The notes under the pieces: model-generated | What the model was told of the DNA's origin: nothing | What the model saw: only the letters and a program-made list of their open reading frames with translations | Database searches by the model: none | DNA from: a virus | Strand: one strand, 5' to 3' | Virus record (IMG/VR): IMGVR_UViG_3300021431_000015 | Span: 634-64,633 of that record | Length of the DNA: 64,000 nucleotides | Translations under genes and position numbers: made by a program | In this document: positions 1 through 64,000 of the stretch, piece after piece | Layout: every line of letters starts with the position of its first letter | Numbering within the stretch: the first letter of the stretch is position 1

Positions 1-41
1 AGTTCGAGTCCTTCTTCATGGGCAAGAAGGAGGAGTCGTGA
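1..41 (+). CDS. 3' end of a CDS running off the left edge (..FESFFMGKKEES*)
   Basis: open frame from window edge to TGA at 39-41; too short to classify. Confidence 0.3.
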   Translation, partial: FESFFMGKKEES

Positions 42-229
42 AATACGAGTACCTCTACGTCTGCGACGGCCATGTGCCGGAATGCAAGAAGACCCATTGC
101 CACTACAACGGCACCGGAAGGTGCAGGCACACCCAGGACGAATCCCATGCGCTCTACCCCGCCCCGCACGAGTGGGCGTGGGAATCGAAGGACGCCAAGA
201 CGCACACGTTCTGCGAGGCGGTGAGGTAG
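38..229 (+). CDS. small Cys/His-rich protein (63 aa)
   Basis: GTG start inside GTGA overlap with upstream stop, AAGGAGGAG just upstream; CDGHVPECKKTHCH...C motif. Confidence 0.45.
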   Translation: MKYEYLYVCDGHVPECKKTHCHYNGTGRCRHTQDESHALYPAPHEWAWESKDAKTHTFCEAVR

Positions 230-379
230 ATGGAGAAGACCTGCGACAACTGCAAGCACAAGGCCGCCGAGTCCAGGGACGAGGACGGCAAGCGCATAGT
301 CGACTGCGACATCAACTTCCGCCAGATGTACTCGCCGTGGGCCGACGAATGCAAGCACTGGGAGCGCGATGACGATTAA
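230..379 (+). CDS. small CxxC zinc-binding protein (49 aa)
   Basis: ATG directly after TAG of previous gene; CDNCKH..C..C pattern; 3' end overlaps terL start by 11 nt. Confidence 0.4.
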   Translation: MEKTCDNCKHKAAESRDEDGKRIVDCDINFRQMYSPWADECKHWERDDD

Positions 380-2054
380 GCCCGAGTGCGCAGAATACTA
401 CGAGCAGGTGCTCGACAACAAGATTGTCGCATGCAGGCGACTCAAACAGCTCGCGGAAATCATGCTCGAGCGAATTGACCGCACGTACAAGGACTGGCAT
501 TTCGACTACGAGTACGCGAACCGCCCATGCCGCTTCATCGAGCACTTCTGCTACCTCCCCTCCGGGAAGATAGGCCGCCCGTTCGTGCTGGAGCCGTTCC
601 AGAAGGCGGCGATTCAGGTCATGTACGGCTTCGTGGACGACAACGGGTTCAGGCAGTTCCACGAGTCCCTGTGGGAGCTCGGGCGCAAGAACGGCAAGAC
701 CTCGCTCTCGTCCGCCCTCCTGCTCTACTCGCTCATGGCCGACGGCGAGGGTGCGCCGCAATGCTACACGAGCGCGACCTCACGCGCCCAGGCGTCCCTG
801 GCATACGGCGCCGTGCTCAAGATGATGAGGCAGTCCAAGATGCTGTCCAAGCGGCTCAGGAAGGGCACGGTCCCGGAGCGCGGCGAGGACGGCATCATCT
901 TCGATGCCAACATGGGTTACATCACGCCGCTGACCAACCAGACCCGCCACCTCGACGGCCTGGACGTCCACTTCTGCCTGTTCGACGAGCTGGCCGCCTG
1001 CACGAACCGCGACCAGTACGACCTCCTGAAGCAGGGCATGTCCGCACGCGATCAGCCCATGATGCTGTGCATCACCACCAACGGCTTCGAGCGCGGCAAC
1101 ATCTTCGATGACCGTTACGAATACGGGTGCCGCATCCTGGACGGCGAGGTCGACGACGACCGCTTCCTGCCCATCATCTACGAGCTGGACTCCCGCGACG
1201 AGTGGCAGGACGAGACCTGCTGGGTCAAGGCGAACCCAGGGCTGGGCACAATCAAGAAGTGGTCGACGCTGCGCGACTACGTCTCGGAGGCGCAGCAGAA
1301 CCCCGGATTCCTCCCAACCGTCCTCACCAAGGACTTCAACATCCCCGAGAACCGCGCAGCCGCATGGCTCAACTACGAGGAGGCCGTCTGCGACGAGACG
1401 TTCGACATATCGGAGATGGGCTTCCGCTACGGCATCGCAGGCTTCGACGCGTCCGACACGACCGACATCTCGTCGGCCACGATGATGATGATGCGCCCAG
1501 GCGACGACCATATCTACGAGTTGCAGATGAACTGGCTCCCGGAGGCGTCTCTCCGGGACGACGGCCTGCGCTCCGAGCGCGACGACGTGCCCTACCGCCT
1601 GTGGGAGAAGCGCGGGCTCCTGCGCATCGTGGAGGGCAACAAGGTGCCAAAGCAGGTGTTCCTGGATTGGCTTGAGGAAATCAAGGAGCAGTACGACGTG
1701 TGGGCCTACGCCGTGGGCTACGACCCGTGGCACATCATCGGCACCGACGAGACCAACTTGCAGCAGTACGTGGGCAAGGACAGGGCGGACGTGGTTCGCC
1801 AGGGCGTGAAGACGCTCTCCGACCCCATGAAGCAGATCAGGGCCGACTTCGCGGCCAACCGCATCGTCAACAACGGGAACCCCATGACGCAATGGGCGCG
1901 TATGAACGTATCCGTCAAGACCGACGTGAACGCCAACATCCAGCCCGTCAAGCTGGGCGGCAAGGCCAAGAACCGCATCGACCCGTTCATGTCGGAGCTG
2001 TTCGCCTACATCGCCCTGCTCAGGCATTACGACGAGTACCAGAACATCATCTAG
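369..2054 (+). CDS. terL: terminase large subunit
   Basis: 561 aa; 'GRKNGKT' P-loop, ATPase-nuclease arrangement and overall match to phage TerL family. Confidence 0.9.
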   Translation: MTIKPECAEYYEQVLDNKIVACRRLKQLAEIMLERIDRTYKDWHFDYEYANRPCRFIEHFCYLPSGKIGRPFVLEPFQKAAIQVMYGFVDDNGFRQFHESLWELGRKNGKTSLSSALLLYSLMADGEGAPQCYTSATSRAQASLAYGAVLKMMRQSKMLSKRLRKGTVPERGEDGIIFDANMGYITPLTNQTRHLDGLDVHFCLFDELAACTNRDQYDLLKQGMSARDQPMMLCITTNGFERGNIFDDRYEYGCRILDGEVDDDRFLPIIYELDSRDEWQDETCWVKANPGLGTIKKWSTLRDYVSEAQQNPGFLPTVLTKDFNIPENRAAAWLNYEEAVCDETFDISEMGFRYGIAGFDASDTTDISSATMMMMRPGDDHIYELQMNWLPEASLRDDGLRSERDDVPYRLWEKRGLLRIVEGNKVPKQVFLDWLEEIKEQYDVWAYAVGYDPWHIIGTDETNLQQYVGKDRADVVRQGVKTLSDPMKQIRADFAANRIVNNGNPMTQWARMNVSVKTDVNANIQPVKLGGKAKNRIDPFMSELFAYIALLRHYDEYQNII

Positions 2055-2062
2055 GAGGCACG

Positions 2063-2296
2063 ATGGAAAAGGGCATGCGCAAGCGCATGATGCTCACCGA
2101 GGGCGACTGGGAGCGCGAGACGCTCATCGAGATGAGGGAGATGCTCGTCGGCGACAACGCCTGCGAGGCTTGCGCTAACTCATATCTGCGCAAGGCTAAG
2201 AACGGCAGGGTGCGCCGCTACTGCAAAATCCAGCATCGCGGCGTGGATTACGAGTTCGGTCAGGAATGCTTCGAGGCGAGGGAGTTCGAGCTGTGA
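2063..2296 (+). CDS. hypothetical protein (77 aa)
   Basis: AGGAGG 6 nt upstream of ATG; basic, CxxC-containing. Confidence 0.55.
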   Translation: MEKGMRKRMMLTEGDWERETLIEMREMLVGDNACEACANSYLRKAKNGRVRRYCKIQHRGVDYEFGQECFEAREFEL

Positions 2297-2502
2297 TTGA
2301 GTTTTCGGTCGAAGAGGTCATTTGGTCTGACGAAGTCCAACGGGCATTAGCTTCAGACATACCGAAAACGGGCCTCCTGAAGCGTCTCATGGACTCGCCT
2401 GAGCCTGTTTGCGACCAGGGTTCATGCGAGGTGGATGAAGTGTCGGAGGTTCTCGAGGAAGCCGTCAGGAAGGTTCTGTTCGGGAGGGTGCTGAATGGCT
2501 AA
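2293..2502 (+). CDS. hypothetical protein (69 aa)
   Basis: GTG start in GTGA overlap with upstream stop; continuous frame into HNH gene overlap. Confidence 0.45.
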   Translation: MIEFSVEEVIWSDEVQRALASDIPKTGLLKRLMDSPEPVCDQGSCEVDEVSEVLEEAVRKVLFGRVLNG

Positions 2503-2839
2503 GGAATGGGCGAAGCCGTTCTACAAGTCGGCGGCATGGGAGAAGGTCAGGGACGCTGCGCTGTGGAGGTCTCACTCGCTGTGCGTGCGCTGCAAGGAGC
2601 GCGGCAAGCTGACGCCAGCCAGGGTCGTGCATCACATGGTTCCGCTGACGCCGGAGAACATCGACGACCCGGCAATCTCGCTGAACCTGGACTTGCTGAT
2701 GCCGCTGTGCCACGAGTGCCACGGCATCGTCCATGACGAGCTGGGCGTGGGAGCGCCGTTCGTGCGAAGCAAGGCCGACCGCGAGCTGGACGAGCCGAGG
2801 GTCGGGTTCGATGCGATGGGCAACGTCGTGAAGCTGTAG
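2495..2839 (+). CDS. HNH endonuclease
   Basis: CVRCKERGK..VVHHMVPL..N...LMPLCHECHGIVH: canonical HNH C..C/HH/N/H..H motifs; position next to terminase. Confidence 0.85.
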   Translation: MAKEWAKPFYKSAAWEKVRDAALWRSHSLCVRCKERGKLTPARVVHHMVPLTPENIDDPAISLNLDLLMPLCHECHGIVHDELGVGAPFVRSKADRELDEPRVGFDAMGNVVKL

Positions 2840-2919
2840 CTGTACCGTTTATCGGACATGTGGTATGATGCGGCCTGCTCGCGGATGCGAATCTACCTCC
2901 CTTCTCCGTGAGTATCGAG

Positions 2920-2955
2920 CCTGGGACGCTGCAACGTCCTGGGCTTTCTTTTTGG
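2920..2955 (+). terminator. putative rho-independent terminator after terL-HNH
   Basis: imperfect hairpin cctgggacg..cgtcctggg followed by ctttctttttgg. Confidence 0.4.
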
Positions 2956-3388
2956 CTGCATACAGGGTGGCGTGCGGGGAGTTTTCGGGGTATCTGAATC
3001 CTGGGCCGACGCTTTCGGATGGCTGCGGCGGGCTTAGCGCGAAAACCGGCAGGCGAAGGGCTGGATGTTTTGTCGCCTGAGCTGGGCTTCGCGTGCGATA
3101 TTTTGCGCATGCGATATGTATGTATGTGCACGTAATTAAGCGTGCGGATTAAGCGCAGGCATGTATATATTTCGGCAGAGTTGGAAAAATTCCGCGCTCC
3201 TATTGCCGTCTCCCGCGCCGGACCCCTCGCCTGACCTGGTTTTTTATATAATATGGGGGATATGTCTAAATTGTGGTCGATAGCGTCGCCAGTCGGCCGC
3301 TATCGGCGCGTTTGCGCAGGTCAATCGCTGTTTTTCCATCCCATACCCATACTATATCTATACATATAATCATTATTGTATGGTTGTT

Positions 3389-3423
3389 GTCTCCGTCTCC
3401 GCTGTGTCTCCGTCTCCGCTGTG
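3389..3423. repeat. tandem direct repeat (gtctccgtctccgctgtg x2)
   Basis: seen directly in sequence in low-GC intergenic island. Confidence 0.5.
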
Positions 3424-3443
3424 GCTTAAACACTATGCAAAAA

Positions 3444-3494
3444 CGCATACCGCATAGGCTATTTCCCCTATTCAAATAGCCTATTCGGTATGCG
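3444..3494. promoter_or_regulatory. 21-bp imperfect inverted repeat (cgcataccgcataggctattt / aaatagcctattcggtatgcg), possible operator or structured site
   Basis: one mismatch between arms, 9-bp spacer; AT-rich surroundings. Confidence 0.35.
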
Positions 3495-3627
3495 CTTCAA
3501 CATATTCATATATGTAATGGGTCAATCCTTGCGCGTAAACGCACTGCCAAACGGTATCTAATACCAAAAATCCAGCGGCATAGTTAGGCATACCTAACTT
3601 TCGTGTTCGCCTGGTAAACGCTTGTGC

Positions 3628-3864
3628 CTATTCCCCTGCGTCAATCTGTATCGCGGTATCCGGCAACGTCTCGTTGTCCGGTATGGCGTACAAGCCATAA
3701 CCGCAAACCCCTAGCATCCTTGCAGTTGTATCCGTTTTGGGCGTGCTGCCGCGCGTCAATATCTTGTTTACGTAGTTGTCCGCATTGCCCATAGCGCGGC
3801 CTATGTGCGTTAACGGTGTACCGCTTGCGTATGCCGCTTGTTTAACCGCACTCATTGTGTCCAT
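3628..3864 (-). CDS. small HTH-like DNA-binding protein (78 aa)
   Basis: GTPLTHIGRAMGNADNYVNKIL resembles XRE-type helix-turn-helix; lies in lower-GC island. Confidence 0.45.
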   Translation of the reverse strand: MDTMSAVKQAAYASGTPLTHIGRAMGNADNYVNKILTRGSTPKTDTTARMLGVCGYGLYAIPDNETLPDTAIQIDAGE

Positions 3865-4105
3865 TATTCCCCCATTTATCAGGCGCTTTATTGTTTTTTG
3901 TCCATCAATCTTAACTCATTATTCCCCAGATGCCTATTACCCAGTTGTGTAGGGTTTATGTAGAACAACATTACCCACTTGCGTATGCATACCCAGTTGG
4001 GTATGTTTAATGCGCACCTTGAAAACGATAAACGCCTTACCCGCTAGGGTTTGGCGCTTGTCGCGTCAAGCGTGCAGCACCTTGAAAATCGAATATCGCT
4101 AAAGC

Positions 4106-4629
4106 GTTCCTTATGTTGGGTACCCGTTTACAACGGTTACATATCAACATGGAAGGAAACAGATTATGGCTACTATCACTTTCAAGAATGGCGCAACTGC
4201 AACTATCAATATGGACGAACTTAAGACCCTGTTGGGGCTTGAGGGTATCGCCACCGAGAACGTATTCGATACTATCGTTATTAGTAAGCCGCTCGATACG
4301 CGCAAGGTTGACAAGGTTGCAAGCGGCGAAAACCGCGAACCTGTCCCCTACGCTAAGTTTGGCAAGCGTGCCAAGGGTATCGCCGACAATGCACGCAAGC
4401 ACGCCCCTAGCGCGGCGTGTGTCATCCAGTACCCCGCCAAGGGCGACAAGGGCAATGGCTGGATTTGGCTGGACAATAACGGTCAATTTGTTGAGGGCTT
4501 GTCCCCCAACTGGAAGTGGTCTAAGCGTCGCAAGATGCACTATTACGACCTTAACCCCAAACCCGCTAAGAAAAGCGGAAACAAGTAGGTATCATCGGGT
4601 ACCCAACACGGGTACCCAACATAAGGAAC
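4106..4629. repeat. single-gene cassette bounded by perfect 20-bp inverted repeats (gttccttatgttgggtaccc ... gggtacccaacataaggaac)
   Basis: IR arms at 4106-4125 and 4610-4629; 12-bp tandem duplication gggtacccaaca next to right arm; direct repeats caccttgaaaa(c/t)cga at about 4019 and 4081. Confidence 0.6.
4166..4588 (+). CDS. hypothetical protein (140 aa) carried inside IR-flanked cassette
   Basis: GGAAGG RBS 9 nt upstream; lower GC than surrounding phage genes. Confidence 0.6.
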   Translation: MATITFKNGATATINMDELKTLLGLEGIATENVFDTIVISKPLDTRKVDKVASGENREPVPYAKFGKRAKGIADNARKHAPSAACVIQYPAKGDKGNGWIWLDNNGQFVEGLSPNWKWSKRRKMHYYDLNPKPAKKSGNK

Positions 4630-4639
4630 ACTCACAAGC

Positions 4640-5395
4640 GATATTCGAACCCGGCGCGTGTTTCAGGTTGCTAGTACTCAATAGAACAACTTCAAGCGCC
4701 TACACGCCACGTCGCATAGCGGGGATAAGTACCCGTGTAGGGACGTGGTAGCCGGGATGCCTACGGTACCCGTTTGGGCGTGGCGTGGCTTGCTTGTCCA
4801 TCGCCACGCCCTAGGGATAGGGATATTTACCCGTAATCACTGCAAAACATAGGGTAACTGGGTCTGCACCGAAGGGCGGGCGATTCGTCGCCTGAATCCG
4901 GCGCAAGGGATTCATGCCAGATGCAGGTCTGGACCCGGCAACACGCTGTCGATCCAAGGGAGAGGTATATAGCCATGCCCCTCCGGCGGTAGGCGTGACT
5001 CCGAACCGCGCTGCGGCGCGGCTAGGGAACGTGTGCCGTAACCGATGCGTAGCGGTGAAACCGTAGGAATACAAATCCGGGAACCATGCATCCAAGGCGG
5101 AGCCATGCCCACAGCCCGATACCTCCGGAGACGGAGCGGGGAGTAATCCCGCTGGTTATAGGCGGAGCTGTGCACGGCGGATAAGAACCCTGCGATACGT
5201 AGCAGGCCGACGGTGCATGAAACCGGTACGTCCGAGGTGTCAAGGACGTCAACCAGAGCCCCCGCTCAGGGCTCGACTCCGGGGCACAGCCATGCCCCGG
5301 CTATCAGCTGAGCTGATACGGGCGGAGCACTCCGAGGTGAGAAGCGGAGTGCCGAGCCACGTGGCAGCTCGCCACGCAGAGAAACCCTCCCCTGA
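4640..5395. ncRNA. candidate large structured non-coding RNA (GC-rich, ORF-poor, hairpin-dense)
   Basis: about 750 bp of high-GC sequence with no ORF >95 aa in any frame; several perfect local hairpins (ccgggg..ccccgg, gcactccg..cggagtgc, tatcagc..gctgata, agcggg..cccgct); strand undetermined. Confidence 0.3.
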
Positions 5396-5406
5396 AAGGA
5401 GCAACC

Positions 5407-5652
5407 ATGCTGCACGACCACGATTTCACCCCTGAGCAGTTCGAGTCCTTCGAGGAACTCGCGGCCTACGACGGCTGGGACATCCCCGAGCGTCCCCTCG
5501 TCGATGAAATCGACGAGCTCGCCGAGTTCGCCGCCCTCGCCGAGGACGAGTACCGCACGGCCCTCTGGGCCGAGTCCCTGCCCTACGTGGAGCACGTCGA
5601 GCTGGTCGACCGAGACGAGCAGCTCCGAGTCCACGACGGCATCTTCTCGTAA
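5407..5652 (+). CDS. very acidic small protein (81 aa), DNA-mimic-like
   Basis: GAAAGGAG RBS; D/E-rich composition. Confidence 0.6.
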   Translation: MLHDHDFTPEQFESFEELAAYDGWDIPERPLVDEIDELAEFAALAEDEYRTALWAESLPYVEHVELVDRDEQLRVHDGIFS

Positions 5653-5691
5653 GAGCCGAGCCGAGCAACCCCATCCGAGAAAGGAGCCACC

Positions 5692-5889
5692 ATGAAGGCC
5701 ATCAAAATCATGAAGTCCCGTTCCATCGTATCCATCGACGAGTCCCTCGCCGAGCTTATCCGCCTCTCCGAGACGAGCGAGGTCGCAGCCGTCGTCTGCC
5801 TCACGGAGACGACGAGCCGAGGCTACCACACCGCCTTCAGGGATGGCCGAGCCGCCCAGTACTCCCCCGCCGAGGGACGCTTCATCTAG
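5692..5889 (+). CDS. hypothetical acidic protein (65 aa)
   Basis: GAAAGGAG RBS. Confidence 0.55.
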   Translation: MKAIKIMKSRSIVSIDESLAELIRLSETSEVAAVVCLTETTSRGYHTAFRDGRAAQYSPAEGRFI

Positions 5890-5931
5890 GACAACGAGCC
5901 GTGGCCGAGCCACGGAGAAAGGAGCCGAGCA

Positions 5932-6117
5932 ATGCCGAACGCCGTATGGACGAGCCATGACCTCGATGGCATCGCCGAGATGACACTCCGGGAGGTCTAC
6001 GAGTTCTACGAGTCCGAGGTCAACCACGCCGAGTATCCGAGCTTCGCGGGCTGGCTGTGGGACATGGAGAGGTCGGCGGTTCTGTACCGCCACAAGACGA
6101 GCGTCAACGGACGCTAG
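5932..6117 (+). CDS. hypothetical protein (61 aa)
   Basis: GAAAGGAG RBS. Confidence 0.55.
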   Translation: MPNAVWTSHDLDGIAEMTLREVYEFYESEVNHAEYPSFAGWLWDMERSAVLYRHKTSVNGR

Positions 6118-6130
6118 AGAGAGGAGCCGA

Positions 6131-6506
6131 GATGGGCAAGCACTACAAGCAGACGAGCATGGTCGAGGAGCTGCTGCTCGACCCGAAGATGCGCTGCTAC
6201 TGCGGCTACAAGGCCGAGACGATGGCTTTCACGAAGGCCAAGTATCGCCGCCGCGAGAGGGCTGCGCTCAAGCGCAACCTCGCCGCCGAGGTCGAGGTCG
6301 AGTTGGTCGAGATGGCCGAAGCCGAGGCCGAAGCTGCCAAGAAGGCCGCCTACGAAGCCTACAAGACCGAGAGCATCTCGTACTGGCTGGACGAGAGCAT
6401 CGACGCGATGACGGACATCGAGTGCCTCAAGCACGAGCTGGAGAAAGCCGAGGAGCGGCTCTACGAAGCCGAGTTGATGCTGAGCTACTTGGAAGAGGAG
6501 GAGTAA
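6131..6506 (+). CDS. hypothetical coiled-coil/acidic protein (125 aa)
   Basis: GAGAGGAG RBS; C-terminal EAEAEA..LEEEE. Confidence 0.6.
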
Positions 6507-6508
6507 CC

Positions 6509-6865
6509 ATGATTAAAGCCAACCGAGTATCCAACCTAATCGCCCTCGTCCTGAGCGCGAGCCTGCTGTTCCCTACGAGCGCCCTGGCCGTGTCACTCCC
6601 CTACGTCGATGACGTGAACGAGTGGGGCAACGGCAAGAGCATCCTGACGCTCTACGCCTGCGGCAAGGAGAAGACGAAGCAGTTCCGAGTCACCGACACC
6701 AAGAGCCATAAGAGCGTGAAGGTCAAGAACCTGCACCGCTGGGAGAAGACGGGATACGTCGGAACGGTCGTGGTCAAGAACGGCCACGAGTACAAGATAA
6801 GCGTCCGAGCCAAGTCCCGCGGCAAGTGGGGCAAGTGGAAGAGCATCGGATACCGGGTCTACTGA
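6509..6865 (+). CDS. secreted Lys-rich protein with signal peptide (118 aa)
   Basis: N-terminal hydrophobic signal ..LLFPTSALA; RBS GGAGGAG. Confidence 0.65.
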   Translation: MIKANRVSNLIALVLSASLLFPTSALAVSLPYVDDVNEWGNGKSILTLYACGKEKTKQFRVTDTKSHKSVKVKNLHRWEKTGYVGTVVVKNGHEYKISVRAKSRGKWGKWKSIGYRVY

Positions 6866-6876
6866 GAGGAGGAGCC

Positions 6877-6981
6877 ATGTACGACCTGTACACCGAGTTC
6901 GGGCTGTTCTGGGGAACTGTCCGAGGGCTTGAGGAAGCCCTGAAGGCGTGCCGAGCCTATGGATTGAGTATCAAATGGTGA
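6877..6981 (+). CDS. mini-ORF (34 aa)
   Basis: GAGGAGG RBS 5 nt upstream; stop overlaps next start (ATGGTGA). Confidence 0.35.
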   Translation: MYDLYTEFGLFWGTVRGLEEALKACRAYGLSIKW

Positions 6982-7175
6982 CGAAGTTCGTTAAGCGTGG
7001 CGCCATCGCCACCATCGAGGAGCTTCCGGACGGTTGGTTTCTGGTGAGAGTCACGTGGAGCCCACGGCCACGGACTCGCTATGTGTGCAGCACAGCCGCG
7101 AAAACCAAACGGGAAGCGTTTGAGCGTCTCCCTGAAAACGGCTACGGCTGGAAACGAGTATCGAGAAAGGGGTGA
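6975..7175 (+). CDS. hypothetical basic protein (66 aa)
   Basis: ATG overlapping upstream stop. Confidence 0.45.
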   Translation: MVTKFVKRGAIATIEELPDGWFLVRVTWSPRPRTRYVCSTAAKTKREAFERLPENGYGWKRVSRKG

Positions 7176-7249
7176 TGCGAGTGGAGAAGCTGTTCTCCCT
7201 GCTCCTGGCAGCGAGCGTGCTGCTGGGATACATCGGAATGTTGAGCTAA
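7175..7249 (+). CDS. possible 24-aa hydrophobic peptide
   Basis: ATG in TGATG overlap; single TM-like segment. Confidence 0.25.
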   Translation: MRVEKLFSLLLAASVLLGYIGMLS

Positions 7250-7263
7250 CGAGAGGAGCAAGC

Positions 7264-7500
7264 ATGGTAGGCGAGCTGACAATCGAAAACATCACCCTGG
7301 AGGTCTACTGCTTCAGTACCGACGAGACGCTGTACTGCGGGCCTATTCCGTCCGAGCCGTTCGACACGCCCTGGGCGGAATGGATGACCGAACCCGCCGA
7401 CGACCCCTACATCGGCGAGGACGGACGCCTGTACTACGAAGGCGACGGACGATGGACGCTCCGCGTCTACGTCACGAAACCCTACAAACACGAGGAGTAA
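7264..7500 (+). CDS. hypothetical protein (78 aa)
   Basis: GAGAGGAG RBS. Confidence 0.55.
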   Translation: MVGELTIENITLEVYCFSTDETLYCGPIPSEPFDTPWAEWMTEPADDPYIGEDGRLYYEGDGRWTLRVYVTKPYKHEE

Positions 7501-7592
7501 ACGACCCGGTTCTTACGAGCCGGGTCACCTGTAAACCGGGCGGTTCTGAGCCTAGGAAACCTGAGCCGCCCACGAAACGAGAGGAGCGTACC

Positions 7593-9182
7593 ATGAGTAA
7601 CGCCCAACTGCAAGCTGTCCATGCCAACTACGCCCACGGCCTCATCGCCACCTTCGAGTGGCAGCGCCTCGTGGCGGAACTGACCTCCACCGCCGAGGAA
7701 ACCTCCACCGAGCCCGTCTGGCGCTGCGCCATCTGCGAGGAACCGGGCGAATGGCCGGACGGATGCATCGAGGATTCCAAGATCGAGATTGACGGCAAGC
7801 TCTACTGCTCCGAGGACTGCGCCGAGGAAGCTGGGTACCGCCTCTGCGCCTCATGCGATGAATGGCATGACGAACATTACGGGGTCGAGGCCGGTGACGA
7901 GTGGTTCTGCTGCTCTGACTGCGCCATGTTCGCAGGATACCACTGCTGCGAGCGTTGCGGAGATTGGCACGGCGACGAGGACGCGGTCGAGGCCGGCGGC
8001 TATTGGTACTGCTCGACCGATTGCGCCCATGAGGACGGCTTGGAGTGCTGCGCGTATTGCGGCGAGTGGCACTGCGAGGACGATTCAATCGTCGCGGATA
8101 ACGATTCCTGCGGGTGCTACTGCTCCGAGGAGTGCGCCCGGAACGACGGGCTGTTCTACTGCGACCACTGCAACGAGTGGTACAGGGAGACTAGGCAGGT
8201 CGGACAATACGAGGTTCGCCACTATGGCGAGTTTGAAACCTGGTGCGAGTATTGCCACAGAAACGATTCATTCTATTGCGAGGGCTGTGACGAAACCGTA
8301 AGCGCAGCAGATTACGGCCACGACGGGCGCTGCGAGGATTGCTGCGAGGACGACGCCCTCCACGAGTACGGCTGGACTCCGGTCTTGTGCTTCTACGGCG
8401 GCGATTCGTACCAGAGGGACACGCCCTTCCTGGGAATCGAGCTCGAGACGGACTCCGGCTCCGACCGCAGAGGCTACGTCGAAGAGCTTGCCGAGCTCCC
8501 GAATTTCACCCAGCACTTCTGGATGACTAAGGATTCGAGCCTCGACAACGGGGTCGAGATTACCGGCCATCCGACGACGCTCGCCTATCACGAGCGAATC
8601 ATGAAGGTGTACGAGGGAATCAGGGACACGGCGATACGGTTCGGATACGTGAGCCACAACAGCGGCAACTGCGGCCTGCACATCCACGTGAACAGGAACT
8701 TCTTCGGGAGGAACAAGTTCATGCAGGATGCGTGCGGATACAAGATGATGCGGGCTTTGCAGAGGTTCGAGCACCAGTTCACGGTTTTCTCGAGGCGCAC
8801 GGACGGCAACTACTGGTGCCACTACAACTACTGCGGAGATTACTCCATGCCGAAGAAAAACGGCAAGGTTCAATACTCCATGCGCGAGTTCCGCAACAAG
8901 GTATCGGACGCGAACTGCGACCGCAACCACACCCAAGCGCTGAACTTCCAGCACTACGGCACCTTCGAGTTCCGCATCTTCCGAGGGACGCTCAAGCTCG
9001 AGACGCTGTTCGCGAGCATGGGGTTGGTCAACGGCCTATGCCACCTCGCCAAGAAGCGCGGCTCGATGTTCTTCGAGACGTGCGACTGGTACACGCTCAT
9101 CCAGCAGATTGTCGAGAACGTGGACACCGAGTACGCCAAGCAATGCCTGGTCGCCTACCTGGAAGAGCGCGGGCTCAACTAA
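7593..9182 (+). CDS. Amidoligase_2 (GCS2/glutamine-synthetase-like) enzyme with N-terminal array of about 4 C4 zinc-ribbon repeats
   Basis: C-terminal half has FLGIELE..GVEITGHP..CGLHIHVN..FEFRIFRGT motifs typical of Pfam Amidoligase_2; N-terminal 230 aa is C..C(D/G)EWH..VEAG..W(Y/F)C..DCA repeats; RBS GAGAGGAG. Confidence 0.85.
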   Translation: MSNAQLQAVHANYAHGLIATFEWQRLVAELTSTAEETSTEPVWRCAICEEPGEWPDGCIEDSKIEIDGKLYCSEDCAEEAGYRLCASCDEWHDEHYGVEAGDEWFCCSDCAMFAGYHCCERCGDWHGDEDAVEAGGYWYCSTDCAHEDGLECCAYCGEWHCEDDSIVADNDSCGCYCSEECARNDGLFYCDHCNEWYRETRQVGQYEVRHYGEFETWCEYCHRNDSFYCEGCDETVSAADYGHDGRCEDCCEDDALHEYGWTPVLCFYGGDSYQRDTPFLGIELETDSGSDRRGYVEELAELPNFTQHFWMTKDSSLDNGVEITGHPTTLAYHERIMKVYEGIRDTAIRFGYVSHNSGNCGLHIHVNRNFFGRNKFMQDACGYKMMRALQRFEHQFTVFSRRTDGNYWCHYNYCGDYSMPKKNGKVQYSMREFRNKVSDANCDRNHTQALNFQHYGTFEFRIFRGTLKLETLFASMGLVNGLCHLAKKRGSMFFETCDWYTLIQQIVENVDTEYAKQCLVAYLEERGLN

Positions 9183-9246
9183 CCCAACCACAACCGAATG
9201 CAAAACGAGGGCGCTGCGGCGCCTTCATGATTGAAAGGAGATGCCT

Positions 9247-10086
9247 ATGTGCATCATCGTAGCCAAGCCCATGGACGTGGAAATGCCCGACACCGACACC
9301 CTGTTCAGCTGCTTCGAGTCCAACCCGGACGGAGCCGGGTTCATGTGGGCGGACGGCAAGAGCGTCCACATCCGCAAGGGATTCATGACCTGGGAGAATT
9401 TCGAGGAGGCGCTCGATGCCGAGATTCCCGAGCAGAAGCGCAAGGAACTGGCAATCGTCATGCACTTCCGAATCGCGACCCACGGCAAGGTGCAGCCGAT
9501 GTGCTGCCACCCCTTCCCCATCAGCTCGAGCCTCGAGGATTTGCAGAGGACGCGCTGCGAGTCGAGGTTCGGCATCGCCCATAACGGAGTCATCCAGGGG
9601 CGGACGACGAACGACAAGCGGAGCGACACGATGGACTTCGTGATGAAGGTCGTGGCCCCGCTTGCGAAGATGAACGCCAACTTCATGAGGAACTCGCACG
9701 CCCTTGACCTGCTGGAAGGAGCTTGCGGCTCCAAGCTGGCAATCCTGGAGAACTCCGGCGAGCTGGTAACCGTGGGCGACTTCGTGGAGGACGAGGGAAT
9801 CCTCTACTCCAACACGAGCTACCTCACGTGGAGCAAGCGCTATTCGAGCTACGGGAGCCTGTTCTCCGGGACTGGATACACGGAGGCCTACGGCGAGTAC
9901 CTGGACGACTTCATCGACATGCTGCCCTGGATGGCGTGCAAGGACTGTGCGAACGCCGAGTTCTGCGCCATGGATTACCCGGAGTGCGAGAGCGAGAACA
10001 TCGCTCACAAGATGAGCGCCTACATGAACGGCTGGGATGACGAGTGGATTGTCGAGGACGAGGAAACGGCGGTGTTGGTCGGCTAA
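9247..10086 (+). CDS. class-II (Ntn) glutamine amidotransferase-like protein
   Basis: starts MCIIVAKP (Cys2 nucleophile after Met removal), HFRIATHGK and GIAHNGVIQG motifs; RBS AAAGGAG positioned for the second ATG. Confidence 0.85.
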   Translation: MCIIVAKPMDVEMPDTDTLFSCFESNPDGAGFMWADGKSVHIRKGFMTWENFEEALDAEIPEQKRKELAIVMHFRIATHGKVQPMCCHPFPISSSLEDLQRTRCESRFGIAHNGVIQGRTTNDKRSDTMDFVMKVVAPLAKMNANFMRNSHALDLLEGACGSKLAILENSGELVTVGDFVEDEGILYSNTSYLTWSKRYSSYGSLFSGTGYTEAYGEYLDDFIDMLPWMACKDCANAEFCAMDYPECESENIAHKMSAYMNGWDDEWIVEDEETAVLVG

Positions 10087-10397
10087 TGGGCAAGGTCAGG
10101 TACAACCAGGCAGGCTATGTCGGCTGCTCCATGTCGGAGCGAGCCGTCATGGCCTACGAATCGGGCGAGATGCCCAAGTCGAAGTGGACGAAACGAGCCA
10201 TGCTCACGGCAATCGAGGACTACTGCGACGAGTTTTCCATCCCCTACGACGGGCGGCTGTCGTCGCTCAAGAAGGCGGAGATATTCGAGCGGTTCTTCGA
10301 GTGGAAATCATGGCACCACACCGGGAAGTACGCCAACGTGACGGACTTCTACGGGTTGGACGAGGAAGCGGTTTGCGAGTTGGGAGGAATGGAATGA
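10086..10397 (+). CDS. hypothetical protein (103 aa)
   Basis: TAATG overlap with upstream gene. Confidence 0.55.
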   Translation: MGKVRYNQAGYVGCSMSERAVMAYESGEMPKSKWTKRAMLTAIEDYCDEFSIPYDGRLSSLKKAEIFERFFEWKSWHHTGKYANVTDFYGLDEEAVCELGGME

Positions 10398-10624
10398 GCA
10401 AGTTCAACATCGGGCAAGAGCCGACCGACGAGGAATGGAGCGTGTACTTCAAGTGCAGGAACTACCTGAAGCGCGAAACGGTCGCCGGGTACCTCGAATG
10501 CAGAGGGCTTGACGCCACACAGGAGCAGTTCGACGGCATGTATGCCGCTTACGAGAAGTTCATGTCTTACGACGACGGAGACGAGGAGACGATGCTCCGT
10601 CTGGCATGGGAAGAAGTTCGATAG
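10394..10624 (+). CDS. hypothetical protein (76 aa)
   Basis: ATGA overlap. Confidence 0.55.
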   Translation: MSKFNIGQEPTDEEWSVYFKCRNYLKRETVAGYLECRGLDATQEQFDGMYAAYEKFMSYDDGDEETMLRLAWEEVR

Positions 10625-10632
10625 GAGGAAAC

Positions 10633-11733
10633 ATGAAGTACATGGGTTTCGAGGTTCTGCAAGCACTCAAGACGAAGAACGCAATCAAGCGGGCCAACCC
10701 GAACAGGTTGCTCGAGTTCCACTTGAGGAACATCAACGTCAACGGGCAGAAGCGGGGATGCTCCGGGCACATCCTGGACATTGACACCGGAGTCTGCGTG
10801 TACATCAACACCGAGCGGTCGGTGCAGGTGCCGCACGACATGCTGTACCGGGAAGCCAAGGGCGTGGGCGACTTCAGCAGCCTGGGCATCCTGAACAACT
10901 TTGCGAGCACGTTGGAGGAGCTTGTCGAGGGAGTATCCCGGCTGCTCGACGTGCCGGTGAGGAAGAAGGCGGAGAAGGAGGAAGCCGTGGCAAAGAAGCA
11001 GACGAAGAAGGCAGAGGTCAAGGAGGAAAGCATGGCTAAGAACACGGTCAAGTTCGAGAAGGCGAAGGTCTGGGTCGCCCCCACCAAGGACACCGTCGAG
11101 GAGCGCGACGGCTACAGGTTCGCCGACAAGATCGGCGAGGTCGAGCTGTACGTGGGGCTCGTGAAGGAGAACGGCGGCTGGGTGATGGTCGACACCTACA
11201 CCGGGACGAGCCTGGGCGGCCTCACCTACTCGACGAGGGACAAGGCGGCGAGACACTACTTCGACACGGTGAAGGCCGCATACGAGAAGGTGTTCATGAC
11301 GGAGATGCACGAAGCGAAGGCGTCGGACTTCTCCAAGAAGTGCCTGCACGCCAAGGGAGTCGAGACGAAGGGAGAGCAGATGAAGAGACAAGAGAAGGAG
11401 CTGGCGAAGAAGGCCGAAGCTGCCGCCAAGGCCAAGCCGAAGCGCAAGCGCACCGTCAAGAAGCAGGAGCCGGTGCCGGTGCCTGAGACGGTCGAAACCA
11501 CGGCGGTCGAGACGCTGAGCTTCATCGACGGCGACGCCGAGAGCGCGGAGAAGGTCATCGAAGCGCTCCGGGAGCTGATGAAGGACGGCAACGTGGTCGT
11601 CCGCTGGAAGGGCAAGCCGATGGCCCCCATCCGGGTCGAGGGCGACACCAAGCCCTACCAGGAAGCGCTGAAGGAGCGCGGACTTCGCTGGGCACGCAAG
11701 GGCTTCTGGTACTTGAAGCCGACGATGGCCTAG
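10633..11733 (+). CDS. hypothetical protein (366 aa) with Lys-rich central linker
   Basis: ATAGGAGGAA RBS; long ORF, phage codon usage. Confidence 0.7.
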   Translation: MKYMGFEVLQALKTKNAIKRANPNRLLEFHLRNINVNGQKRGCSGHILDIDTGVCVYINTERSVQVPHDMLYREAKGVGDFSSLGILNNFASTLEELVEGVSRLLDVPVRKKAEKEEAVAKKQTKKAEVKEESMAKNTVKFEKAKVWVAPTKDTVEERDGYRFADKIGEVELYVGLVKENGGWVMVDTYTGTSLGGLTYSTRDKAARHYFDTVKAAYEKVFMTEMHEAKASDFSKKCLHAKGVETKGEQMKRQEKELAKKAEAAAKAKPKRKRTVKKQEPVPVPETVETTAVETLSFIDGDAESAEKVIEALRELMKDGNVVVRWKGKPMAPIRVEGDTKPYQEALKERGLRWARKGFWYLKPTMA

Positions 11734-11803
11734 CCGCTGGCGACAACTGAATATTCCGAGGATGGAGGGCGCGACGGGCGCCCTCCCGGTTTAAGGAGGA
11801 CTT

Positions 11804-12013
11804 ATGCGCGAGGTTGTCATTTTAAGCGTGAGCGAGGACGACATCGTTGAACTCTTCGGCGACGAGGTGCGCGAAGAGCTGGAAGCAAAGGGCTTGATTC
11901 AAGACGTCCTTGAAGAAGCGGCGGTGTCCATCGGCACCTACATCGACGAGGGCGAGAGCTTCACCGAGTTCCTCGGTTATGCGATTGACGAAGCCCTTGG
12001 TCACGAGGAATAG
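11804..12013 (+). CDS. acidic hypothetical protein (69 aa)
   Basis: AAGGAGGA RBS; preceded by GC hairpin. Confidence 0.6.
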   Translation: MREVVILSVSEDDIVELFGDEVREELEAKGLIQDVLEEAAVSIGTYIDEGESFTEFLGYAIDEALGHEE

Positions 12014-12022
12014 GAGGAAAGC

Positions 12023-12490
12023 ATGGGTCTGGATATGTATCTCTACACCAACAGCAAGAAGGTCTGCAAGGCCGCGAACGAGGCAACCGATGCCGAGCCT
12101 TGGCATTACCAGTACGGCACGGCCATCTACTGGCGGAAGGCGAACGCAATCCACCAGTGGTTCGTCGAGAACGTGCAATACGGCGAGGATGATTGCAGCC
12201 TCTATGTAGTCGAGGTCGAGCAGCTCCAAAAGCTGCTGGAAGTGTGCGAGGAGGTCCTGGCCGACCACTCCAAGGCGGAGGAACTCTTGCCAACGCAGGC
12301 CGGGTTCTTCTTCGGGAGCCTCGAATACGACGAGTGGTACTGGGGTGACGTGGAGTGCACCGCCGCCGGATTGATGGCAATCCTCGACAACGTGGAGCCG
12401 TTCGAAACCGGGCGTCCCTGGACGTCCTGGCGGGAGAAGGGCGACCCCGATGAATGGGAGGTGAGGTTCTACTACCGCTCTAGCTGGTAA
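12023..12490 (+). CDS. hypothetical protein (155 aa, MGLDMYLY..)
   Basis: GGAGGAAAG RBS. Confidence 0.7.
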   Translation: MGLDMYLYTNSKKVCKAANEATDAEPWHYQYGTAIYWRKANAIHQWFVENVQYGEDDCSLYVVEVEQLQKLLEVCEEVLADHSKAEELLPTQAGFFFGSLEYDEWYWGDVECTAAGLMAILDNVEPFETGRPWTSWREKGDPDEWEVRFYYRSSW

Positions 12491-12568
12491 CCGCAAGCAT
12501 CCATTAGGAAGCAAGGGAGGGTGCGCTGGTAACGAAGCCCTCCCCCACCAACGAGGAAAGGATAGCAC

Positions 12569-13186
12569 ATGGGAAACAGAGCTGTCATCACTGACAAGGA
12601 CAAGCAAATCGGTATCTACCTGCATTGGAACGGTGGCCGAGACTCCGTCGAGGGTTTCCTGACGTACTGCAAGCTGAGGGGGTTCCGTTTTGACAGCTAC
12701 GGCAGGGCGCGTTTCTGCCAGGTTGTCGGCAACTTCTTCGGAGGGGGCTTGAGCCTGGGAATCGACCTCTACGAACGATGCGACACCGACAACTGGGACA
12801 ACGGCGTATACGTCGTAGACAACTGGGAGATTGTCGAGCGCCTCTACTCGCACGGAGAGCAGATGGAATACCCACTCGACGAGATGCTCAGGGCTATCGA
12901 CGATGCTCAACCAGAAAGCGAACGGCTGGGAGAATATCTCGACTCTATCGAAATCCCTACTTCCGAGCTGAGAATCGGAGACAAGGTATGGTTCCCCGGC
13001 ATTCGCGAGGGCGGCACTTACGAGCTGCATGAGATTGTTGGATTCGGGACGCAGGACGCCGTCAACGGTCGTGGGTATCTCGGACGCCCATATGCTGCGA
13101 TATACGGCGACAAAAAGCGCGGATACGAGTGGAACTGCAACAACTACGTCAGAACCGAGACTTGCAGGATTGAACCACGGCAATAA
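12569..13186 (+). CDS. hypothetical protein (205 aa)
   Basis: RBS AGGAAAGG; followed by hairpin gggagggcttcggccctccc. Confidence 0.7.
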   Translation: MGNRAVITDKDKQIGIYLHWNGGRDSVEGFLTYCKLRGFRFDSYGRARFCQVVGNFFGGGLSLGIDLYERCDTDNWDNGVYVVDNWEIVERLYSHGEQMEYPLDEMLRAIDDAQPESERLGEYLDSIEIPTSELRIGDKVWFPGIREGGTYELHEIVGFGTQDAVNGRGYLGRPYAAIYGDKKRGYEWNCNNYVRTETCRIEPRQ

Positions 13187-13233
13187 CCGGAAACTGGGAG
13201 GGCTTCGGCCCTCCCCCACGTTAGGAGGAAAGC

Positions 13234-13389
13234 ATGAAGACACTGATAATCGACGAAGGTCGCAAGTTAACCCACGAGGAATGCGTTGCGATAGCCAAGG
13301 AGCACGGCATTACGGTCGTGCTTATGGTTGAGAGCACGGATGCGCTTGTTGGCGAAACCTGCACAGAATACAAGGTCACGGGCTGGTAA
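13234..13389 (+). CDS. mini-protein (51 aa)
   Basis: GGAGGAAAGC-ATG. Confidence 0.4.
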   Translation: MKTLIIDEGRKLTHEECVAIAKEHGITVVLMVESTDALVGETCTEYKVTGW

Positions 13390-13399
13390 GGAGGAAAGC

Positions 13400-13576
13400 A
13401 TGAAATACAGCAAGCAAGAATGCCCGAAATGCGGCGAATACAACAACGTGGAGGCCGGTCATGTCCAGGCAGACGGCGATACGGCGTGGCACACGACCAC
13501 ATGCCTTGAATGCGGCTGCGAATACGTCGAGGTTTACCGCTTCGATTGCGTGGAGTTTGATGGTGAGGAGGACTAA
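13400..13576 (+). CDS. zinc-ribbon protein (58 aa)
   Basis: CPKCG..C.ECGC; GGAGGAAAGC-ATG. Confidence 0.6.
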   Translation: MKYSKQECPKCGEYNNVEAGHVQADGDTAWHTTTCLECGCEYVEVYRFDCVEFDGEED

Positions 13577-13792
13577 ATGAGCACGAGATTCAGATGCCCG
13601 AAGTGCGGAAACGACGAGACATTTTACGCAAACTGCTACGTCGAGCACCACGAAGCAATCATCGACAACACGGGAATGTGGATTGGCGACAGCGAATGCT
13701 ACGACAGCGGTTTCGAGGATGGCCGACTCATCACGTGCCCAAAATGCTACTTCCAAGGCGATGACGAAGCGTTTGAGATTGAGGAGGACTAA
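13577..13792 (+). CDS. zinc-ribbon protein (71 aa)
   Basis: CPKCG...CPKC; TAAATG junction. Confidence 0.6.
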   Translation: MSTRFRCPKCGNDETFYANCYVEHHEAIIDNTGMWIGDSECYDSGFEDGRLITCPKCYFQGDDEAFEIEED

Positions 13793-13990
13793 ATGAGCAG
13801 ATTCGCATTCATCTTCGACGATGACGAACAGGTCGGGGACGTCACGTTCTTCGACGACGGCAGGGCCACGGTGATGAACCTGTGGTCCGGCATACAGCAA
13901 TGGTTCGATAACCAGGAGACGGGGCATGCGGACGCAATCCGCTACATCAGGACGCGCATGGCGCCTGATTTCAAGCTGGTCGAGGTTTAA
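13793..13990 (+). CDS. hypothetical protein (65 aa)
   Basis: TAAATG junction identical to previous gene pair. Confidence 0.55.
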   Translation: MSRFAFIFDDDEQVGDVTFFDDGRATVMNLWSGIQQWFDNQETGHADAIRYIRTRMAPDFKLVEV

Positions 13991-14001
13991 GGAGGAACGA
14001 C

Positions 14002-14331
14002 ATGTTCAACAAGGAAATGACAGAGAGCATCATCGAGGATTGCCTGCTCCGCATGAGCCTGTTCAACGACAGCCACAACGGCAGAGCCAGGAACATGCTG
14101 GTGAGGATATGCGTCGCCGGTGTCGACGGCGGCGGCCTGAGCACCTACGGGAAGTCGGCGGTCATCGGCCCTGACGACCATTACGAGTGCCATAGGGGTT
14201 ATCTCTACGTCTACCGAAAGCGCACCGAGCAGGAATCCCGCCACGACCACAAAAAGGAGGTCGAGAGCGTGGCTTTCATCCCCTACGAGAGCATCATTGC
14301 CATCGAATGCGCACCGTGCGCTTACGTTTAA
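14002..14331 (+). CDS. hypothetical protein (109 aa)
   Basis: AAGGAGGAA RBS. Confidence 0.6.
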   Translation: MFNKEMTESIIEDCLLRMSLFNDSHNGRARNMLVRICVAGVDGGGLSTYGKSAVIGPDDHYECHRGYLYVYRKRTEQESRHDHKKEVESVAFIPYESIIAIECAPCAYV

Positions 14332-14341
14332 GGAGGAACCC

Positions 14342-14581
14342 ATGAGCGAGAAACGCCTTATCGAGCAGGTCAACGCAGCCGAAAGTGTGGTCGACGCCAA
14401 GCTCGACTGCCCGGAGTGCGGCAAGCGGCTCGTATGGGATGGAGCTTGCCCTGACGAGGAATACCGTGACGGCGAGTTCTGGTCGATTGAAACATACGAG
14501 TGCGAGGATTGCCGACTGTATGTCAATGTGACGCAGGTTTACCGGGCCGCTGAACGCAGGGTGTCAGTCGAAGAACTATAA
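14342..14581 (+). CDS. zinc-ribbon protein (79 aa)
   Basis: CPECG..C.DC; AAGGAGGAA RBS. Confidence 0.6.
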   Translation: MSEKRLIEQVNAAESVVDAKLDCPECGKRLVWDGACPDEEYRDGEFWSIETYECEDCRLYVNVTQVYRAAERRVSVEEL

Positions 14582-14591
14582 GGAGGAACAC

Positions 14592-14789
14592 ATGAGCGAA
14601 ATCATGGACAAGCTGAACATGGAACCCGGCCGCTGCGCATGGTGCGGCAGCCCCGCCACGAAGCTGGTGCGGATGGAGCGCGACGTGAACGTCCTGCTCT
14701 GGTTCGAGTGCTTCGATTGCGGCGGCGAGCACATCGAGTGCTACAGCATGGACTCGAAGGGCATCCTGCCGAGCAAGGAGGAAGAATGA
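14592..14789 (+). CDS. zinc-finger protein (65 aa)
   Basis: CAWCG..CFDCG; AAGGAGGAA RBS. Confidence 0.55.
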   Translation: MSEIMDKLNMEPGRCAWCGSPATKLVRMERDVNVLLWFECFDCGGEHIECYSMDSKGILPSKEEE

Positions 14790-15010
14790 GATACCAAGAA
14801 CCCCTGCATGACAAGAGGACGCTCGAGCTTCTATGGGAAGCCTTCGGCGACTGCTGCTGCGACGACATGGGAATCATGGACAGCCCGTTCTGCGGATGGC
14901 CCGCAGGAACCGACCGCGAGGAGGTCTGGCATTGGTTCGACGGGCAGTATGCGAGATGGGGCGGCGTGCATGCGCTGATGTTCCCGGACGAGCATCCCGA
15001 ATGCCGCTGA
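14786..15010 (+). CDS. Cys-rich hypothetical protein (74 aa)
   Basis: ATGA overlap. Confidence 0.55.
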   Translation: MRYQEPLHDKRTLELLWEAFGDCCCDDMGIMDSPFCGWPAGTDREEVWHWFDGQYARWGGVHALMFPDEHPECR

Positions 15011-15074
15011 TCCGCACCACATATTACCGTACATGGAGGACCTTCGGGTCCTCCGCCATTTTAAGGAGGAAAAC

Positions 15075-15383
15075 ATGGAACTGTTCTTTGAAAGTGACAA
15101 CGGGCATGATTTCAAAGCTGTTTGTGACCTACCCGACTGCCTGAAAGCGCTCGACCCAGATGGAGAGCGTGGCGGCTATGTCTGCTTCCAGGCTTTTGAC
15201 ACGTCGTTTGACACAGATTACCCAATCGACCGATTGCTCCTCGAAAATGGATTCGAGTTCGACTGTGAAGTTCTCATCTGGTTCGACAATGGAGACGGCA
15301 TTTCCCTGTATGACTTCGCGGCTCATGACAGGCGGGAAGCAGAGCGTCTGCTCCAAGTCGCAGCCGACGCCCTTTACCGATAG
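15075..15383 (+). CDS. hypothetical protein (102 aa)
   Basis: AAGGAGGAAAAC-ATG; preceded by hairpin ggaggaccttcgggtcctcc. Confidence 0.6.
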   Translation: MELFFESDNGHDFKAVCDLPDCLKALDPDGERGGYVCFQAFDTSFDTDYPIDRLLLENGFEFDCEVLIWFDNGDGISLYDFAAHDRREAERLLQVAADALYR

Positions 15384-15392
15384 GAGAAAAAC

Positions 15393-15677
15393 ATGTCCTA
15401 CTACAACAGCGACAACACGACAATCCTGGCGACCCATGACCAGAAGCACCTGAATGAAACCAACACCCGGATGCTGTTGCTCCACAAATGCGAGAACGGG
15501 AGGCGCGAGTTCGTCATCGGCTCGTATTTCACGCAGACAACCGAAGTCAGCAGTTGCCAGGAATACGAGCGCACTGATTACTCCTGGGACTGGGGCCACT
15601 ACTTCGAGAAGTTCGAGTCGGCTGCATCTTATTGGTTCGAGGAAGTGCTTGGAAAGCACATCGGAGAGGAGCGCTGA
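15393..15677 (+). CDS. hypothetical protein (94 aa)
   Basis: AGGAGAAAAAC-ATG. Confidence 0.6.
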   Translation: MSYYNSDNTTILATHDQKHLNETNTRMLLLHKCENGRREFVIGSYFTQTTEVSSCQEYERTDYSWDWGHYFEKFESAASYWFEEVLGKHIGEER

Positions 15678-16045
15678 TGGGCAAATACGTTACCGACGCC
15701 GGAAGCCGTTACATCGTCAAGGACGAGCGGCTCGAGGAAGCCTACGCATGGCTCGAGGACGCTGGCGAGTTCGCCTTCGTCGTCGGACATGGCAACGGCA
15801 CGACCCACCTGGGAGCAAATGGCTATGAGGAGATGTTCTGCGGCGAGATGGCCGACGATTTCCACTTGGCCGTCGAGGCATTCATGGCGCTGTTTTGCGA
15901 GCCTGGCAGCTATGCGTGCTTCTGCTACGACAACCACGGGCCGATTCACATGCTCATCTGGAAGGACGAGCTTATCCACAACCAGGCTATCGGCTCAAAC
16001 AACCCGTTCGCAAGCAAGATAGCCGACTTCGAGAGGAGACTGTAA
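15677..16045 (+). CDS. hypothetical protein (122 aa)
   Basis: ATGA overlap. Confidence 0.6.
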   Translation: MGKYVTDAGSRYIVKDERLEEAYAWLEDAGEFAFVVGHGNGTTHLGANGYEEMFCGEMADDFHLAVEAFMALFCEPGSYACFCYDNHGPIHMLIWKDELIHNQAIGSNNPFASKIADFERRL

Positions 16046-16311
16046 TGGCTACTTTCAACATCCTGGGCGCCACGCCCAAGCAGCAATGGCTGAACGCCAT
16101 AACGATTTTCGAGCTGTGCATCAGCGGCAACGCGAGGAACGTGCGCGACGGTCTGTGCGATATGTGCTCGCCCAGTTTCTCCGAGGAGGTCCACCTCGGT
16201 GACGGAGTTGACGAGTGCGACGCGAAGCACTCGCTCGACGTGGTCATCGATCAGACGACGGTGTTCGCCGACGAGATGCGCCGTCTAGTGGAGGGAGTGT
16301 TCGATGGTTAG
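16045..16311 (+). CDS. hypothetical protein (88 aa)
   Basis: TAATG overlap. Confidence 0.55.
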   Translation: MATFNILGATPKQQWLNAITIFELCISGNARNVRDGLCDMCSPSFSEEVHLGDGVDECDAKHSLDVVIDQTTVFADEMRRLVEGVFDG

Positions 16312-16516
16312 CTTCAACGACATCCTGGAATACACGATGTTCCAGGGTCCGCTTTGCGTGTACGCCATCTCGTTCGACGGCCACCCCTCAGTCGCCTACG
16401 AGGGCGAGGGTGAAGACGTTCCCCGCGACGAGCTTTGGGGCGAGGGCTATGTGTCGCATGTTTACTACGATGCGACGTTCAAATGCATCACGGTCGAAAT
16501 CGAGGAGGAGGAATAA
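16304..16516 (+). CDS. hypothetical acidic protein (70 aa)
   Basis: 8-nt overlap with upstream gene. Confidence 0.5.
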   Translation: MVSFNDILEYTMFQGPLCVYAISFDGHPSVAYEGEGEDVPRDELWGEGYVSHVYYDATFKCITVEIEEEE

Positions 16517-16517
16517 A

Positions 16518-16769
16518 ATGGCAGAACGCATTGAAATCCCGTGCGCATACGGCACGCTGGTGGCCGAGGTCGCAGGCGACCCCGGCATCTACGACGAGAT
16601 TGAGGTCGACCTCGTGCGTCCCGACGGCAAGCTGATGCAGCTCTGCGTCGTGGGGACGGAGATGTTCGAGGGCGGGCCGCGTGGGCTGCACGTGTACGTC
16701 TGGGACGGCTCCGACGAGTCCCCGACCGTGGAGGTCAGGCCCAACATGGAAACCGCAACCTGGTATTAG
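16518..16769 (+). CDS. hypothetical protein (83 aa)
   Basis: GAGGAGGAATAAA-ATG. Confidence 0.55.
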   Translation: MAERIEIPCAYGTLVAEVAGDPGIYDEIEVDLVRPDGKLMQLCVVGTEMFEGGPRGLHVYVWDGSDESPTVEVRPNMETATWY

Positions 16770-16779
16770 GAGGAAACAT

Positions 16780-17040
16780 ATGGCAACAGACGGCATGTGG
16801 ATTATGAACGAGGACTACGAGTTCGAGCTGGCACCGGAGTACCAGAAGCAGCTCATGGAATGCAGGCTGCTGGCGACGAAGGCTTGGAGGGATGCAATCC
16901 TGGACTACCTGGAACCAAGGACCATCTACACCAGGCAGCAGTTGAAGGACTCGCTCATGGACAAGAACGACAAGACCGACATGCACCCCACCGACAGGGT
17001 GACGGAGTTCATCTTGGAGGCTCTAGGTGGCGACCTTTAA
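16780..17040 (+). CDS. hypothetical protein (86 aa)
   Basis: AGGAGGAAACAT-ATG. Confidence 0.6.
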   Translation: MATDGMWIMNEDYEFELAPEYQKQLMECRLLATKAWRDAILDYLEPRTIYTRQQLKDSLMDKNDKTDMHPTDRVTEFILEALGGDL

Positions 17041-17100
17041 ACGCAGGAACATACAGGTTGTTAGAGGGCGCTGCGGCGCCCTTCTTGTTAGGAGGGGCTC

Positions 17101-17289
17101 ATGAAGCTGAACGACAGGATTTGCAAGATGCCGCCGTGGACGATGGGCAAGATTGCGCGTGAGCTGTACGACGCCATGAACGCCATGGGAATCGGCGAGA
17201 GGACACGCGACAAGCTGCACTACCAGGTGATGGGCGGAAGCCTGAAGGACGCCGCCAAGTTCATCGACGTCAGGCAGTATCTCGGCTAG
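17101..17289 (+). CDS. hypothetical protein (62 aa)
   Basis: TAGGAGGGGCTC-ATG; preceded by hairpin agggcgctgcggcgccct. Confidence 0.55.
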   Translation: MKLNDRICKMPPWTMGKIARELYDAMNAMGIGERTRDKLHYQVMGGSLKDAAKFIDVRQYLG

Positions 17290-17297
17290 GAGGGCGG

Positions 17298-17573
17298 ATG
17301 TACTACGCGATGTACAAGCCTTACGGCATAAGGACCATGAGCTTCGGGGACATGCTCCTGAAGTTCCGCACCAAGAAGGAGCGTGACGATTACGTCTATC
17401 AGGAGGAATTGGACGGCTCCGACTACCACAGGATAAACGTCGACCGGGACGCGGCGAGGACATGGTTCCCCGCCGCGTTTGGTTTGCAGGAGTCCCTCGG
17501 CTTCTGGGCCTCGCTCGACGGCCATGAGATTTGGACGGCAAGCCCCACCGGCGGTGGCTACCGGTACATGTGA
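17298..17573 (+). CDS. hypothetical protein (91 aa)
   Basis: GGAGGGCGG-ATG. Confidence 0.55.
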   Translation: MYYAMYKPYGIRTMSFGDMLLKFRTKKERDDYVYQEELDGSDYHRINVDRDAARTWFPAAFGLQESLGFWASLDGHEIWTASPTGGGYRYM

Positions 17574-17582
17574 GGAGGGGAA

Positions 17583-17813
17583 ATGGTTTTGGAAGCGGTC
17601 ATGCACGCATGGAACGAGGGCAATTCGTTCCGCGTGCGGCTGGGTGATTTCGCCACGGAAAAGGACGCGCAGGACGCCGCGCTCCGCTTCCGCAAGCGAT
17701 TCGCCGACAGCATCGATGCGGTGATTCTCTACAAAGACGAGGAGGAAGTGTATGGCAAGGAAACGGGAGCTCACGGTGGAGCGATGGTCGGAGAATCTCG
17801 CAACGGAGCGTGA
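17583..17813 (+). CDS. hypothetical protein (76 aa); overlaps next gene by about 60 nt
   Basis: GAGGAGGGGAA-ATG. Confidence 0.45.
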   Translation: MVLEAVMHAWNEGNSFRVRLGDFATEKDAQDAALRFRKRFADSIDAVILYKDEEEVYGKETGAHGGAMVGESRNGA

Positions 17814-18645
17814 GCTAATCAGGCAGATGGACGATGCCACCGTCTGGCAGCTCTTGAAGTACCACGTCGATGCGGGGCACGATTTGAAGGACGTGGTGTT
17901 CGAGCAGCAGATGGCGTTGCTCTGGAAGGAATGCGGCATGCAGGTATACGACTTCGACCCGGATTTCACGCAGTCCATCCTGAACGAGAACTGGGTCGAC
18001 TTGCTGCCGGACTGCATAGGCAACAGGCCATACGACTGCTTCTACATGAAGCTGCCCTGCGGCAAGCAGAACGAGGGCGTCGTGGTGTTCGTCGTCGGCA
18101 CCGACCGGATTGACGGCTTCAGGCCGGACTGGTTCCCCGGTGCGCTTGACGCGAAGGGCGTCTACGTCGGCGGCAACGGGGAGGAGCGTACCATCGTCAA
18201 CACGGGTGAGGAGACGCTCTGCCTGTGCTACTTCGCCATATCGAAGACGATTGACCTGATGTTCGACGACACGCCGCTCGAACGATACCCGAACTCGCTG
18301 GTCGCGAACGGCGTGGCCTACCTGTGCTCGCTCAATGCGGACATAACGCCCGTGTACAAGCCGCAGCCCAGTCTCAGGCGCAACAACGCCAAGCGCCGCA
18401 GCAACGCCACATGGTACGATGTCGGGGCCAGGGTCGGCTCCGAACTCAGGGCCTACACGCACGTGAAGTCCGGCCACAAGCCGCATCAGGGCGGCACGGT
18501 CAGGCCGCACATGCGCAGGGCGCATTGGCACCACTTCTGGACTGGCCCAAGGGACGGGGCGCGGAACCTCGTCCTCAAATGGCTCCCGCCGACAATCGTG
18601 GGCGCCGGGAAGCCGGACTCCCCCACTTTGCACAAGGTCGGGTAA
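17752..18645 (+). CDS. hypothetical protein (297 aa) with His/Trp-rich C-terminal motif RAHWHHFWTG
   Basis: GAGGAGGAAGTGT-ATG; no family recognised by eye. Confidence 0.7.
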   Translation: MARKRELTVERWSENLATERELIRQMDDATVWQLLKYHVDAGHDLKDVVFEQQMALLWKECGMQVYDFDPDFTQSILNENWVDLLPDCIGNRPYDCFYMKLPCGKQNEGVVVFVVGTDRIDGFRPDWFPGALDAKGVYVGGNGEERTIVNTGEETLCLCYFAISKTIDLMFDDTPLERYPNSLVANGVAYLCSLNADITPVYKPQPSLRRNNAKRRSNATWYDVGARVGSELRAYTHVKSGHKPHQGGTVRPHMRRAHWHHFWTGPRDGARNLVLKWLPPTIVGAGKPDSPTLHKVG

Positions 18646-18663
18646 TGCTCTACACTCTGGCCC

Positions 18664-19293
18664 ATGGATTACAGGGTGCATGGATTCAGGCATGGGGATT
18701 ATCTAATCCGCAACGTAGACGAGTACCGGCCTTACTGGTCGGAGGTCAGGGACGTGCTCGATTCCATCACCGAATCGCGGATAATCGCCCATTTCCAGGA
18801 TAACTATGAGGGTAGGAAGAAATCCATCTCGCTGTCCCTCAACGCGCTCCTGAAGGAGGAGTTCGTGGCACGTGGATGGAATGCGGAGTCGCAAATCTTC
18901 TCCGAAGCAGAATACGCCGACAACCAGAGCATTTTCAGGCTCGATTTCGCCAAGGGGATAGTCTCCATCGAAGTCGCGTTCAACCACGGCAACGACGCGC
19001 CCTGGAACCTCCTGAAGCCCACCCTGGCAAGCGAGTTGAACCACGTGGAGAAGGCCATCCAGACGGAAATCGGCATCATCATCACCGCCACCGACGAGAT
19101 GAAGGCCAGCGGCGGTTTCGACGCCGCAGTCGGCTCATACGAGAAGTACATCCGCTTCCTGCGCCCCATGGGCATGCTGTTGACCGCCCCGCTCGTGATA
19201 ATCGGGCTCGAAGCCCCGAAGACGTTCCATGTGGAGCATGAATCCCGGAACGGCAAGAAGCTGGGGCATATCGTCCGCGATTTGAACGTTTGA
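18664..19293 (+). CDS. type II restriction endonuclease, BglII/BamHI-like fold (predicted)
   Basis: GIVSIEVAFNHGNDAPWNLLK and EIGIIITATDE align with BglII ..TLVEVQFSNYPFLLNN.. and ..KVAIIITKG.. catalytic core; directly upstream of a C5-MTase. Confidence 0.65.
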   Translation: MDYRVHGFRHGDYLIRNVDEYRPYWSEVRDVLDSITESRIIAHFQDNYEGRKKSISLSLNALLKEEFVARGWNAESQIFSEAEYADNQSIFRLDFAKGIVSIEVAFNHGNDAPWNLLKPTLASELNHVEKAIQTEIGIIITATDEMKASGGFDAAVGSYEKYIRFLRPMGMLLTAPLVIIGLEAPKTFHVEHESRNGKKLGHIVRDLNV

Positions 19294-19349
19294 TCCGAAG
19301 CGGACTATCTGATACCATCGAAAACCGAATAAGACGAAGGGAGTAACGC

Positions 19350-20642
19350 ATGATTCGCGTCGCTGAGATGTTTGCCGGAGTCGGCGGGTTCCGCCTGGGC
19401 CTGGAGGGCTATGGAAAGCCCGGTGACAAGCTCTACAAGCCGCCTGCTGGCAATTTCAAGACCGTCTGGGCCAACCAGTGGGAACCGCCGGGAACTCCGG
19501 CCCGCCAGTTCGCCTGGAAATGCTACGAAAGCCGCTTCGGCGAGGGTTCCTGCGTCAACGAGGACATCGAGAAGGTCTTGGACGACTATGAGGCCGGGAA
19601 ATGCGAGATTCCCGACTTCGATATGCTCGTAGGCGGGTTCCCGTGCCAGGACTACTCAGTTTCCAAGCCAGCTCGCCTTGCGGAAGGCATAGAGGGCAAG
19701 AAGGGCGTGCTGTGGTGGTCAATCCAGCGAATGCTCAGGCTCAAAAGGCCGAAGTACGTCCTCCTGGAGAACGTGGACAGGCTCCTGAAGTCCCCGACCG
19801 GAAAGAGGGGCCGCGATTTCGCAATCATGCTCTCCTGCCTGGCCCAGTTGGGCTATTCAGCCGAATGGCGCGTCATAAACGCCGCAGACTACGGGATGCC
19901 ACAGCGGAGAAGGCGCGTCTATATCTTCGCAAAGCTCGGAGAGCCAATCTCCAACCCAAAAAGCGCGCACAAAGGAGTTTTCGCAAGGCTCATGGCGCCG
20001 CCCTTCGACCCCGAGAACGTGATTCTGCGCAACGGAATCTTCGCAAGGGCCTTCCCTATCACCGATACCGTCGAAATCAGCAGCTTTCCCATCCCGAAAG
20101 ACCCGTATCAGGCTTCTGAGGACTTCGGCGAGCCGAAGGCGTCGCCTTTCGGCACGGCAGGATGCATGTTCGGCTGCAACGTGTGGACCTGCGCCATCCA
20201 ACCGGCCTACGAAGGCTCGAAAACCGTCCTCGGGGACATCCTCGAACCCGATTCCATCGTACCGGAGGAGTTTTTCATCGCCGATGACGCCCTGGAACGT
20301 TGGAAATACCTCAAAGGGGCGAAGAAGGAACCCAGAACGGCCAGGAACGGCTTCGAGTACATGTACTCGGAGGGTCCAGTGGCCTTCCCCGACCCATTGG
20401 ACAAGCCATCGCGCACGATTTTGACCTCGGAGGGCGGGAAATCGCCGTCCAGGATGAAGACCGTCGTGCGTGGAAGCTCTGGAAGACTCCGTAGGCTCGT
20501 CCCCGACGAATTGGACGCCCTTCAGATGTTCCCGAAGGGCTGGACCGAGGGCATGACGGACGGCCATCGGGCGTTCTGCATGGGAAATGCGCTCGTTGTG
20601 GGTATTCCGCACAGGATTGGGGCTGAAGTCGCTCGACTATAG
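19350..20642 (+). CDS. DNA (cytosine-5)-methyltransferase
   Basis: motif I FAGVGGF, motif IV GFPCQDYS, motif VI ENV(DRLL), motif VIII QRRRRVYIF, motif X GNALVVG. Confidence 0.9.
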   Translation: MIRVAEMFAGVGGFRLGLEGYGKPGDKLYKPPAGNFKTVWANQWEPPGTPARQFAWKCYESRFGEGSCVNEDIEKVLDDYEAGKCEIPDFDMLVGGFPCQDYSVSKPARLAEGIEGKKGVLWWSIQRMLRLKRPKYVLLENVDRLLKSPTGKRGRDFAIMLSCLAQLGYSAEWRVINAADYGMPQRRRRVYIFAKLGEPISNPKSAHKGVFARLMAPPFDPENVILRNGIFARAFPITDTVEISSFPIPKDPYQASEDFGEPKASPFGTAGCMFGCNVWTCAIQPAYEGSKTVLGDILEPDSIVPEEFFIADDALERWKYLKGAKKEPRTARNGFEYMYSEGPVAFPDPLDKPSRTILTSEGGKSPSRMKTVVRGSSGRLRRLVPDELDALQMFPKGWTEGMTDGHRAFCMGNALVVGIPHRIGAEVARL

Positions 20643-20672
20643 TAAAAAAGCCCTCCATCTGGAGGGCTTTTC
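20643..20672. terminator. bidirectional rho-independent terminator at the convergence of the + block and the - early operon
   Basis: aaaaa-agccctcc-atct-ggagggct-ttt: perfect 8-bp GC stem flanked by A-run and T-run. Confidence 0.6.
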
Positions 20673-20675
20673 CTT

Positions 20676-20888
20676 CTATTCGGTCTCTACGTCTATAATC
20701 TCAGGCTCATTCTTCTCGAACGCAGCCTTCATGCCATCGTCAATCATCTGCTTCGCAGCATGGTACACGCTCCTGGTCACATGCATTCGCTCGAGCATGG
20801 TCAGCTCAAGCTCGTCCATGGCCGCGCAGACGGCATGGATGCCAGCTTCGACCCTGGCGTGGCTGAAAACATCCTTTTCCTCGTCCAT
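20676..20888 (-). CDS. small acidic protein (70 aa)
   Basis: AGGAGGGGAC-ATG on - strand; last gene of early operon. Confidence 0.55.
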   Translation of the reverse strand: MDEEKDVFSHARVEAGIHAVCAAMDELELTMLERMHVTRSVYHAAKQMIDDGMKAAFEKNEPEIIDVETE

Positions 20889-20896
20889 GTCCCCTC

Positions 20897-21793
20897 CTAA
20901 TGCGGTATTCCGCAGTAATCCAAGACCTCTCCGATTCCCAGCTTGTCCATGCAATAGCGGTACTGGGCCGGGTAGTCGTCCTTCATCCGCTGGAACCTGT
21001 TCGGCTCGGGCTCCAGCTGCACACCGAACATGCAGAACATGCATCCAGTGCGGTCAAGCCCAGTTGACCAGGTGAAGCCGTAGCCTTCCTTTATCTCGCC
21101 ATAACATGACGCATACTCGATGCCCGTCTGCTTGATGTAGTCGAGCACGTCCTTTTCCGTCCAGAACGCCATCGGCATGGAGATCGGCCTCCGCCCACCG
21201 AAGATGTTGCAGCCATGCCGCATGTACTGCCCGGCTCTCTGGTTGCTCTCGCAGGCCATGGTGCCGACCATGCCCTTGCGGCCGGTCTGGCGCTCGTACC
21301 GCCTGAACGGTTCTTTCTTCATCACGTCGCAACACTTGTCGCTGACCTCGAATGGCGCATCGAGCAACGGCAACCACTTCTTGTTAATGGCGAACCTGCC
21401 ATGAATCCTGGCATTGCGCAGCTTCTCGCTCTTGGTGTGCTTGTATTCGCGTATCCTCTGGGCCTGCTCCTTTGACGGAAACGGGTAACCATGCTCCTGG
21501 ATTACTCTCTTGAAGTTCATCTTTGGCTTCAGCACGGCGTCTGCGTATTTAATGCCCATCTTCCTGACCTCCGGGTATTCCAGCCCCGTATCGCAGAAGA
21601 CGGCGGGGATGTCTGGGTACATCCCCTTCGCCACATGCCTGAGAACCGTAGAGTCCTTGCCGCCGCTGAAGCTAACGTATACGTTTCCATCGAAATGCTC
21701 GTACCAAGCCCGGATTCTGGTCTCGGTCATGCGCACCTTGGCTTCCAACGGCAATTTCTGGCGCTGCTTGAGCGTCTCCCTGGAGACCTCCAT
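20897..21793 (-). CDS. PP-loop ATP pyrophosphatase of the PAPS-reductase/DndC-like phage family
   Basis: SFSGGKDS PP-loop motif near N-terminus; Cys-rich C-terminal half typical of phage PAPS_reduct+DUF3440 proteins. Confidence 0.8.
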   Translation of the reverse strand: MEVSRETLKQRQKLPLEAKVRMTETRIRAWYEHFDGNVYVSFSGGKDSTVLRHVAKGMYPDIPAVFCDTGLEYPEVRKMGIKYADAVLKPKMNFKRVIQEHGYPFPSKEQAQRIREYKHTKSEKLRNARIHGRFAINKKWLPLLDAPFEVSDKCCDVMKKEPFRRYERQTGRKGMVGTMACESNQRAGQYMRHGCNIFGGRRPISMPMAFWTEKDVLDYIKQTGIEYASCYGEIKEGYGFTWSTGLDRTGCMFCMFGVQLEPEPNRFQRMKDDYPAQYRYCMDKLGIGEVLDYCGIPH

Positions 21794-22213
21794 CTATTCC
21801 CCTTGGAAAACAACGTCGCCGAACAGCTTCTTGTAGCGCGACCTCGGGCCGTACAGCTTCTTCATGGCCGCAGCCCAGATGCCCTTCTCCACGTCCGGTT
21901 CGTCGCCGTCGGAGCACCTGACGATGGTCTTGTCCCCGTCATTCCAGATGACGACCGTCACCTTCTTGTCCTCGGAGACGTAGATGCGCTTGGGCTCCGG
22001 GGCTCCCGTCTTGAACACAATCCCGCCATCCGCGCTGATTCTCAAGGCGGTGTCGATTGGCAACGTGGCCTTGACGATACACCCCGCCGGGTACATGCGC
22101 CGCTGGCGGATGCATCTCATGATTTCGGCCATGTCCAAGCCTATGTCTTTCAGCTCGCCCTCGTCCACAGTGAGGATGTTCTTGTTCGTCAGGAAATTGT
22201 TTTCTAGCTGCAT
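21794..22213 (-). CDS. hypothetical protein (139 aa)
   Basis: ATG chosen 15 nt inside ORF because of GGAGG at proper spacing. Confidence 0.5.
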   Translation of the reverse strand: MQLENNFLTNKNILTVDEGELKDIGLDMAEIMRCIRQRRMYPAGCIVKATLPIDTALRISADGGIVFKTGAPEPKRIYVSEDKKVTVVIWNDGDKTIVRCSDGDEPDVEKGIWAAAMKKLYGPRSRYKKLFGDVVFQGE

Positions 22214-22232
22214 GTGGAACCCCTCCAATTTA

Positions 22233-22832
22233 TTACCTCCCCCATTGGGTTGCCATGGCTTCCGCTATTCCCGGAAACGTCCGGCTCCTGTAGATTCTCC
22301 TCAGTTCGTTCTTGATTCCACCGGCGTCATGCCAATCGGGGAAGCTCTTGCCAGTTGTCGTCTCCATGCGCTCTCCAGGAGTGACCACGTTTGTCGGCTC
22401 CAGCTTCGGAAGTCCTTTCAGCCACAGGCATGTCGCCTTCGTAGTCGGTTCTCCAAACATCCACGGCTGGATAATCTGGTCTGGCTTGCGATAGAGGTTC
22501 GACATTATTCCCGGTGGGTTCTCTATTGCCACCTTCGGAACATGATCGAGCGCGGTGAACCCAAGAAATAGGCCGATGCCGGTTTGCTGCCTTCCGTCCC
22601 TGCGCTTCTGCTCGAACCACTTTGCTCCTGAGTTCGCAAGATGCGTGCAAGGAGGAAAGGCGATTACCATATCCCAATCCATCTTTGCTATTTCCAGCGC
22701 ATCACCTTGAATGTGGTATTCGGGATGATTGCCTATCGTCGGCAGCAGGTCGCAGCTATACGCCTCGATGCCACCCCTGCGCAGCCGCCAAGTAACCTCC
22801 TGCGTCATCTCGCAAGCAACGAGCACCCTCAT
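22233..22832 (-). CDS. truncated C5-cytosine-methyltransferase-like protein lacking the SAM-binding Gly motif and the target-recognition domain (about 199 aa)
   Basis: MRVLVACEMTQEV..LRRGGIEAYSCDL aligns to MTase motif I region but FxGxGG is replaced by ACEMTQ; AFPPCTHLANSGAK in place of GFPCQxFSxAG (motif IV, Cys kept); PKVAIENPPG in place of ENV (motif VI); GKSFPDW resembling motif IX; no variable/TRD region. Confidence 0.55.
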   Translation of the reverse strand: MRVLVACEMTQEVTWRLRRGGIEAYSCDLLPTIGNHPEYHIQGDALEIAKMDWDMVIAFPPCTHLANSGAKWFEQKRRDGRQQTGIGLFLGFTALDHVPKVAIENPPGIMSNLYRKPDQIIQPWMFGEPTTKATCLWLKGLPKLEPTNVVTPGERMETTTGKSFPDWHDAGGIKNELRRIYRSRTFPGIAEAMATQWGR

Positions 22833-22854
22833 TCGGCACCGCCTACCATCGTTC

Positions 22855-23100
22855 TCATTTTCGGCTCCTCTCAACACCGTTATTCGCCGCCAGCTCGTCG
22901 GCTTCAGCATCAAGCTCCTCGACCTCGAGCTGCTTGATGCAGAACGCATGGTAGATTTCGTCAACGGCGTGGAAGACCTCGTCATTATGGTGCTCTTCAT
23001 CGAAAAGCAGGTACTCCATCGCCATGTTGAACTCGTCTCTCAGGCTGAGGCTTTCGTATTTGTGGGTCCTGTACCATTCGTCGTACTTGTAATAGGGCAT
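22855..23100 (-). CDS. hypothetical protein (81 aa)
   Basis: GGAGAAG RBS; start moved to internal ATG of longer ORF. Confidence 0.5.
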   Translation of the reverse strand: MPYYKYDEWYRTHKYESLSLRDEFNMAMEYLLFDEEHHNDEVFHAVDEIYHAFCIKQLEVEELDAEADELAANNGVERSRK

Positions 23101-23119
23101 GCCTGCTTCTCCCTTCGTA

Positions 23120-23530
23120 CTACTCTCCTGTGCTGCCAAACCCTGCATCGCCACGCGGGGTGGAGTCCAGCGCGTCAACCAGCTCGAACCCGACGTATTC
23201 AACGGGAATCACCACCAGCTGCGTCACCTTGGAACCGCTCGCCAGCGTGCATGGGACGTCGGAATGGTTGTACAGCTTCGCCACGATAGACCCCGTGTAG
23301 CCCTCGTCGACCACGCCTTCCGACGTGATGCCGTGCTTGACGTTCAGGCCGGACTTGCTCTTGAGCATGCCCACCGTGTTCGGCGGCAATTCCACGTGAA
23401 CCCCGGTGTCGATGACCGCGCTCCCGTGGGCGGGAACCGTCACGTCGACCGGCGTGCGGAGGTCCGCCCCCGCATCGGTCGCGTGCGCACGGGTCGGCAT
23501 ATACGCCCCATAGTCCAGGACTACTCGCAT
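23120..23530 (-). CDS. dut: dUTP diphosphatase (dUTPase)
   Basis: ATDAGADL, GMLKSKSGL, VVDEGYTGS and C-terminal RGDAGFGSTG dUTPase motifs; GGAGGAAGC-ATG. Confidence 0.85.
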   Translation of the reverse strand: MRVVLDYGAYMPTRAHATDAGADLRTPVDVTVPAHGSAVIDTGVHVELPPNTVGMLKSKSGLNVKHGITSEGVVDEGYTGSIVAKLYNHSDVPCTLASGSKVTQLVVIPVEYVGFELVDALDSTPRGDAGFGSTGE

Positions 23531-23904
23531 GCTTCCTCCTTCATGGCTTCCTCGAACTGTGCGCAGATGGCGTCGTAATCGTCTCCGGGAACCGCCCGGA
23601 AGTAATGGTCGCGGTACGTGCAGTCGAACGAATCGTCCATGCCCTCGATGAACGTGTCGTGGGACTCCTCCCACTTGTCGGCATCGAAGAACTCGTAGTT
23701 GCCGCCGCCGCAACGGGTGTGGATGTAGACCACGTCCTCGCCGCAATGCCTTGCGAACATCCGCTCCTGCTCGTTTACCGGGTCGTCGAGCGTCTCGTGC
23801 TTCATGAAGCGCACGCCCCGGAACCTCGGGATGGGGCCGTAGTGCTCCTCCACGTATGTCTTGATGGACTCGACTTCGCCGAGCATGTATGCGTATAGGT
23901 CCAT
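23521..23904 (-). CDS. hypothetical protein (127 aa)
   Basis: long ORF, AGGAGG RBS. Confidence 0.6.
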   Translation of the reverse strand: MDLYAYMLGEVESIKTYVEEHYGPIPRFRGVRFMKHETLDDPVNEQERMFARHCGEDVVYIHTRCGGGNYEFFDADKWEESHDTFIEGMDDSFDCTYRDHYFRAVPGDDYDAICAQFEEAMKEEACE

Positions 23905-24113
23905 TATTCTTTCCTCCTCGCCGCCCTATGGCAGAAGCCGTTGGGCCTGGTCTTGACTTCCAGCAGCTCGCACCAGCTCGTACCTGGCCGCTCCCCGTCC
24001 GGGTCGGCCAGAAGGCTGTACGCTATGCAATCCCGGCACCTGACTATCGGCTCCGGCGTGCACGTGGAACCGTGGTCCAGCGTGACTATGGCCTCAATCA
24101 CAGCAGCCTCCAT
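23904..24113 (-). CDS. small CxxC zinc-finger protein (69 aa)
   Basis: CTPEPIVRCRDC...C; internal ATG chosen; overlaps upstream gene by 16 nt. Confidence 0.45.
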   Translation of the reverse strand: MEAAVIEAIVTLDHGSTCTPEPIVRCRDCIAYSLLADPDGERPGTSWCELLEVKTRPNGFCHRAARRKE

Positions 24114-24406
24114 CTCTCGGGCAGGTCGCCCAGCTCGGTTTTGTCCATCGGCACGGACAGGATGACGTCGCGCATGTCCCTGACCAATTCCAGCAGCTCG
24201 TAGTAATCGGGGGCCTTCTCCCATGAGTGCCCGTAGGACGTTCCACGCAGCTTGCGTGCCGCCATCCTTATGTTCGTGGCAACGGAGTTTCGCTGCCCCC
24301 TTTCGGGGTGCAAGACCCCCCACTCCCTCATCGTGGCATCGGCGGCGTCAATCGAGCTTGCATATACCATCCCGTCATCCCGCCTTACTGGCTGCGCCAC
24401 GCTCAT
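24098..24406 (-). CDS. hypothetical protein (102 aa)
   Basis: protein-like composition; ATGA overlap with upstream mini-ORF. Confidence 0.55.
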   Translation of the reverse strand: MSVAQPVRRDDGMVYASSIDAADATMREWGVLHPERGQRNSVATNIRMAARKLRGTSYGHSWEKAPDYYELLELVRDMRDVILSVPMDKTELGDLPERWRLL

Positions 24407-24495
24407 TTATCGCTCCCCGCCTTGCATACCGCGATGGCCGCGAACGCCACCATCCCGCCGACAATCATCCCGGCGATAAACCAACCCGCTTCCAT
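24403..24495 (-). CDS. possible 30-aa membrane peptide (MEAGWFIAGMIVGGMVAFAAIAVCKAGSDK)
   Basis: single TM helix, ATGA-coupled to downstream gene. Confidence 0.3.
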   Translation of the reverse strand: MEAGWFIAGMIVGGMVAFAAIAVCKAGSDK

Positions 24496-24587
24496 GCAAT
24501 TCCCCCAATCTGGGCGCACTCTGCCACCGCCTGACAGCCGCAGGCGCTCCCATCCGATAAGTTGTCCATCTGACTTGAGAACGGGGC

Positions 24588-26960
24588 TTAGAAAGGCGCT
24601 CCGTGGACCTTCATGTGTAATTCGCGGTTCTCGGCCTTGAGGCGTGCGTTCTCAGCCGACAGCATTTCGGCCTCGTCGCGCATCGCCACATAGTCTGCGG
24701 CCTTCGCGTCCGCCAGCAGCTTCTCCATCTTGCGGAACGACTCGCGTTGCACGTCGCACACGTGCTGCTTCTCGTCCAGCTTGTCGCGCAGCTCGTCGCG
24801 CTCGGCTTCGAGGTTGTTGACGTAAGCAACAAGGCTCGGGCAATCGGCGGTTCCGCACTTCGGACCCATGCGGTTGAGGAAGTCGCGAGCCCATCCGTTC
24901 TCCGACTTCTCGAACTCAAGCTCATCCCGCAATTCGTCGCGCTCGGCGATCAGCTCGTCAATCTTCGCAATCACCATGCTGGATACATCAGCAGGAACCG
25001 CGTATTCATTGTGTGGATAGAAGCGCCTGTAAATACTTACAGCCTGGTCAATCCAATGAGCACGACCTTCAAGCAACTCGCCGTTACGCTCTTCAAGCTC
25101 CTTTGTTATGCGCCGCAAGTCGTCGCGCTCGGTAGTCATGTCAATCAGCTTGTTCATCAGCTTGTCGCCAGCATTGTTGGCCTTGTCCAGCTCGGCGGTC
25201 AACTCGGCAATGTCATCCTCGTACCTGTCGCGTGACACATACCATGCCTTGTTCAGCACGCCGCGCTCCGCGTCATTCGCGCGTTTACGCTGGGCTTCGA
25301 CTTCGGCTTTCAAATCGTCCACATGGTTTTGCAGCCGCGCCACCTCGCTCTGGCAGAACTCGCATTCGCCGTCGAACTCGCGCCGCGTTATCGCCGCTTG
25401 GCGGTCAAGTAGGTGCATGATGACTGTCGCTAGCACGTGGCCGTCATAGTTCGTGGTCACGATGTCCTCGCGCACATCCAGTCCACGCTCGTAAAGGTAG
25501 TGTTTCTGGGCATCGTTCCTGTAGAAGTCGTATCCCCAGCATATCTCGCGAACGTCCTCTTCGAGCCGTTCCCGGCTGTCGTGTTTGTCAGCTAACTTAT
25601 GCTTTTCGCCAATTGCTATAACTTGCGGCCTGGAATCGTCGGCCAACTTATAGTTTTCGGCGTTTTTTATAACTTGCGGCTCGTAATTCTCGTCCAGCAC
25701 GTTGACCGCGCTGCAATATGGGCAGCGCGGATATGTGCCGTTGACGTGCTCGCATGTCCTGCCGCACTCGCTGCATTCGAGGACGTGGACAGTGAGCCGC
25801 GTGGCGTATAGCTTCGGTTCAGCCGTGTCGAACCGCCTGCATTCGTAGCTCTCGGTTTCCTCCAGCTCGCATGTCCGTTTCGGTGCATCGTCGGCGCGTG
25901 TGTCGCACATGCCCTCGAAGCGCAGCTTCCATTCGTCGCGCTCGGCGCGTACCCGTTCCAGTTCTTCTTCGAGCGCATCGTGGGAGTAGCACCATTCACT
26001 CGATGTGATTGCTTCTTGGCGGTCGAGCCACGTATGCACCCTCGACCGCAGCACGTCGCGCATCTGCTCTGGCAGGTCAACGGCTGAGAACCCCTCGTAT
26101 ACATCGGCTCTCAACCGTTCCCGGCTGTCCGCATCGAAGTCGCGCATATTCACCTTTGCTGCATCGGTTTCGGCTGTTTCGGCGGTTTCCGGTGCAGCGG
26201 ATTTGCTGATTCGTTCATTCAATGCGTCGTTCTCGAATTGCAGGTTATTGCGTTCCCGCTTCACTTTCTCAGCCAATTCGCCGTTGTAGTCGACTCTACG
26301 CGCCAGTTCTTCCCGCTCACGCGCTGCTTCGTCGAGCAAGTCATGAAGCTCTCCAAGCCGCTGGCGGTGTTCCTCCCGGCATTCATTCTTCGTGATGGCC
26401 TCCTGGCGGTCGAGCCAGCGTCTAATCTCTGGCATCGAACCCGGTTCAACTGAATCTGCGAACACCTCATAAAGCGGATTGCCCTGCAAGTCACGTGTAA
26501 GCCAGTCGCATATGTCCGCTTCGAGCCGCTCCCGGCTGTCCGCTTGCGCGTTATCCACGGGGTGTTCAGGCACATCGTCGGCGCGGGTGTTCCAGGCGGC
26601 TATGGCTGATTCCTTGGTGTAATAAGCACCCATCGTATAGCCGCATTCATAGCACCCGGCGACATAGAAGAAACCGTCGCTGACGATTCTCGGCTCGCCG
26701 CCGTCCTCGCAATAATTGCATGGCTTGAGTCCGGGTGTGTTCGGGTCAGGCTCCAGCCCGTCATGTGCGACCTGCTCCTCGACCATGAGGTTCCATGCAT
26801 CGATGGCGCTGGCTTTCGTGCAGAGGGGCGCGGTTCTCATGTGCCGCTCGCACTCGCTGTCGAAGCATTCGGCGTACCAGGTGCCATCCTTGATTATGTT
26901 CGTCAGCACAGGCGGGTACTTGCAATACGGGCAAGCCTTCACGCTTATCGTTTCGCTCAT
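24588..26960 (-). CDS. Lar-like double zinc-ribbon N-terminus fused to a roughly 700-aa coiled-coil protein (Ea22-like)
   Basis: two tandem ACPYCKY..ECFDSECERH.. / CNYCEDGG..CYECGY Lar-family ribbons (..SAIAAWNTRA) followed by long heptad-rich E/R/L segments; GGGAGG RBS. Confidence 0.75.
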   Translation of the reverse strand: MSETISVKACPYCKYPPVLTNIIKDGTWYAECFDSECERHMRTAPLCTKASAIDAWNLMVEEQVAHDGLEPDPNTPGLKPCNYCEDGGEPRIVSDGFFYVAGCYECGYTMGAYYTKESAIAAWNTRADDVPEHPVDNAQADSRERLEADICDWLTRDLQGNPLYEVFADSVEPGSMPEIRRWLDRQEAITKNECREEHRQRLGELHDLLDEAAREREELARRVDYNGELAEKVKRERNNLQFENDALNERISKSAAPETAETAETDAAKVNMRDFDADSRERLRADVYEGFSAVDLPEQMRDVLRSRVHTWLDRQEAITSSEWCYSHDALEEELERVRAERDEWKLRFEGMCDTRADDAPKRTCELEETESYECRRFDTAEPKLYATRLTVHVLECSECGRTCEHVNGTYPRCPYCSAVNVLDENYEPQVIKNAENYKLADDSRPQVIAIGEKHKLADKHDSRERLEEDVREICWGYDFYRNDAQKHYLYERGLDVREDIVTTNYDGHVLATVIMHLLDRQAAITRREFDGECEFCQSEVARLQNHVDDLKAEVEAQRKRANDAERGVLNKAWYVSRDRYEDDIAELTAELDKANNAGDKLMNKLIDMTTERDDLRRITKELEERNGELLEGRAHWIDQAVSIYRRFYPHNEYAVPADVSSMVIAKIDELIAERDELRDELEFEKSENGWARDFLNRMGPKCGTADCPSLVAYVNNLEAERDELRDKLDEKQHVCDVQRESFRKMEKLLADAKAADYVAMRDEAEMLSAENARLKAENRELHMKVHGAPF

Positions 26961-27160
26961 CGTCCAACCTCCCAACTCAGGCACAGCTCGTGCGGCTCCT
27001 GCTCGCCGTTGATTGCCAGCTTGTCGGCGATTGGAGCAGCCGTCTCGCCGCCGTATTCGGGCGGCGCATAGTCCAGGCACATGAAATGCCCCGCGCCGTC
27101 GCCGTCTGCCCACTTGCAGGTATCGCAGAGGTAGTGCCACGTGTATAGCTTTTCGCTCAT
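26957..27160 (-). CDS. small Cys-containing protein (67 aa)
   Basis: AAGGAG RBS; ATGA overlap. Confidence 0.5.
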   Translation of the reverse strand: MSEKLYTWHYLCDTCKWADGDGAGHFMCLDYAPPEYGGETAAPIADKLAINGEQEPHELCLSWEVGR

Positions 27161-27363
27161 TCGTCCGCTCCTTCCCCGCTCAGCTCTGCCCACGCGCGTT
27201 TCGCTTCGTCGCTCATCTGGCTATATGTCTGGCAATGGCTCATGTCCTCATATACGTACTCGTGCAGCCAGCTCGATTCCGTGTTGCCGCATATGCCGTA
27301 GGAGCACTCCCCGCACGGGCATGGATAGAAGAAGCGGCAGCTCGCGCAAATCGGCTCTTTCAT
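27157..27363 (-). CDS. Cys-rich zinc-finger mini-protein (68 aa)
   Basis: CASCRFFYPCPCGEC..C; junction motif AGGGGTGATGCGGAATG upstream. Confidence 0.55.
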   Translation of the reverse strand: MKEPICASCRFFYPCPCGECSYGICGNTESSWLHEYVYEDMSHCQTYSQMSDEAKRAWAELSGEGADE

Positions 27364-27587
27364 TCCGCATCACCCCTTCGCTTGCCCCACGCGCAGAACC
27401 CGTATGGCGGCACCATGTCGCGACCAGATTCGTTGCACATCATCGGCCATCCTGGGTCTATCGGCTGCGGGTCTTCGACGTAGAACCTGCAATCGCGGCA
27501 TCGCACGAGCGGCTCGGCTGGCTTGGTCAATCGGTGCCACCCATCGGGGTCTGCTTCGTCTCGAATCGAGATGATGTACTCGCTCAT
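27360..27587 (-). CDS. CxxC mini-protein (75 aa) ending RGDAE
   Basis: ATGA-coupled chain; internal ATG start. Confidence 0.5.
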   Translation of the reverse strand: MSEYIISIRDEADPDGWHRLTKPAEPLVRCRDCRFYVEDPQPIDPGWPMMCNESGRDMVPPYGFCAWGKRRGDAE

Positions 27588-27787
27588 CCCACCACCATCT
27601 TCTTTCGCGGCCCGCATGTGATTACATCACCCAGTTGCACGCGCATGTTCCAAGACGTCGCAACCTCGCCGTTGACCCTGATGGCTCCTGCGTCGACCAA
27701 CCGCCGCACCTCCGCGTAGCCGCTCGTGAAGCCCCTGTCGCATAGCTCTGCGGCCAGGATTCTGCCGTTCCTCACGAATTCGCCCAT
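27584..27787 (-). CDS. S4-domain RNA-binding-like protein (67 aa)
   Basis: ILAAELCDRGFTSGYAEVRRLVDAGAIRVNGEVATSWNMRVQLGDVI matches the S4 fold consensus. Confidence 0.6.
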   Translation of the reverse strand: MGEFVRNGRILAAELCDRGFTSGYAEVRRLVDAGAIRVNGEVATSWNMRVQLGDVITCGPRKKMVVG

Positions 27788-28008
27788 GGCTTCACCTTCC
27801 CGAAGTGGCCGACGATGATTCCGGCTCCCAAGTTGTCCGAGAACTCGCCGGTGTCAACATCCTCGGCTGTCCACGCATCGCCGCCGTACCAGTTGAGCAC
27901 GCTCACGCGCAGGCGCTCGCCGTCGTTCCATTCGAGCACATCGTCAATACGTATCGGCCTGCCAGTGCGGTCTGTCGGCAACTTGACCTTGCGCTTTTTC
28001 TTTTTCAT
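27772..28008 (-). CDS. hypothetical protein with poly-Lys N-terminus (78 aa)
   Basis: internal ATG (MKKKKRK..). Confidence 0.45.
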   Translation of the reverse strand: MKKKKRKVKLPTDRTGRPIRIDDVLEWNDGERLRVSVLNWYGGDAWTAEDVDTGEFSDNLGAGIIVGHFGKVKPWANS

Positions 28009-28343
28009 CGCCCCGCCTTCCACGCGTATTGCCGCCATAGCCAATGGCATCTAGTGAGCCGGTCGAGGCTCCACCTGTCCGAGCAGTACCACACATCGGC
28101 GCGGAAGCATTCGAGCCATTCTTCGACTGTCCGTTCCTTTTCCGCATCGGTCTGGTGCAGGTGTTCCCAATTGCCCTGCGCCAGGTTCTTCCACATGTAG
28201 TCGATTGCCTTGCGGGTGAAGCTCTCGCGGATTAGCACAGCCTCGAACGCTTGCCGCCATAGCTTCTCGACCTCGGCTAACGAGCAGTCGGGCGTCCTGA
28301 TGTAGCGACACAACGCCATGCTGCGTTCGTAGGCGTCGCTCAT
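28005..28343 (-). CDS. hypothetical protein (112 aa)
   Basis: ATGA coupling; junction motif upstream. Confidence 0.55.
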   Translation of the reverse strand: MSDAYERSMALCRYIRTPDCSLAEVEKLWRQAFEAVLIRESFTRKAIDYMWKNLAQGNWEHLHQTDAEKERTVEEWLECFRADVWYCSDRWSLDRLTRCHWLWRQYAWKAGR

Positions 28344-28564
28344 TCCGCATCACCCCTCAGCTCGCGTCCGCACATCGGGCAGTTGTTGATCACGAAGTGG
28401 TCGTCAATCTCGATTTCTGTTGAGAAAACAGCATCGCTCGCTTCGTACTTCAAAATCGGCTGTTTTTGCGTCTCGCCGTCGCGCCTGCGCAAAGTGCGTG
28501 TGCCTATGTAGAAATAGCCGTCACCACCGAAAATCGGCTTGCCATGCTCGCAGTATTCGCACAT
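28340..28564 (-). CDS. zinc-ribbon mini-protein (74 aa) ending NCPMCGRELRGDAE
   Basis: CEYCEHG..CPMCG. Confidence 0.55.
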   Translation of the reverse strand: MCEYCEHGKPIFGGDGYFYIGTRTLRRRDGETQKQPILKYEASDAVFSTEIEIDDHFVINNCPMCGRELRGDAE

Positions 28565-29103
28565 CACGCATCACCCCGCAGCCCAGCGAGCTTGCGGAAG
28601 TGTCCCTTCACAAGTTCCGCAACCTTCGCGCTGTCCTCTTCATCGAATGTAAGTTTCTGCCCCTCGAAAATGACGCTCGTGCGCGGTACGGGGCAGATGG
28701 AGCCTTCTTCCAGGGGGCGAATGTAACTTCCGGGTAACATTCCCCCATCGGCGAGGTCGCGCCCCATTCGCCGCCCATACTCCAATGCCGTGATGTGTTC
28801 GGCGATTGCGGCGCATTCGCGCACGTCGAGCGCGGGTATGTCGCGCATGTACCACGTCCCCTTGCCAGCCGTGTCGTCGCGGTTCGGGTTGAAGCCCATA
28901 GGGATGAACACGTTCGGGTCGTCGTTGCGCTCGAAGTGCTGCCAGAAGCACTCGACTGTCCATGCGCCGCCGTGGATGGTGTCGAACAGCAAGTGATGCT
29001 TGTCATAGCCGTTGCTGAACTCCTTCTCCCACGTCTCTGACGGGTACTCGCCATCGAAGCTGCGAACGAGTTTGTAGCCCAAGTCTTGCAGCATGATACC
29101 CAT
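28564..29103 (-). CDS. hypothetical protein (179 aa) ending LRGDA
   Basis: TGATG junction both ends. Confidence 0.6.
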   Translation of the reverse strand: MGIMLQDLGYKLVRSFDGEYPSETWEKEFSNGYDKHHLLFDTIHGGAWTVECFWQHFERNDDPNVFIPMGFNPNRDDTAGKGTWYMRDIPALDVRECAAIAEHITALEYGRRMGRDLADGGMLPGSYIRPLEEGSICPVPRTSVIFEGQKLTFDEEDSAKVAELVKGHFRKLAGLRGDA

Positions 29104-29363
29104 CACGCATCACCCCTCAACCATTCGAGCAGCGCGTAGTAATCGCCGCAAACTCCATCGGGCGTGTTGAAGAACGGGCAACCGGGGCACTTGTCCGCAA
29201 GGTCGCACATGTCAGTCACAATCCGTGCCGCCCGCTCTGGCGTGCCGAACAGCCGCTCGTAGTTCGTCTCGGATTTCGGCGTGTAATGTGAGCAGCCCAG
29301 AACCGTGTCGCTGCGCCAGGGACAGCCTGCCGTTTCGCACAAGGCGCATATCACATCGCTCAT
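29103..29363 (-). CDS. Cys-rich mini-protein (86 aa) ending LRGDA
   Basis: CALCETAGCP..CPGCP. Confidence 0.55.
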   Translation of the reverse strand: MSDVICALCETAGCPWRSDTVLGCSHYTPKSETNYERLFGTPERAARIVTDMCDLADKCPGCPFFNTPDGVCGDYYALLEWLRGDA

Positions 29364-29815
29364 TCCGCACCATCCTTAATCTCGCGTCCGCATTTCGGGC
29401 AGTACGCCCAGCGGTAATCTCCCAAACCGTACCCGCAAACGGAGCAACGGTAGCGCGGCGTGCCGTCCGGTTTGGTTCCGTGCTTCACTCGCTCGCATTC
29501 TCCACGTTCAAACTTCGCGCTCAGCTCGTCGGCGATTGCCTGGAAGTCAGCCCTCCATACAGCTCCATGACGCCCGAAGTCGAATGTCGGTCTTGCATCC
29601 AGATGAGGCGCTATTAGCTCGCGCACCTGCTCGGCTGTCAGCTTCCCGCCGCCCAGCGTCGCGGCGATGGCCTGAGCCGATTCCTCGCGGATGCGCTCGT
29701 AGGCTTCGCGCACATCTTTGTCCTTGGCTTTCGTCTCGGTCGCTTCGACGCGCAGCGTGAAGCACTCATGCTCGAACTCGTCCAGCAAGCGCAGCAGCTC
29801 GTCCGTCGCGGTCAT
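29360..29815 (-). CDS. hypothetical protein (151 aa) with C-terminal zinc ribbon ..CSVCGY..CPKCGREIKDGAE
   Basis: ATGA coupling. Confidence 0.6.
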   Translation of the reverse strand: MTATDELLRLLDEFEHECFTLRVEATETKAKDKDVREAYERIREESAQAIAATLGGGKLTAEQVRELIAPHLDARPTFDFGRHGAVWRADFQAIADELSAKFERGECERVKHGTKPDGTPRYRCSVCGYGLGDYRWAYCPKCGREIKDGAE

Positions 29816-30006
29816 TTTGCACCGCCTTTCACTGGTTCAAAATCTTCGCACGGGCAGTTATCGTCATAGTCGCACGCAAGCGCGAACGCCCTTCGCGGGT
29901 CGCCTGTCTTGCAAGCGTCATGCAGGCATATGCATGACTCGTCTGTTGTCACGTGGTTTTCCCAGTAGCACCACCTGCAATCGAGTGGCGTGAAATCGTC
30001 GCTCAT
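29812..30006 (-). CDS. Cys-rich mini-protein (64 aa)
   Basis: CRWCYW..CIC..C..CPC. Confidence 0.5.
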   Translation of the reverse strand: MSDDFTPLDCRWCYWENHVTTDESCICLHDACKTGDPRRAFALACDYDDNCPCEDFEPVKGGAK

Positions 30007-30272
30007 TTCACATCACCCCTCAGCTCGCAGGCGTCGAGCACGGCCCTTGCGCCATTGTCCTCGTAGCCGTAAATCTTCTGGCCGCATGCGCACCTGCGCT
30101 GGTAGCCGCGAAGCTCAGCGCCACAGAGGATGCAGTGGTAACGCTCTCCATCCCACGGTACGAGCGGCACGTACACGATGCCGCCTATCCGGTGGGGTTC
30201 TTCCGGGTTCTCACGCACCTGTTGGACCCTGAACGGCATCAATTCTGGTGCCGTGTAATCGAAGTCAATCAT
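30003..30272 (-). CDS. zinc-finger mini-protein (89 aa) ending LRGDVK
   Basis: CILCGA..CACG. Confidence 0.55.
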   Translation of the reverse strand: MIDFDYTAPELMPFRVQQVRENPEEPHRIGGIVYVPLVPWDGERYHCILCGAELRGYQRRCACGQKIYGYEDNGARAVLDACELRGDVK

Positions 30273-30532
30273 TCAGCACCGCCTTCCCCGAGCTGCGTCA
30301 TGAAGTACCAGAAACTCTCGTTAATCGGGTTAAGGCATTCATGGTTCGTCCATTCCCAGAATGCATCGACGTTCGGCTCGCATTCGCCGCAGGCGTAGCG
30401 CCTGTACGGTTCGTGGTCCCAAACGCCGTGCTCGCACAGCACGACACTCCCATTCGGTATGGTGGCGTTGCAATACGCGCACCGATGGTCTTTGCGCGTC
30501 CGTAGGTGCATCTTGTGGTGAACGTCGCTCAT
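30269..30532 (-). CDS. zinc-finger mini-protein (87 aa)
   Basis: CAYCN..CEHG..CGEC. Confidence 0.55.
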   Translation of the reverse strand: MSDVHHKMHLRTRKDHRCAYCNATIPNGSVVLCEHGVWDHEPYRRYACGECEPNVDAFWEWTNHECLNPINESFWYFMTQLGEGGAE

Positions 30533-30548
30533 TCCGCACCGCCTTTCT

Positions 30549-30743
30549 CTAGCCCAACCAGAGGTCGATAACGACCAGGACAGTCACGAGGATGAGCGCG
30601 AACAGGATGCTTCCCCATATCGGCGAAAGCACGATCCACCATTCCCAATCGACCACGCCACATAGCTTCAGCGCGATGAAGAGAATGCCGAGCGCACCGA
30701 AGAAGCCGATGCCGCCGTTGCGTGCATTGTTGTTGTCGCTCAT
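30549..30743 (-). CDS. small membrane protein, 2 predicted TM helices (64 aa)
   Basis: GIGFFGALGILFIALKL and WGSILFALILVTVLVVI hydrophobic spans. Confidence 0.5.
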   Translation of the reverse strand: MSDNNNARNGGIGFFGALGILFIALKLCGVVDWEWWIVLSPIWGSILFALILVTVLVVIDLWLG

Positions 30744-31006
30744 CGCTTCACCGCCTTGCACATGTAGCAGCATTCATCGTCGCGGCTAGGGCAGGTCTCA
30801 TCGAATCGGTAGTAGCCGATTCCAACGGGCGCTCGCTCGATTTCGTCGGCGGTCGCGGGCCGCAGGTATTCGAGCGGCGTCGATGCCGCCGTGCACCCCG
30901 TGTGGTAGCACACGTGCGCGGTGCGGAAGCCGCATTCGGTGACGCGCCCAATTTCCTGCTTGTAGCCGGGGTCGTACACAACCCAGTCGCCAAACTCAAA
31001 CATCAT
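30740..31006 (-). CDS. Cys-rich hypothetical protein (88 aa)
   Basis: internal ATG; CGF..C.H.GC...CCYMC. Confidence 0.5.
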   Translation of the reverse strand: MMFEFGDWVVYDPGYKQEIGRVTECGFRTAHVCYHTGCTAASTPLEYLRPATADEIERAPVGIGYYRFDETCPSRDDECCYMCKAVKR

Positions 31007-31284
31007 GCGTCCACCGCCTTCGGCTTGAAATGCCTGCACTCGCCGCGCCCGGCCATGGCAATCAGCTCCGCATACTTCCCATCCGCACACTCGCGGCACT
31101 CGCTCGGCGCATCGCCGTGCAACCACCTGTCAACCTGCTCGCAGAATGGGATGTCGCACGTGCCGCCGTCCATCCTCGCGCTCGCGGGAATCTCCACGGG
31201 CTCGCCCGTGGCTGCATGCCTGTGCGTCCCCGGCGTGAGCGCGATGTTGGGGTAATCGCCGGACTTCTTTAGTGCTTCATCCAT
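31003..31284 (-). CDS. Cys-rich hypothetical protein (93 aa)
   Basis: CDIPFCE..CREC..C. Confidence 0.5.
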   Translation of the reverse strand: MDEALKKSGDYPNIALTPGTHRHAATGEPVEIPASARMDGGTCDIPFCEQVDRWLHGDAPSECRECADGKYAELIAMAGRGECRHFKPKAVDA

Positions 31285-31496
31285 TACTGCTCACCATCCC
31301 ATCTTCCGTGAAGCGCGAGGGACTTGTTCGCCCACATCACGCACTCCTCGAGCTTCGTCATCGCGAGCGACTTCTCGCGGCTCGGCTTGCAGCGCAGCGC
31401 GATAATCCCTTCCAGCTCTTCGGCGGCATTGCGGATGCTGTCGCTATCCTCGATTTCATCGTCGCCCATGTAATGACGCTTGAATATCTCGCTCAT
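31284..31496 (-). CDS. hypothetical protein (about 70 aa)
   Basis: second ATG preferred for RBS spacing; alternative start 31505. Confidence 0.45.
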   Translation of the reverse strand: MSEIFKRHYMGDDEIEDSDSIRNAAEELEGIIALRCKPSREKSLAMTKLEECVMWANKSLALHGRWDGEQ

Positions 31497-31511
31497 TGTC
31501 TGCATCTCCCG

Positions 31512-32486
31512 TTACTTCGATTTCCCGACGTTACCGACTATCGGTGTAGCGCCCTCCGGCACGACCACGAGGTTGCCCTTCTCGCCGATGGATTCCAGCG
31601 CCTCGATGTAGTGCTGGCTTATGACCTCCGGTGACAGGGACTCGGCCAGAACCTTGTTGGCATCCGCCTCGCCCTTCGCCTCGATTACCTTCGTCTCGGC
31701 CTTGACCTTCGCGGCCTCCTGCTCGTTGAGGGCCTTCTGCTTGGCGATCTCGGCTTCCTGCGCCTCGGAGTAGCGCTTGGTTATGTCGCCCGAATAGCGG
31801 ACGTCCTGGACGCTCACCTGCTCGACATGCAGCCCCATGGACTCCCACTTCTTGGCAAGGGCATCCCTCAAGCCCCCGGTGAACTCGCCACGGTTGGTGA
31901 GCATCGTGATGGTGTCGTACTTCCCGGCCACCTCGCGTGCGGTCGCCCTCACGTCGTTCTGGATGACCGTTGAGGTGAAGTTCTGCTGCGTGCCGTAGTC
32001 GATGTAGAGCTGCGTGGCGGCATCCGGGTCCAGGCTGTAGACCACCTGGAGGTCGATGTCCGCCGACGCGCCGCCCTTGTCGTTGACCGTGACGCAAGAA
32101 CCCTCGGCCTTGCCGCCGTCGTAGGCGTATTCGGCATCGCGGTAGAGGTTGACGAGGTTGTTCCTCACGTCGTAGCGGACTGTCGATTGCCACGGCGCCT
32201 TTGCGTGGAATCCGGCCTCCTCCGTGTATCCCGCGAGCGAGCCGCCCCAGTTCTTCAGCACCACGACCTCTCCAGCATCCTGCGCATAGACCATGGACAG
32301 CACGAGTATCGCGATAGCCAGTCCTCCGGGTATCGACACCCACGCGGGGTTTATCATCCGTCTCTGGTTGTAATAGCGGTCGCCCAGCTCCTCCCGGCGC
32401 TTAGTCTCAGCCAGGTTAGCGGCCTTGATGTAGAAAAATCCAGCGACCGCGACCACGGCCAATATCAGTGAAAAGACAAATGCCAT
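31512..32486 (-). CDS. SPFH/band-7 (stomatin-prohibitin-HflK/C-like) membrane protein
   Basis: N-terminal TM helix then SPFH-like core and long EAKQKALNEQEAAKVKAE coiled-coil tail; GGAGGA RBS. Confidence 0.75.
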   Translation of the reverse strand: MAFVFSLILAVVAVAGFFYIKAANLAETKRREELGDRYYNQRRMINPAWVSIPGGLAIAILVLSMVYAQDAGEVVVLKNWGGSLAGYTEEAGFHAKAPWQSTVRYDVRNNLVNLYRDAEYAYDGGKAEGSCVTVNDKGGASADIDLQVVYSLDPDAATQLYIDYGTQQNFTSTVIQNDVRATAREVAGKYDTITMLTNRGEFTGGLRDALAKKWESMGLHVEQVSVQDVRYSGDITKRYSEAQEAEIAKQKALNEQEAAKVKAETKVIEAKGEADANKVLAESLSPEVISQHYIEALESIGEKGNLVVVPEGATPIVGNVGKSK

Positions 32487-32720
32487 CTATTCCTCCAATC
32501 CCAGCAGCCACCCGGCGCTCACGCCCAAATCGCCGCTCAACCTAGCAAGCGTCTCGATGCTCGGGACGCTGGCCCCGTTTCGGTACTTGTGGACCTGCCG
32601 CCCGTAGTAGCCGTGCAGCTCGGACCACCTGGTCAGGTTGTCCACCCCGTTCATCGCGAGGGCCTCGCCCAGGCGAACCCTGAACCTGGCCCTCACGTCA
32701 TTCGCATTGCTCGTCGTCAT
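32487..32720 (-). CDS. XRE-family helix-turn-helix regulator (77 aa)
   Basis: LTRWSELHGYYGRQVHKYRNGASVPSIETLARLSGDLGVSAGWLLG; immediately upstream of SPFH gene. Confidence 0.6.
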   Translation of the reverse strand: MTTSNANDVRARFRVRLGEALAMNGVDNLTRWSELHGYYGRQVHKYRNGASVPSIETLARLSGDLGVSAGWLLGLEE

Positions 32721-32874
32721 CCCTGCTCCATTCATCCCAGCGCGAGCACCATCCGACGGACTCGTGGCCGGGAATCGGGCACCGGTAGAAGAACTCGCAT
32801 GAGCCGCAGGTCGGCGCATCCTCGACGAGTGGGTCGTCCAGCTCGTCGAAGCGCTCCCTGATTTCCTCTTTCAT
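32698..32874 (-). CDS. small zinc-finger protein (58 aa)
   Basis: CGSCEFFYRCP...C; GGGAGG RBS; ATGA coupling. Confidence 0.5.
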   Translation of the reverse strand: MKEEIRERFDELDDPLVEDAPTCGSCEFFYRCPIPGHESVGWCSRWDEWSRDDDEQCE

Positions 32875-33239
32875 GATTTCCTCCCGAACACAATCGGCTC
32901 GGGCCCGATTTCGAGCGGGCGCCAGCCGTCCTCCGACTGCCACGCCTCCCAGTGGCTCACGGGCTCGCCAGTCTCCTTGACCTCCCAGCCGTCGTTCCAC
33001 CGTGCATGGAGGTAGCCCTTGTGGAACTTGCCGTGGCAACCGTCGACGTTGCCGTTGCCGCAGAGCAGCCACAAGGGTATCCTCCGCTCGAGCGACGCGG
33101 GGCGACCGCCCATGCCCTTCTGAATGACATGGTGCTTGTTGGTCGCGCCCCACCTGCCGCACACGACGCACACGGGGTCGTCCGGGATTACGCTGGGCTT
33201 GTCAAGCATGTGAATCTCGTAGGTGGTCATCCCGTTCAC
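32871..33239 (-). CDS. HNH endonuclease-like protein
   Basis: CVVCGRWGATNKHHVIQKGMGGR...LLCGNGNVDGCHGKFH. Confidence 0.7.
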   Translation of the reverse strand: MNGMTTYEIHMLDKPSVIPDDPVCVVCGRWGATNKHHVIQKGMGGRPASLERRIPLWLLCGNGNVDGCHGKFHKGYLHARWNDGWEVKETGEPVSHWEAWQSEDGWRPLEIGPEPIVFGRKS

Positions 33240-33889
33240 GACAGCCTCCTGTCCGGGCCGTCGAAGTCGATCACGCCGTATTGGCTCAGACGCGAGACGA
33301 TGGCCTTCGCCGTGTCTGCGTTGCCCTGCACCACGAGCCTGGATGCCAGGTTCTCGTACTGCGTCGTGATAATCGTCCGGCGCTTCGAAGCGTGGCGCTT
33401 GTCAATCACGGCGAACACGATGGGCAGCGCCCATTCCGTCATGTTCTCCTTGCCGAAATCGTCAATCGCCAACAGCGGGACGCCGGTGTAGCGGTCGATA
33501 ATCTCCCGCTCAGTCCCCTGGCCCGAGAACGTCGCCCTGCATTCGCGCAGGATGTCCCCGAAGGTGGCGAACTTGACGCCGTGCTCCTTGATGGCCTCGT
33601 TGAGCATCGCGCAGGCCGTATGGGTCTTGCCCCTGCCGACCCTGCCGCGCAGGATGATTCCCGGCGACTCCTTGGCCGACATGAGCCACGACCTCGCGGC
33701 TGGCGTGCAAGTGTCGAGCCTCGCATCAAGGAAGAGGGCGGGGATGTCAGCCCTCGCCCTCCGCTCCGCGATTATCCTCTCGCGCTCCATCTGCTCCCAC
33801 TGGCGCGACCGCTCATCCATGGCTGCAAGCTCGCTGGCCGTGAAGGCGGGTGCCCTGAAGCTAGATGCCGTATGCCGCAAGCTCCTCAT
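33236..33889 (-). CDS. DnaC/IstB-like AAA+ helicase loader
   Basis: Walker A GRVGRGKTH, Walker B LLAIDDFG. Confidence 0.85.
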   Translation of the reverse strand: MRSLRHTASSFRAPAFTASELAAMDERSRQWEQMERERIIAERRARADIPALFLDARLDTCTPAARSWLMSAKESPGIILRGRVGRGKTHTACAMLNEAIKEHGVKFATFGDILRECRATFSGQGTEREIIDRYTGVPLLAIDDFGKENMTEWALPIVFAVIDKRHASKRRTIITTQYENLASRLVVQGNADTAKAIVSRLSQYGVIDFDGPDRRLS

Positions 33890-34574
33890 CTACGTATCTC
33901 CCCCTTCCGCTACGCCGCTCGTTGAGGTATCCCTCGAACTTGGACGCGCAGAACAGGGTCTCCGGGCGCAGGTACTTGCACATCCTGGGGTCCCTGCCCC
34001 AGTCGGCAACCTTGTTGTCTATGACGCGCTTGAAGTCCTCGAGGGTGAAGCCGTCAGCGAACCTGGCATGTATCAGCTTCCTCGTCTGCTTGCTCTGATG
34101 CCGGTAGTTCGTACCGGCCCTGGAGTTGAGGTAGTCGATGATTTCCTCGTAGGGCAAGTCGGACGATATATTATTTTCTTTATCCGTACTTTGTTCTTCA
34201 GTATTTAGTAGGGGCCAAACTTCAAGGCCTTGAACTTCAAGGGGTTGAAAACCACCACCTTGTTTGACCTGGGGTTTTGGCGTTTCGAAGATGTTATACA
34301 CATATTCGATGCGCCCAGAAGCGCTCTCACCTGGGAAAATCTTGTCGACGATAACGTATCCTGCATCGGTGAGCTCCTCTAGGGCGGATTTGATTGCCCC
34401 TTCCCCCTCCTTGTTGATTGCCGCAAGGCCGGAGATGCTGTACTTCCAGTCGTCTGGGAGCGACAGGATGACCGAGAGAAGGCCCTTCGCCTTCAGCGAA
34501 AGGCCTTTGTCCCTCAGATGTACGTTGCTCATGACTGTGAAGTCCCCGGTCTTGTTGACTCTGAAGACAGCCAT
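33861..34574 (-). CDS. phage replisome organizer / replication initiator (DnaD-like C-terminal domain)
   Basis: N-terminal winged-helix FTVMSNVHLRDKGLSLKAKGLLSVILSLPDDWKYSISGLA; C-terminal ..IHARFADGFTLEDFKRVIDNKVADW..; contains low-GC iteron-like patch. Confidence 0.8.
   Translation of the reverse strand: MAVFRVNKTGDFTVMSNVHLRDKGLSLKAKGLLSVILSLPDDWKYSISGLAAINKEGEGAIKSALEELTDAGYVIVDKIFPGESASGRIEYVYNIFETPKPQVKQGGGFQPLEVQGLEVWPLLNTEEQSTDKENNISSDLPYEEIIDYLNSRAGTNYRHQSKQTRKLIHARFADGFTLEDFKRVIDNKVADWGRDPRMCKYLRPETLFCASKFEGYLNERRSGRGRYVDEELAAYGI
34190..34270. promoter_or_regulatory. putative origin-like iteron patch inside replication gene (aacttcaagg x2, ggggttgaaaacc / ggggttttggcg)
   Basis: AT-rich island with short direct and inverted repeats embedded in an otherwise GC-rich gene. 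Confidence 0.3.
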
Positions 34575-34583
34575 CTACAGCGC

Positions 34584-35009
34584 CTAAGCGAACGGGATGT
34601 CGTCGTCGTACATGGCGGCGCCGGAATCGTACCCGCCGCTCGAATAGCCCTGGTTGTCATACGAACCGGACTGGCTGTCCCTGCGCTGGCTCATGAACTC
34701 CAGCTCGTCGACGATGACCTCGAGCTTGGAGCGCTTCTGGCCGTCGCGCTCCCAAGAGCTGTAATGCAGGCTCCCGTGGATGGCTACCTTCGCGCCCTTC
34801 GTGACGTACGGAGCGACCGCCTGGGCACGCTTGCCGAACATGGTGCAATCGACCCAGTTCGCATAATCCTCCCACTCGCCCGTCTGGGCGTTCTTGCGGC
34901 GCTCGTTGACCGCGAGGCCGAAACCAAGCACCGAGGCGCCTGATGCGGTCTGCCGCAGCTCTGCATCCCTCGTGCAATTGCCCGACAGCGTAACCGAATT
35001 GATGCTCAT
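34584..35009 (-). CDS. ssb: single-stranded DNA-binding protein
   Basis: OB-fold core and acidic C-terminal tail ..MYDDDIPFA. Confidence 0.85.
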   Translation of the reverse strand: MSINSVTLSGNCTRDAELRQTASGASVLGFGLAVNERRKNAQTGEWEDYANWVDCTMFGKRAQAVAPYVTKGAKVAIHGSLHYSSWERDGQKRSKLEVIVDELEFMSQRRDSQSGSYDNQGYSSGGYDSGAAMYDDDIPFA

Positions 35010-35010
35010 A

Positions 35011-35271
35011 TCACTCACCCTTCAAAATGTCCTCGGCCTGGCGCACCGCGTCGGCCTCTTCCTGCTGCATGAGCGCATTGCCGAGAATGGCAACCCCGTC
35101 ATCGCCGATGATTCCTTGCAGCATCACCAGCGCCTTGATGGAGTCCATCGCCCTGGCGATGCCGTACAGCCCGTAGAGCCTCGGAATCCCAAGCTCATCG
35201 GCCTTTGCGTAGACGGCATCTAATGCGGCGTGCGCCAACAGCGCCTTCTGCTCGTTGGTCGGCTGGTCCAT
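35011..35271 (-). CDS. hypothetical protein (86 aa)
   Basis: GGAGGGGA RBS before internal ATG. Confidence 0.5.
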   Translation of the reverse strand: MDQPTNEQKALLAHAALDAVYAKADELGIPRLYGLYGIARAMDSIKALVMLQGIIGDDGVAILGNALMQQEEADAVRQAEDILKGE

Positions 35272-35272
35272 G

Positions 35273-35734
35273 TCACTCCCCTCCAGGCCCCACGAACCGG
35301 AGCCTTGCAATCTCTTCGGGCGTCATCACATCTATGCCGAGCTGCTCGCATTCCCACCTGATGCCGTCGATCAGCTTGGTGAATTCGCCCGTGTCCATCT
35401 TCGAGCTGCCCTTGTAGGCCATGACCTGGCGGTAGACGCCCTCCTCCATGGCAACGGTGCGGTAATCCGCGTCCCAATGCTCGAAGTAATCGGCGGGGTC
35501 TATCTCGATGCGCAGCAGCATCGGCTCGCAGACCCCGTATTCCCTCAGCATCTTCTCGTGGACTTCCGAATCGGACAGTCCCACGGCACGCGCAAGCTCG
35601 TTCACCAGCACCCAGTAGTAGGCGTTCTGCGTGAGCGTGCGGCGCCGCCGTTTCAGCTTGCACTCGTACCGGGCATCGGTCGGCTGGGATAGCAGCCAAC
35701 CGATTACCTCGTCCCTCAAGCCGGTGAAGCTCAT
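35273..35734 (-). CDS. NinB/Orf-family recombination mediator
   Basis: RTLTQNAYYWVLVNELA matches lambda Orf RSLDQNRKLWACLGDVS signature. Confidence 0.65.
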   Translation of the reverse strand: MSFTGLRDEVIGWLLSQPTDARYECKLKRRRRTLTQNAYYWVLVNELARAVGLSDSEVHEKMLREYGVCEPMLLRIEIDPADYFEHWDADYRTVAMEEGVYRQVMAYKGSSKMDTGEFTKLIDGIRWECEQLGIDVMTPEEIARLRFVGPGGE

Positions 35735-36465
35735 TGCATCGACCGGTACATGTCGGCACGCTCGAGCCAGAAGGCCGGGTCTTGCGCCCTGCCCTCGGAC
35801 TTGGCCTTCTCGACCTCGGTCGACCAGATGCCCTCGGGCGACCCGCCACGGCGTCCGCAGAAGCCGACGAGCGCATCCTTGAGCACGTTGCGGGCATCTT
35901 CAAGCGCTGGGTCGGCAGCGGGCTTCTTGGCGGGCTTAGACGGCTTCTCGTTGGCTGCTGGCGGGTCTTCCCGCCCCGGCTTCATGGCCTCCGCCCTCTC
36001 GGACTTGCTCCAAAGGTACGTCGCCACGCCGAAGCGCATGGCACCGTTGCGGATGGCGTCGCCGATAGCCTCCTTGACCGCGTTCGGCCCGGTCTTGCCC
36101 TGCGAGTCCCCGTAGCACATCCTCTTGATGCCGAGAATCGTTATCCAGCACCAGAGCCCGCCGTTGCCGTCGAAGCACGGCAACCCCGCCGCGTTGTACG
36201 CCATCGGCTCGATGTGCCAGAAGGGGTCGACCTCGTTCAGCCGGTCGGTGATTCCCGCATGGCCGACGTAATCCAGGTGCACGGCAGGGAGCGGGTGCCG
36301 CTTGCCGCATTCCGGGCAGTTGCCGTAGGCGTTCTTGGGGACACGACCGTTCTGGTCTTTCTTCCCGCAATACTTTGGCAGCTTCTCGATTTGGTCGTCG
36401 TCGAACGGCCTCTTGAGAAGCTCGAGCCTCTTCTGAAGCTCCTCCTCAGAATAGGTGGCTTCCAT
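35731..36465 (-). CDS. Rad52-family single-strand annealing protein
   Basis: YVGHAGITDRLNEVDPFWHIE and GDSQGKTGPNAVKEAIGDAIRNGAMRFG align to the Rad52/Sak core (YIEGHRVINLANEMFG..GW ; ..KEAVTDGLKRALRSFG). Confidence 0.7.
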   Translation of the reverse strand: MEATYSEEELQKRLELLKRPFDDDQIEKLPKYCGKKDQNGRVPKNAYGNCPECGKRHPLPAVHLDYVGHAGITDRLNEVDPFWHIEPMAYNAAGLPCFDGNGGLWCWITILGIKRMCYGDSQGKTGPNAVKEAIGDAIRNGAMRFGVATYLWSKSERAEAMKPGREDPPAANEKPSKPAKKPAADPALEDARNVLKDALVGFCGRRGGSPEGIWSTEVEKAKSEGRAQDPAFWLERADMYRSMQ

Positions 36466-36951
36466 CTACTCACCCTCCTCAAGTCTGAACAGCTCGTTCC
36501 AGGGCAGGCCGTCAGCGGCCTTGGCGACCTTCTCCGGGTCTATCCTCAGCGTGACGGTCGGCTCCTTCGGCTCAGGCGTGGTGGTGACCATGTCGCATCC
36601 GGGCGGCATCTCGCCCGTGCGGTGGAACCAGAACTCCGCGAACTCCGGGAGGTTTGCCACGACGAACATCTGGAACCCGTCCTCAGCCGTCGTGTACCAG
36701 TCCTCCAGGGCATCGAAGTCGGTGACCTCGAACGTCGTCTTTGGCTTCGGCTCGTCGGGCTTCACGGTGACGGAGCCGACCTTCGAGCCGCTTATGAGCG
36801 CGTCGTAGGACTTGGCCCCCGTCTCGCGGTAGCGGTCGCGGTAGCGCCTGTCGAACTCTCCGCGCATGTTCCCCGGCGTGTTGGTCTTGACCTCAGCCGA
36901 GATCGCCTTGTAGATGCCCTGCGCGAGGAACATCCTCTCGTCGCTATTCAT
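36466..36951 (-). CDS. hypothetical protein, possibly Gp157-like (161 aa)
   Basis: position directly upstream of the annealing protein; GGAGG RBS before internal ATG. Confidence 0.5.
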   Translation of the reverse strand: MNSDERMFLAQGIYKAISAEVKTNTPGNMRGEFDRRYRDRYRETGAKSYDALISGSKVGSVTVKPDEPKPKTTFEVTDFDALEDWYTTAEDGFQMFVVANLPEFAEFWFHRTGEMPPGCDMVTTTPEPKEPTVTLRIDPEKVAKAADGLPWNELFRLEEGE

Positions 36952-37207
36952 CGCGGCCTCCGAGATGCTCAGCTTCGGCGCGTAGCATTTCCTCGACCCA
37001 GTCGGCATACCTTCCTTCTTCGGCGAAGTCTTCGACCACGCCGTCTTCGATGAAGTTCTTGACGAAAAAGGCCATAATGCTGATTCCGCGTGCAAACCCG
37101 GTTAGCGCAGCTTCGCCTACCTCGTCGTTCGACACAATCCTGAATGACAGCGCGGCTTTGCTGAAGCCCTCGCAAATGTTCTTGACTTCATTCAGCTTCT
37201 TGCCCAT
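36944..37207 (-). CDS. hypothetical acidic protein (87 aa)
   Basis: clean ATG, operon context. Confidence 0.55.
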   Translation of the reverse strand: MGKKLNEVKNICEGFSKAALSFRIVSNDEVGEAALTGFARGISIMAFFVKNFIEDGVVEDFAEEGRYADWVEEMLRAEAEHLGGRDE

Positions 37208-37550
37208 CTCTACTCCCTTCAGGCTCCCAGTCCACCATCGGCTGGCGCTTCCTGGAGCCGTCTTTCCTTCCTGTTATCCTGTGGTACTTGATGCCCCTCG
37301 TGGCCTTCTCCGCCATGACGGGCGTGGCGTCCCACTCCTCGCAGTAGTCGACGAACTTGTTCCACTCGTCGGGCCCGAGCGACCCGCCGGTCTTGCATTG
37401 GATGAACACGGCGTCATGCGCCCTCGTGAAGCAATGCACGTCGGTGGGCGACTTGGAACCCGGCGTCCTCAGCGCGAGGTAACCGTGGGCCTCCATGTCC
37501 TTCTTGACCCTGCGCTCGAAATCGGCGCCCCTCTGGTACTGGGTGACCAT
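37188..37550 (-). CDS. Hjc-like PD-(D/E)xK Holliday-junction resolvase
   Basis: GADFERRV..GYLALRTPGSKSPTDVHCF..VFIQCK. Confidence 0.65.
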   Translation of the reverse strand: MVTQYQRGADFERRVKKDMEAHGYLALRTPGSKSPTDVHCFTRAHDAVFIQCKTGGSLGPDEWNKFVDYCEEWDATPVMAEKATRGIKYHRITGRKDGSRKRQPMVDWEPEGSRDGQEAE

Positions 37551-37858
37551 CACTCGGGCTTCCTGGTGAGGAACACGATGGTCCCCGCGTACCCGTACTT
37601 GCGCCTGAAATCATCCGGTATCCTCTGGGATGCCAGGTTCTTGGTCTTGACCACGACCTTGCGCGTCAGCCCGTATTGCCTGAGCAGGCTGACAATCGTC
37701 TGCGTCGACACGTCGAAGTCGGGCAGCTCCAGCACAGCCGCCTCCATATCGGACGCGGCGAACTCCTCGATTGCCTGCTTCGCGAAATCGTCGTGCGGCT
37801 TCCCCTGCTTCATGCCAGGGATGTCCACCATGCTAATCGGCGTCATCTTGATTTCCAT
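37550..37858 (-). CDS. hypothetical protein (102 aa)
   Basis: TGATG coupling. Confidence 0.55.
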   Translation of the reverse strand: MEIKMTPISMVDIPGMKQGKPHDDFAKQAIEEFAASDMEAAVLELPDFDVSTQTIVSLLRQYGLTRKVVVKTKNLASQRIPDDFRRKYGYAGTIVFLTRKPE

Positions 37859-38232
37859 TAGTCCAACCTCGCATCCACGAACCCGTCCGAACTCGAACGG
37901 GCGACCCTGAACTTGAGTTCAGGGTCCTGTTCCATAGCCACCCGAGCCAGCGCTGGCGAGATGGCGTTGTTCACCGATGTGCATAGCTTCTGGCTGAATA
38001 CCAGCGTCCCGTTCAAGACGTCCAGCCCGCCGCGCATCTGCTCGCGGACTGAGTTGGGGCTCGCCTTGTGGTCTGTGGAGTGCTTGGCCTGGTGCCTTGC
38101 CAGCCGCTTGTACCGCTCGAACGCCTCTGGGTTCTCGTGAACCCACAGCCGCGCCCTCTGCACCAGCTTGTCCCCCTTCGAGCCGAGCTGAAGCTCGGAC
38201 TGGTTGCTCGGGGGTGGCCCATAGTCAATCAC
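37858..38232 (-). CDS. hypothetical protein (124 aa), GTG start
   Basis: junction motif AGGGGTGATGCGAA-GTG upstream. Confidence 0.5.
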   Translation of the reverse strand: MIDYGPPPSNQSELQLGSKGDKLVQRARLWVHENPEAFERYKRLARHQAKHSTDHKASPNSVREQMRGGLDVLNGTLVFSQKLCTSVNNAISPALARVAMEQDPELKFRVARSSSDGFVDARLD

Positions 38233-38639
38233 TTCGCATCACCCCTAACGGCCTTGCGGATCGCTTCCGCAACCGGCGCGGAGGTACTGCCACCCTTCGG
38301 GTCGATGTTGACCGCGACCGCCAACGCGATGGCCTTGAGCAGCCTGTTCTGCTCCTCAACATAGGACAGGAGCATGTCAACCCTGTCCGACAGCTCCATG
38401 ACGGCGAGCGCCAGGTCGTCGGAGCTCCCGGCCTTCTCGGGCTCGGCGACACGCTCTGGTTCAGGCTCGGGCTCTGGTTCCGGCTTCGGGTCGTAATACC
38501 CGGTGAGGATTCTGCCGACCGTCGCCCTGGACACGTCGGCTAGCTTTCCGATGCGCTCGTAATCCATGTCCGGGAACTCGGCCTTCAGCTCCTTGACCTC
38601 TGCAACCTTTTCCGGCGTTACTGTCTTTCCCCTAGCCAT
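38229..38639 (-). CDS. HTH DNA-binding protein with (PE)n linker, ends RGDAK
   Basis: DYERIGKLADVSRATVGRIL helix-turn-helix; PEPEPEPEPE linker. Confidence 0.6.
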   Translation of the reverse strand: MARGKTVTPEKVAEVKELKAEFPDMDYERIGKLADVSRATVGRILTGYYDPKPEPEPEPEPERVAEPEKAGSSDDLALAVMELSDRVDMLLSYVEEQNRLLKAIALAVAVNIDPKGGSTSAPVAEAIRKAVRGDAK

Positions 38640-38640
38640 G

Positions 38641-38940
38641 TCACCACCCCATCATGTCGGCATAGGAATCGAAACCCATGCAGAAGACGTGGACGAGCAG
38701 GGCCATGAAGCCGATGACGGCTGCGATAATCGCGCACTCCCCGATGGAGAGGCCGTGCGCGAAGTACTTCCTCTTATCGGATGCTGGTATAATCAGGCGC
38801 GTTAGGAATCCCTGCTCGCCGTACCTATAAAGCGAATGCGCGTTCGTGCGGCGCGGCGGTTCCTCAATCCCCCACAGGGGGTAATAAGTCTGGCGCGGCG
38901 GTGCTTGGCGGCTCGTGCCGCGCCTAATGCTTCTCTCCAT
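38641..38940 (-). CDS. membrane-anchored hypothetical protein (99 aa)
   Basis: GGAGGAAGGA RBS before internal ATG; C-terminal TM IIAAVIGFMALLVHVF. Confidence 0.55.
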   Translation of the reverse strand: MERSIRRGTSRQAPPRQTYYPLWGIEEPPRRTNAHSLYRYGEQGFLTRLIIPASDKRKYFAHGLSIGECAIIAAVIGFMALLVHVFCMGFDSYADMMGW

Positions 38941-39145
38941 TCCTTCCTCCAATCTGCGCGTTGCGCATGAACCATTCGGTCATCTCGTCGACGGCCACTA
39001 TCCCGTGCTTTCGGTTCCAGGGTGGAATCCTCACGGGGAAGGGGTCGTCTTCCCTCGACGCCCATTCCCTGAGCGTCTCGGGCTTGGTATGCATCTCCCT
39101 GGCGGCTTCGGGCACGCTTAGGAAATGCCTCGGCGTGTAATCCAT
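38924..39145 (-). CDS. excisionase-like HTH protein (73 aa)
   Basis: FLSVPEAAREMHTKPETLREWA..PFPVRIPPWNRKHGIVAVDEMTEWF resembles Xis/MerR-type HTH_17; AAGGAG RBS before internal ATG. Confidence 0.55.
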   Translation of the reverse strand: MDYTPRHFLSVPEAAREMHTKPETLREWASREDDPFPVRIPPWNRKHGIVAVDEMTEWFMRNAQIGGRNGEKH

Positions 39146-39162
39146 CGCCGCTCCTTGCAATC

Positions 39163-39239
39163 TGGTGCCCACGCCCGGACTCAAACCGGGAACCTGCCGC
39201 TTAGGAGGCGGCTACTCTGTTCAGTTGAGCTACGTGGGC
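39163..39239 (-). tRNA. tRNA-Arg (anticodon CCT)
   Basis: cloverleaf folded by hand: acceptor GCCCACG/CGTGGGC, D-arm GCTC/GAGT, anticodon arm GCCGC-CTCCTAA-GCGGC, T-arm CCCGG-TTTGAGT-CCGGG, encoded CCA. Confidence 0.8.
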
Positions 39240-39242
39240 TTG

Positions 39243-39317
39243 TGGTACGCGGTGGTGGAATCGAACCACCATCTGACGGTTATAAGCCGCCTGCTCTGAC
39301 CTTTGAGCTAACCGCGC
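39243..39317 (-). tRNA. tRNA-Ile (anticodon TAT, reads AUA)
   Basis: acceptor GCGCGGT/ACCGCGT, D-arm GCTC/GAGC, anticodon arm GGCGG-CTTATAA-CCGTC, T-arm GGTGG-TTCGATT-CCACC, encoded CCA; 3 nt after previous tRNA. Confidence 0.75.
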
Positions 39318-39796
39318 TTTCATCGGCCCCCTGCATGGGGATTGCACCGGGATTGTTGCTACACCTTATGAAGGAAGGAATTTCATGGCTGAGAGGGGCG
39401 CCCGAAAAAAGTTCGTAAAGCGGGCGCTTGCCTGGTTGTTGCGGAGACTCGGCGGCTCCGCCCGGTGCAGCCCCCATGCAAGGGGCCGTAATCTTGATAG
39501 CGATTTCTCGCGGCCACTTCCGCCCTACTTGCATCCCGCTATGCCGAATCCGATTCGCTGCTCGCCCCCTTGCGTCAGGGGGGTCATCGCACGGCAGTGA
39601 CGGCGTTCAACGTACTGGCGTCGGTGGGTATGAGGTTTTCAAGGTGCGGCGGGCGGACCGGCGTTGCTTTGAAGAGAAGGTCGATTTCCCTTGACCGGCC
39701 CGAGGAACCCGCCCGGAAGACTGCACGGCGGTTAACAAGCAAACGTTACGAAACAAACCAATGGGTCATGCCGTGCAGCCTTCCGGGGAGGTTCCC

Positions 39797-39991
39797 CTAG
39801 TCGCCAGACATAAACTTTTCGTAGGGAACCTCAAGGAAATCGCAGATACGCGCATACTCTTCGGCGGTCAGCGTGCGGTTTCCATTAAGCGTCTCGCTGA
39901 GCGCGACCTTCGACATTCCGATGGCGTTCGCGATTGCGGTTTGCTTTATGCCACGCTCCGTGACATATCGCTTGATACGTTTTGCTATCAT
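39797..39991 (-). CDS. Cro-like XRE-family HTH regulator (64 aa)
   Basis: IKQTAIANAIGMSKVALSETLNGNRTLTAEEYARICDFLEV; first gene of - strand early operon, divergent from int-side regulator. Confidence 0.7.
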   Translation of the reverse strand: MIAKRIKRYVTERGIKQTAIANAIGMSKVALSETLNGNRTLTAEEYARICDFLEVPYEKFMSGD

Positions 39992-40007
39992 GTACTCTCC
40001 CTTCTAG

Positions 40008-40027
40008 CAGTTCACCAGTGGTGAACT
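40008..40027. promoter_or_regulatory. operator palindrome agttcacca-g-tggtgaact in the divergent promoter region
   Basis: perfect 9-bp arms; AT-rich 130-bp spacer between divergent HTH genes; related half-site gttcac about 50 bp downstream. Confidence 0.5.
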
Positions 40028-40127
40028 CTTTAGTTATAGTAATTCATTGGTTCTGAACTCGCAAGCGCAAATTTTGAAATTTTTGTTCACTATTGCTAAA
40101 CTTCTGCACACGACGGAAGGTGGCGCA

Positions 40128-40478
40128 ATGGAATCAATCAAAGAGGGCATAAGAAGGAACTTGGTTGAGCTGTTGGCAAACAGCGACAAGAAGAAGAGCG
40201 ACCTCGCCAGGTCATGCGGCGTCGGTAGGTCCGCTGTCACGAACTGGATTAACGGCTCGTCGTCGATTGATATAGAGCGGATACCTGCCATATGCGACTT
40301 TTTTGAAGTTAGCGTCGATGAGTTCTTCGGCAGGTCAAAAATCGAATCGTCGGTGAGAGCGGCCAGCCAGCAGGAAATCGAAATGCTGGCCCTTTATAGG
40401 TCTATGCCCGCACACGAAAGAGAGTTATTGTTGGAGACGGCAAGAACGTTTGCGCAAATGTCCGGGGGTTCAAAATGA
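40128..40478 (+). CDS. CI-like XRE-family repressor candidate (116 aa), co-transcribed with integrase
   Basis: LARSCGVGRSAVTNWINGSSSIDIERIPAICDFFEV HTH; GGAAGGTGG RBS; ATGA overlap with int. Confidence 0.65.
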   Translation: MESIKEGIRRNLVELLANSDKKKSDLARSCGVGRSAVTNWINGSSSIDIERIPAICDFFEVSVDEFFGRSKIESSVRAASQQEIEMLALYRSMPAHERELLLETARTFAQMSGGSK

Positions 40479-41593
40479 GGTCGTCCCTCGGCCAGATACA
40501 GCGCCTCGGCCCCGACTACTACCGCGTGTGGGTAGAGGGTGAAAGGGACTCCAACGGCAAGAGGACGCGTCCGAGCGAGGTCGTTAGGGGAACCAGGCAG
40601 GACGCGGAAATCGCCCTCGCGAAGCTGCTCCTCGCCAACGGCAAGCCAGCCGGAGACGCATCCGGCATGAAGCTGTCGGAAGCCTGGGACGTGTACTACC
40701 GCCCCACCCTCCCCGCAAGGCTCAAGCGGGACACCATCAAGCACATAGACTCGACCTACAAGGCGCACATAGAGCCGCTGTTCGGGGACATGAAGATGGC
40801 CTCCCTCACGACCCGTGGCATAGAGCAGAAGATACTCACCGTCGAGAAGCCGTATGCACGCGACCACACCTTCCGCGTCATGAGGGCTTTCGTCAACCAG
40901 CTGTGGAACTGGGACCTGCTGGACTCGAACCCCTTCGACAAGAAGATGAGGGTCAAGCCACCGAGGAAGGCCGAGCAGCCCGTCATGGGCGCCGGGGAAC
41001 TCGCGGAGTGGACAAGGGCCATGGAGGGCTTCATCCACGAGGCCGCTATCCTGCTGTACCCCTACGCGGGACTCAGGCGCGGCGAGGCGTGCGCCCTCAA
41101 GACGGATGACTTGAGGTTCATGGAAACCGATTCGGGGCTGCTGCTGTTCGCCGACGTCCACGGCGAGGTGCTGGACGACGGCACATACGACGACTCCAAG
41201 ACCGAGCGCAGCGATAGGACGGTCGTGGTGGCCGGATACCCGGCTGCGCAAATCCGGTACGTGGTGGCCGGGATGGAACCGGGCTGGCTCGTCAGGATGG
41301 AGGACGGCAGGAGGGCCACGCCCCACACCTTCTCCAGGAGGTACAAGGAATGGTGCGCCAGGAGGGGCATCCCATACTATTCGATCCGGCAGCTCCGCAC
41401 CACATACGCGACGCTCTCGCAGGCGTCCGGGGTCGATGCCACCGTGACATCGAGGGCCTTGGGGCACACGAAACTCTCGATGGACTACGCCCACTACTTC
41501 ATGGCGAACATGCCCTCGCAGGTGGCCGCAGCCCAGGCAATCTCGAATGCAATCTCCTCCGAGTTGCAACACGATGCAACACGCCTAAAATGA
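40475..41593 (+). CDS. int: tyrosine site-specific integrase
   Basis: 372 aa; core-binding N-domain, R..H.R..Y catalytic signature (..RTTYATLSQ..HTKLSMD..Y). Confidence 0.85.
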   Translation: MRSSLGQIQRLGPDYYRVWVEGERDSNGKRTRPSEVVRGTRQDAEIALAKLLLANGKPAGDASGMKLSEAWDVYYRPTLPARLKRDTIKHIDSTYKAHIEPLFGDMKMASLTTRGIEQKILTVEKPYARDHTFRVMRAFVNQLWNWDLLDSNPFDKKMRVKPPRKAEQPVMGAGELAEWTRAMEGFIHEAAILLYPYAGLRRGEACALKTDDLRFMETDSGLLLFADVHGEVLDDGTYDDSKTERSDRTVVVAGYPAAQIRYVVAGMEPGWLVRMEDGRRATPHTFSRRYKEWCARRGIPYYSIRQLRTTYATLSQASGVDATVTSRALGHTKLSMDYAHYFMANMPSQVAAAQAISNAISSELQHDATRLK

Positions 41594-41595
41594 AA

Positions 41596-41622
41596 AGGTC
41601 AGGGGTGCAAGCCCCTGACCTG
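41596..41622. terminator. bidirectional terminator hairpin between int and late operon
   Basis: ggtcagggg-tgcaa-gcccctgacc, A/T runs on the late-operon side. Confidence 0.5.
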
Positions 41623-41630
41623 GGAATACT

Positions 41631-41675
41631 TGGAGCGGGTGACGGGAATCGAACCCGCGTCAAGAGCTTGGAAGA
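41631..41675 (-). other. attP-like core: 3' half of a tRNA gene (T-arm GCGGG-TTCGATT-CCCGT, acceptor CACCCGC, discriminator, CCA) without a 5' half
   Basis: no matching 5' acceptor strand GCGGGTG upstream, so only the tRNA 3' end is present, as in tRNA-targeting phage attP sites. Confidence 0.5.
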
Positions 41676-41806
41676 GTCTAATCCAACCTTCTGACCTGGG
41701 GTTTTGCAGGATTCCAAAACAGGCGAACCCGCCGAAACACGCTCAAACCAGCCTAAACGCTCCGAGAGTTGCAACACGATGCAACATGCTCACTGTCCCG
41801 TTTATG

Positions 41807-41992
41807 TCACAGCTCGATTACCAGCACCCCGTCCTCGGCATGGATGGACGAAACCTCGTCCTCCGCCCAATCGTAGTCGATGGCCGCGAAGCACCAATCC
41901 GCAACGCCCTCGTAGAGCGTCGCGCCGTGCCTGCATACGCGCACGGGGCCGCTTATCCGTAGCCCTTCGTTCAACAAGTCGTTGATGCACAT
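41807..41992 (-). CDS. hypothetical protein (61 aa), last gene of late operon
   Basis: GGGAGGGG RBS before internal ATG. Confidence 0.45.
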   Translation of the reverse strand: MCINDLLNEGLRISGPVRVCRHGATLYEGVADWCFAAIDYDWAEDEVSSIHAEDGVLVIEL

Positions 41993-42023
41993 GCTATCCC
42001 CTCCCTTCTGGGGAGAGTATAGC

Positions 42024-42767
42024 CTATGCCCTTTTCGCGTATGTGCCCTTGGAGTTCCTGACGCACACAAACCTGCCCTTGTGGTCGCCGGCCGTCACTT
42101 GCGCCCAGACGTTGCCGACCGAGTTGGTCTTGAACGCGCCCAGCTTGATTGTCGCGCCCTTCGCGACAACGCACACGAGCGCGGACGCGCCCTTGCGCTT
42201 CTCGCGGATGTTCAGGTTGGCAGTCGCGGTGTATGTGCCGTCTTTCCATGTGGTCGTCACGGTGTCCGCCTTCCCGTTGTAGTGGAGTATGCCATCCCAA
42301 GGGTAATCGTAGAACGGGTTGACCCTGGACTCGAAGCCGGACTGGTCGCCCCGCTTGTTCCCGTAGGCCCCGTTGTCTCCCCAGGAGAACTCCGAAAGCT
42401 CGTCGGGAACCTGCTGTTGGCACATAGCCACATGGTTCTCCTCATTCAGGTACAAGTCTCCGGGGGACGCGATGAAGGACATCGGCTTCCACTCGAACAA
42501 CCCCGATGCAAGGAAGACGTCCTTCATGTTCCCGGTGTAGGAAGCATCGTCCAGGGCGTGTTCCCATTTAGTCCCCGTGAGGGCCTTCCTCCATGCCGTG
42601 ATGGTCGAGGAGGAGCAGTCGTAATCGCCGACGTTGATGGTGAAGGTCAACCCCTCCACCGTCCACTTCTCGGGTGTGTGTCCCCACCTCTCCTCCCAGG
42701 AGTAGCCGAAGCGCTCGTCCTGGACCATCCTCTTGTGGGTGCTTTTAGCCACTATGTTGCGTTTCAT
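42024..42767 (-). CDS. endolysin: Amidase_5-type peptidoglycan hydrolase with C-terminal SH3b-like wall-binding domain
   Basis: N-terminal ..FGYSWEERWGH..GDYDCSSS (Cys nucleophile) ; C-terminal Gly/Lys-rich beta region; GAGGTGG RBS; position after holin. Confidence 0.7.
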   Translation of the reverse strand: MKRNIVAKSTHKRMVQDERFGYSWEERWGHTPEKWTVEGLTFTINVGDYDCSSSTITAWRKALTGTKWEHALDDASYTGNMKDVFLASGLFEWKPMSFIASPGDLYLNEENHVAMCQQQVPDELSEFSWGDNGAYGNKRGDQSGFESRVNPFYDYPWDGILHYNGKADTVTTTWKDGTYTATANLNIREKRKGASALVCVVAKGATIKLGAFKTNSVGNVWAQVTAGDHKGRFVCVRNSKGTYAKRA

Positions 42768-42775
42768 CTACCACC

Positions 42776-43096
42776 TCACTTGTCGAAAGCCGGGTTGTCC
42801 TCGATTTCATAGAGCCTGTCCCACTTGTCGTTCTGCCCCGGAAGGTCATCGAATGCCATCAGGATGCCGTCCTGGTAGAAGCCCCACTGGCCGTGTACGT
42901 GGTACTCAACCACGTCGGCCTTGGTGGGGAGTCCCCAGGAATGCATCTCGGCGGCGTTCGTGCAATCCAGGTTGAGCGTGTAGGTCGGCTCGGGCTGGGG
43001 TTCAGCCGGGGTCGAGTCGTCGACGATCCCGCACATCGCCAGAATCGCCGCGCAGACCACCAGCAAGACCCCCACTCCCTTCGCGAACCCGTTCAC
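42776..43096 (-). CDS. secreted/membrane-anchored protein in lysis cassette (106 aa)
   Basis: signal/anchor GVGVLLVVCAAILAMCG. Confidence 0.55.
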   Translation of the reverse strand: MNGFAKGVGVLLVVCAAILAMCGIVDDSTPAEPQPEPTYTLNLDCTNAAEMHSWGLPTKADVVEYHVHGQWGFYQDGILMAFDDLPGQNDKWDRLYEIEDNPAFDK

Positions 43097-43365
43097 TAGA
43101 GCGTCACTTCCTTCGGCCAGGGCTTTTCATAGGACAAGGCCCTCTCCGAATCGCCCAATCCCTCGGTCGTGGGGTCCTGCACCACGCCCATCAGGGCCAA
43201 TACGGCGAACAGCGCGTTGATGATTGCGGCCAACTGCTGGTCCAGCACCACGAAATCCCACTGGTAGCCGAACGGCGCCCCGATTGCCTGCACCAGCAGC
43301 AGCAGGGCCGGGATAAGACTCAGCCACCAGGTCTTGTTTGCGATTCGCACCTTCCAATTAAGCAT
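43096..43365 (-). CDS. holin
   Basis: 89 aa, two TM segments (WWLSLIPALLLLV.. and ..AAIINALFAVLALMGVV), charged C-terminus. Confidence 0.7.
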   Translation of the reverse strand: MLNWKVRIANKTWWLSLIPALLLLVQAIGAPFGYQWDFVVLDQQLAAIINALFAVLALMGVVQDPTTEGLGDSERALSYEKPWPKEVTL

Positions 43366-43376
43366 GTCGGGCCTCC

Positions 43377-43676
43377 TTAACCCTCGTGCTGCGACGGCCC
43401 GAAATGCCGCTCGCAGCGTCCTTCAATCCGGTCGATGCGCCGGTATGCGTTGTCCAGCTCGCCTTCGAGCCGCGCGATGCGCACCGAATGGTCATCGATC
43501 TTCCCGTCCAGCTTGCCCAGCGTGTTCTTCACATCGCCGAGCAGGTCGGACTGGTTGTCCAGCTTGTCCTCTATCTTCTGGTCCCTTGCCACTTCGAGCT
43601 TGTTGCTGCGCAGGTAGCTCAGCACCAGCGAGACGATGGCTACGGCGAGCGACCCGAGTGCGACCCATTCATTCAT
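43377..43676 (-). CDS. XhlA-like hemolysin/lysis accessory protein
   Basis: N-terminal TM then DKLD..LGKLDGKIDDHSVRIARLEGEL coiled coil. Confidence 0.55.
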   Translation of the reverse strand: MNEWVALGSLAVAIVSLVLSYLRSNKLEVARDQKIEDKLDNQSDLLGDVKNTLGKLDGKIDDHSVRIARLEGELDNAYRRIDRIEGRCERHFGPSQHEG

Positions 43677-44296
43677 CGCGCCTCCTCCCACCCAGCCGGG
43701 TAATCGGCGGGACTCCAAACGTTTCCGTCAATGGTCGATTCGTATACCGGGTCTTCGATTGTCGGGAAGTGGACCTTGTCGCCGGTGTTGTACGCATCCT
43801 GAGCGCCAGTGGGCTGAACCCAGACGGGAATCTCCCCGGGCTCGCCGATTCGCGTCCAGAGCGCGGGTGTCTTGTCGGGAGTCCAATCCTCCTGGGACTT
43901 GTGGGCCTGGACGCACTTGTAGAGGTATCCATCGGAATACCGCCTGCGGTCGCCAGCCTTGTAGTCCGTGTTGGGCACCCATGCCGGGAACGCGTCGGGA
44001 ACAGTCTCGGCCTGCTCGTCGGTCAGGATTTCCAGCACCTCATCCAACTTCTCCTGCGCGGGGTCTTCATACTCCTTGAACGCCGGTATGGACTGAAGCC
44101 ACTCTTCCGCGTCGGCGAATACGCTATCGGCCTCGAACGCCCTGATGTGCCTCGACTCGCGCACCTTACCCGTGCAATCTTCAAGTTCGTAAGACCTGAC
44201 GTAAACCGACTCCTGGCCTTGTGAAATCGTCACTTCGGCAGCCTCGTGGCTCCGGTAGATTTCCCCAGCCATCATTACCGGCCTGATAAACGCCAT
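43673..44296 (-). CDS. tail-associated protein with C-terminal CBM5/12-like carbohydrate-binding motif
   Basis: YKAGDRRRYSDGYLYKCVQAHKSQEDWTPDKTPALW. Confidence 0.55.
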   Translation of the reverse strand: MAFIRPVMMAGEIYRSHEAAEVTISQGQESVYVRSYELEDCTGKVRESRHIRAFEADSVFADAEEWLQSIPAFKEYEDPAQEKLDEVLEILTDEQAETVPDAFPAWVPNTDYKAGDRRRYSDGYLYKCVQAHKSQEDWTPDKTPALWTRIGEPGEIPVWVQPTGAQDAYNTGDKVHFPTIEDPVYESTIDGNVWSPADYPAGWEEAR

Positions 44297-44305
44297 AAAA
44301 ACCTC

Positions 44306-47300
44306 CTAGTACGTCTTTCCCGTGCAGATGATGAAATTGATTGCGAGCGACGGCTGCATGTTGTTGTGCGCCTGAGTCGCGTTATGTGCTGCAACGGAAA
44401 TCGAGTGCTGACCGCTCCAGGAGCCTCCGCTGCTTGCGACCTGTGACATCTCCCAGCCGGTGCCGCTGATGCCACCTACAGTTTCCGTCGAACGTGTTCC
44501 CTTGTACGTGCTTATGTACCAATTGGCAGCTACAGCGACGCTATGGGCCTGGATACCCGATTGTGGGCCGGTCAGGGTGTGCGTCTCCGCGCCGACCTCT
44601 TCCCCCAGAAAACGGTGGGTGAAATTCGAATCGCCAAGTCCGACTCCAATTGGGGCGCGTCCCCTAAAGTCGGGCAGCCTGAAGTAGCCGTCTGGTATAT
44701 CGTTGTCGTATCGGTTGAAATGCTTGTTCCCGCCCATCGCTTCGTACAGCTCCGGGTAGTCGGAAACCTTCACCAGGTCGCCGTTGCACCACAACCATCC
44801 AACGGGAAGGTTGACTCCCGCGTACATCTGCACGAACCCTGCCATGGAACGAGATATGTATGCGCCGCCGTTCTTGTGTATGACGGCCGAGTTCGACCTT
44901 GCGCTGTCTGTTGTTCCATCGCCGACTATCACCGCATAGTCGTCTTCCGCGTCTTCCAGGTTGTACTCCCCGAACACAGCTTGGCTCTGGCTTGACGAGA
45001 TAAGCTCGTTGCCAACGGCTGTAGACATTGCTGCTGGGTCCACCTGACCGTCTCCGCGAGTGCCGATGGAGTAATACGAGGCTTCGTCGGTCGGCAGGTA
45101 GTACCGGATGTCCGTCACCGTGATGAGCTGTGCTCCTCCGCCATCCTGCAAGTCTGGAAGGATGACCTTCAAGCTGGTGCCGCCGTTGTAGACGATGCCC
45201 TTGAACGTCTGCTCGCTGGAAGAACGGTCTGCAACCGTGAATACATCGAACGACCTTGCGGTTCCTACCGAGAAGACGACCTGCCGGACTGGTGGAATCA
45301 GGGATTTCTGGTTCGACGTTCCTGCTATCGTCTCGTATTGAGCGAGTTCCACGTATCGGCCCGAGCGAAGCGGATCGAAGTACATGACGCGGTAACGCAC
45401 GACGATTTTCGTCCTCACGGCAAGCTGCGGGAGCGTAACCTCGTCAGACTCGACTATCACGTAGTTGCCGGTTGTCAGGTCCGTTGCGTCCTCCTTGACG
45501 CCGACACCGGCCCATGGCCTTGCGATGTACTCGTACCCGGTCTTCGGCGAAACGGCGAACTTGACGGCCCTCGTCGCGACGGTGCCGCTCGACACGACCT
45601 CGAACACGGACGAGCCTTCTGTGCCGATTGCCGAGAAACGGTTGGATTCTATCTCGATGTGCGGGGATTCCTCAACGCCAATCCTCGCGCCTTCTCCGCC
45701 GAACTCCGCCACGCTCGTGTCAGCGTTCGTGAACACCTCCATGCCGTCGGGCGAGAACACGGAATGCCCTGCGGATTCCAGGCCGACGCGCAACTTCGCG
45801 ACGGAGTTCTCCACCCACACCTTGAAGTGCGACAGGCCGTCGCGCCACAGCTCGAACACCTCGCCGATTCGCCACCCTCGCGTGGTGGATGTAGGCTCGT
45901 TGTCGGAGCCTGGACCCAGGTTCTCAGCATGCACCCACGTGTCTCCCGAGCCTTGGCGCGTGATGTAGTTCGTGGCCGTCTTCTTCGCGGCCTCGGCTTC
46001 CCTGAGCGAGACAGGCCCGAACGCGCCGTCCTTGAAGCACCACAGCTCCGAAGTCGAGGTGAACTGGCCGTTCGTCGTGGAATCCCGCAACCGTCCCAGC
46101 GGGAGGTAGCAGTACCCGTCCGCACCATTGGGCACTTTGCACGTGAGGAACGGAGCGGCGGCGATGGTGAACGAGTTGCCAACGACGGTGCCCTTGAGGA
46201 AGACCAGCTCGTGCGCGGTGGCGCTTTCGATGGTCCCGTTGTTGGAGAAGGCGATGTTGACCCTCACCAGGTCGAGGTCGGCCCTCATTGCTCCGGCATT
46301 GTAGGCGGTGTTGTTGTACAGCAGCGGGTAGCCTATGTCGAACGCGGTCCCTGCCGCGATGTTCCTGTAGCCTGCGGACGTGCCGCACACGATTCTTCCC
46401 GCCGTGAGGTTAGCTGCCGCCTTGACGTTCGAGTTGTACAGCGTGCGGTCGTAGGTGTTGGCGTTGTTCGAGGCGTTCTGGCCGTAAGCGCCGATGTAGA
46501 GTTCGGTGAGGCCGTCGTAGTTCGTCGTTCCGGTGCCGTCCATGTTCGCGTACTTCACCGCCGCGTCCAACAGCTGGACGGTGCAGTTCACCTGCTCAAG
46601 CACCTCGACGGTTATCGTTCGGGCATACGTTGCGTTTATAGGGTTCGTGGACGACCTCAATCCGAACCCGAGCGCGTGGCCCTTCCCGGCCGTGATTCCG
46701 GCCTGCTTCGCCCTGTAGAGGTTCAGGTAGCAGATTGCAAGCGCGGAGTTGGACCTGTGCGATACCGCGTCATACGCCATGTATGCGTTCGCCCTGCCGG
46801 ATACCGTCACGTCCACGATTTCCTGGTAGAGCACGGGTTCCGTGACGTTGATGCGCAGCTTCACCTGCCATACGCCGTTGTAGTCATCGGGATGCACTTT
46901 CGCGAAGTAGAAGCTGGCGTCGGCTGCGGTGTTCGCGGTGCCGATGACGCCCGTGTACGTCTTGGACATGAGCGGGTCCACGTCCCTGCGCGTCGCGTAC
47001 AACATCTCGCCGACGTACGGCTTGTACGGTCCCGAGTACTCGCCCTTGTAGAAGCTGATGCGGATATCGCCAGTCCAGGTGGACGATGATTTTGCGGTGA
47101 AGGTTACGTTGGCAAGGCCGTTCCAGGCGTTGTTGCCAGTAGCCGAGCTGACCGTGTAGACGTGGCGCACCTCGCCGTCCCCCGTCTGCGTCGTGATGAA
47201 GGACCAGTTCGCGGGAAGCTGCACGTTGTCCGGATAGTTTCTCGTGTAGAAGTTGGCTCCGCTGCCCGTGTACGACACGTTGCGGTACTCCACGAGCATC

Positions 47301-47593
47301 GTCACCTTATCGCCCGCCTTGAGGGAATTGTCGTAAGGCGGCACGAACTCCTTCTGGGCGGTGTTACATGCCTCAAGGTGGACCCATCCGTCTTCCAGCG
47401 CGGTGAAGCACGAGCGATTGTAAGATTTATCCTGGCTCGGCTGCCAGTATCCACCCGTGCCTCCGTCCGGGTACGTTCCGTCGGCGTTGTGGTTCCCGAA
47501 GAACGGGGTAAGGTTGGGCACCTCGTTCGCAAGAGCAACGTCGTGCGCCGCCTTGGCCGCTATGAAGTCGTAGCTTCCCGTCTGGGTTGCCAT
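44306..47593 (-). CDS. tail fiber / receptor-binding protein with C-terminal phage tail-collar domain
   Basis: 1095 aa; C-terminal ..WLWCNGDLVKVSDYPELYEAMGG..FRLPDFRGR.. collar-fiber signature. Confidence 0.8.
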   Translation of the reverse strand: MATQTGSYDFIAAKAAHDVALANEVPNLTPFFGNHNADGTYPDGGTGGYWQPSQDKSYNRSCFTALEDGWVHLEACNTAQKEFVPPYDNSLKAGDKVTMLVEYRNVSYTGSGANFYTRNYPDNVQLPANWSFITTQTGDGEVRHVYTVSSATGNNAWNGLANVTFTAKSSSTWTGDIRISFYKGEYSGPYKPYVGEMLYATRRDVDPLMSKTYTGVIGTANTAADASFYFAKVHPDDYNGVWQVKLRINVTEPVLYQEIVDVTVSGRANAYMAYDAVSHRSNSALAICYLNLYRAKQAGITAGKGHALGFGLRSSTNPINATYARTITVEVLEQVNCTVQLLDAAVKYANMDGTGTTNYDGLTELYIGAYGQNASNNANTYDRTLYNSNVKAAANLTAGRIVCGTSAGYRNIAAGTAFDIGYPLLYNNTAYNAGAMRADLDLVRVNIAFSNNGTIESATAHELVFLKGTVVGNSFTIAAAPFLTCKVPNGADGYCYLPLGRLRDSTTNGQFTSTSELWCFKDGAFGPVSLREAEAAKKTATNYITRQGSGDTWVHAENLGPGSDNEPTSTTRGWRIGEVFELWRDGLSHFKVWVENSVAKLRVGLESAGHSVFSPDGMEVFTNADTSVAEFGGEGARIGVEESPHIEIESNRFSAIGTEGSSVFEVVSSGTVATRAVKFAVSPKTGYEYIARPWAGVGVKEDATDLTTGNYVIVESDEVTLPQLAVRTKIVVRYRVMYFDPLRSGRYVELAQYETIAGTSNQKSLIPPVRQVVFSVGTARSFDVFTVADRSSSEQTFKGIVYNGGTSLKVILPDLQDGGGAQLITVTDIRYYLPTDEASYYSIGTRGDGQVDPAAMSTAVGNELISSSQSQAVFGEYNLEDAEDDYAVIVGDGTTDSARSNSAVIHKNGGAYISRSMAGFVQMYAGVNLPVGWLWCNGDLVKVSDYPELYEAMGGNKHFNRYDNDIPDGYFRLPDFRGRAPIGVGLGDSNFTHRFLGEEVGAETHTLTGPQSGIQAHSVAVAANWYISTYKGTRSTETVGGISGTGWEMSQVASSGGSWSGQHSISVAAHNATQAHNNMQPSLAINFIICTGKTY

Positions 47594-48235
47594 TTACACC
47601 ACCTCCTGAACGAACCTGAACACGTGGCCGCACCTCACGCGAGGGTCTGCGTAAATCGGCACTCCCGCCGCCTTGCACCTCTCGCAGAAGAACAGGTCTT
47701 CGGAGAGCGTGCCGTGGCCGTCCTCGTAATCGACCCACTTGAACCAGGGCCATTCGAGCTTGTGCAGCACCTCGGTTCTCACCAGGGCGCATCCGAAGCC
47801 GCCGCCGTGGATGCGCAGCCGCTTTATTCCCGCGTCGGCGAAGGCGATGACCTCCTGGGCGCTGTACTCCGATTCGGTCGGGTAATGGTAGTAATCCGAG
47901 CCATCGGGCGCGTCGAGCCTGCAAAGGCACGTGGCGCCCGTGTAAACGTTGTTCCCGTTGCGGTTCGCGTAGGCTCCCAGAAGAACGTCCACGGGCTCTT
48001 CGAGCATGTTCTTGAGCGCGTCGGACGGGAGCACGATGTCGTTGTCAACCATGAGGACGTAATCGCAACCCTCGTCGATGGCCTCCTGGGCTATCCTGTT
48101 CCTCGCCTGGGCGCAATCGTAGCCGCGGAGGAAGTCGAACACGAGCCAGTTCCCGCACGGGTCGAGCCCGTAGATGGACTTGAACGTGTCGGGCGTGATG
48201 TTCTCGAAGGTTGGAACTGCTATTAGAATCTTCAT
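47594..48235 (-). CDS. family-2 glycosyltransferase (GT-A fold)
   Basis: MKILIAVPTFEN.. and DYVLMVDNDIVLP (DxD); sits between two fiber genes. Confidence 0.75.
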   Translation of the reverse strand: MKILIAVPTFENITPDTFKSIYGLDPCGNWLVFDFLRGYDCAQARNRIAQEAIDEGCDYVLMVDNDIVLPSDALKNMLEEPVDVLLGAYANRNGNNVYTGATCLCRLDAPDGSDYYHYPTESEYSAQEVIAFADAGIKRLRIHGGGFGCALVRTEVLHKLEWPWFKWVDYEDGHGTLSEDLFFCERCKAAGVPIYADPRVRCGHVFRFVQEVV

Positions 48236-48243
48236 GTCGCTCC

Positions 48244-52804
<4,561 letters not shown>

Positions 52805-52808
<4 letters not shown>

Positions 52809-55732
52809 TCGGCCTCCTCCGTCAGCGGGATGACGTTGCCGCCGTCGTCGGTGAGGGCCGTGCCGTCCCAGGACCATCCGACCTTCTCTGCACCGGAGCC
52901 GTCGCGCACGACCGCCGTGGATTCGCCGCTCGCCTCGCTCGTCTCGACGACGTAGAGCGTCTGGCCCGAATACCCAGCGAACTGCCAGTTGTCCAGAGGG
53001 AACCTCCCCGTCGCGTCGTAAACATCGCGGTTGTACGCGAACACCGCCCCGCCGTTCCATTCGGGCTTCGCGATGTCGCCGCCCTCGGGCTTGTGCTCGT
53101 CGGTCAGCTCGACCTCCTGGCAATCGAGGGAGACGGAAATCTCCCTGGTCATGTAGGAGCGCGATATGTCACTCGGGACCACGTTCGCGGAGAACGCGGC
53201 ACCCGACGGCGTTCGGACGAACACGGGACCGGCGTGTTGGGCCATTGAGGCGATGGCCTCCTCCTCGTCTGCGGATTGCAGCTTGATGAGGCTGGTCTTG
53301 AGAGAGGACTTCCTGCTGGACGAGCCGTCCCACCAGCCGAGCGTCGCACCGTCGAGCGTGACCTCGCTCGAAAAGCCCTTCTCGTAGCCGGAAGAATCCT
53401 CGATGTTGTACGGGAGCTCCAGGGACTCGTTGCCCCAATCGAACCTGAGCATACCGGCATCGAGCGTGTATTCGATGTCATCCGAGTTGGAGTAATCGCC
53501 GTCAGACGTCCTGGTCACCGCCATGTAGCGCAAGTTGGCGCCCGTTCCGAAGGGTGCGTACCTGTCGGTCACGGACGTGCCGAACGGGAGGTTCTCGGCA
53601 ATCCGCTTCTCGCCGTCGACGGAGACGCGGTAGAGGTCGAACCTGTCCCCGAGGACGTATCCGTCGCCACCGTCTTCGCCTGTCGGTTCCGTGACCGTGA
53701 CCGTGGCGGACAGCGTGCTGGAGTCGACCTCGACCGTCCCGATTGGCACGTCCGCACGATGCGCCCAGTCGACCGTGAACGTCGCGCTCGATTCAGCCGA
53801 GGTTAGGTTCGTAACCGGGTCGTGAAGGCTCGCCGTGACCGTGTAGTCGGCATCCTGCCAGAACCGCTGGCCGTCCGAGAGCTCGCACGTTATCGTCGCC
53901 GTGTACGGCCCCTCGCCCGTCCAGTCGGGCACCGTTTCCGCGCTCCACACGCAATCGCCGTCCATCTGCTCCGCATCGCCGTCCAAACCGGAGCCGGACG
54001 AACCGTGCGACAGGATGTATGCCATGACCGTCGGCGAGTTCGGCGAGTCGGTCGAGACGCTGAACGAGAACGGCAGGACGGTGAGGTCGGACGCCGTGAC
54101 CGCGCACGTCGGCAGGTCGGCGACGACGACCTCGCATTCCTCAGACGTGAACGCGCTGCCACCTGCGACGACCGTGACGGTCACCACGGCCTTGCCTCCA
54201 GAGCACTTCTCGAGGATGGAGCCGGGAACTGTAGCCTTCGCCTCCGCGCCGTCGATTGTAACGGCGACAGAGCCGCCGATGTTGACCTGCGCCTGCTCCT
54301 GGGCCATGTCGGACGAGAACTCCCAGGAGACCTCCATGTCTGCGCCGATGGCGACGTTCTGCGGGACGGTGACGGACACGGTGCCGAAGTCGGAGGACGG
54401 AATCGCCTCGACGGCGTTCGACAGCCCGCCCAGTATTTCCTTTCCGTCGGCATCGGTGTCCACGGCGCACGCCCTGAACCAGTAGCGCTTGCCGTTCTCC
54501 AGGCCCCTGACGTAGACCGTGGCGCGACCCTCGTCGAGCCAGGTCACGTCGAACGACTCGGGCTGCTCCGTGGACGTCCACGCGTCCTCGTAATCCGACC
54601 ACATCATCCTCACGCAGTCGTCGTCCGTCTCGGTGTCGACGATGGAAATCCGGGCCCATCCGTCTCCGGCATCGAGGGCCTGCAAGGTCACGCTGCCAGC
54701 CGACGTGGTCGACTTGCTCACATACACATCGGTGCATTCGAACGGCTCGGAAAACGTGGTCAGGTTGTCCCTGGTCGCGCCGACCCTGTACCAGACGTGC
54801 AGCCCGGCTTGGACGGGAACCGCCGTTGCGGCTGGCTCTGTCAGCGCCTTGACTTCTCCATCGTCGATGCCGCCGTCAACCGGATGCCAGTCGGTGGAAT
54901 TTGCCGCCTCGGCCTTGGTGGTGACGACCGAATGCAGATGGTAGAGCTGCAACGTGTCCACCGGGGTGTCAGGAGTCTGCTTTGAGTCAACGGAGACGAC
55001 CACGGTGCCGGTCTGCCTGCTGTTCCCGTTCAACTTGGCGGAGCCGATAACCGGCACGTTCGGGCGGCAGAACACGTGCTCATCCGTGGCGGGGTCCGAA
55101 TCGCCCGCGTATCCCTGGGCCTTCGCCGTGCATTTGATTCTCACGAACTGGCCCGGCGTGAGCCCGGTGACGCCGGGGGTGTCGTAGTCCTTTGTCTCGA
55201 AGTCGGTGGAGGTGCTGCTTGTCGTTTGCAGGGTCTCGTCTCCGAGCGAGCCGGTGCGCTTGACCTCGTACCACACACTGGCGCACTCGTATTTTCCCGT
55301 GCTTGGGTGGTCCTTCTTTATCTTGAACTTGACCGTCCCGCTGTCGGCGTCTACTTCCGCCTCGACCTCCGGCTTTCCCGGGGCCTTGAGGTCGAAGGAC
55401 TGCACGCCACACCAGGCACCCTTATTGTGCCAGGTCGTCTTTTTGTTCTTCGTGGTGCTGACCCGCCCGATAGCCTTGGCGTGGATGGCATCGATTTTCT
55501 TCTTCGTGTATGGGTAGAAGCTCTTCCTGTTCAGGGTGATGTCGTCGTTCTGGCTCTTGTCCTTCTCCTTGGCGTGGTCGTAGGCGATGCCCGTGCCCAC
55601 GAGGTTCCAGTAGACGCGAGCCTTGTCGATTTTCTTCTGGTCGGCCTTCGTGGTCGAGTGCTTGACGGTGAACTTGTCCCCGCTGCGCGAGATGCTTCCC
55701 AGCTTGACGTACTTATGCGTATTTTTTGCCAT
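52805..55732 (-). CDS. large tail structural protein (975 aa), probable baseplate/distal tail component with Ig/FN3-like repeats
   Basis: size and position between tape measure and fibers. Confidence 0.75.
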
Positions 55733-58700
55733 CTATGCTCCCATCGCCAGGATTGCGTTGAGTTCATTCGCCACGTCCTGAGCCATCTGACGGGCCTCCT
55801 TGGTGGAGTCGTAGGTCAGGCTGACGTTGATGTTGTTGACCACGGAGGTGGAATTGCCCGCGCCCATCTCGCCAGCTACAGCCCGCGCGAACGGGCGCAC
55901 GTAGCGGCGATTGGAGAGCGGAATTACGGCACCGCCCGCATTGCGCATGTGCAGGATTGCCTCGGCCCCGTCTTCGCCGACCCAACCGATGTTGGTGAGC
56001 GTCGGCTTCGCGACGATGCCGTTCAGGGCGCCGGAAGCGTGCGCGGGGATGAGCCCGCCCGATGCGTGCTCCGGGATGATGGGGCCTGTGGAGATGGCGC
56101 CCGTCGCGCTTCCGCCAAGCGCCTTCGCTGCGGCCTTGAGCGCTGTGCTCGAACCTTTGGCTACGATGTTCACGACATAGGTGCCGAGGGTACCGCCGCC
56201 GCTGTATTTGCTTATCTTGCTGGAGGCATCGGAGTCGTTGGCCGTGATTTTGAACGAGCGGTCCTTGACCGTCTTGCTGTTCAGCTTGTCGATTTTCTTC
56301 TCGACCTTGCTGATGGTTTCGTTGTCCCCAACCTTGAACAGCTTGTCGACGAGCTTCTTGTTGTTGAGGTCACCTATCCTCTCCTCCCCATCGTAAATCG
56401 AACCGTCGTCTGTGACCATGTAGTGCTTGTCTCCGACCTTGACCGAGCGCACACCTTGCAGTTTGGCGATTTCGCCTTCTGCGGTACCGTCCGATGACAC
56501 GATATACGTCTTGTCGCCAAGCCTGACGGCCTTGAGGTTGTCAAGGTTCTTCTTGCTGCTCTTGACCGTGCCCTTGTCATCAACGTAGTAGGTCTTGTTG
56601 CCGATCTTGAGTTCCTCGAACTCCTGGACCCGCCCATACTCGTCATAGATGGTGCCGTTGTCGGTGAGGTAGAATTCGATTCCGCCAATTTCCTCGTGCT
56701 TGAGGTCTTCAATCTTGAGCCCGTACTCGTTCATGAGGGGCCTGATGGACTCCATGTTCCCCTGCCACGCATTTGCAAGCGCGACCACCTGGTCGGGAGT
56801 TAGCTCCTGGGCTTTCTTGCCCATGCTGTTAAGCGCGTCGGTGAACGACGTGAGGCTCTGGTAGTCGCTATGCAGCGCGGCGGCGACTTCGGGGGTCTCC
56901 GCCACAACCTTGTCAAGCGCCGTTGCGCCATCCTCCTGAGCCTTGGCGAATAGGTTCATCTGCTCGGCTGCCTGGTTCTCCTGCGACTGAAGCGCCCCGA
57001 GCCTGTCGGTCATGTCGTCGATTTGCGGACCGAGTTCCCTCGTCGCCATGTATGCTGCGTGAATTTCCTCCGTACTGTATTGGTCCTGGTTGTTGAGGAC
57101 GTTCACGGCGTCATCGTATTTCTGCTGCGCGGCGGCAAGCTGGTTGGTGAGGTCTATGCGGGCCTTATACGACTCGGCGAACTCGTCCGAGAAATACTGT
57201 TGCATCGCCGCATACTTCTTCTTGTTGGCTAGTTCCATGAAGGCATCGCCCGTCTTGATGGCTTGCCCCTCGGAGTCCGCCAACGCCCCCTTTTCCGCGT
57301 TGGTGACGGTGATGCTCTCCCCCGTCGCGTCGTTATAGCCCTTCACCGCTGCGGCAAGCTCTGCCTGCTTCTCCGCCGTCAGGATGCCGTCCGGGTTCTC
57401 CTTCATCAGGTCGAGGATGTCCTGTATCTGGGCGGCGTAGTGCTCGATCAGCGAACTATTCGCGAAAGTGTCGTCTGCCTTCTGCTGCAACGTGTCGTAT
57501 GTCGCGCCCAGGTCGTCAATCCACTTCTGGTAATCTCTGACGGACGATTCCCAGTCGATTTTAGGCACGAGGTTCTTGTTCGCATCGGACACCTTCTGCG
57601 CCGCGTTGCTGGATGCGCGATTGATACGCTCATACATGTTCTCCGACGCTTTCGCGGCTGCTTGGGCCCGCTCGTCCATCTCCTGGTAATGCGAGACAAT
57701 CGCGGAAATGGCAGCCACGGCAAGGCCGACGCCTATCGCGCCGATTGCCAGCTTCGCGACTCCCGCCGCTTTCGCGGCTTCACCGAGCTTGAGGCCCATC
57801 GTCTCGATAGCCGAGGCGGCTTTCGACGAATCGCCCGTCATGAACCTGAAGCCGCTCGACAGCTTTCCGGCGACGTCGACGAGCGCATCGCCAGTCTTCA
57901 CTCCCATCGTCACCTTGGCCCAGGCCGTCGGAAACTTGCTGATATGCTTAATCATCTCCGAACCGGCGGTTCCGATGGAGCCGATGCCGACCATGGCCGG
58001 GCCTGCGGCGGCGGCCAGCAGGGCCATCGCCGATATGGCCGTCTTCGTCTCGTCGGGGAGGTCGGACAGCCACTTCGTCGCCTCCTGGAAAGCCTCGCTC
58101 GCTATTTTCATCAGCGGCACGAGCCCTTCGGACAGCTCAAGCGCTGCGGCGATGGCGTTGTTCCTCAATTTGCCAAGCTCGCCGGAAAAGCCTTCGGATT
58201 TCCTTTCGGCTTCTCGCGCCGCGTCTCCAGCTTGTTCTATGGAGCCGTCATCCATTGTCGAAGACAGATGATGATAGGCCTCGTCGGACATCTTCAAGGC
58301 TTTAGCGAGGATTTGCCCGCTGTCGCCTGTATTCGCCATCTGCTGTGCAAGGCCTTCGAGAAGCTGCTTGTCTCGTACGTTTCCAAACTTCAGCATTCCG
58401 AGTATCTGGTTGACGGACTTCCCTTTGCCTTGGAGGTCCGCAAGACCCTGAATGAACGCATAAAGCGCCTGGCTGGCGTTTGTCTCGAAAGTCTTCTTAA
58501 AATCTTCGCTCGTCATGTCCGCGACTGCGGCGAATCCATCAAGCGCATCGCCACCCTCGACAACGGCTGACTCCACCTTCGAAATGAACCTCTGCATCGC
58601 GGAACCGGCGGCTTCGGCTCTCTGGCCTGTCGCGATGCCTGCTGCGGACCAGGCGAGCATCTCGTCGGCGCTCATGCCAACGACCTTGCCCATGCCCATG

Positions 58701-60568
58701 TAGCGGGTTGTCATGTTCATTATGTCGCCTTCCATGACCGGAAGGTTGTTGCCGAGGCGGACTAGCGCATCGCCAAATTCGTCGTATTCGTCGACGTTTA
58801 TGTTCATGACGGAAGCCATCTTGCCGAGGGACTCGGCGATGTCCTCCGCCTCCATGTTCGTCGCGATGTCCAGGTTGGACACCGTATGCGCGAATGCCTC
58901 GAGGTTTTCGACGGAGATACCGAGCTGACCGCCCATGGCCTCGATTTCGAGCATGGTCTCGGCGGAGGTGACATGGGTCCGCGAGAAGTCGACGGCGGCA
59001 TCCTTCAGATGCTCGAACTGCTCCTCGGTGCCGTTGACCGTCTTGCGCATGTCGCGGTAGGCGGAGTCGACGTCCTCTGCGGCCTGCACGGCATAGCGCC
59101 CGGCAATCATAATCGCGGGAGTGACCGTCGAGTAAATGCCGTAACCGGCGGTCCTGATAGACCTCGCGAAGTCGCCGAACATGTGGGTGTGGGTGGACAG
59201 GTCGTTGAGCCTAACGATTTCGGCGTTGAGCGCACGGGCCTCCGAACGGGCCTCCCTGAACTCAGCGGCCATCGACTGCGACCTCAAGCGCTTCTCAGCC
59301 TCAGCCAGCTTGGACTCGTATTTGCTGACTTCCGCCGTCGCCCTCGTCAGGTTCGCCTCGATTTTCCTAATCTGCTCTGCGGACGCCTTGCCATGCTGCT
59401 TGGTCTGGCTAAGCTCCGAGTTGAAATCATCCATTCGAGCCTTCGCCATGGAGAGGCTGTACTTGATGTCGGAGACCTCGCCCTCCGTCTTCGCGAGGTT
59501 GGCGAAGACCTTCTCGGACGATGCCGCCATCTTGTCGAATCCATCGGCGCTTGAAATCGCCCGAATCTTCTCGTTGACGGCGGACAGCTTCGCCCGGACC
59601 GTCTCGGTCTCGGTCTTGATGGCCCTCATCCTGGCGTTTGCAGCTTCGAGGTTGTGGGGCATCGCCTTGGAAGACTCGATTGCCCTCTCGGTGTTGGCCC
59701 TCGCCCGCTCGATGTTCTCGTCGTATCGGCGGATGCTCCGGGAAGCCTTTTCGAAGGCGTCGTTTATGCCGCCGCTGGAATGGAATTTCGCAGCCATCCG
59801 CGCATAATCGTCCGCCGCGCCACGAAGCTCCGCCCTTGTCGCCCGTATCGCGGTCTGGGCCTTCTTGAAGTCCTCGACCTGGTTGAGGTTCTTCTGGTCG
59901 CGCTTGTACTGCTGCGATGCCTCGTGAAGATTCCACCAGCCCTGCTTCAAACCCTCCAAGTCGCCCTTGGAGTAGCCGAGAATCATCTTCAAGCCTTGCC
60001 CGCCGTCGGCCTTGCGCTTCATGCCGAGGTCGAGCAGGCGCTCCACTTCCTCACGCGCCTTCTTCGCAGACTCGCCGCCACGCGCCAGCTGGCCCTGTAG
60101 CTTCTGGACATACTTGATGGAATCGCCCTTGCTGAGGTTCTTCTCCTTGCCAACGATTTGCTTCAGCTTGTCGTAGACGGTCTCGAGCTGCTCATCCGTG
60201 CGGCGGATTTCGGAGCGGATGCGCTGGGATTCCGAGTAGATGTCCTTATACCTAGCAGCCGCCTGCCTGACGGTTCCCTCGAACTTTCCCATCGACGTGC
60301 TGAATTCCACGGACTTCCCGGCAGCTTGCCCTGCGGCGCGTGCGAGCGTCCTCATCTCCGTCGCCGAATGCCTCGCCTTGTCACCCATGAGGTCGAGGCT
60401 CTTCTGCATGACCCGCACATTGGACGGGTCCATGTTCAGGGCTTTCTTCAGCCTATTGAGGTCAGACTGGACCTTGCCAGTGCTGGCCTTGATAGACTGA
60501 AGCGCGGAGTTGAGCGGGCGTGCGTCAGCGCCGATTCGTATTGTCAGGCCCTTATACGCGTCGCCCAT
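55733..60568 (-). CDS. tail tape measure protein
   Basis: 1611 aa, long coiled coils, central TMP core region. Confidence 0.9.
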   Translation of the reverse strand: MGDAYKGLTIRIGADARPLNSALQSIKASTGKVQSDLNRLKKALNMDPSNVRVMQKSLDLMGDKARHSATEMRTLARAAGQAAGKSVEFSTSMGKFEGTVRQAAARYKDIYSESQRIRSEIRRTDEQLETVYDKLKQIVGKEKNLSKGDSIKYVQKLQGQLARGGESAKKAREEVERLLDLGMKRKADGGQGLKMILGYSKGDLEGLKQGWWNLHEASQQYKRDQKNLNQVEDFKKAQTAIRATRAELRGAADDYARMAAKFHSSGGINDAFEKASRSIRRYDENIERARANTERAIESSKAMPHNLEAANARMRAIKTETETVRAKLSAVNEKIRAISSADGFDKMAASSEKVFANLAKTEGEVSDIKYSLSMAKARMDDFNSELSQTKQHGKASAEQIRKIEANLTRATAEVSKYESKLAEAEKRLRSQSMAAEFREARSEARALNAEIVRLNDLSTHTHMFGDFARSIRTAGYGIYSTVTPAIMIAGRYAVQAAEDVDSAYRDMRKTVNGTEEQFEHLKDAAVDFSRTHVTSAETMLEIEAMGGQLGISVENLEAFAHTVSNLDIATNMEAEDIAESLGKMASVMNINVDEYDEFGDALVRLGNNLPVMEGDIMNMTTRYMGMGKVVGMSADEMLAWSAAGIATGQRAEAAGSAMQRFISKVESAVVEGGDALDGFAAVADMTSEDFKKTFETNASQALYAFIQGLADLQGKGKSVNQILGMLKFGNVRDKQLLEGLAQQMANTGDSGQILAKALKMSDEAYHHLSSTMDDGSIEQAGDAAREAERKSEGFSGELGKLRNNAIAAALELSEGLVPLMKIASEAFQEATKWLSDLPDETKTAISAMALLAAAAGPAMVGIGSIGTAGSEMIKHISKFPTAWAKVTMGVKTGDALVDVAGKLSSGFRFMTGDSSKAASAIETMGLKLGEAAKAAGVAKLAIGAIGVGLAVAAISAIVSHYQEMDERAQAAAKASENMYERINRASSNAAQKVSDANKNLVPKIDWESSVRDYQKWIDDLGATYDTLQQKADDTFANSSLIEHYAAQIQDILDLMKENPDGILTAEKQAELAAAVKGYNDATGESITVTNAEKGALADSEGQAIKTGDAFMELANKKKYAAMQQYFSDEFAESYKARIDLTNQLAAAQQKYDDAVNVLNNQDQYSTEEIHAAYMATRELGPQIDDMTDRLGALQSQENQAAEQMNLFAKAQEDGATALDKVVAETPEVAAALHSDYQSLTSFTDALNSMGKKAQELTPDQVVALANAWQGNMESIRPLMNEYGLKIEDLKHEEIGGIEFYLTDNGTIYDEYGRVQEFEELKIGNKTYYVDDKGTVKSSKKNLDNLKAVRLGDKTYIVSSDGTAEGEIAKLQGVRSVKVGDKHYMVTDDGSIYDGEERIGDLNNKKLVDKLFKVGDNETISKVEKKIDKLNSKTVKDRSFKITANDSDASSKISKYSGGGTLGTYVVNIVAKGSSTALKAAAKALGGSATGAISTGPIIPEHASGGLIPAHASGALNGIVAKPTLTNIGWVGEDGAEAILHMRNAGGAVIPLSNRRYVRPFARAVAGEMGAGNSTSVVNNINVSLTYDSTKEARQMAQDVANELNAILAMGA

Positions 60569-60577
60569 CGCAACTCC

Positions 60578-60844
60578 TTAGATTTTCGTGAGGGCTCGGA
60601 CGTCAGACGGCGTCGCATCCCTCGTCTCATCTGCTTCCGCACCATGCATGTCATCCCATTCCCATAGGAGCAGCATCAGGTGCGTGTACTTCATGCGGCG
60701 CATATCGCGCCAAGAGAGGCCAGCGGACAGGCCGTTCAGCCCCATCCGCATGTACGGCCTCTCGGTGGTCGATTCGTTTTCCTTACGCTTATTCCGGCTC
60801 TCCCTCTTCGGCAGCTTCGGAACGAAAGAAGCACTCGGACGCAT
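60578..60844 (-). CDS. tail assembly chaperone frameshift extension (T-like), overlapping the G frame by 56 nt
   Basis: open frame starts inside the 3' end of the G gene in the +1/-2 register; T-rich C-TTC-TTT-CGT in the overlap. Confidence 0.4.
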   Translation of the reverse strand: MRPSASFVPKLPKRESRNKRKENESTTERPYMRMGLNGLSAGLSWRDMRRMKYTHLMLLLWEWDDMHGAEADETRDATPSDVRALTKI

Positions 60845-61160
60845 CTTCGATGAGGGACTCCCGAAGGTCCCAGAAGTTCACGCCCCTGGCCTTCTTCATC
60901 CACGCCGTATAAGACGGGATGGATGCGTCCTTGGTCTTGAGGGCAGCCCACGTCGCCTTGGCGATGGACAGCCAGCTGACCTTCGTGAAGTCGATCTCGG
61001 CGAGGTCGCTACCGTTGAACGAGAAGGGATTCCTGTCCTGGCCCTGCACGCCGAAGAGGTCGGCGATGATGTCCGAGGAGAACTCGGCTTCGTACAGCAG
61101 GGCGGTATAGAACGTGACTTCGGCCTCCTGCTCTTTTCCACCAATGACGACGTTGAACAT
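60789..61160 (-). CDS. tail assembly chaperone (G-like)
   Basis: 123 aa acidic protein between major tail and TMP. Confidence 0.7.
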   Translation of the reverse strand: MFNVVIGGKEQEAEVTFYTALLYEAEFSSDIIADLFGVQGQDRNPFSFNGSDLAEIDFTKVSWLSIAKATWAALKTKDASIPSYTAWMKKARGVNFWDLRESLIEDASECFFRSEAAEEGEPE

Positions 61161-61171
61161 CCAAGCCTCCT

Positions 61172-61759
61172 TTAAGCGCCTGCGCCGGGGATGACGACGC
61201 CCTGGAAAAACGCGGCGTACTTGGCTGCGTTTTCAGCGGTCTTCTCGATGTGGCCCTGGACGACACCCTTCTTCACGCCGCCGATGGTGAAGTCCTGCGC
61301 GGCGATGCGGAGGCTCAGGGTATCGGTGTCAACATCCGGGGAGTCGTTCTTGGTATTCGCATTCAACTCGGGGCGGGACGCCTTGCAGTTGTAGAACACG
61401 AAGCCGATGGGGCCGGAGTCGCCCTGCATCTCGGTGATGAGCGCGAACTGGGGCGGCTCGGCGTCGGTCGTCTCGTACTGGACGCCGGAGGTCTCGTCGA
61501 CGACCTCGCCGAGGAGGTCGACGCGCATTTCGTCGGTGATGCGGGCGATTTCGAAGTCGCCGGAGTAGCCGCCATTGGTGCCTGCAAAGGTGAAGTAGAC
61601 GCCGTTGTCCGCGTAGAAGTCGGAGCTGTCGCCGCCCTCGCGGGACAGGGACAGGGAGACCGCGCCGGGAGCGGCCTTGGGTGCGGCGTAAGTGCCTTCG
61701 GCAGCGTTGTAGATAGCGTACTTGGTATTAGCCAAGCCGTAGCGTACTTTGTTAGCCAT
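61172..61759 (-). CDS. major tail protein
   Basis: 195 aa, position and composition typical of siphovirus major tail subunits. Confidence 0.75.
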   Translation of the reverse strand: MANKVRYGLANTKYAIYNAAEGTYAAPKAAPGAVSLSLSREGGDSSDFYADNGVYFTFAGTNGGYSGDFEIARITDEMRVDLLGEVVDETSGVQYETTDAEPPQFALITEMQGDSGPIGFVFYNCKASRPELNANTKNDSPDVDTDTLSLRIAAQDFTIGGVKKGVVQGHIEKTAENAAKYAAFFQGVVIPGAGA

Positions 61760-62087
61760 CGAATTCTCCTTCGATTTGGTAGAACGTGAATCTCACTTGG
61801 AGCATGTTGTCGGACTCGACCCAAGATTCGTCCCTGCTCACAGGTCCGAAAGCCTCCCTCAACGCATCAGCAACGGCCTTCTCGAGCTCCGCATCCCTAC
61901 GCGTTTCATACAGCTCGACGGTCCATCGGTGCCTCACGGCGATCTGCACGTCGCCAGCGGCGATGGGCGTGTCGTCGCCCTCGTAGACCGCCCACGGCAG
62001 GGCGGGCGCAGAATCAACGGGCCACTCCATGTGCCTTATCGGGACAATCGGCGAGACGGCTTTGTAGACATCTGCATGCGACATCAC
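61752..62087 (-). CDS. tail-completion / head-tail joining component (111 aa)
   Basis: synteny. Confidence 0.6.
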   Translation of the reverse strand: MMSHADVYKAVSPIVPIRHMEWPVDSAPALPWAVYEGDDTPIAAGDVQIAVRHRWTVELYETRRDAELEKAVADALREAFGPVSRDESWVESDNMLQVRFTFYQIEGEFDG

Positions 62088-62494
62088 ATCACCAGGCCGT
62101 TCTCCACCGCAATCGCGAGGCGTTCCCGCAGGTCTTCCTCCACGAATTCCCTGGTTGGCTCCATGTGGGGGAAAGCTCTCGTGCGACCGCCATTCAACGT
62201 CGCATGGCCGTGCTCGAGAAGGTGCACGAGACCGGGCTTGTTCTTGTTGCCTATCTCGCCCTTGGATATGTCTCCACCATGGGACACGTGCCCTTGGAAA
62301 CCTTCCGTGTACTCCTTGGACCAGGGATGGACACCTATGCCGGAAGCCGCGTTTTCGCGGGCTTTCTTAGCCCCAACCCTGGTGGATGCGGCGACGGCTT
62401 TCGATGTGTTCTTCTTGGCACCCTCGAGCGAGGTGGAGACGAGGAGCGTGAGCGACACCGCAAACTCATCGATATCTGCTGTAATCTCACGCAT
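62084..62494 (-). CDS. HK97 gp10-like tail component (136 aa)
   Basis: internal ATG; synteny. Confidence 0.55.
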   Translation of the reverse strand: MREITADIDEFAVSLTLLVSTSLEGAKKNTSKAVAASTRVGAKKARENAASGIGVHPWSKEYTEGFQGHVSHGGDISKGEIGNKNKPGLVHLLEHGHATLNGGRTRAFPHMEPTREFVEEDLRERLAIAVENGLVM

Positions 62495-62810
62495 GGTCGT
62501 ACCCCTTGTCCGATTTTTGGCGCTGGATGAGGAGCCGGGTGAAGTCGCCCTGCTCCATGCGCTGGAACACCGAGTAGGCCTTGCCACGGTAGACCACGTC
62601 GGTCTCGCCGTGGTAGTCGCACGTCCTGAGCTGGATTTCGTCGTCGGCCTCGTAGTTCGCCATCTTCGCCGTCGACCACGCCTGGGTGGCGACCGTGTAG
62701 GAGTTGCAGTACGCCTTGAAGCGCTTGACCGTCTCCTGCGGCACGCCCTCGTCGTCGACCTCGTAGGTCTTCGTCAGCAGCTCGACCGTCTCGTGGTAGC
62801 GGGTCATCAC
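62487..62810 (-). CDS. head-tail adaptor / head closure protein (107 aa)
   Basis: synteny. Confidence 0.6.
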   Translation of the reverse strand: MMTRYHETVELLTKTYEVDDEGVPQETVKRFKAYCNSYTVATQAWSTAKMANYEADDEIQLRTCDYHGETDVVYRGKAYSVFQRMEQGDFTRLLIQRQKSDKGYDHA

Positions 62811-63388
62811 TCACCCACAATCCTGAAGGTGGCCCTCGCCACGCCGCCATAGGAGCCGGTGCCCTCGATGTAGCAGGTCGCGGTGCCGACCTCCACGTTA
62901 TCCGCGTAGCGGACCAGGAAGTCCCCGTTTGCCTCCAGGGACTCCCCGTCGAACGTGACCTCCGGAACCGGGCGCACGGTATGGCCCGTGTACGCCTGGT
63001 CCGGGATGTCGGCGATGACGCAATCCCGCATCGAGGTGCGCCAGCAGGCGATGTTCGCGGAGGAGTTCAGCAGGTCGATGACCGTGCGGTTGTACGCCTC
63101 CACGAACTGCGGGCGCTCGCTGTTGTCGTAGCCGAAGTGGGCCTTGGCGTAGAGTGCCACGGCCTGCTTGACGAGCGGCGCCGGGTTCTCCGCGTCCAGC
63201 AGGGACGGGACGATGCCCACCCTGGTCAGGTCGGCGAAGGCGGCGTCGATGAGGAGCTGAATCTCCACGTCGAAGTCGCTCGAGTACGTCGGCTCCCAGC
63301 CCTCGTCCTCCGGCTGCAAGCCGGAAGCGTCGGGCATGGGAATCGGCGATACCCTCACCAGCGTCCTGATGTCGTCAAGCAATGCCAT
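62807..63388 (-). CDS. head-tail connector (gp6-like) protein (193 aa)
   Basis: synteny and size. Confidence 0.6.
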   Translation of the reverse strand: MALLDDIRTLVRVSPIPMPDASGLQPEDEGWEPTYSSDFDVEIQLLIDAAFADLTRVGIVPSLLDAENPAPLVKQAVALYAKAHFGYDNSERPQFVEAYNRTVIDLLNSSANIACWRTSMRDCVIADIPDQAYTGHTVRPVPEVTFDGESLEANGDFLVRYADNVEVGTATCYIEGTGSYGGVARATFRIVGE

Positions 63389-63556
63389 CTACTCAGCCTT
63401 CTTGGTCGTGCGGCGCTTGGCCGGGGCCTTCGCGGCGCGGGTCTCGGGGGTCTGCTTCTTGGCGACCTCGACGAGCACGGAGCCCTCGGGCTGCTCGCCC
63501 TCGCGGTACTGGCGGGTCGTGCCGTCAAGCAGCTTGTAAATCCTGAGCGGTCCCAT
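63389..63556 (-). CDS. small basic protein (55 aa) between capsid and connector genes
   Basis: perfect AAGGAG RBS 6 nt before ATG; not in ORF track because <60 aa. Confidence 0.5.
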   Translation of the reverse strand: MGPLRIYKLLDGTTRQYREGEQPEGSVLVEVAKKQTPETRAAKAPAKRRTTKKAE

Positions 63557-63571
63557 CAACATCTCCTTGGG

Positions 63572-64000
63572 TTAGCCGATCGTGTACTTGCAGAATGCAG
63601 CCGGGTACTCGACGGCCAGCGCGAGGCGCTGATAGGCGCGGAAGCTCACGCGGCCATGGCTGAAGTCGTCGCCGTCGTAGCCGGTGTCGAAGCGGCGTCC
63701 GGTCACATGCTCGTAGACCGTCGCGCCAGCCTTGAACGCGCCAAGGATGGACGTGCCGGACTCGAGGGCCGGGGTCGGGACGATGCGGATGGTGCGCCAC
63801 AGGATGTCGCCAACGGTGACGTTGTTGCCGTACACCAGGCCGACGGGGCCACCGAGCACGTACTGGTCGGACTCGTTCTTGAGCACCTGGAGGGTGTCGT
63901 AGTCCTCGTCAGCGACGAGCAGGGTGTCGACGACGAAGTTCGGGGTGGCCTTGCGAATCCTGGTCTTCTGGACGAGCAGGTCCTCGATGAACTTCAGGTC
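63572..64000 (-). CDS. major capsid protein, C-terminal part (gene continues beyond right edge)
   Basis: frame open to window edge with no stop; position upstream of connector genes. Confidence 0.6.
   Translation of the reverse strand, partial: DLKFIEDLLVQKTRIRKATPNFVVDTLLVADEDYDTLQVLKNESDQYVLGGPVGLVYGNNVTVGDILWRTIRIVPTPALESGTSILGAFKAGATVYEHVTGRRFDTGYDGDDFSHGRVSFRAYQRLALAVEYPAAFCKYTIG

Follow-up and report, generated by a model that had tools for sequence, protein, structure and literature searches.

In the 64,000-nt stretch of DNA analysed here (the window), the same short sequence recurs at the boundaries between small, mutually unrelated phage genes, and we consider it probable, judging from sequence comparison, that it is a translational-coupling junction doubling as a short conserved recombination linker. 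Since an identical junction stands between many different gene pairs in related phages, it would also mark the sites at which gene cassettes are swapped. A first-pass annotation of this DNA had described such junctions and proposed that they could drive tight coupling or act as joints for module shuffling; its observation is confirmed, and its interpretation is partly supported by the results below.

The phage and its minigene array

The window comes from a temperate phage whose hosts are Eggerthellaceae/Coriobacteriales of the ruminant gut (rumen). The minigene array comprises 17 minus-strand ORFs of 64–179 aa (m01–m17, 26957..31505, the first start being 31496/31505; ORF table, overlaps and translations), in agreement with the array of about 17 minigenes that had been placed at 26957–31505. 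It closes a long minus-strand early operon, where the 17 accessory minigenes are followed by the gene for a 790-aa Lar-domain/coiled-coil protein (24588..26960, minus strand), whose ATGA overlap would couple it to m17 (GGGAGGTTGGACGATGA). The program ORF list over-extended four genes, and the corrected starts given are 31006, 30743, 28008, 27587, 27160, and 26960. The refined minus-strand starts are 31496, 31284, 31006, 30743, 30532, and 30272 for m01–m06, 30006, 29815, 29363, 29103, 28564, and 28343 for m07–m12, and 28008, 27787, 27587, 27363, and 27160 for m13–m17, and the near-identical contig L078 has gene calls that match them. Neighboring genes overlap by 4 nt (ATGA) or 1 nt (TGATG/TAATG) at 15 of the 17 array junctions, the remaining two being a 16-nt overlap and a 16-nt gap.

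All-against-all BLASTP found the 17 proteins to be mutually non-homologous, as had been claimed for consecutive genes, with the sole exception of a CPxCGRE knuckle common to m08 and m11; the knuckle lies within a 48-nt DNA patch with 85% identity between the two. The first-pass annotation had noted two proteins sharing a CP(M/K)CGRE(L/I) C-terminus. Most of the genes had been described as CxxC...CxxC zinc ribbons. At least four Cys are present in 12 of 17 proteins and two or more CxxC in only five of 17, so that “most” was overstated, and matches to Pfam zinc-ribbon families are weak only. The array is likely a counter-defence region because its first minigene, m01 (31284..31496, minus strand), encodes an Acb2/Tad1 hairpin-domain protein (Pfam PF24729, 1.1e-16). 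Within the array, m14 encodes an S4 RNA-binding domain.

Recurrent junctions, ribosome sites, and protein tails

The window contains seven copies of GGGGTGATG, where shuffles predict 0.76 and none of 100 shuffles reached seven. Six copies are on the minus strand (27368, 28348, 28569, 29108, 30011, and 38237), each exactly 5 nt upstream of an ATG or GTG that overlaps the upstream stop (ATGA, GTGA, or TGATG), and they are the six junctions at which near-identical sequence had been reported; the seventh, on the plus strand at 7169, lies 4 nt ahead of a GTG start. The 20-mer of the first-pass annotation has four matches at ≤3 mismatches, with 0.02 expected. As a correction to its description of the next gene start, only two of the six downstream genes begin with ATGAGC.

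These class A junctions, all on the minus strand, end six unrelated proteins in RGD tails. Within the array they lie at m06/m07 (30003..30026, GAGCTGAGGGGTGATGTGAAATGA; tail ELRGDVK, ATGA overlap, Shine-Dalgarno (SD) duplex −13.9 kcal/mol), m09/m10 (29101..29121, TTGAGGGGTGATGCGTGATG; WLRGDA, TGATG overlap), m10/m11 (28562..28582, CTGCGGGGTGATGCGTGATG; GLRGDA, TGATG overlap), m11/m12 together with the CPMCGRE knuckle (28340..28383, GAGCTGAGGGGTGATGCGGAATGA; ELRGDAE), and m15/m16 (27360..27378, GAAGGGGTGATGCGGAATGA; RRGDAE, −14.9 kcal/mol), and outside it between early genes of 136 and 124 aa (38229..38247, TTAGGGGTGATGCGAAGTGA; VRGDAK, GTGA overlap). Exact identity among the junctions of this one phage extends over 16–18 nt. 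The largest direct repeats of the array all fall at junctions, and the m11/m12 patch (28340..28383) serves as reference for the 48-nt direct repeat D1.

A second class that the first-pass annotation overlooked, class B, has the sequence GGAAGGCGGTGAAGCGATGA and the tail KAVKR, and AAGGCGGTG is found seven times (0.70 expected), five of them within the array. The minus-strand junction m03/m04 (30740..30759, CAAGGCGGTGAAGCGATGA; KAVKR) belongs to this class, and m02/m03 (31003..31022, GAAGGCGGTGGACGCATGA; KAVDA) is of class B type. The junction ahead of m05 (30529..30548, minus strand, AGAAAGGCGGTGCGGAATGA; −15.6 kcal/mol) sits in the 16-nt spacer past the m04 stop and is therefore an untranslated copy of a coupling junction. 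Other minus-strand junctions are m05/m06 (30269..30287, GAAGGCGGTGCTGAATGA; EGGAE), m07/m08 (29812..29830, AAAGGCGGTGCAAAATGA; KGGAK), and m08/m09 (29360..29403, AAGGATGGTGCGGAATGA; IKDGAE), the last being 85% identical over 48 nt to the m11/m12 patch.

The strong Shine-Dalgarno site that had been read in the motif is borne out: the class A junction is an extended site, GGGGUGAU, placed 5 nt before starts that overlap a stop, with a duplex energy of about −14 kcal/mol against a canonical 16S 3′ tail that is assumed and may not be the host's. Calculated against this assumed tail (GAUCACCUCCUUUCU), from which the host's own may differ, the mean duplex energy is −13.2 kcal/mol for array starts; other phage genes average −10.6 and −11.6, and random 18-mers −4.6. 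At the junctions it ranges from −11 to −15.6 kcal/mol, with the complementary site inside the upstream ORF and 4–5 nt between it and the start. Across 35 related loci (382 kb), GGGGTGAT occurs 43 times against 15 expected from base composition, and 41 of the 43 copies lie exactly 5 nt before an ATG or GTG overlapping a stop, so that the stop/start overlap of translational coupling characterizes the class A motifs of related loci as it does the array.

Between 24.5 and 39.5 kb there was no excess over shuffles of promoter-like (two found, 4.0 expected) or terminator-like sites (nine found, 12 expected). Junction RNAs showed no common hairpin (folding z-scores −1.8 to +1.3), and no conserved RNA structure or Rfam match was found at the junctions. 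We infer that translation is coupled across the array junctions. Every boundary would be a compact translation-reinitiation cassette, in which an extended SD stands 4–5 nt ahead of an AUG overlapping the upstream stop (AUGA/UGAUG), class A GGGGUGAU and class B GGAAGG-C-GGUGA both being predicted to base-pair with GAUCACCUCC in the 16S 3′ tail. A ribosome finishing one gene would be held at the junction and restart on the next, and the site could probably recruit ribosomes de novo as well.

The tails follow from this geometry. Because both overlap types set the start on the third codon position of the upstream frame, the class A site is always read AGG-GGT-GAT-GCG, that is RGDA; in the transcript, AGG-GGU-GAU-GCG(-GAA) would yield RGDA(E) and AAG-GCG-GUG-AAG-CGA of class B would yield KAVKR. 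The conserved C-terminal RGD had been thought odd as a protein feature, and it could be argued that the (L)RGDA(E) peptide has a function of its own (an adhesion-type RGD, a degron, or an interaction tag, say), given that such tails occur on six unrelated proteins of the window and on dozens in related phages. This can hardly be credited. GGT makes up 7–11% of Gly codons and GAT 22–33% of Asp codons, yet GGT GAT is used in all six RGD tails, and the constraint is therefore on the nucleotides and not on the peptide; amino-acid conservation independent of the nucleotides was not found. The start codon lies at its fixed 5-nt distance from the motif in 41 of 43 cases, and the variant tails RSDA, RGEGE, RKETE, and KQVVDA keep the ribosome site and not the RGD. 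With the ribosome site translated in one fixed frame, the shared C-terminal tails are passive by-products, and the RGDA(E) tail is only a by-product of the junction sequence.

Shared junctions and mosaicism in related phages

The first-pass annotation had suggested searching related phages for the same boundary between different minigenes, and there it is. In rumen phage and metagenome contigs, a sample that is biased since many related loci were retrieved using the junction motif itself as query, the exact 24-mer GAGCTGAGGGGTGATGCGGAATGA turns up in 30 distinct contexts, linking 21 upstream to 24 downstream protein families unconnected by BLASTP, with one upstream family paired with different downstream families and vice versa. 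For class A as a whole, the count is at least 21 families upstream and 25 downstream, with all 28 pairs distinct, and the class B junction was found in 30 contexts. The same short sequence is thus present at boundaries between non-homologous genes.

These contexts bear on the idea that the minigenes are remnants of tandem duplication, i.e., diverged paralogues with kept ends. The 85% identical m08/m11 3′ patch with its knuckle would fit, as would the m09-family genes that are tandemly duplicated in several relatives. The lack of other BLASTP similarity among the 17 proteins, and of any such connection among the families joined by the 24-mer, makes this origin very unlikely.

Conservation exceeds what ribosome binding needs. 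The class A profile has high information at the upstream GCTGA and at GCG in the spacer, and the spacer starts with GCG in 24 of 27 lineage junctions, whereas a general IMG/VR sample of GAGGGGTGAT-N5-ATGA had diverse spacers (28 junction-type matches, with 20 different spacers once each among the commonest listed). The junction could instead be purely translational, convergent selection having brought different genes to the same optimum of ribosome site, spacer, and overlap, with no part in recombination and with mosaic edges left by selection for intact genes. The strong duplex energies speak for this reading, and the 17-mer GGGGTGATGCGGAATGA is also found at genuine gene junctions in unrelated low-GC phages (39–57% GC) and Clostridia operons, so part of the similarity can arise by convergence. 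Reuse of junction 14-mers within a locus, at 12% of junctions in the window and 8% in the lineage, is seen in other phages too (2–4%), and the difference is one of degree. Nevertheless, positions that do not pair with rRNA (upstream GAGCT, spacer GCG) are conserved only in this lineage, the exact 24-mer recurs in its 30 gene contexts where no chance matches would be expected, and orthologous boundaries of the m09 family function with quite different ribosome sites (AAGGAGA, GGTGGTGGA), so that no single optimum is required; we therefore regard an exclusively translational role as rather unlikely.

Conservation past the rRNA-pairing bases would also be expected if the 20–28 nt served as operator to an RNA-binding regulator or nuclease, encoded by the phage and acting on early-gene ribosome sites, for which T4 RegA and RegB offer an analogy and the S4-domain protein m14 encoded within the array is a possible candidate. 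The junctions lack conserved RNA structure and Rfam matches, however, and two different junction classes stand side by side, which renders an operator highly improbable.

The edges of homology lend weight to the reading as a coupling junction that is also a recombination linker. A 171-nt cassette is 98.8% identical between loci L294 and L303, bounded by a class A junction on its 5′ side and the next ribosome site on its 3′ side, while its flanks are unrelated. Loci L301 and L305 (97% identical) differ by whole-minigene indels bounded at ribosome-site/start junctions, the clearest being a 199-nt minigene with a GCGGGGA-type direct repeat on its flanks. Between lineage loci, about 21 of 32 homology-tract ends, read by eye from printed ends, fall at a ribosome-site/start junction; an automated count, based on incomplete gene calls, placed 9–10 of 34 there versus ~5% for random positions. 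Homology breakpoints coincide with the junction, a pattern in which selection for intact genes and mechanism are inseparable here, and the earlier suggestion of module-shuffling joints is supported as to where mosaic breakpoints lie. Module edges at gene boundaries would also arise if random illegitimate recombination were filtered by selection for intact, coupled genes, and some breakpoints are intragenic, m06 being itself mosaic and two L301/L305 replacements beginning inside ORFs; both weigh against a linker.

As for mechanism, the junction, conserved over ~20–28 nt (GAGCTGAGGGGTGATGCGGAATGAgcga) including spacer and flank bases outside the rRNA pairing, would be identical by descent at dozens of non-homologous gene boundaries in this phage lineage. 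Homologous exchange within its copies could then swap, insert, or delete whole minigenes with the coupling of each gene preserved, a plausible catalyst being the phage's own annealing protein together with NinB/Orf and SSB. All three are encoded on the minus strand in the same operon as the array: a single-strand annealing protein (35731..36465; phrog_3290, E 4e-46; weak Erf-like match), the candidate catalyst of exchange at short homologies, a NinB/Orf recombination mediator (35273..35734; phrog_72, E 1e-20; weak Pfam NinB match), and an SSB (34584..35009; Pfam SSB, 2e-30). The within-phage junction identity of 16–18 nt falls short of the published minimal pairing segment of Red-beta, 23–27 bp (PMC3945230).

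Relation to known systems

The closest translational parallel is with termination-reinitiation pairs, where 13 of 14 ATGA/TGATG pairs tested by Huber et al. 2019 (PMC6728339) proved strictly coupled and ribosome-site removal usually lowered reinitiation. The 4-nt and 1-nt overlaps and the ribosome site in the 3′ end of the upstream gene are alike; here, in contrast, one specific 20–28-nt junction recurs at many boundaries and in different phages, and its ribosome site is unusually strong and in a GGUGAU register. Susskind and Botstein, and Clark et al., whose idea is relayed in Pope et al. 2011 (PMC3029335), proposed that phage modules are exchanged by homology within short conserved linkers at their boundaries. 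Such linkers likewise put the same short sequence between non-homologous modules with coincident mosaic breakpoints, and the matching C-terminal 18 residues of the neighboring Island3 genes 67 and 68 (PMC3029335) resemble the m08/m11 patch. The present junctions differ in being abundant, in acting at the level of single genes and not modules, and in being simultaneously a translational-coupling signal.

PeSL cassettes of T4-type phages (Arbiol et al. 2010, PMC2839356; Comeau et al. 2014, PMC4122927) are intergenic and transcriptional, with a sigma-70 promoter and a stem-loop terminator, and recombination between their copies shuffles, inserts, and deletes genes. They too are small conserved regulatory cassettes repeated between non-essential small ORFs in hyperplastic regions. 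Unlike them, the junction described here is translational and lies within coding sequence; it shows neither a stem-loop nor signals of a promoter or terminator, and thus lacks the strong sigma-70 promoter and stem-loop terminator that accompany each PeSL.

Integron cassettes are small, unrelated, promoterless genes with a recurring attC boundary element that are reshuffled between genomes, and the array resembles them in each of these respects. Its boundary is 20–28 nt long, without an attC-like hairpin-forming inverted repeat or an adjacent integron integrase (IntI), and exchange would be homology-driven and not site-specific. The sole integrase is of the phage tyrosine type and lies ~9 kb away, beside tRNAs.

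An array of overlapping minigenes in the early operon

The window is a temperate tailed phage with a large terminase (369-2054, +), a tape-measure-type protein (55733-60568, -) and a tyrosine integrase (40475-41593, +). Its long early operon extends on the minus strand from ~39 kb to 20.9 kb and includes a replication and recombination module, comprising a single-strand annealing protein (35731-36465, -; phrog_3290, E 4e-46), NinB/Orf (35273-35734, -), SSB (34584-35009, -), a weak Hjc-like resolvase, and DnaD-like and IstB-like loaders. This module is followed by an SPFH protein, the minigene array (genes m01 to m17) and a 790-aa protein (24588-26960, -), in which Lar-type restriction-alleviation zinc ribbons close to the N-terminus precede a long coiled coil; its weak similarity to m08, m11 and m16 is a hint of minigene-like modules.

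The array consists of 17 minus-strand ORFs of 64-179 aa, from 31496/31505 to 26957. With four over-extended ORF calls shortened so that each begins at the start codon overlapping the preceding stop, neighbouring genes overlapped by 4 nt (ATGA) or 1 nt (TGATG/TAATG) at 15 of the 17 junctions from m01|m02 through m17|Lar, the other two being a 16-nt overlap and a 16-nt gap, and the resulting genes agreed with those called on the near-identical contig L078. The array's only spacer, at m04|m05 (30533-30548, -), is an untranslated copy of a coupling junction, AGAAAGGCGGTGCGGA, and m04 stops just upstream in a different frame, an arrangement that looks like insertion of m04 ahead of a pre-existing junction.

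By BLASTP the array proteins were mutually unrelated, except for a C-terminal CPxCGRE knuckle common to m08 and m11 that sits within a 48-nt DNA patch of 85% identity, and Pfam and PHROGs searches of the minigenes mostly gave no match or “unknown function”. The first-pass annotation had described most of them as Cys-rich CxxC...CxxC zinc ribbons; the cysteine richness held (at least four Cys in 12 of 17), whereas the ribbon pattern was found in only five of the 17. One product, m14, is an S4-domain protein. The array is likely a counter-defence region, because its first gene, m01 (31284-31496, -), encodes an Acb2/Tad1 hairpin domain (Pfam PF24729, E 1.1e-16) and is thus a candidate sponge against cyclic-nucleotide defence signalling. 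The m09 family (m09 itself at 29103-29363, -), found in nearly all phages of the lineage and often as tandem duplicates, has a conserved C-terminal domain (xELFGTPERAARTL..CxxC..YDALLEWL, loci L294-L315) with no Pfam match. We also observed that m06 (30003-30272, -) is mosaic, with residues 1-36 matching genes of loci L097 and L091 (69-75% identity) and residues 32-89 matching a different gene in L094 (88%).

Ribosome-site geometry and the RGD tails

The six minus-strand sites listed earlier for the recurring junction were all recovered: GGGGTGATG occurs seven times in the window against 0.76 expected, and its six minus-strand copies are those six junctions. The only plus-strand copy, at 7169, is followed 4 nt further on by a GTG start, so this flavour of ribosome site is occasionally used outside the early operon; the GTG opens a hydrophobic N-terminus (VEKLFSLLLAASVLLG..., 7169-7240, +). 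A supposed further copy at 27632 (-) was rejected, as the sequence there is TGGGTGATG and not a junction. A second recurring junction (class B), AAGGCGGTG, occurs seven times against 0.70 expected, five of them within the array.

The first type (class A) takes the form (GAG)CTGAGGGGTGAT-GCGGA-ATGA or ...GGGGTGAT-GCGTG-ATG. If the host 16S tail is canonical, GGGGUGAU pairs with its AUCACCUC stretch over 8 bp including one G-U pair, and class B (GGAAGG-C-GGUGA-AGCG-AUGA) forms 6 + 5 bp around one mismatch. The mean computed duplex energy was -13.2 kcal/mol for 18 array starts, compared with -10.6 for other early genes, -11.6 for the rest of the phage and -4.6 kcal/mol for random 18-mers; outside the array, phage genes mostly have a plain AAGGAGG and an intergenic spacer. 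Promoter-like and terminator-like sites showed no excess in the 15-kb stretch of array and upstream early genes (24.5-39.5 kb), folding of six junctions gave no common or unusually stable RNA structure, and Rfam had no junction match. The lack of promoter or terminator excess and of a shared structure fits a single polycistronic message whose genes would be coupled by termination-reinitiation, a mode of translation known from ATGA/TGATG gene pairs (PMC6728339). Translational coupling across the array junctions is plausible, and the junction would be a mechanistically ordinary, though strong and stereotyped, coupler of this kind.

The same geometry accounts for the protein tails. It had been noted that otherwise unrelated proteins share a C-terminal RGD, and indeed six proteins, unrelated by BLASTP bar the m08/m11 knuckle, end in RGDA(E), RGDVK or RGDAK; that this conservation was odd in itself did not survive analysis. 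Of the 43 GGGGTGAT copies in 382 kb of related loci, 41 have an overlapping start exactly 5 nt downstream, and AUGA and UGAUG overlaps alike put the A of AUG at the third position of an upstream codon. Since both spacer and frame are fixed, the upstream frame always reads the ribosome site as AGG-GGT-GAT-GCG and then closes with GAA-TGA or TGA. Both GGT (7-11% of Gly codons in the phage) and GAT (22-33% of Asp codons) are used in 6/6 tails, and tails of m09-family orthologues differ (RGDA, RGEGE, RSDA, RKETE, KQVVDA) while some ribosome site is always kept. The RGD tail is thus a by-product of the ribosome site and not a motif, and the same explanation holds for the KAVKR tail of class B. One short sequence can serve three roles at once, as ribosome-binding site, stop/start overlap and C-terminal codons, and for annotators recurrent RGDAE and KAVKR tails are translation artefacts, not motifs. 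The AGG of every AGG-GGT-GAT junction is the codon that matches the phage's own tRNA-Arg(CCT), which lies with tRNA-Ile(TAT) between the early operon and the integrase (39163-39317, -), the two tRNAs being the only Rfam matches in the window; AGG makes up 31% of Arg codons in long phage genes.

Conservation extends beyond the ribosome site. Across 27 aligned class A junctions of related phages, information was high at an upstream GCTGA and the spacer GCG and lower at +4 to +8 (Agcga), none of which pairs with rRNA; hand alignment rejected the upstream GAGCUGA or the spacer GCG as extended 16S-tail pairing. GCG opens the spacer in 24 of the 27 lineage junctions, whereas a general sample of IMG/VR matches to GAGGGGTGAT-N5-ATGA had diverse spacers among the matches listed. 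The extra conservation is therefore lineage-specific, pointing to shared ancestry instead of a universal translational optimum. True junctions of unrelated low-GC phages and Clostridia operons also carry the bare 17-mer, suggesting that convergence contributes to the motif core. Recurrent junction 14-mers account for 12% of overlapping junctions in the window, 8% in the lineage and 2-4% in other phages, and the array junctions are a strong example of a possibly wider phenomenon and are not qualitatively unique.

One junction, many gene pairs and probable cassette exchange

To place the junction in other genomes we took the widespread m09 family as an anchor for 22 loci, chosen independently of the motif, and added loci that the motif itself retrieved. 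Among these, the BLASTP families joined by class A number at least 21 on the upstream and at least 25 on the downstream side, with 28/28 pairs different, and class B was seen in 30 contexts. The exact extended class A 24-mer, GAGCTGAGGGGTGATGCGGAATGA, occurs in 27 metagenome contigs where no chance matches are expected; with the earlier loci added it stands in 30 distinct contexts, between 21 upstream and 24 downstream families, a given upstream family having up to four downstream partner families and vice versa. Gene order also varies among relatives (m09-m10-m15 in locus L176, against m09-m10-m11-m12-m13-m14-m15 in the window). Loci anchored on the SPFH gene (n = 76) were uninformative as a test of orthologous boundaries, being different phages that share almost no other window genes, and none of the 76 has GGGGTGATG on the gene strand. 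In locus L077 (-, ~5935-5897), an 11-codon mini-ORF, MKPTEWLRGDAE, directly 3' of a ~290-aa gene missing from the window, consists of a start, the last eight m09-like codons and a class A junction, and looks like a recombination scar that may still relay coupling.

Close relatives differ by whole cassettes. A 171-nt gene is 98.8% identical between loci L294 and L303 while the flanking genes are unrelated on both sides, the homology starting at a class A junction and ending at the next gene's ribosome site, and L303 has ~440 nt extra between two class A copies. The differences between L301 and L305 (97% identity) are two indels of a whole minigene (199 and 261 nt), one further indel of 62 nt and two replacements. 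Ribosome-site/start junctions bound both whole-minigene indels, the 199-nt one lying between GCGGGGA-type direct repeats and the 261-nt one having weak shared sequence, and a class A junction is the exact end of one replacement. In 16 other homology tracts of the lineage, ~21 of 32 ends were manually judged to fall at a ribosome-site/start junction, often with class B on both sides; an automated count placed 9-10 of 34 tract ends at junctions, against ~5% for random positions, and is an under-count, as gene calls are incomplete and missing for other-strand arrays. The array's largest direct repeats all lie at junctions.

Boundaries at gene ends would also be expected from illegitimate recombination followed by selection, and some breakpoints fall within genes. 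Homology-driven exchange is favoured because 24 nt are identical across many unrelated contexts. Exact junction identity spans 16-18 nt within this phage and 24-25 nt between phages, the latter about equal to the 23-27 bp minimal pairing segment of Red-beta (PMC3945230), and we infer that the junction may serve as a recombination substrate, with the phage annealing protein a candidate agent. The first-pass interpretation is partly borne out, its suggestion of recombination joints having stood up to the comparison it proposed, the same boundary beside different minigenes in related phages, while the oddity of the RGD tail fell away. Possible, though on balance doubtful, is a broader scheme in which class A and B junctions would form a standardised “translational linker” system, with the annealing recombinase swapping, adding or removing in register any minigene that bears the 24-28-nt junction, and the array acting as a homology-driven cassette-exchange platform; so read, it would be a functional analogue of integrons or PeSLs made from a ribosome-binding site that lies within coding sequence.

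Among known elements, the evolutionary counterpart of the junction is the class of short conserved boundary sequences that has long been put forward, but rarely seen, as a means of phage module exchange (PMC3029335). Its behaviour resembles that of the PeSL regulatory cassettes, through which small ORFs are shuffled in T4-type phages (PMC2839356), yet it has no promoter or terminator and so falls outside that definition, as it does that of integron attC sites, having neither hairpin nor IntI. We rate it as a variation on known boundary and shuffling elements, the new aspect being a translational, in-frame boundary cassette. Whether phage mosaicism arises by homologous exchange at short linkers or by random illegitimate joining and selection is a long-standing question, hard to settle since mosaic boundaries seldom show such linkers (PMC3029335). 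This lineage makes it directly testable, because a single 24-nt sequence recurs at dozens of unrelated-gene boundaries and close relatives differ by junction-bounded whole cassettes; we consider the significance moderate to fairly high for phage genome evolution and low as a protein motif.

Host and neighbouring genes

Near-identical contigs came from rumen-type samples. INPHARED phages gave no megablast match to 20 kb of the window, and nothing similar was found among curated phage genomes. The junction motif is present in small-ORF arrays of Eggerthellaceae and Coriobacteriales MAGs (rumen, goat, roe deer), and the host is therefore most likely a ruminant-gut Eggerthellaceae. A 17-mer scan of the genome collection returned 79 loci, where ~69 are expected by chance from collection size and only ~23 were junction-like; the main use of its five Eggerthellaceae/Coriobacteriales MAG matches was this host assignment.

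Outside the early operon, the gene table of L078 places an AcrVA2-like protein, a BglII-like endonuclease and a DNA methylase at 17752-20642 (+), which would be a candidate phage-borne restriction-modification pair beside an anti-CRISPR homologue; Pfam found nothing at E <= 1e-4 for 17752-18645. At 11800-17300 (+), several gene starts are preceded by CCCTCC, a 5-9 nt gap and (A)AGGAGG, and these CCCTCC elements could be ribosome-site-sequestering stems or the 3' halves of terminator hairpins.
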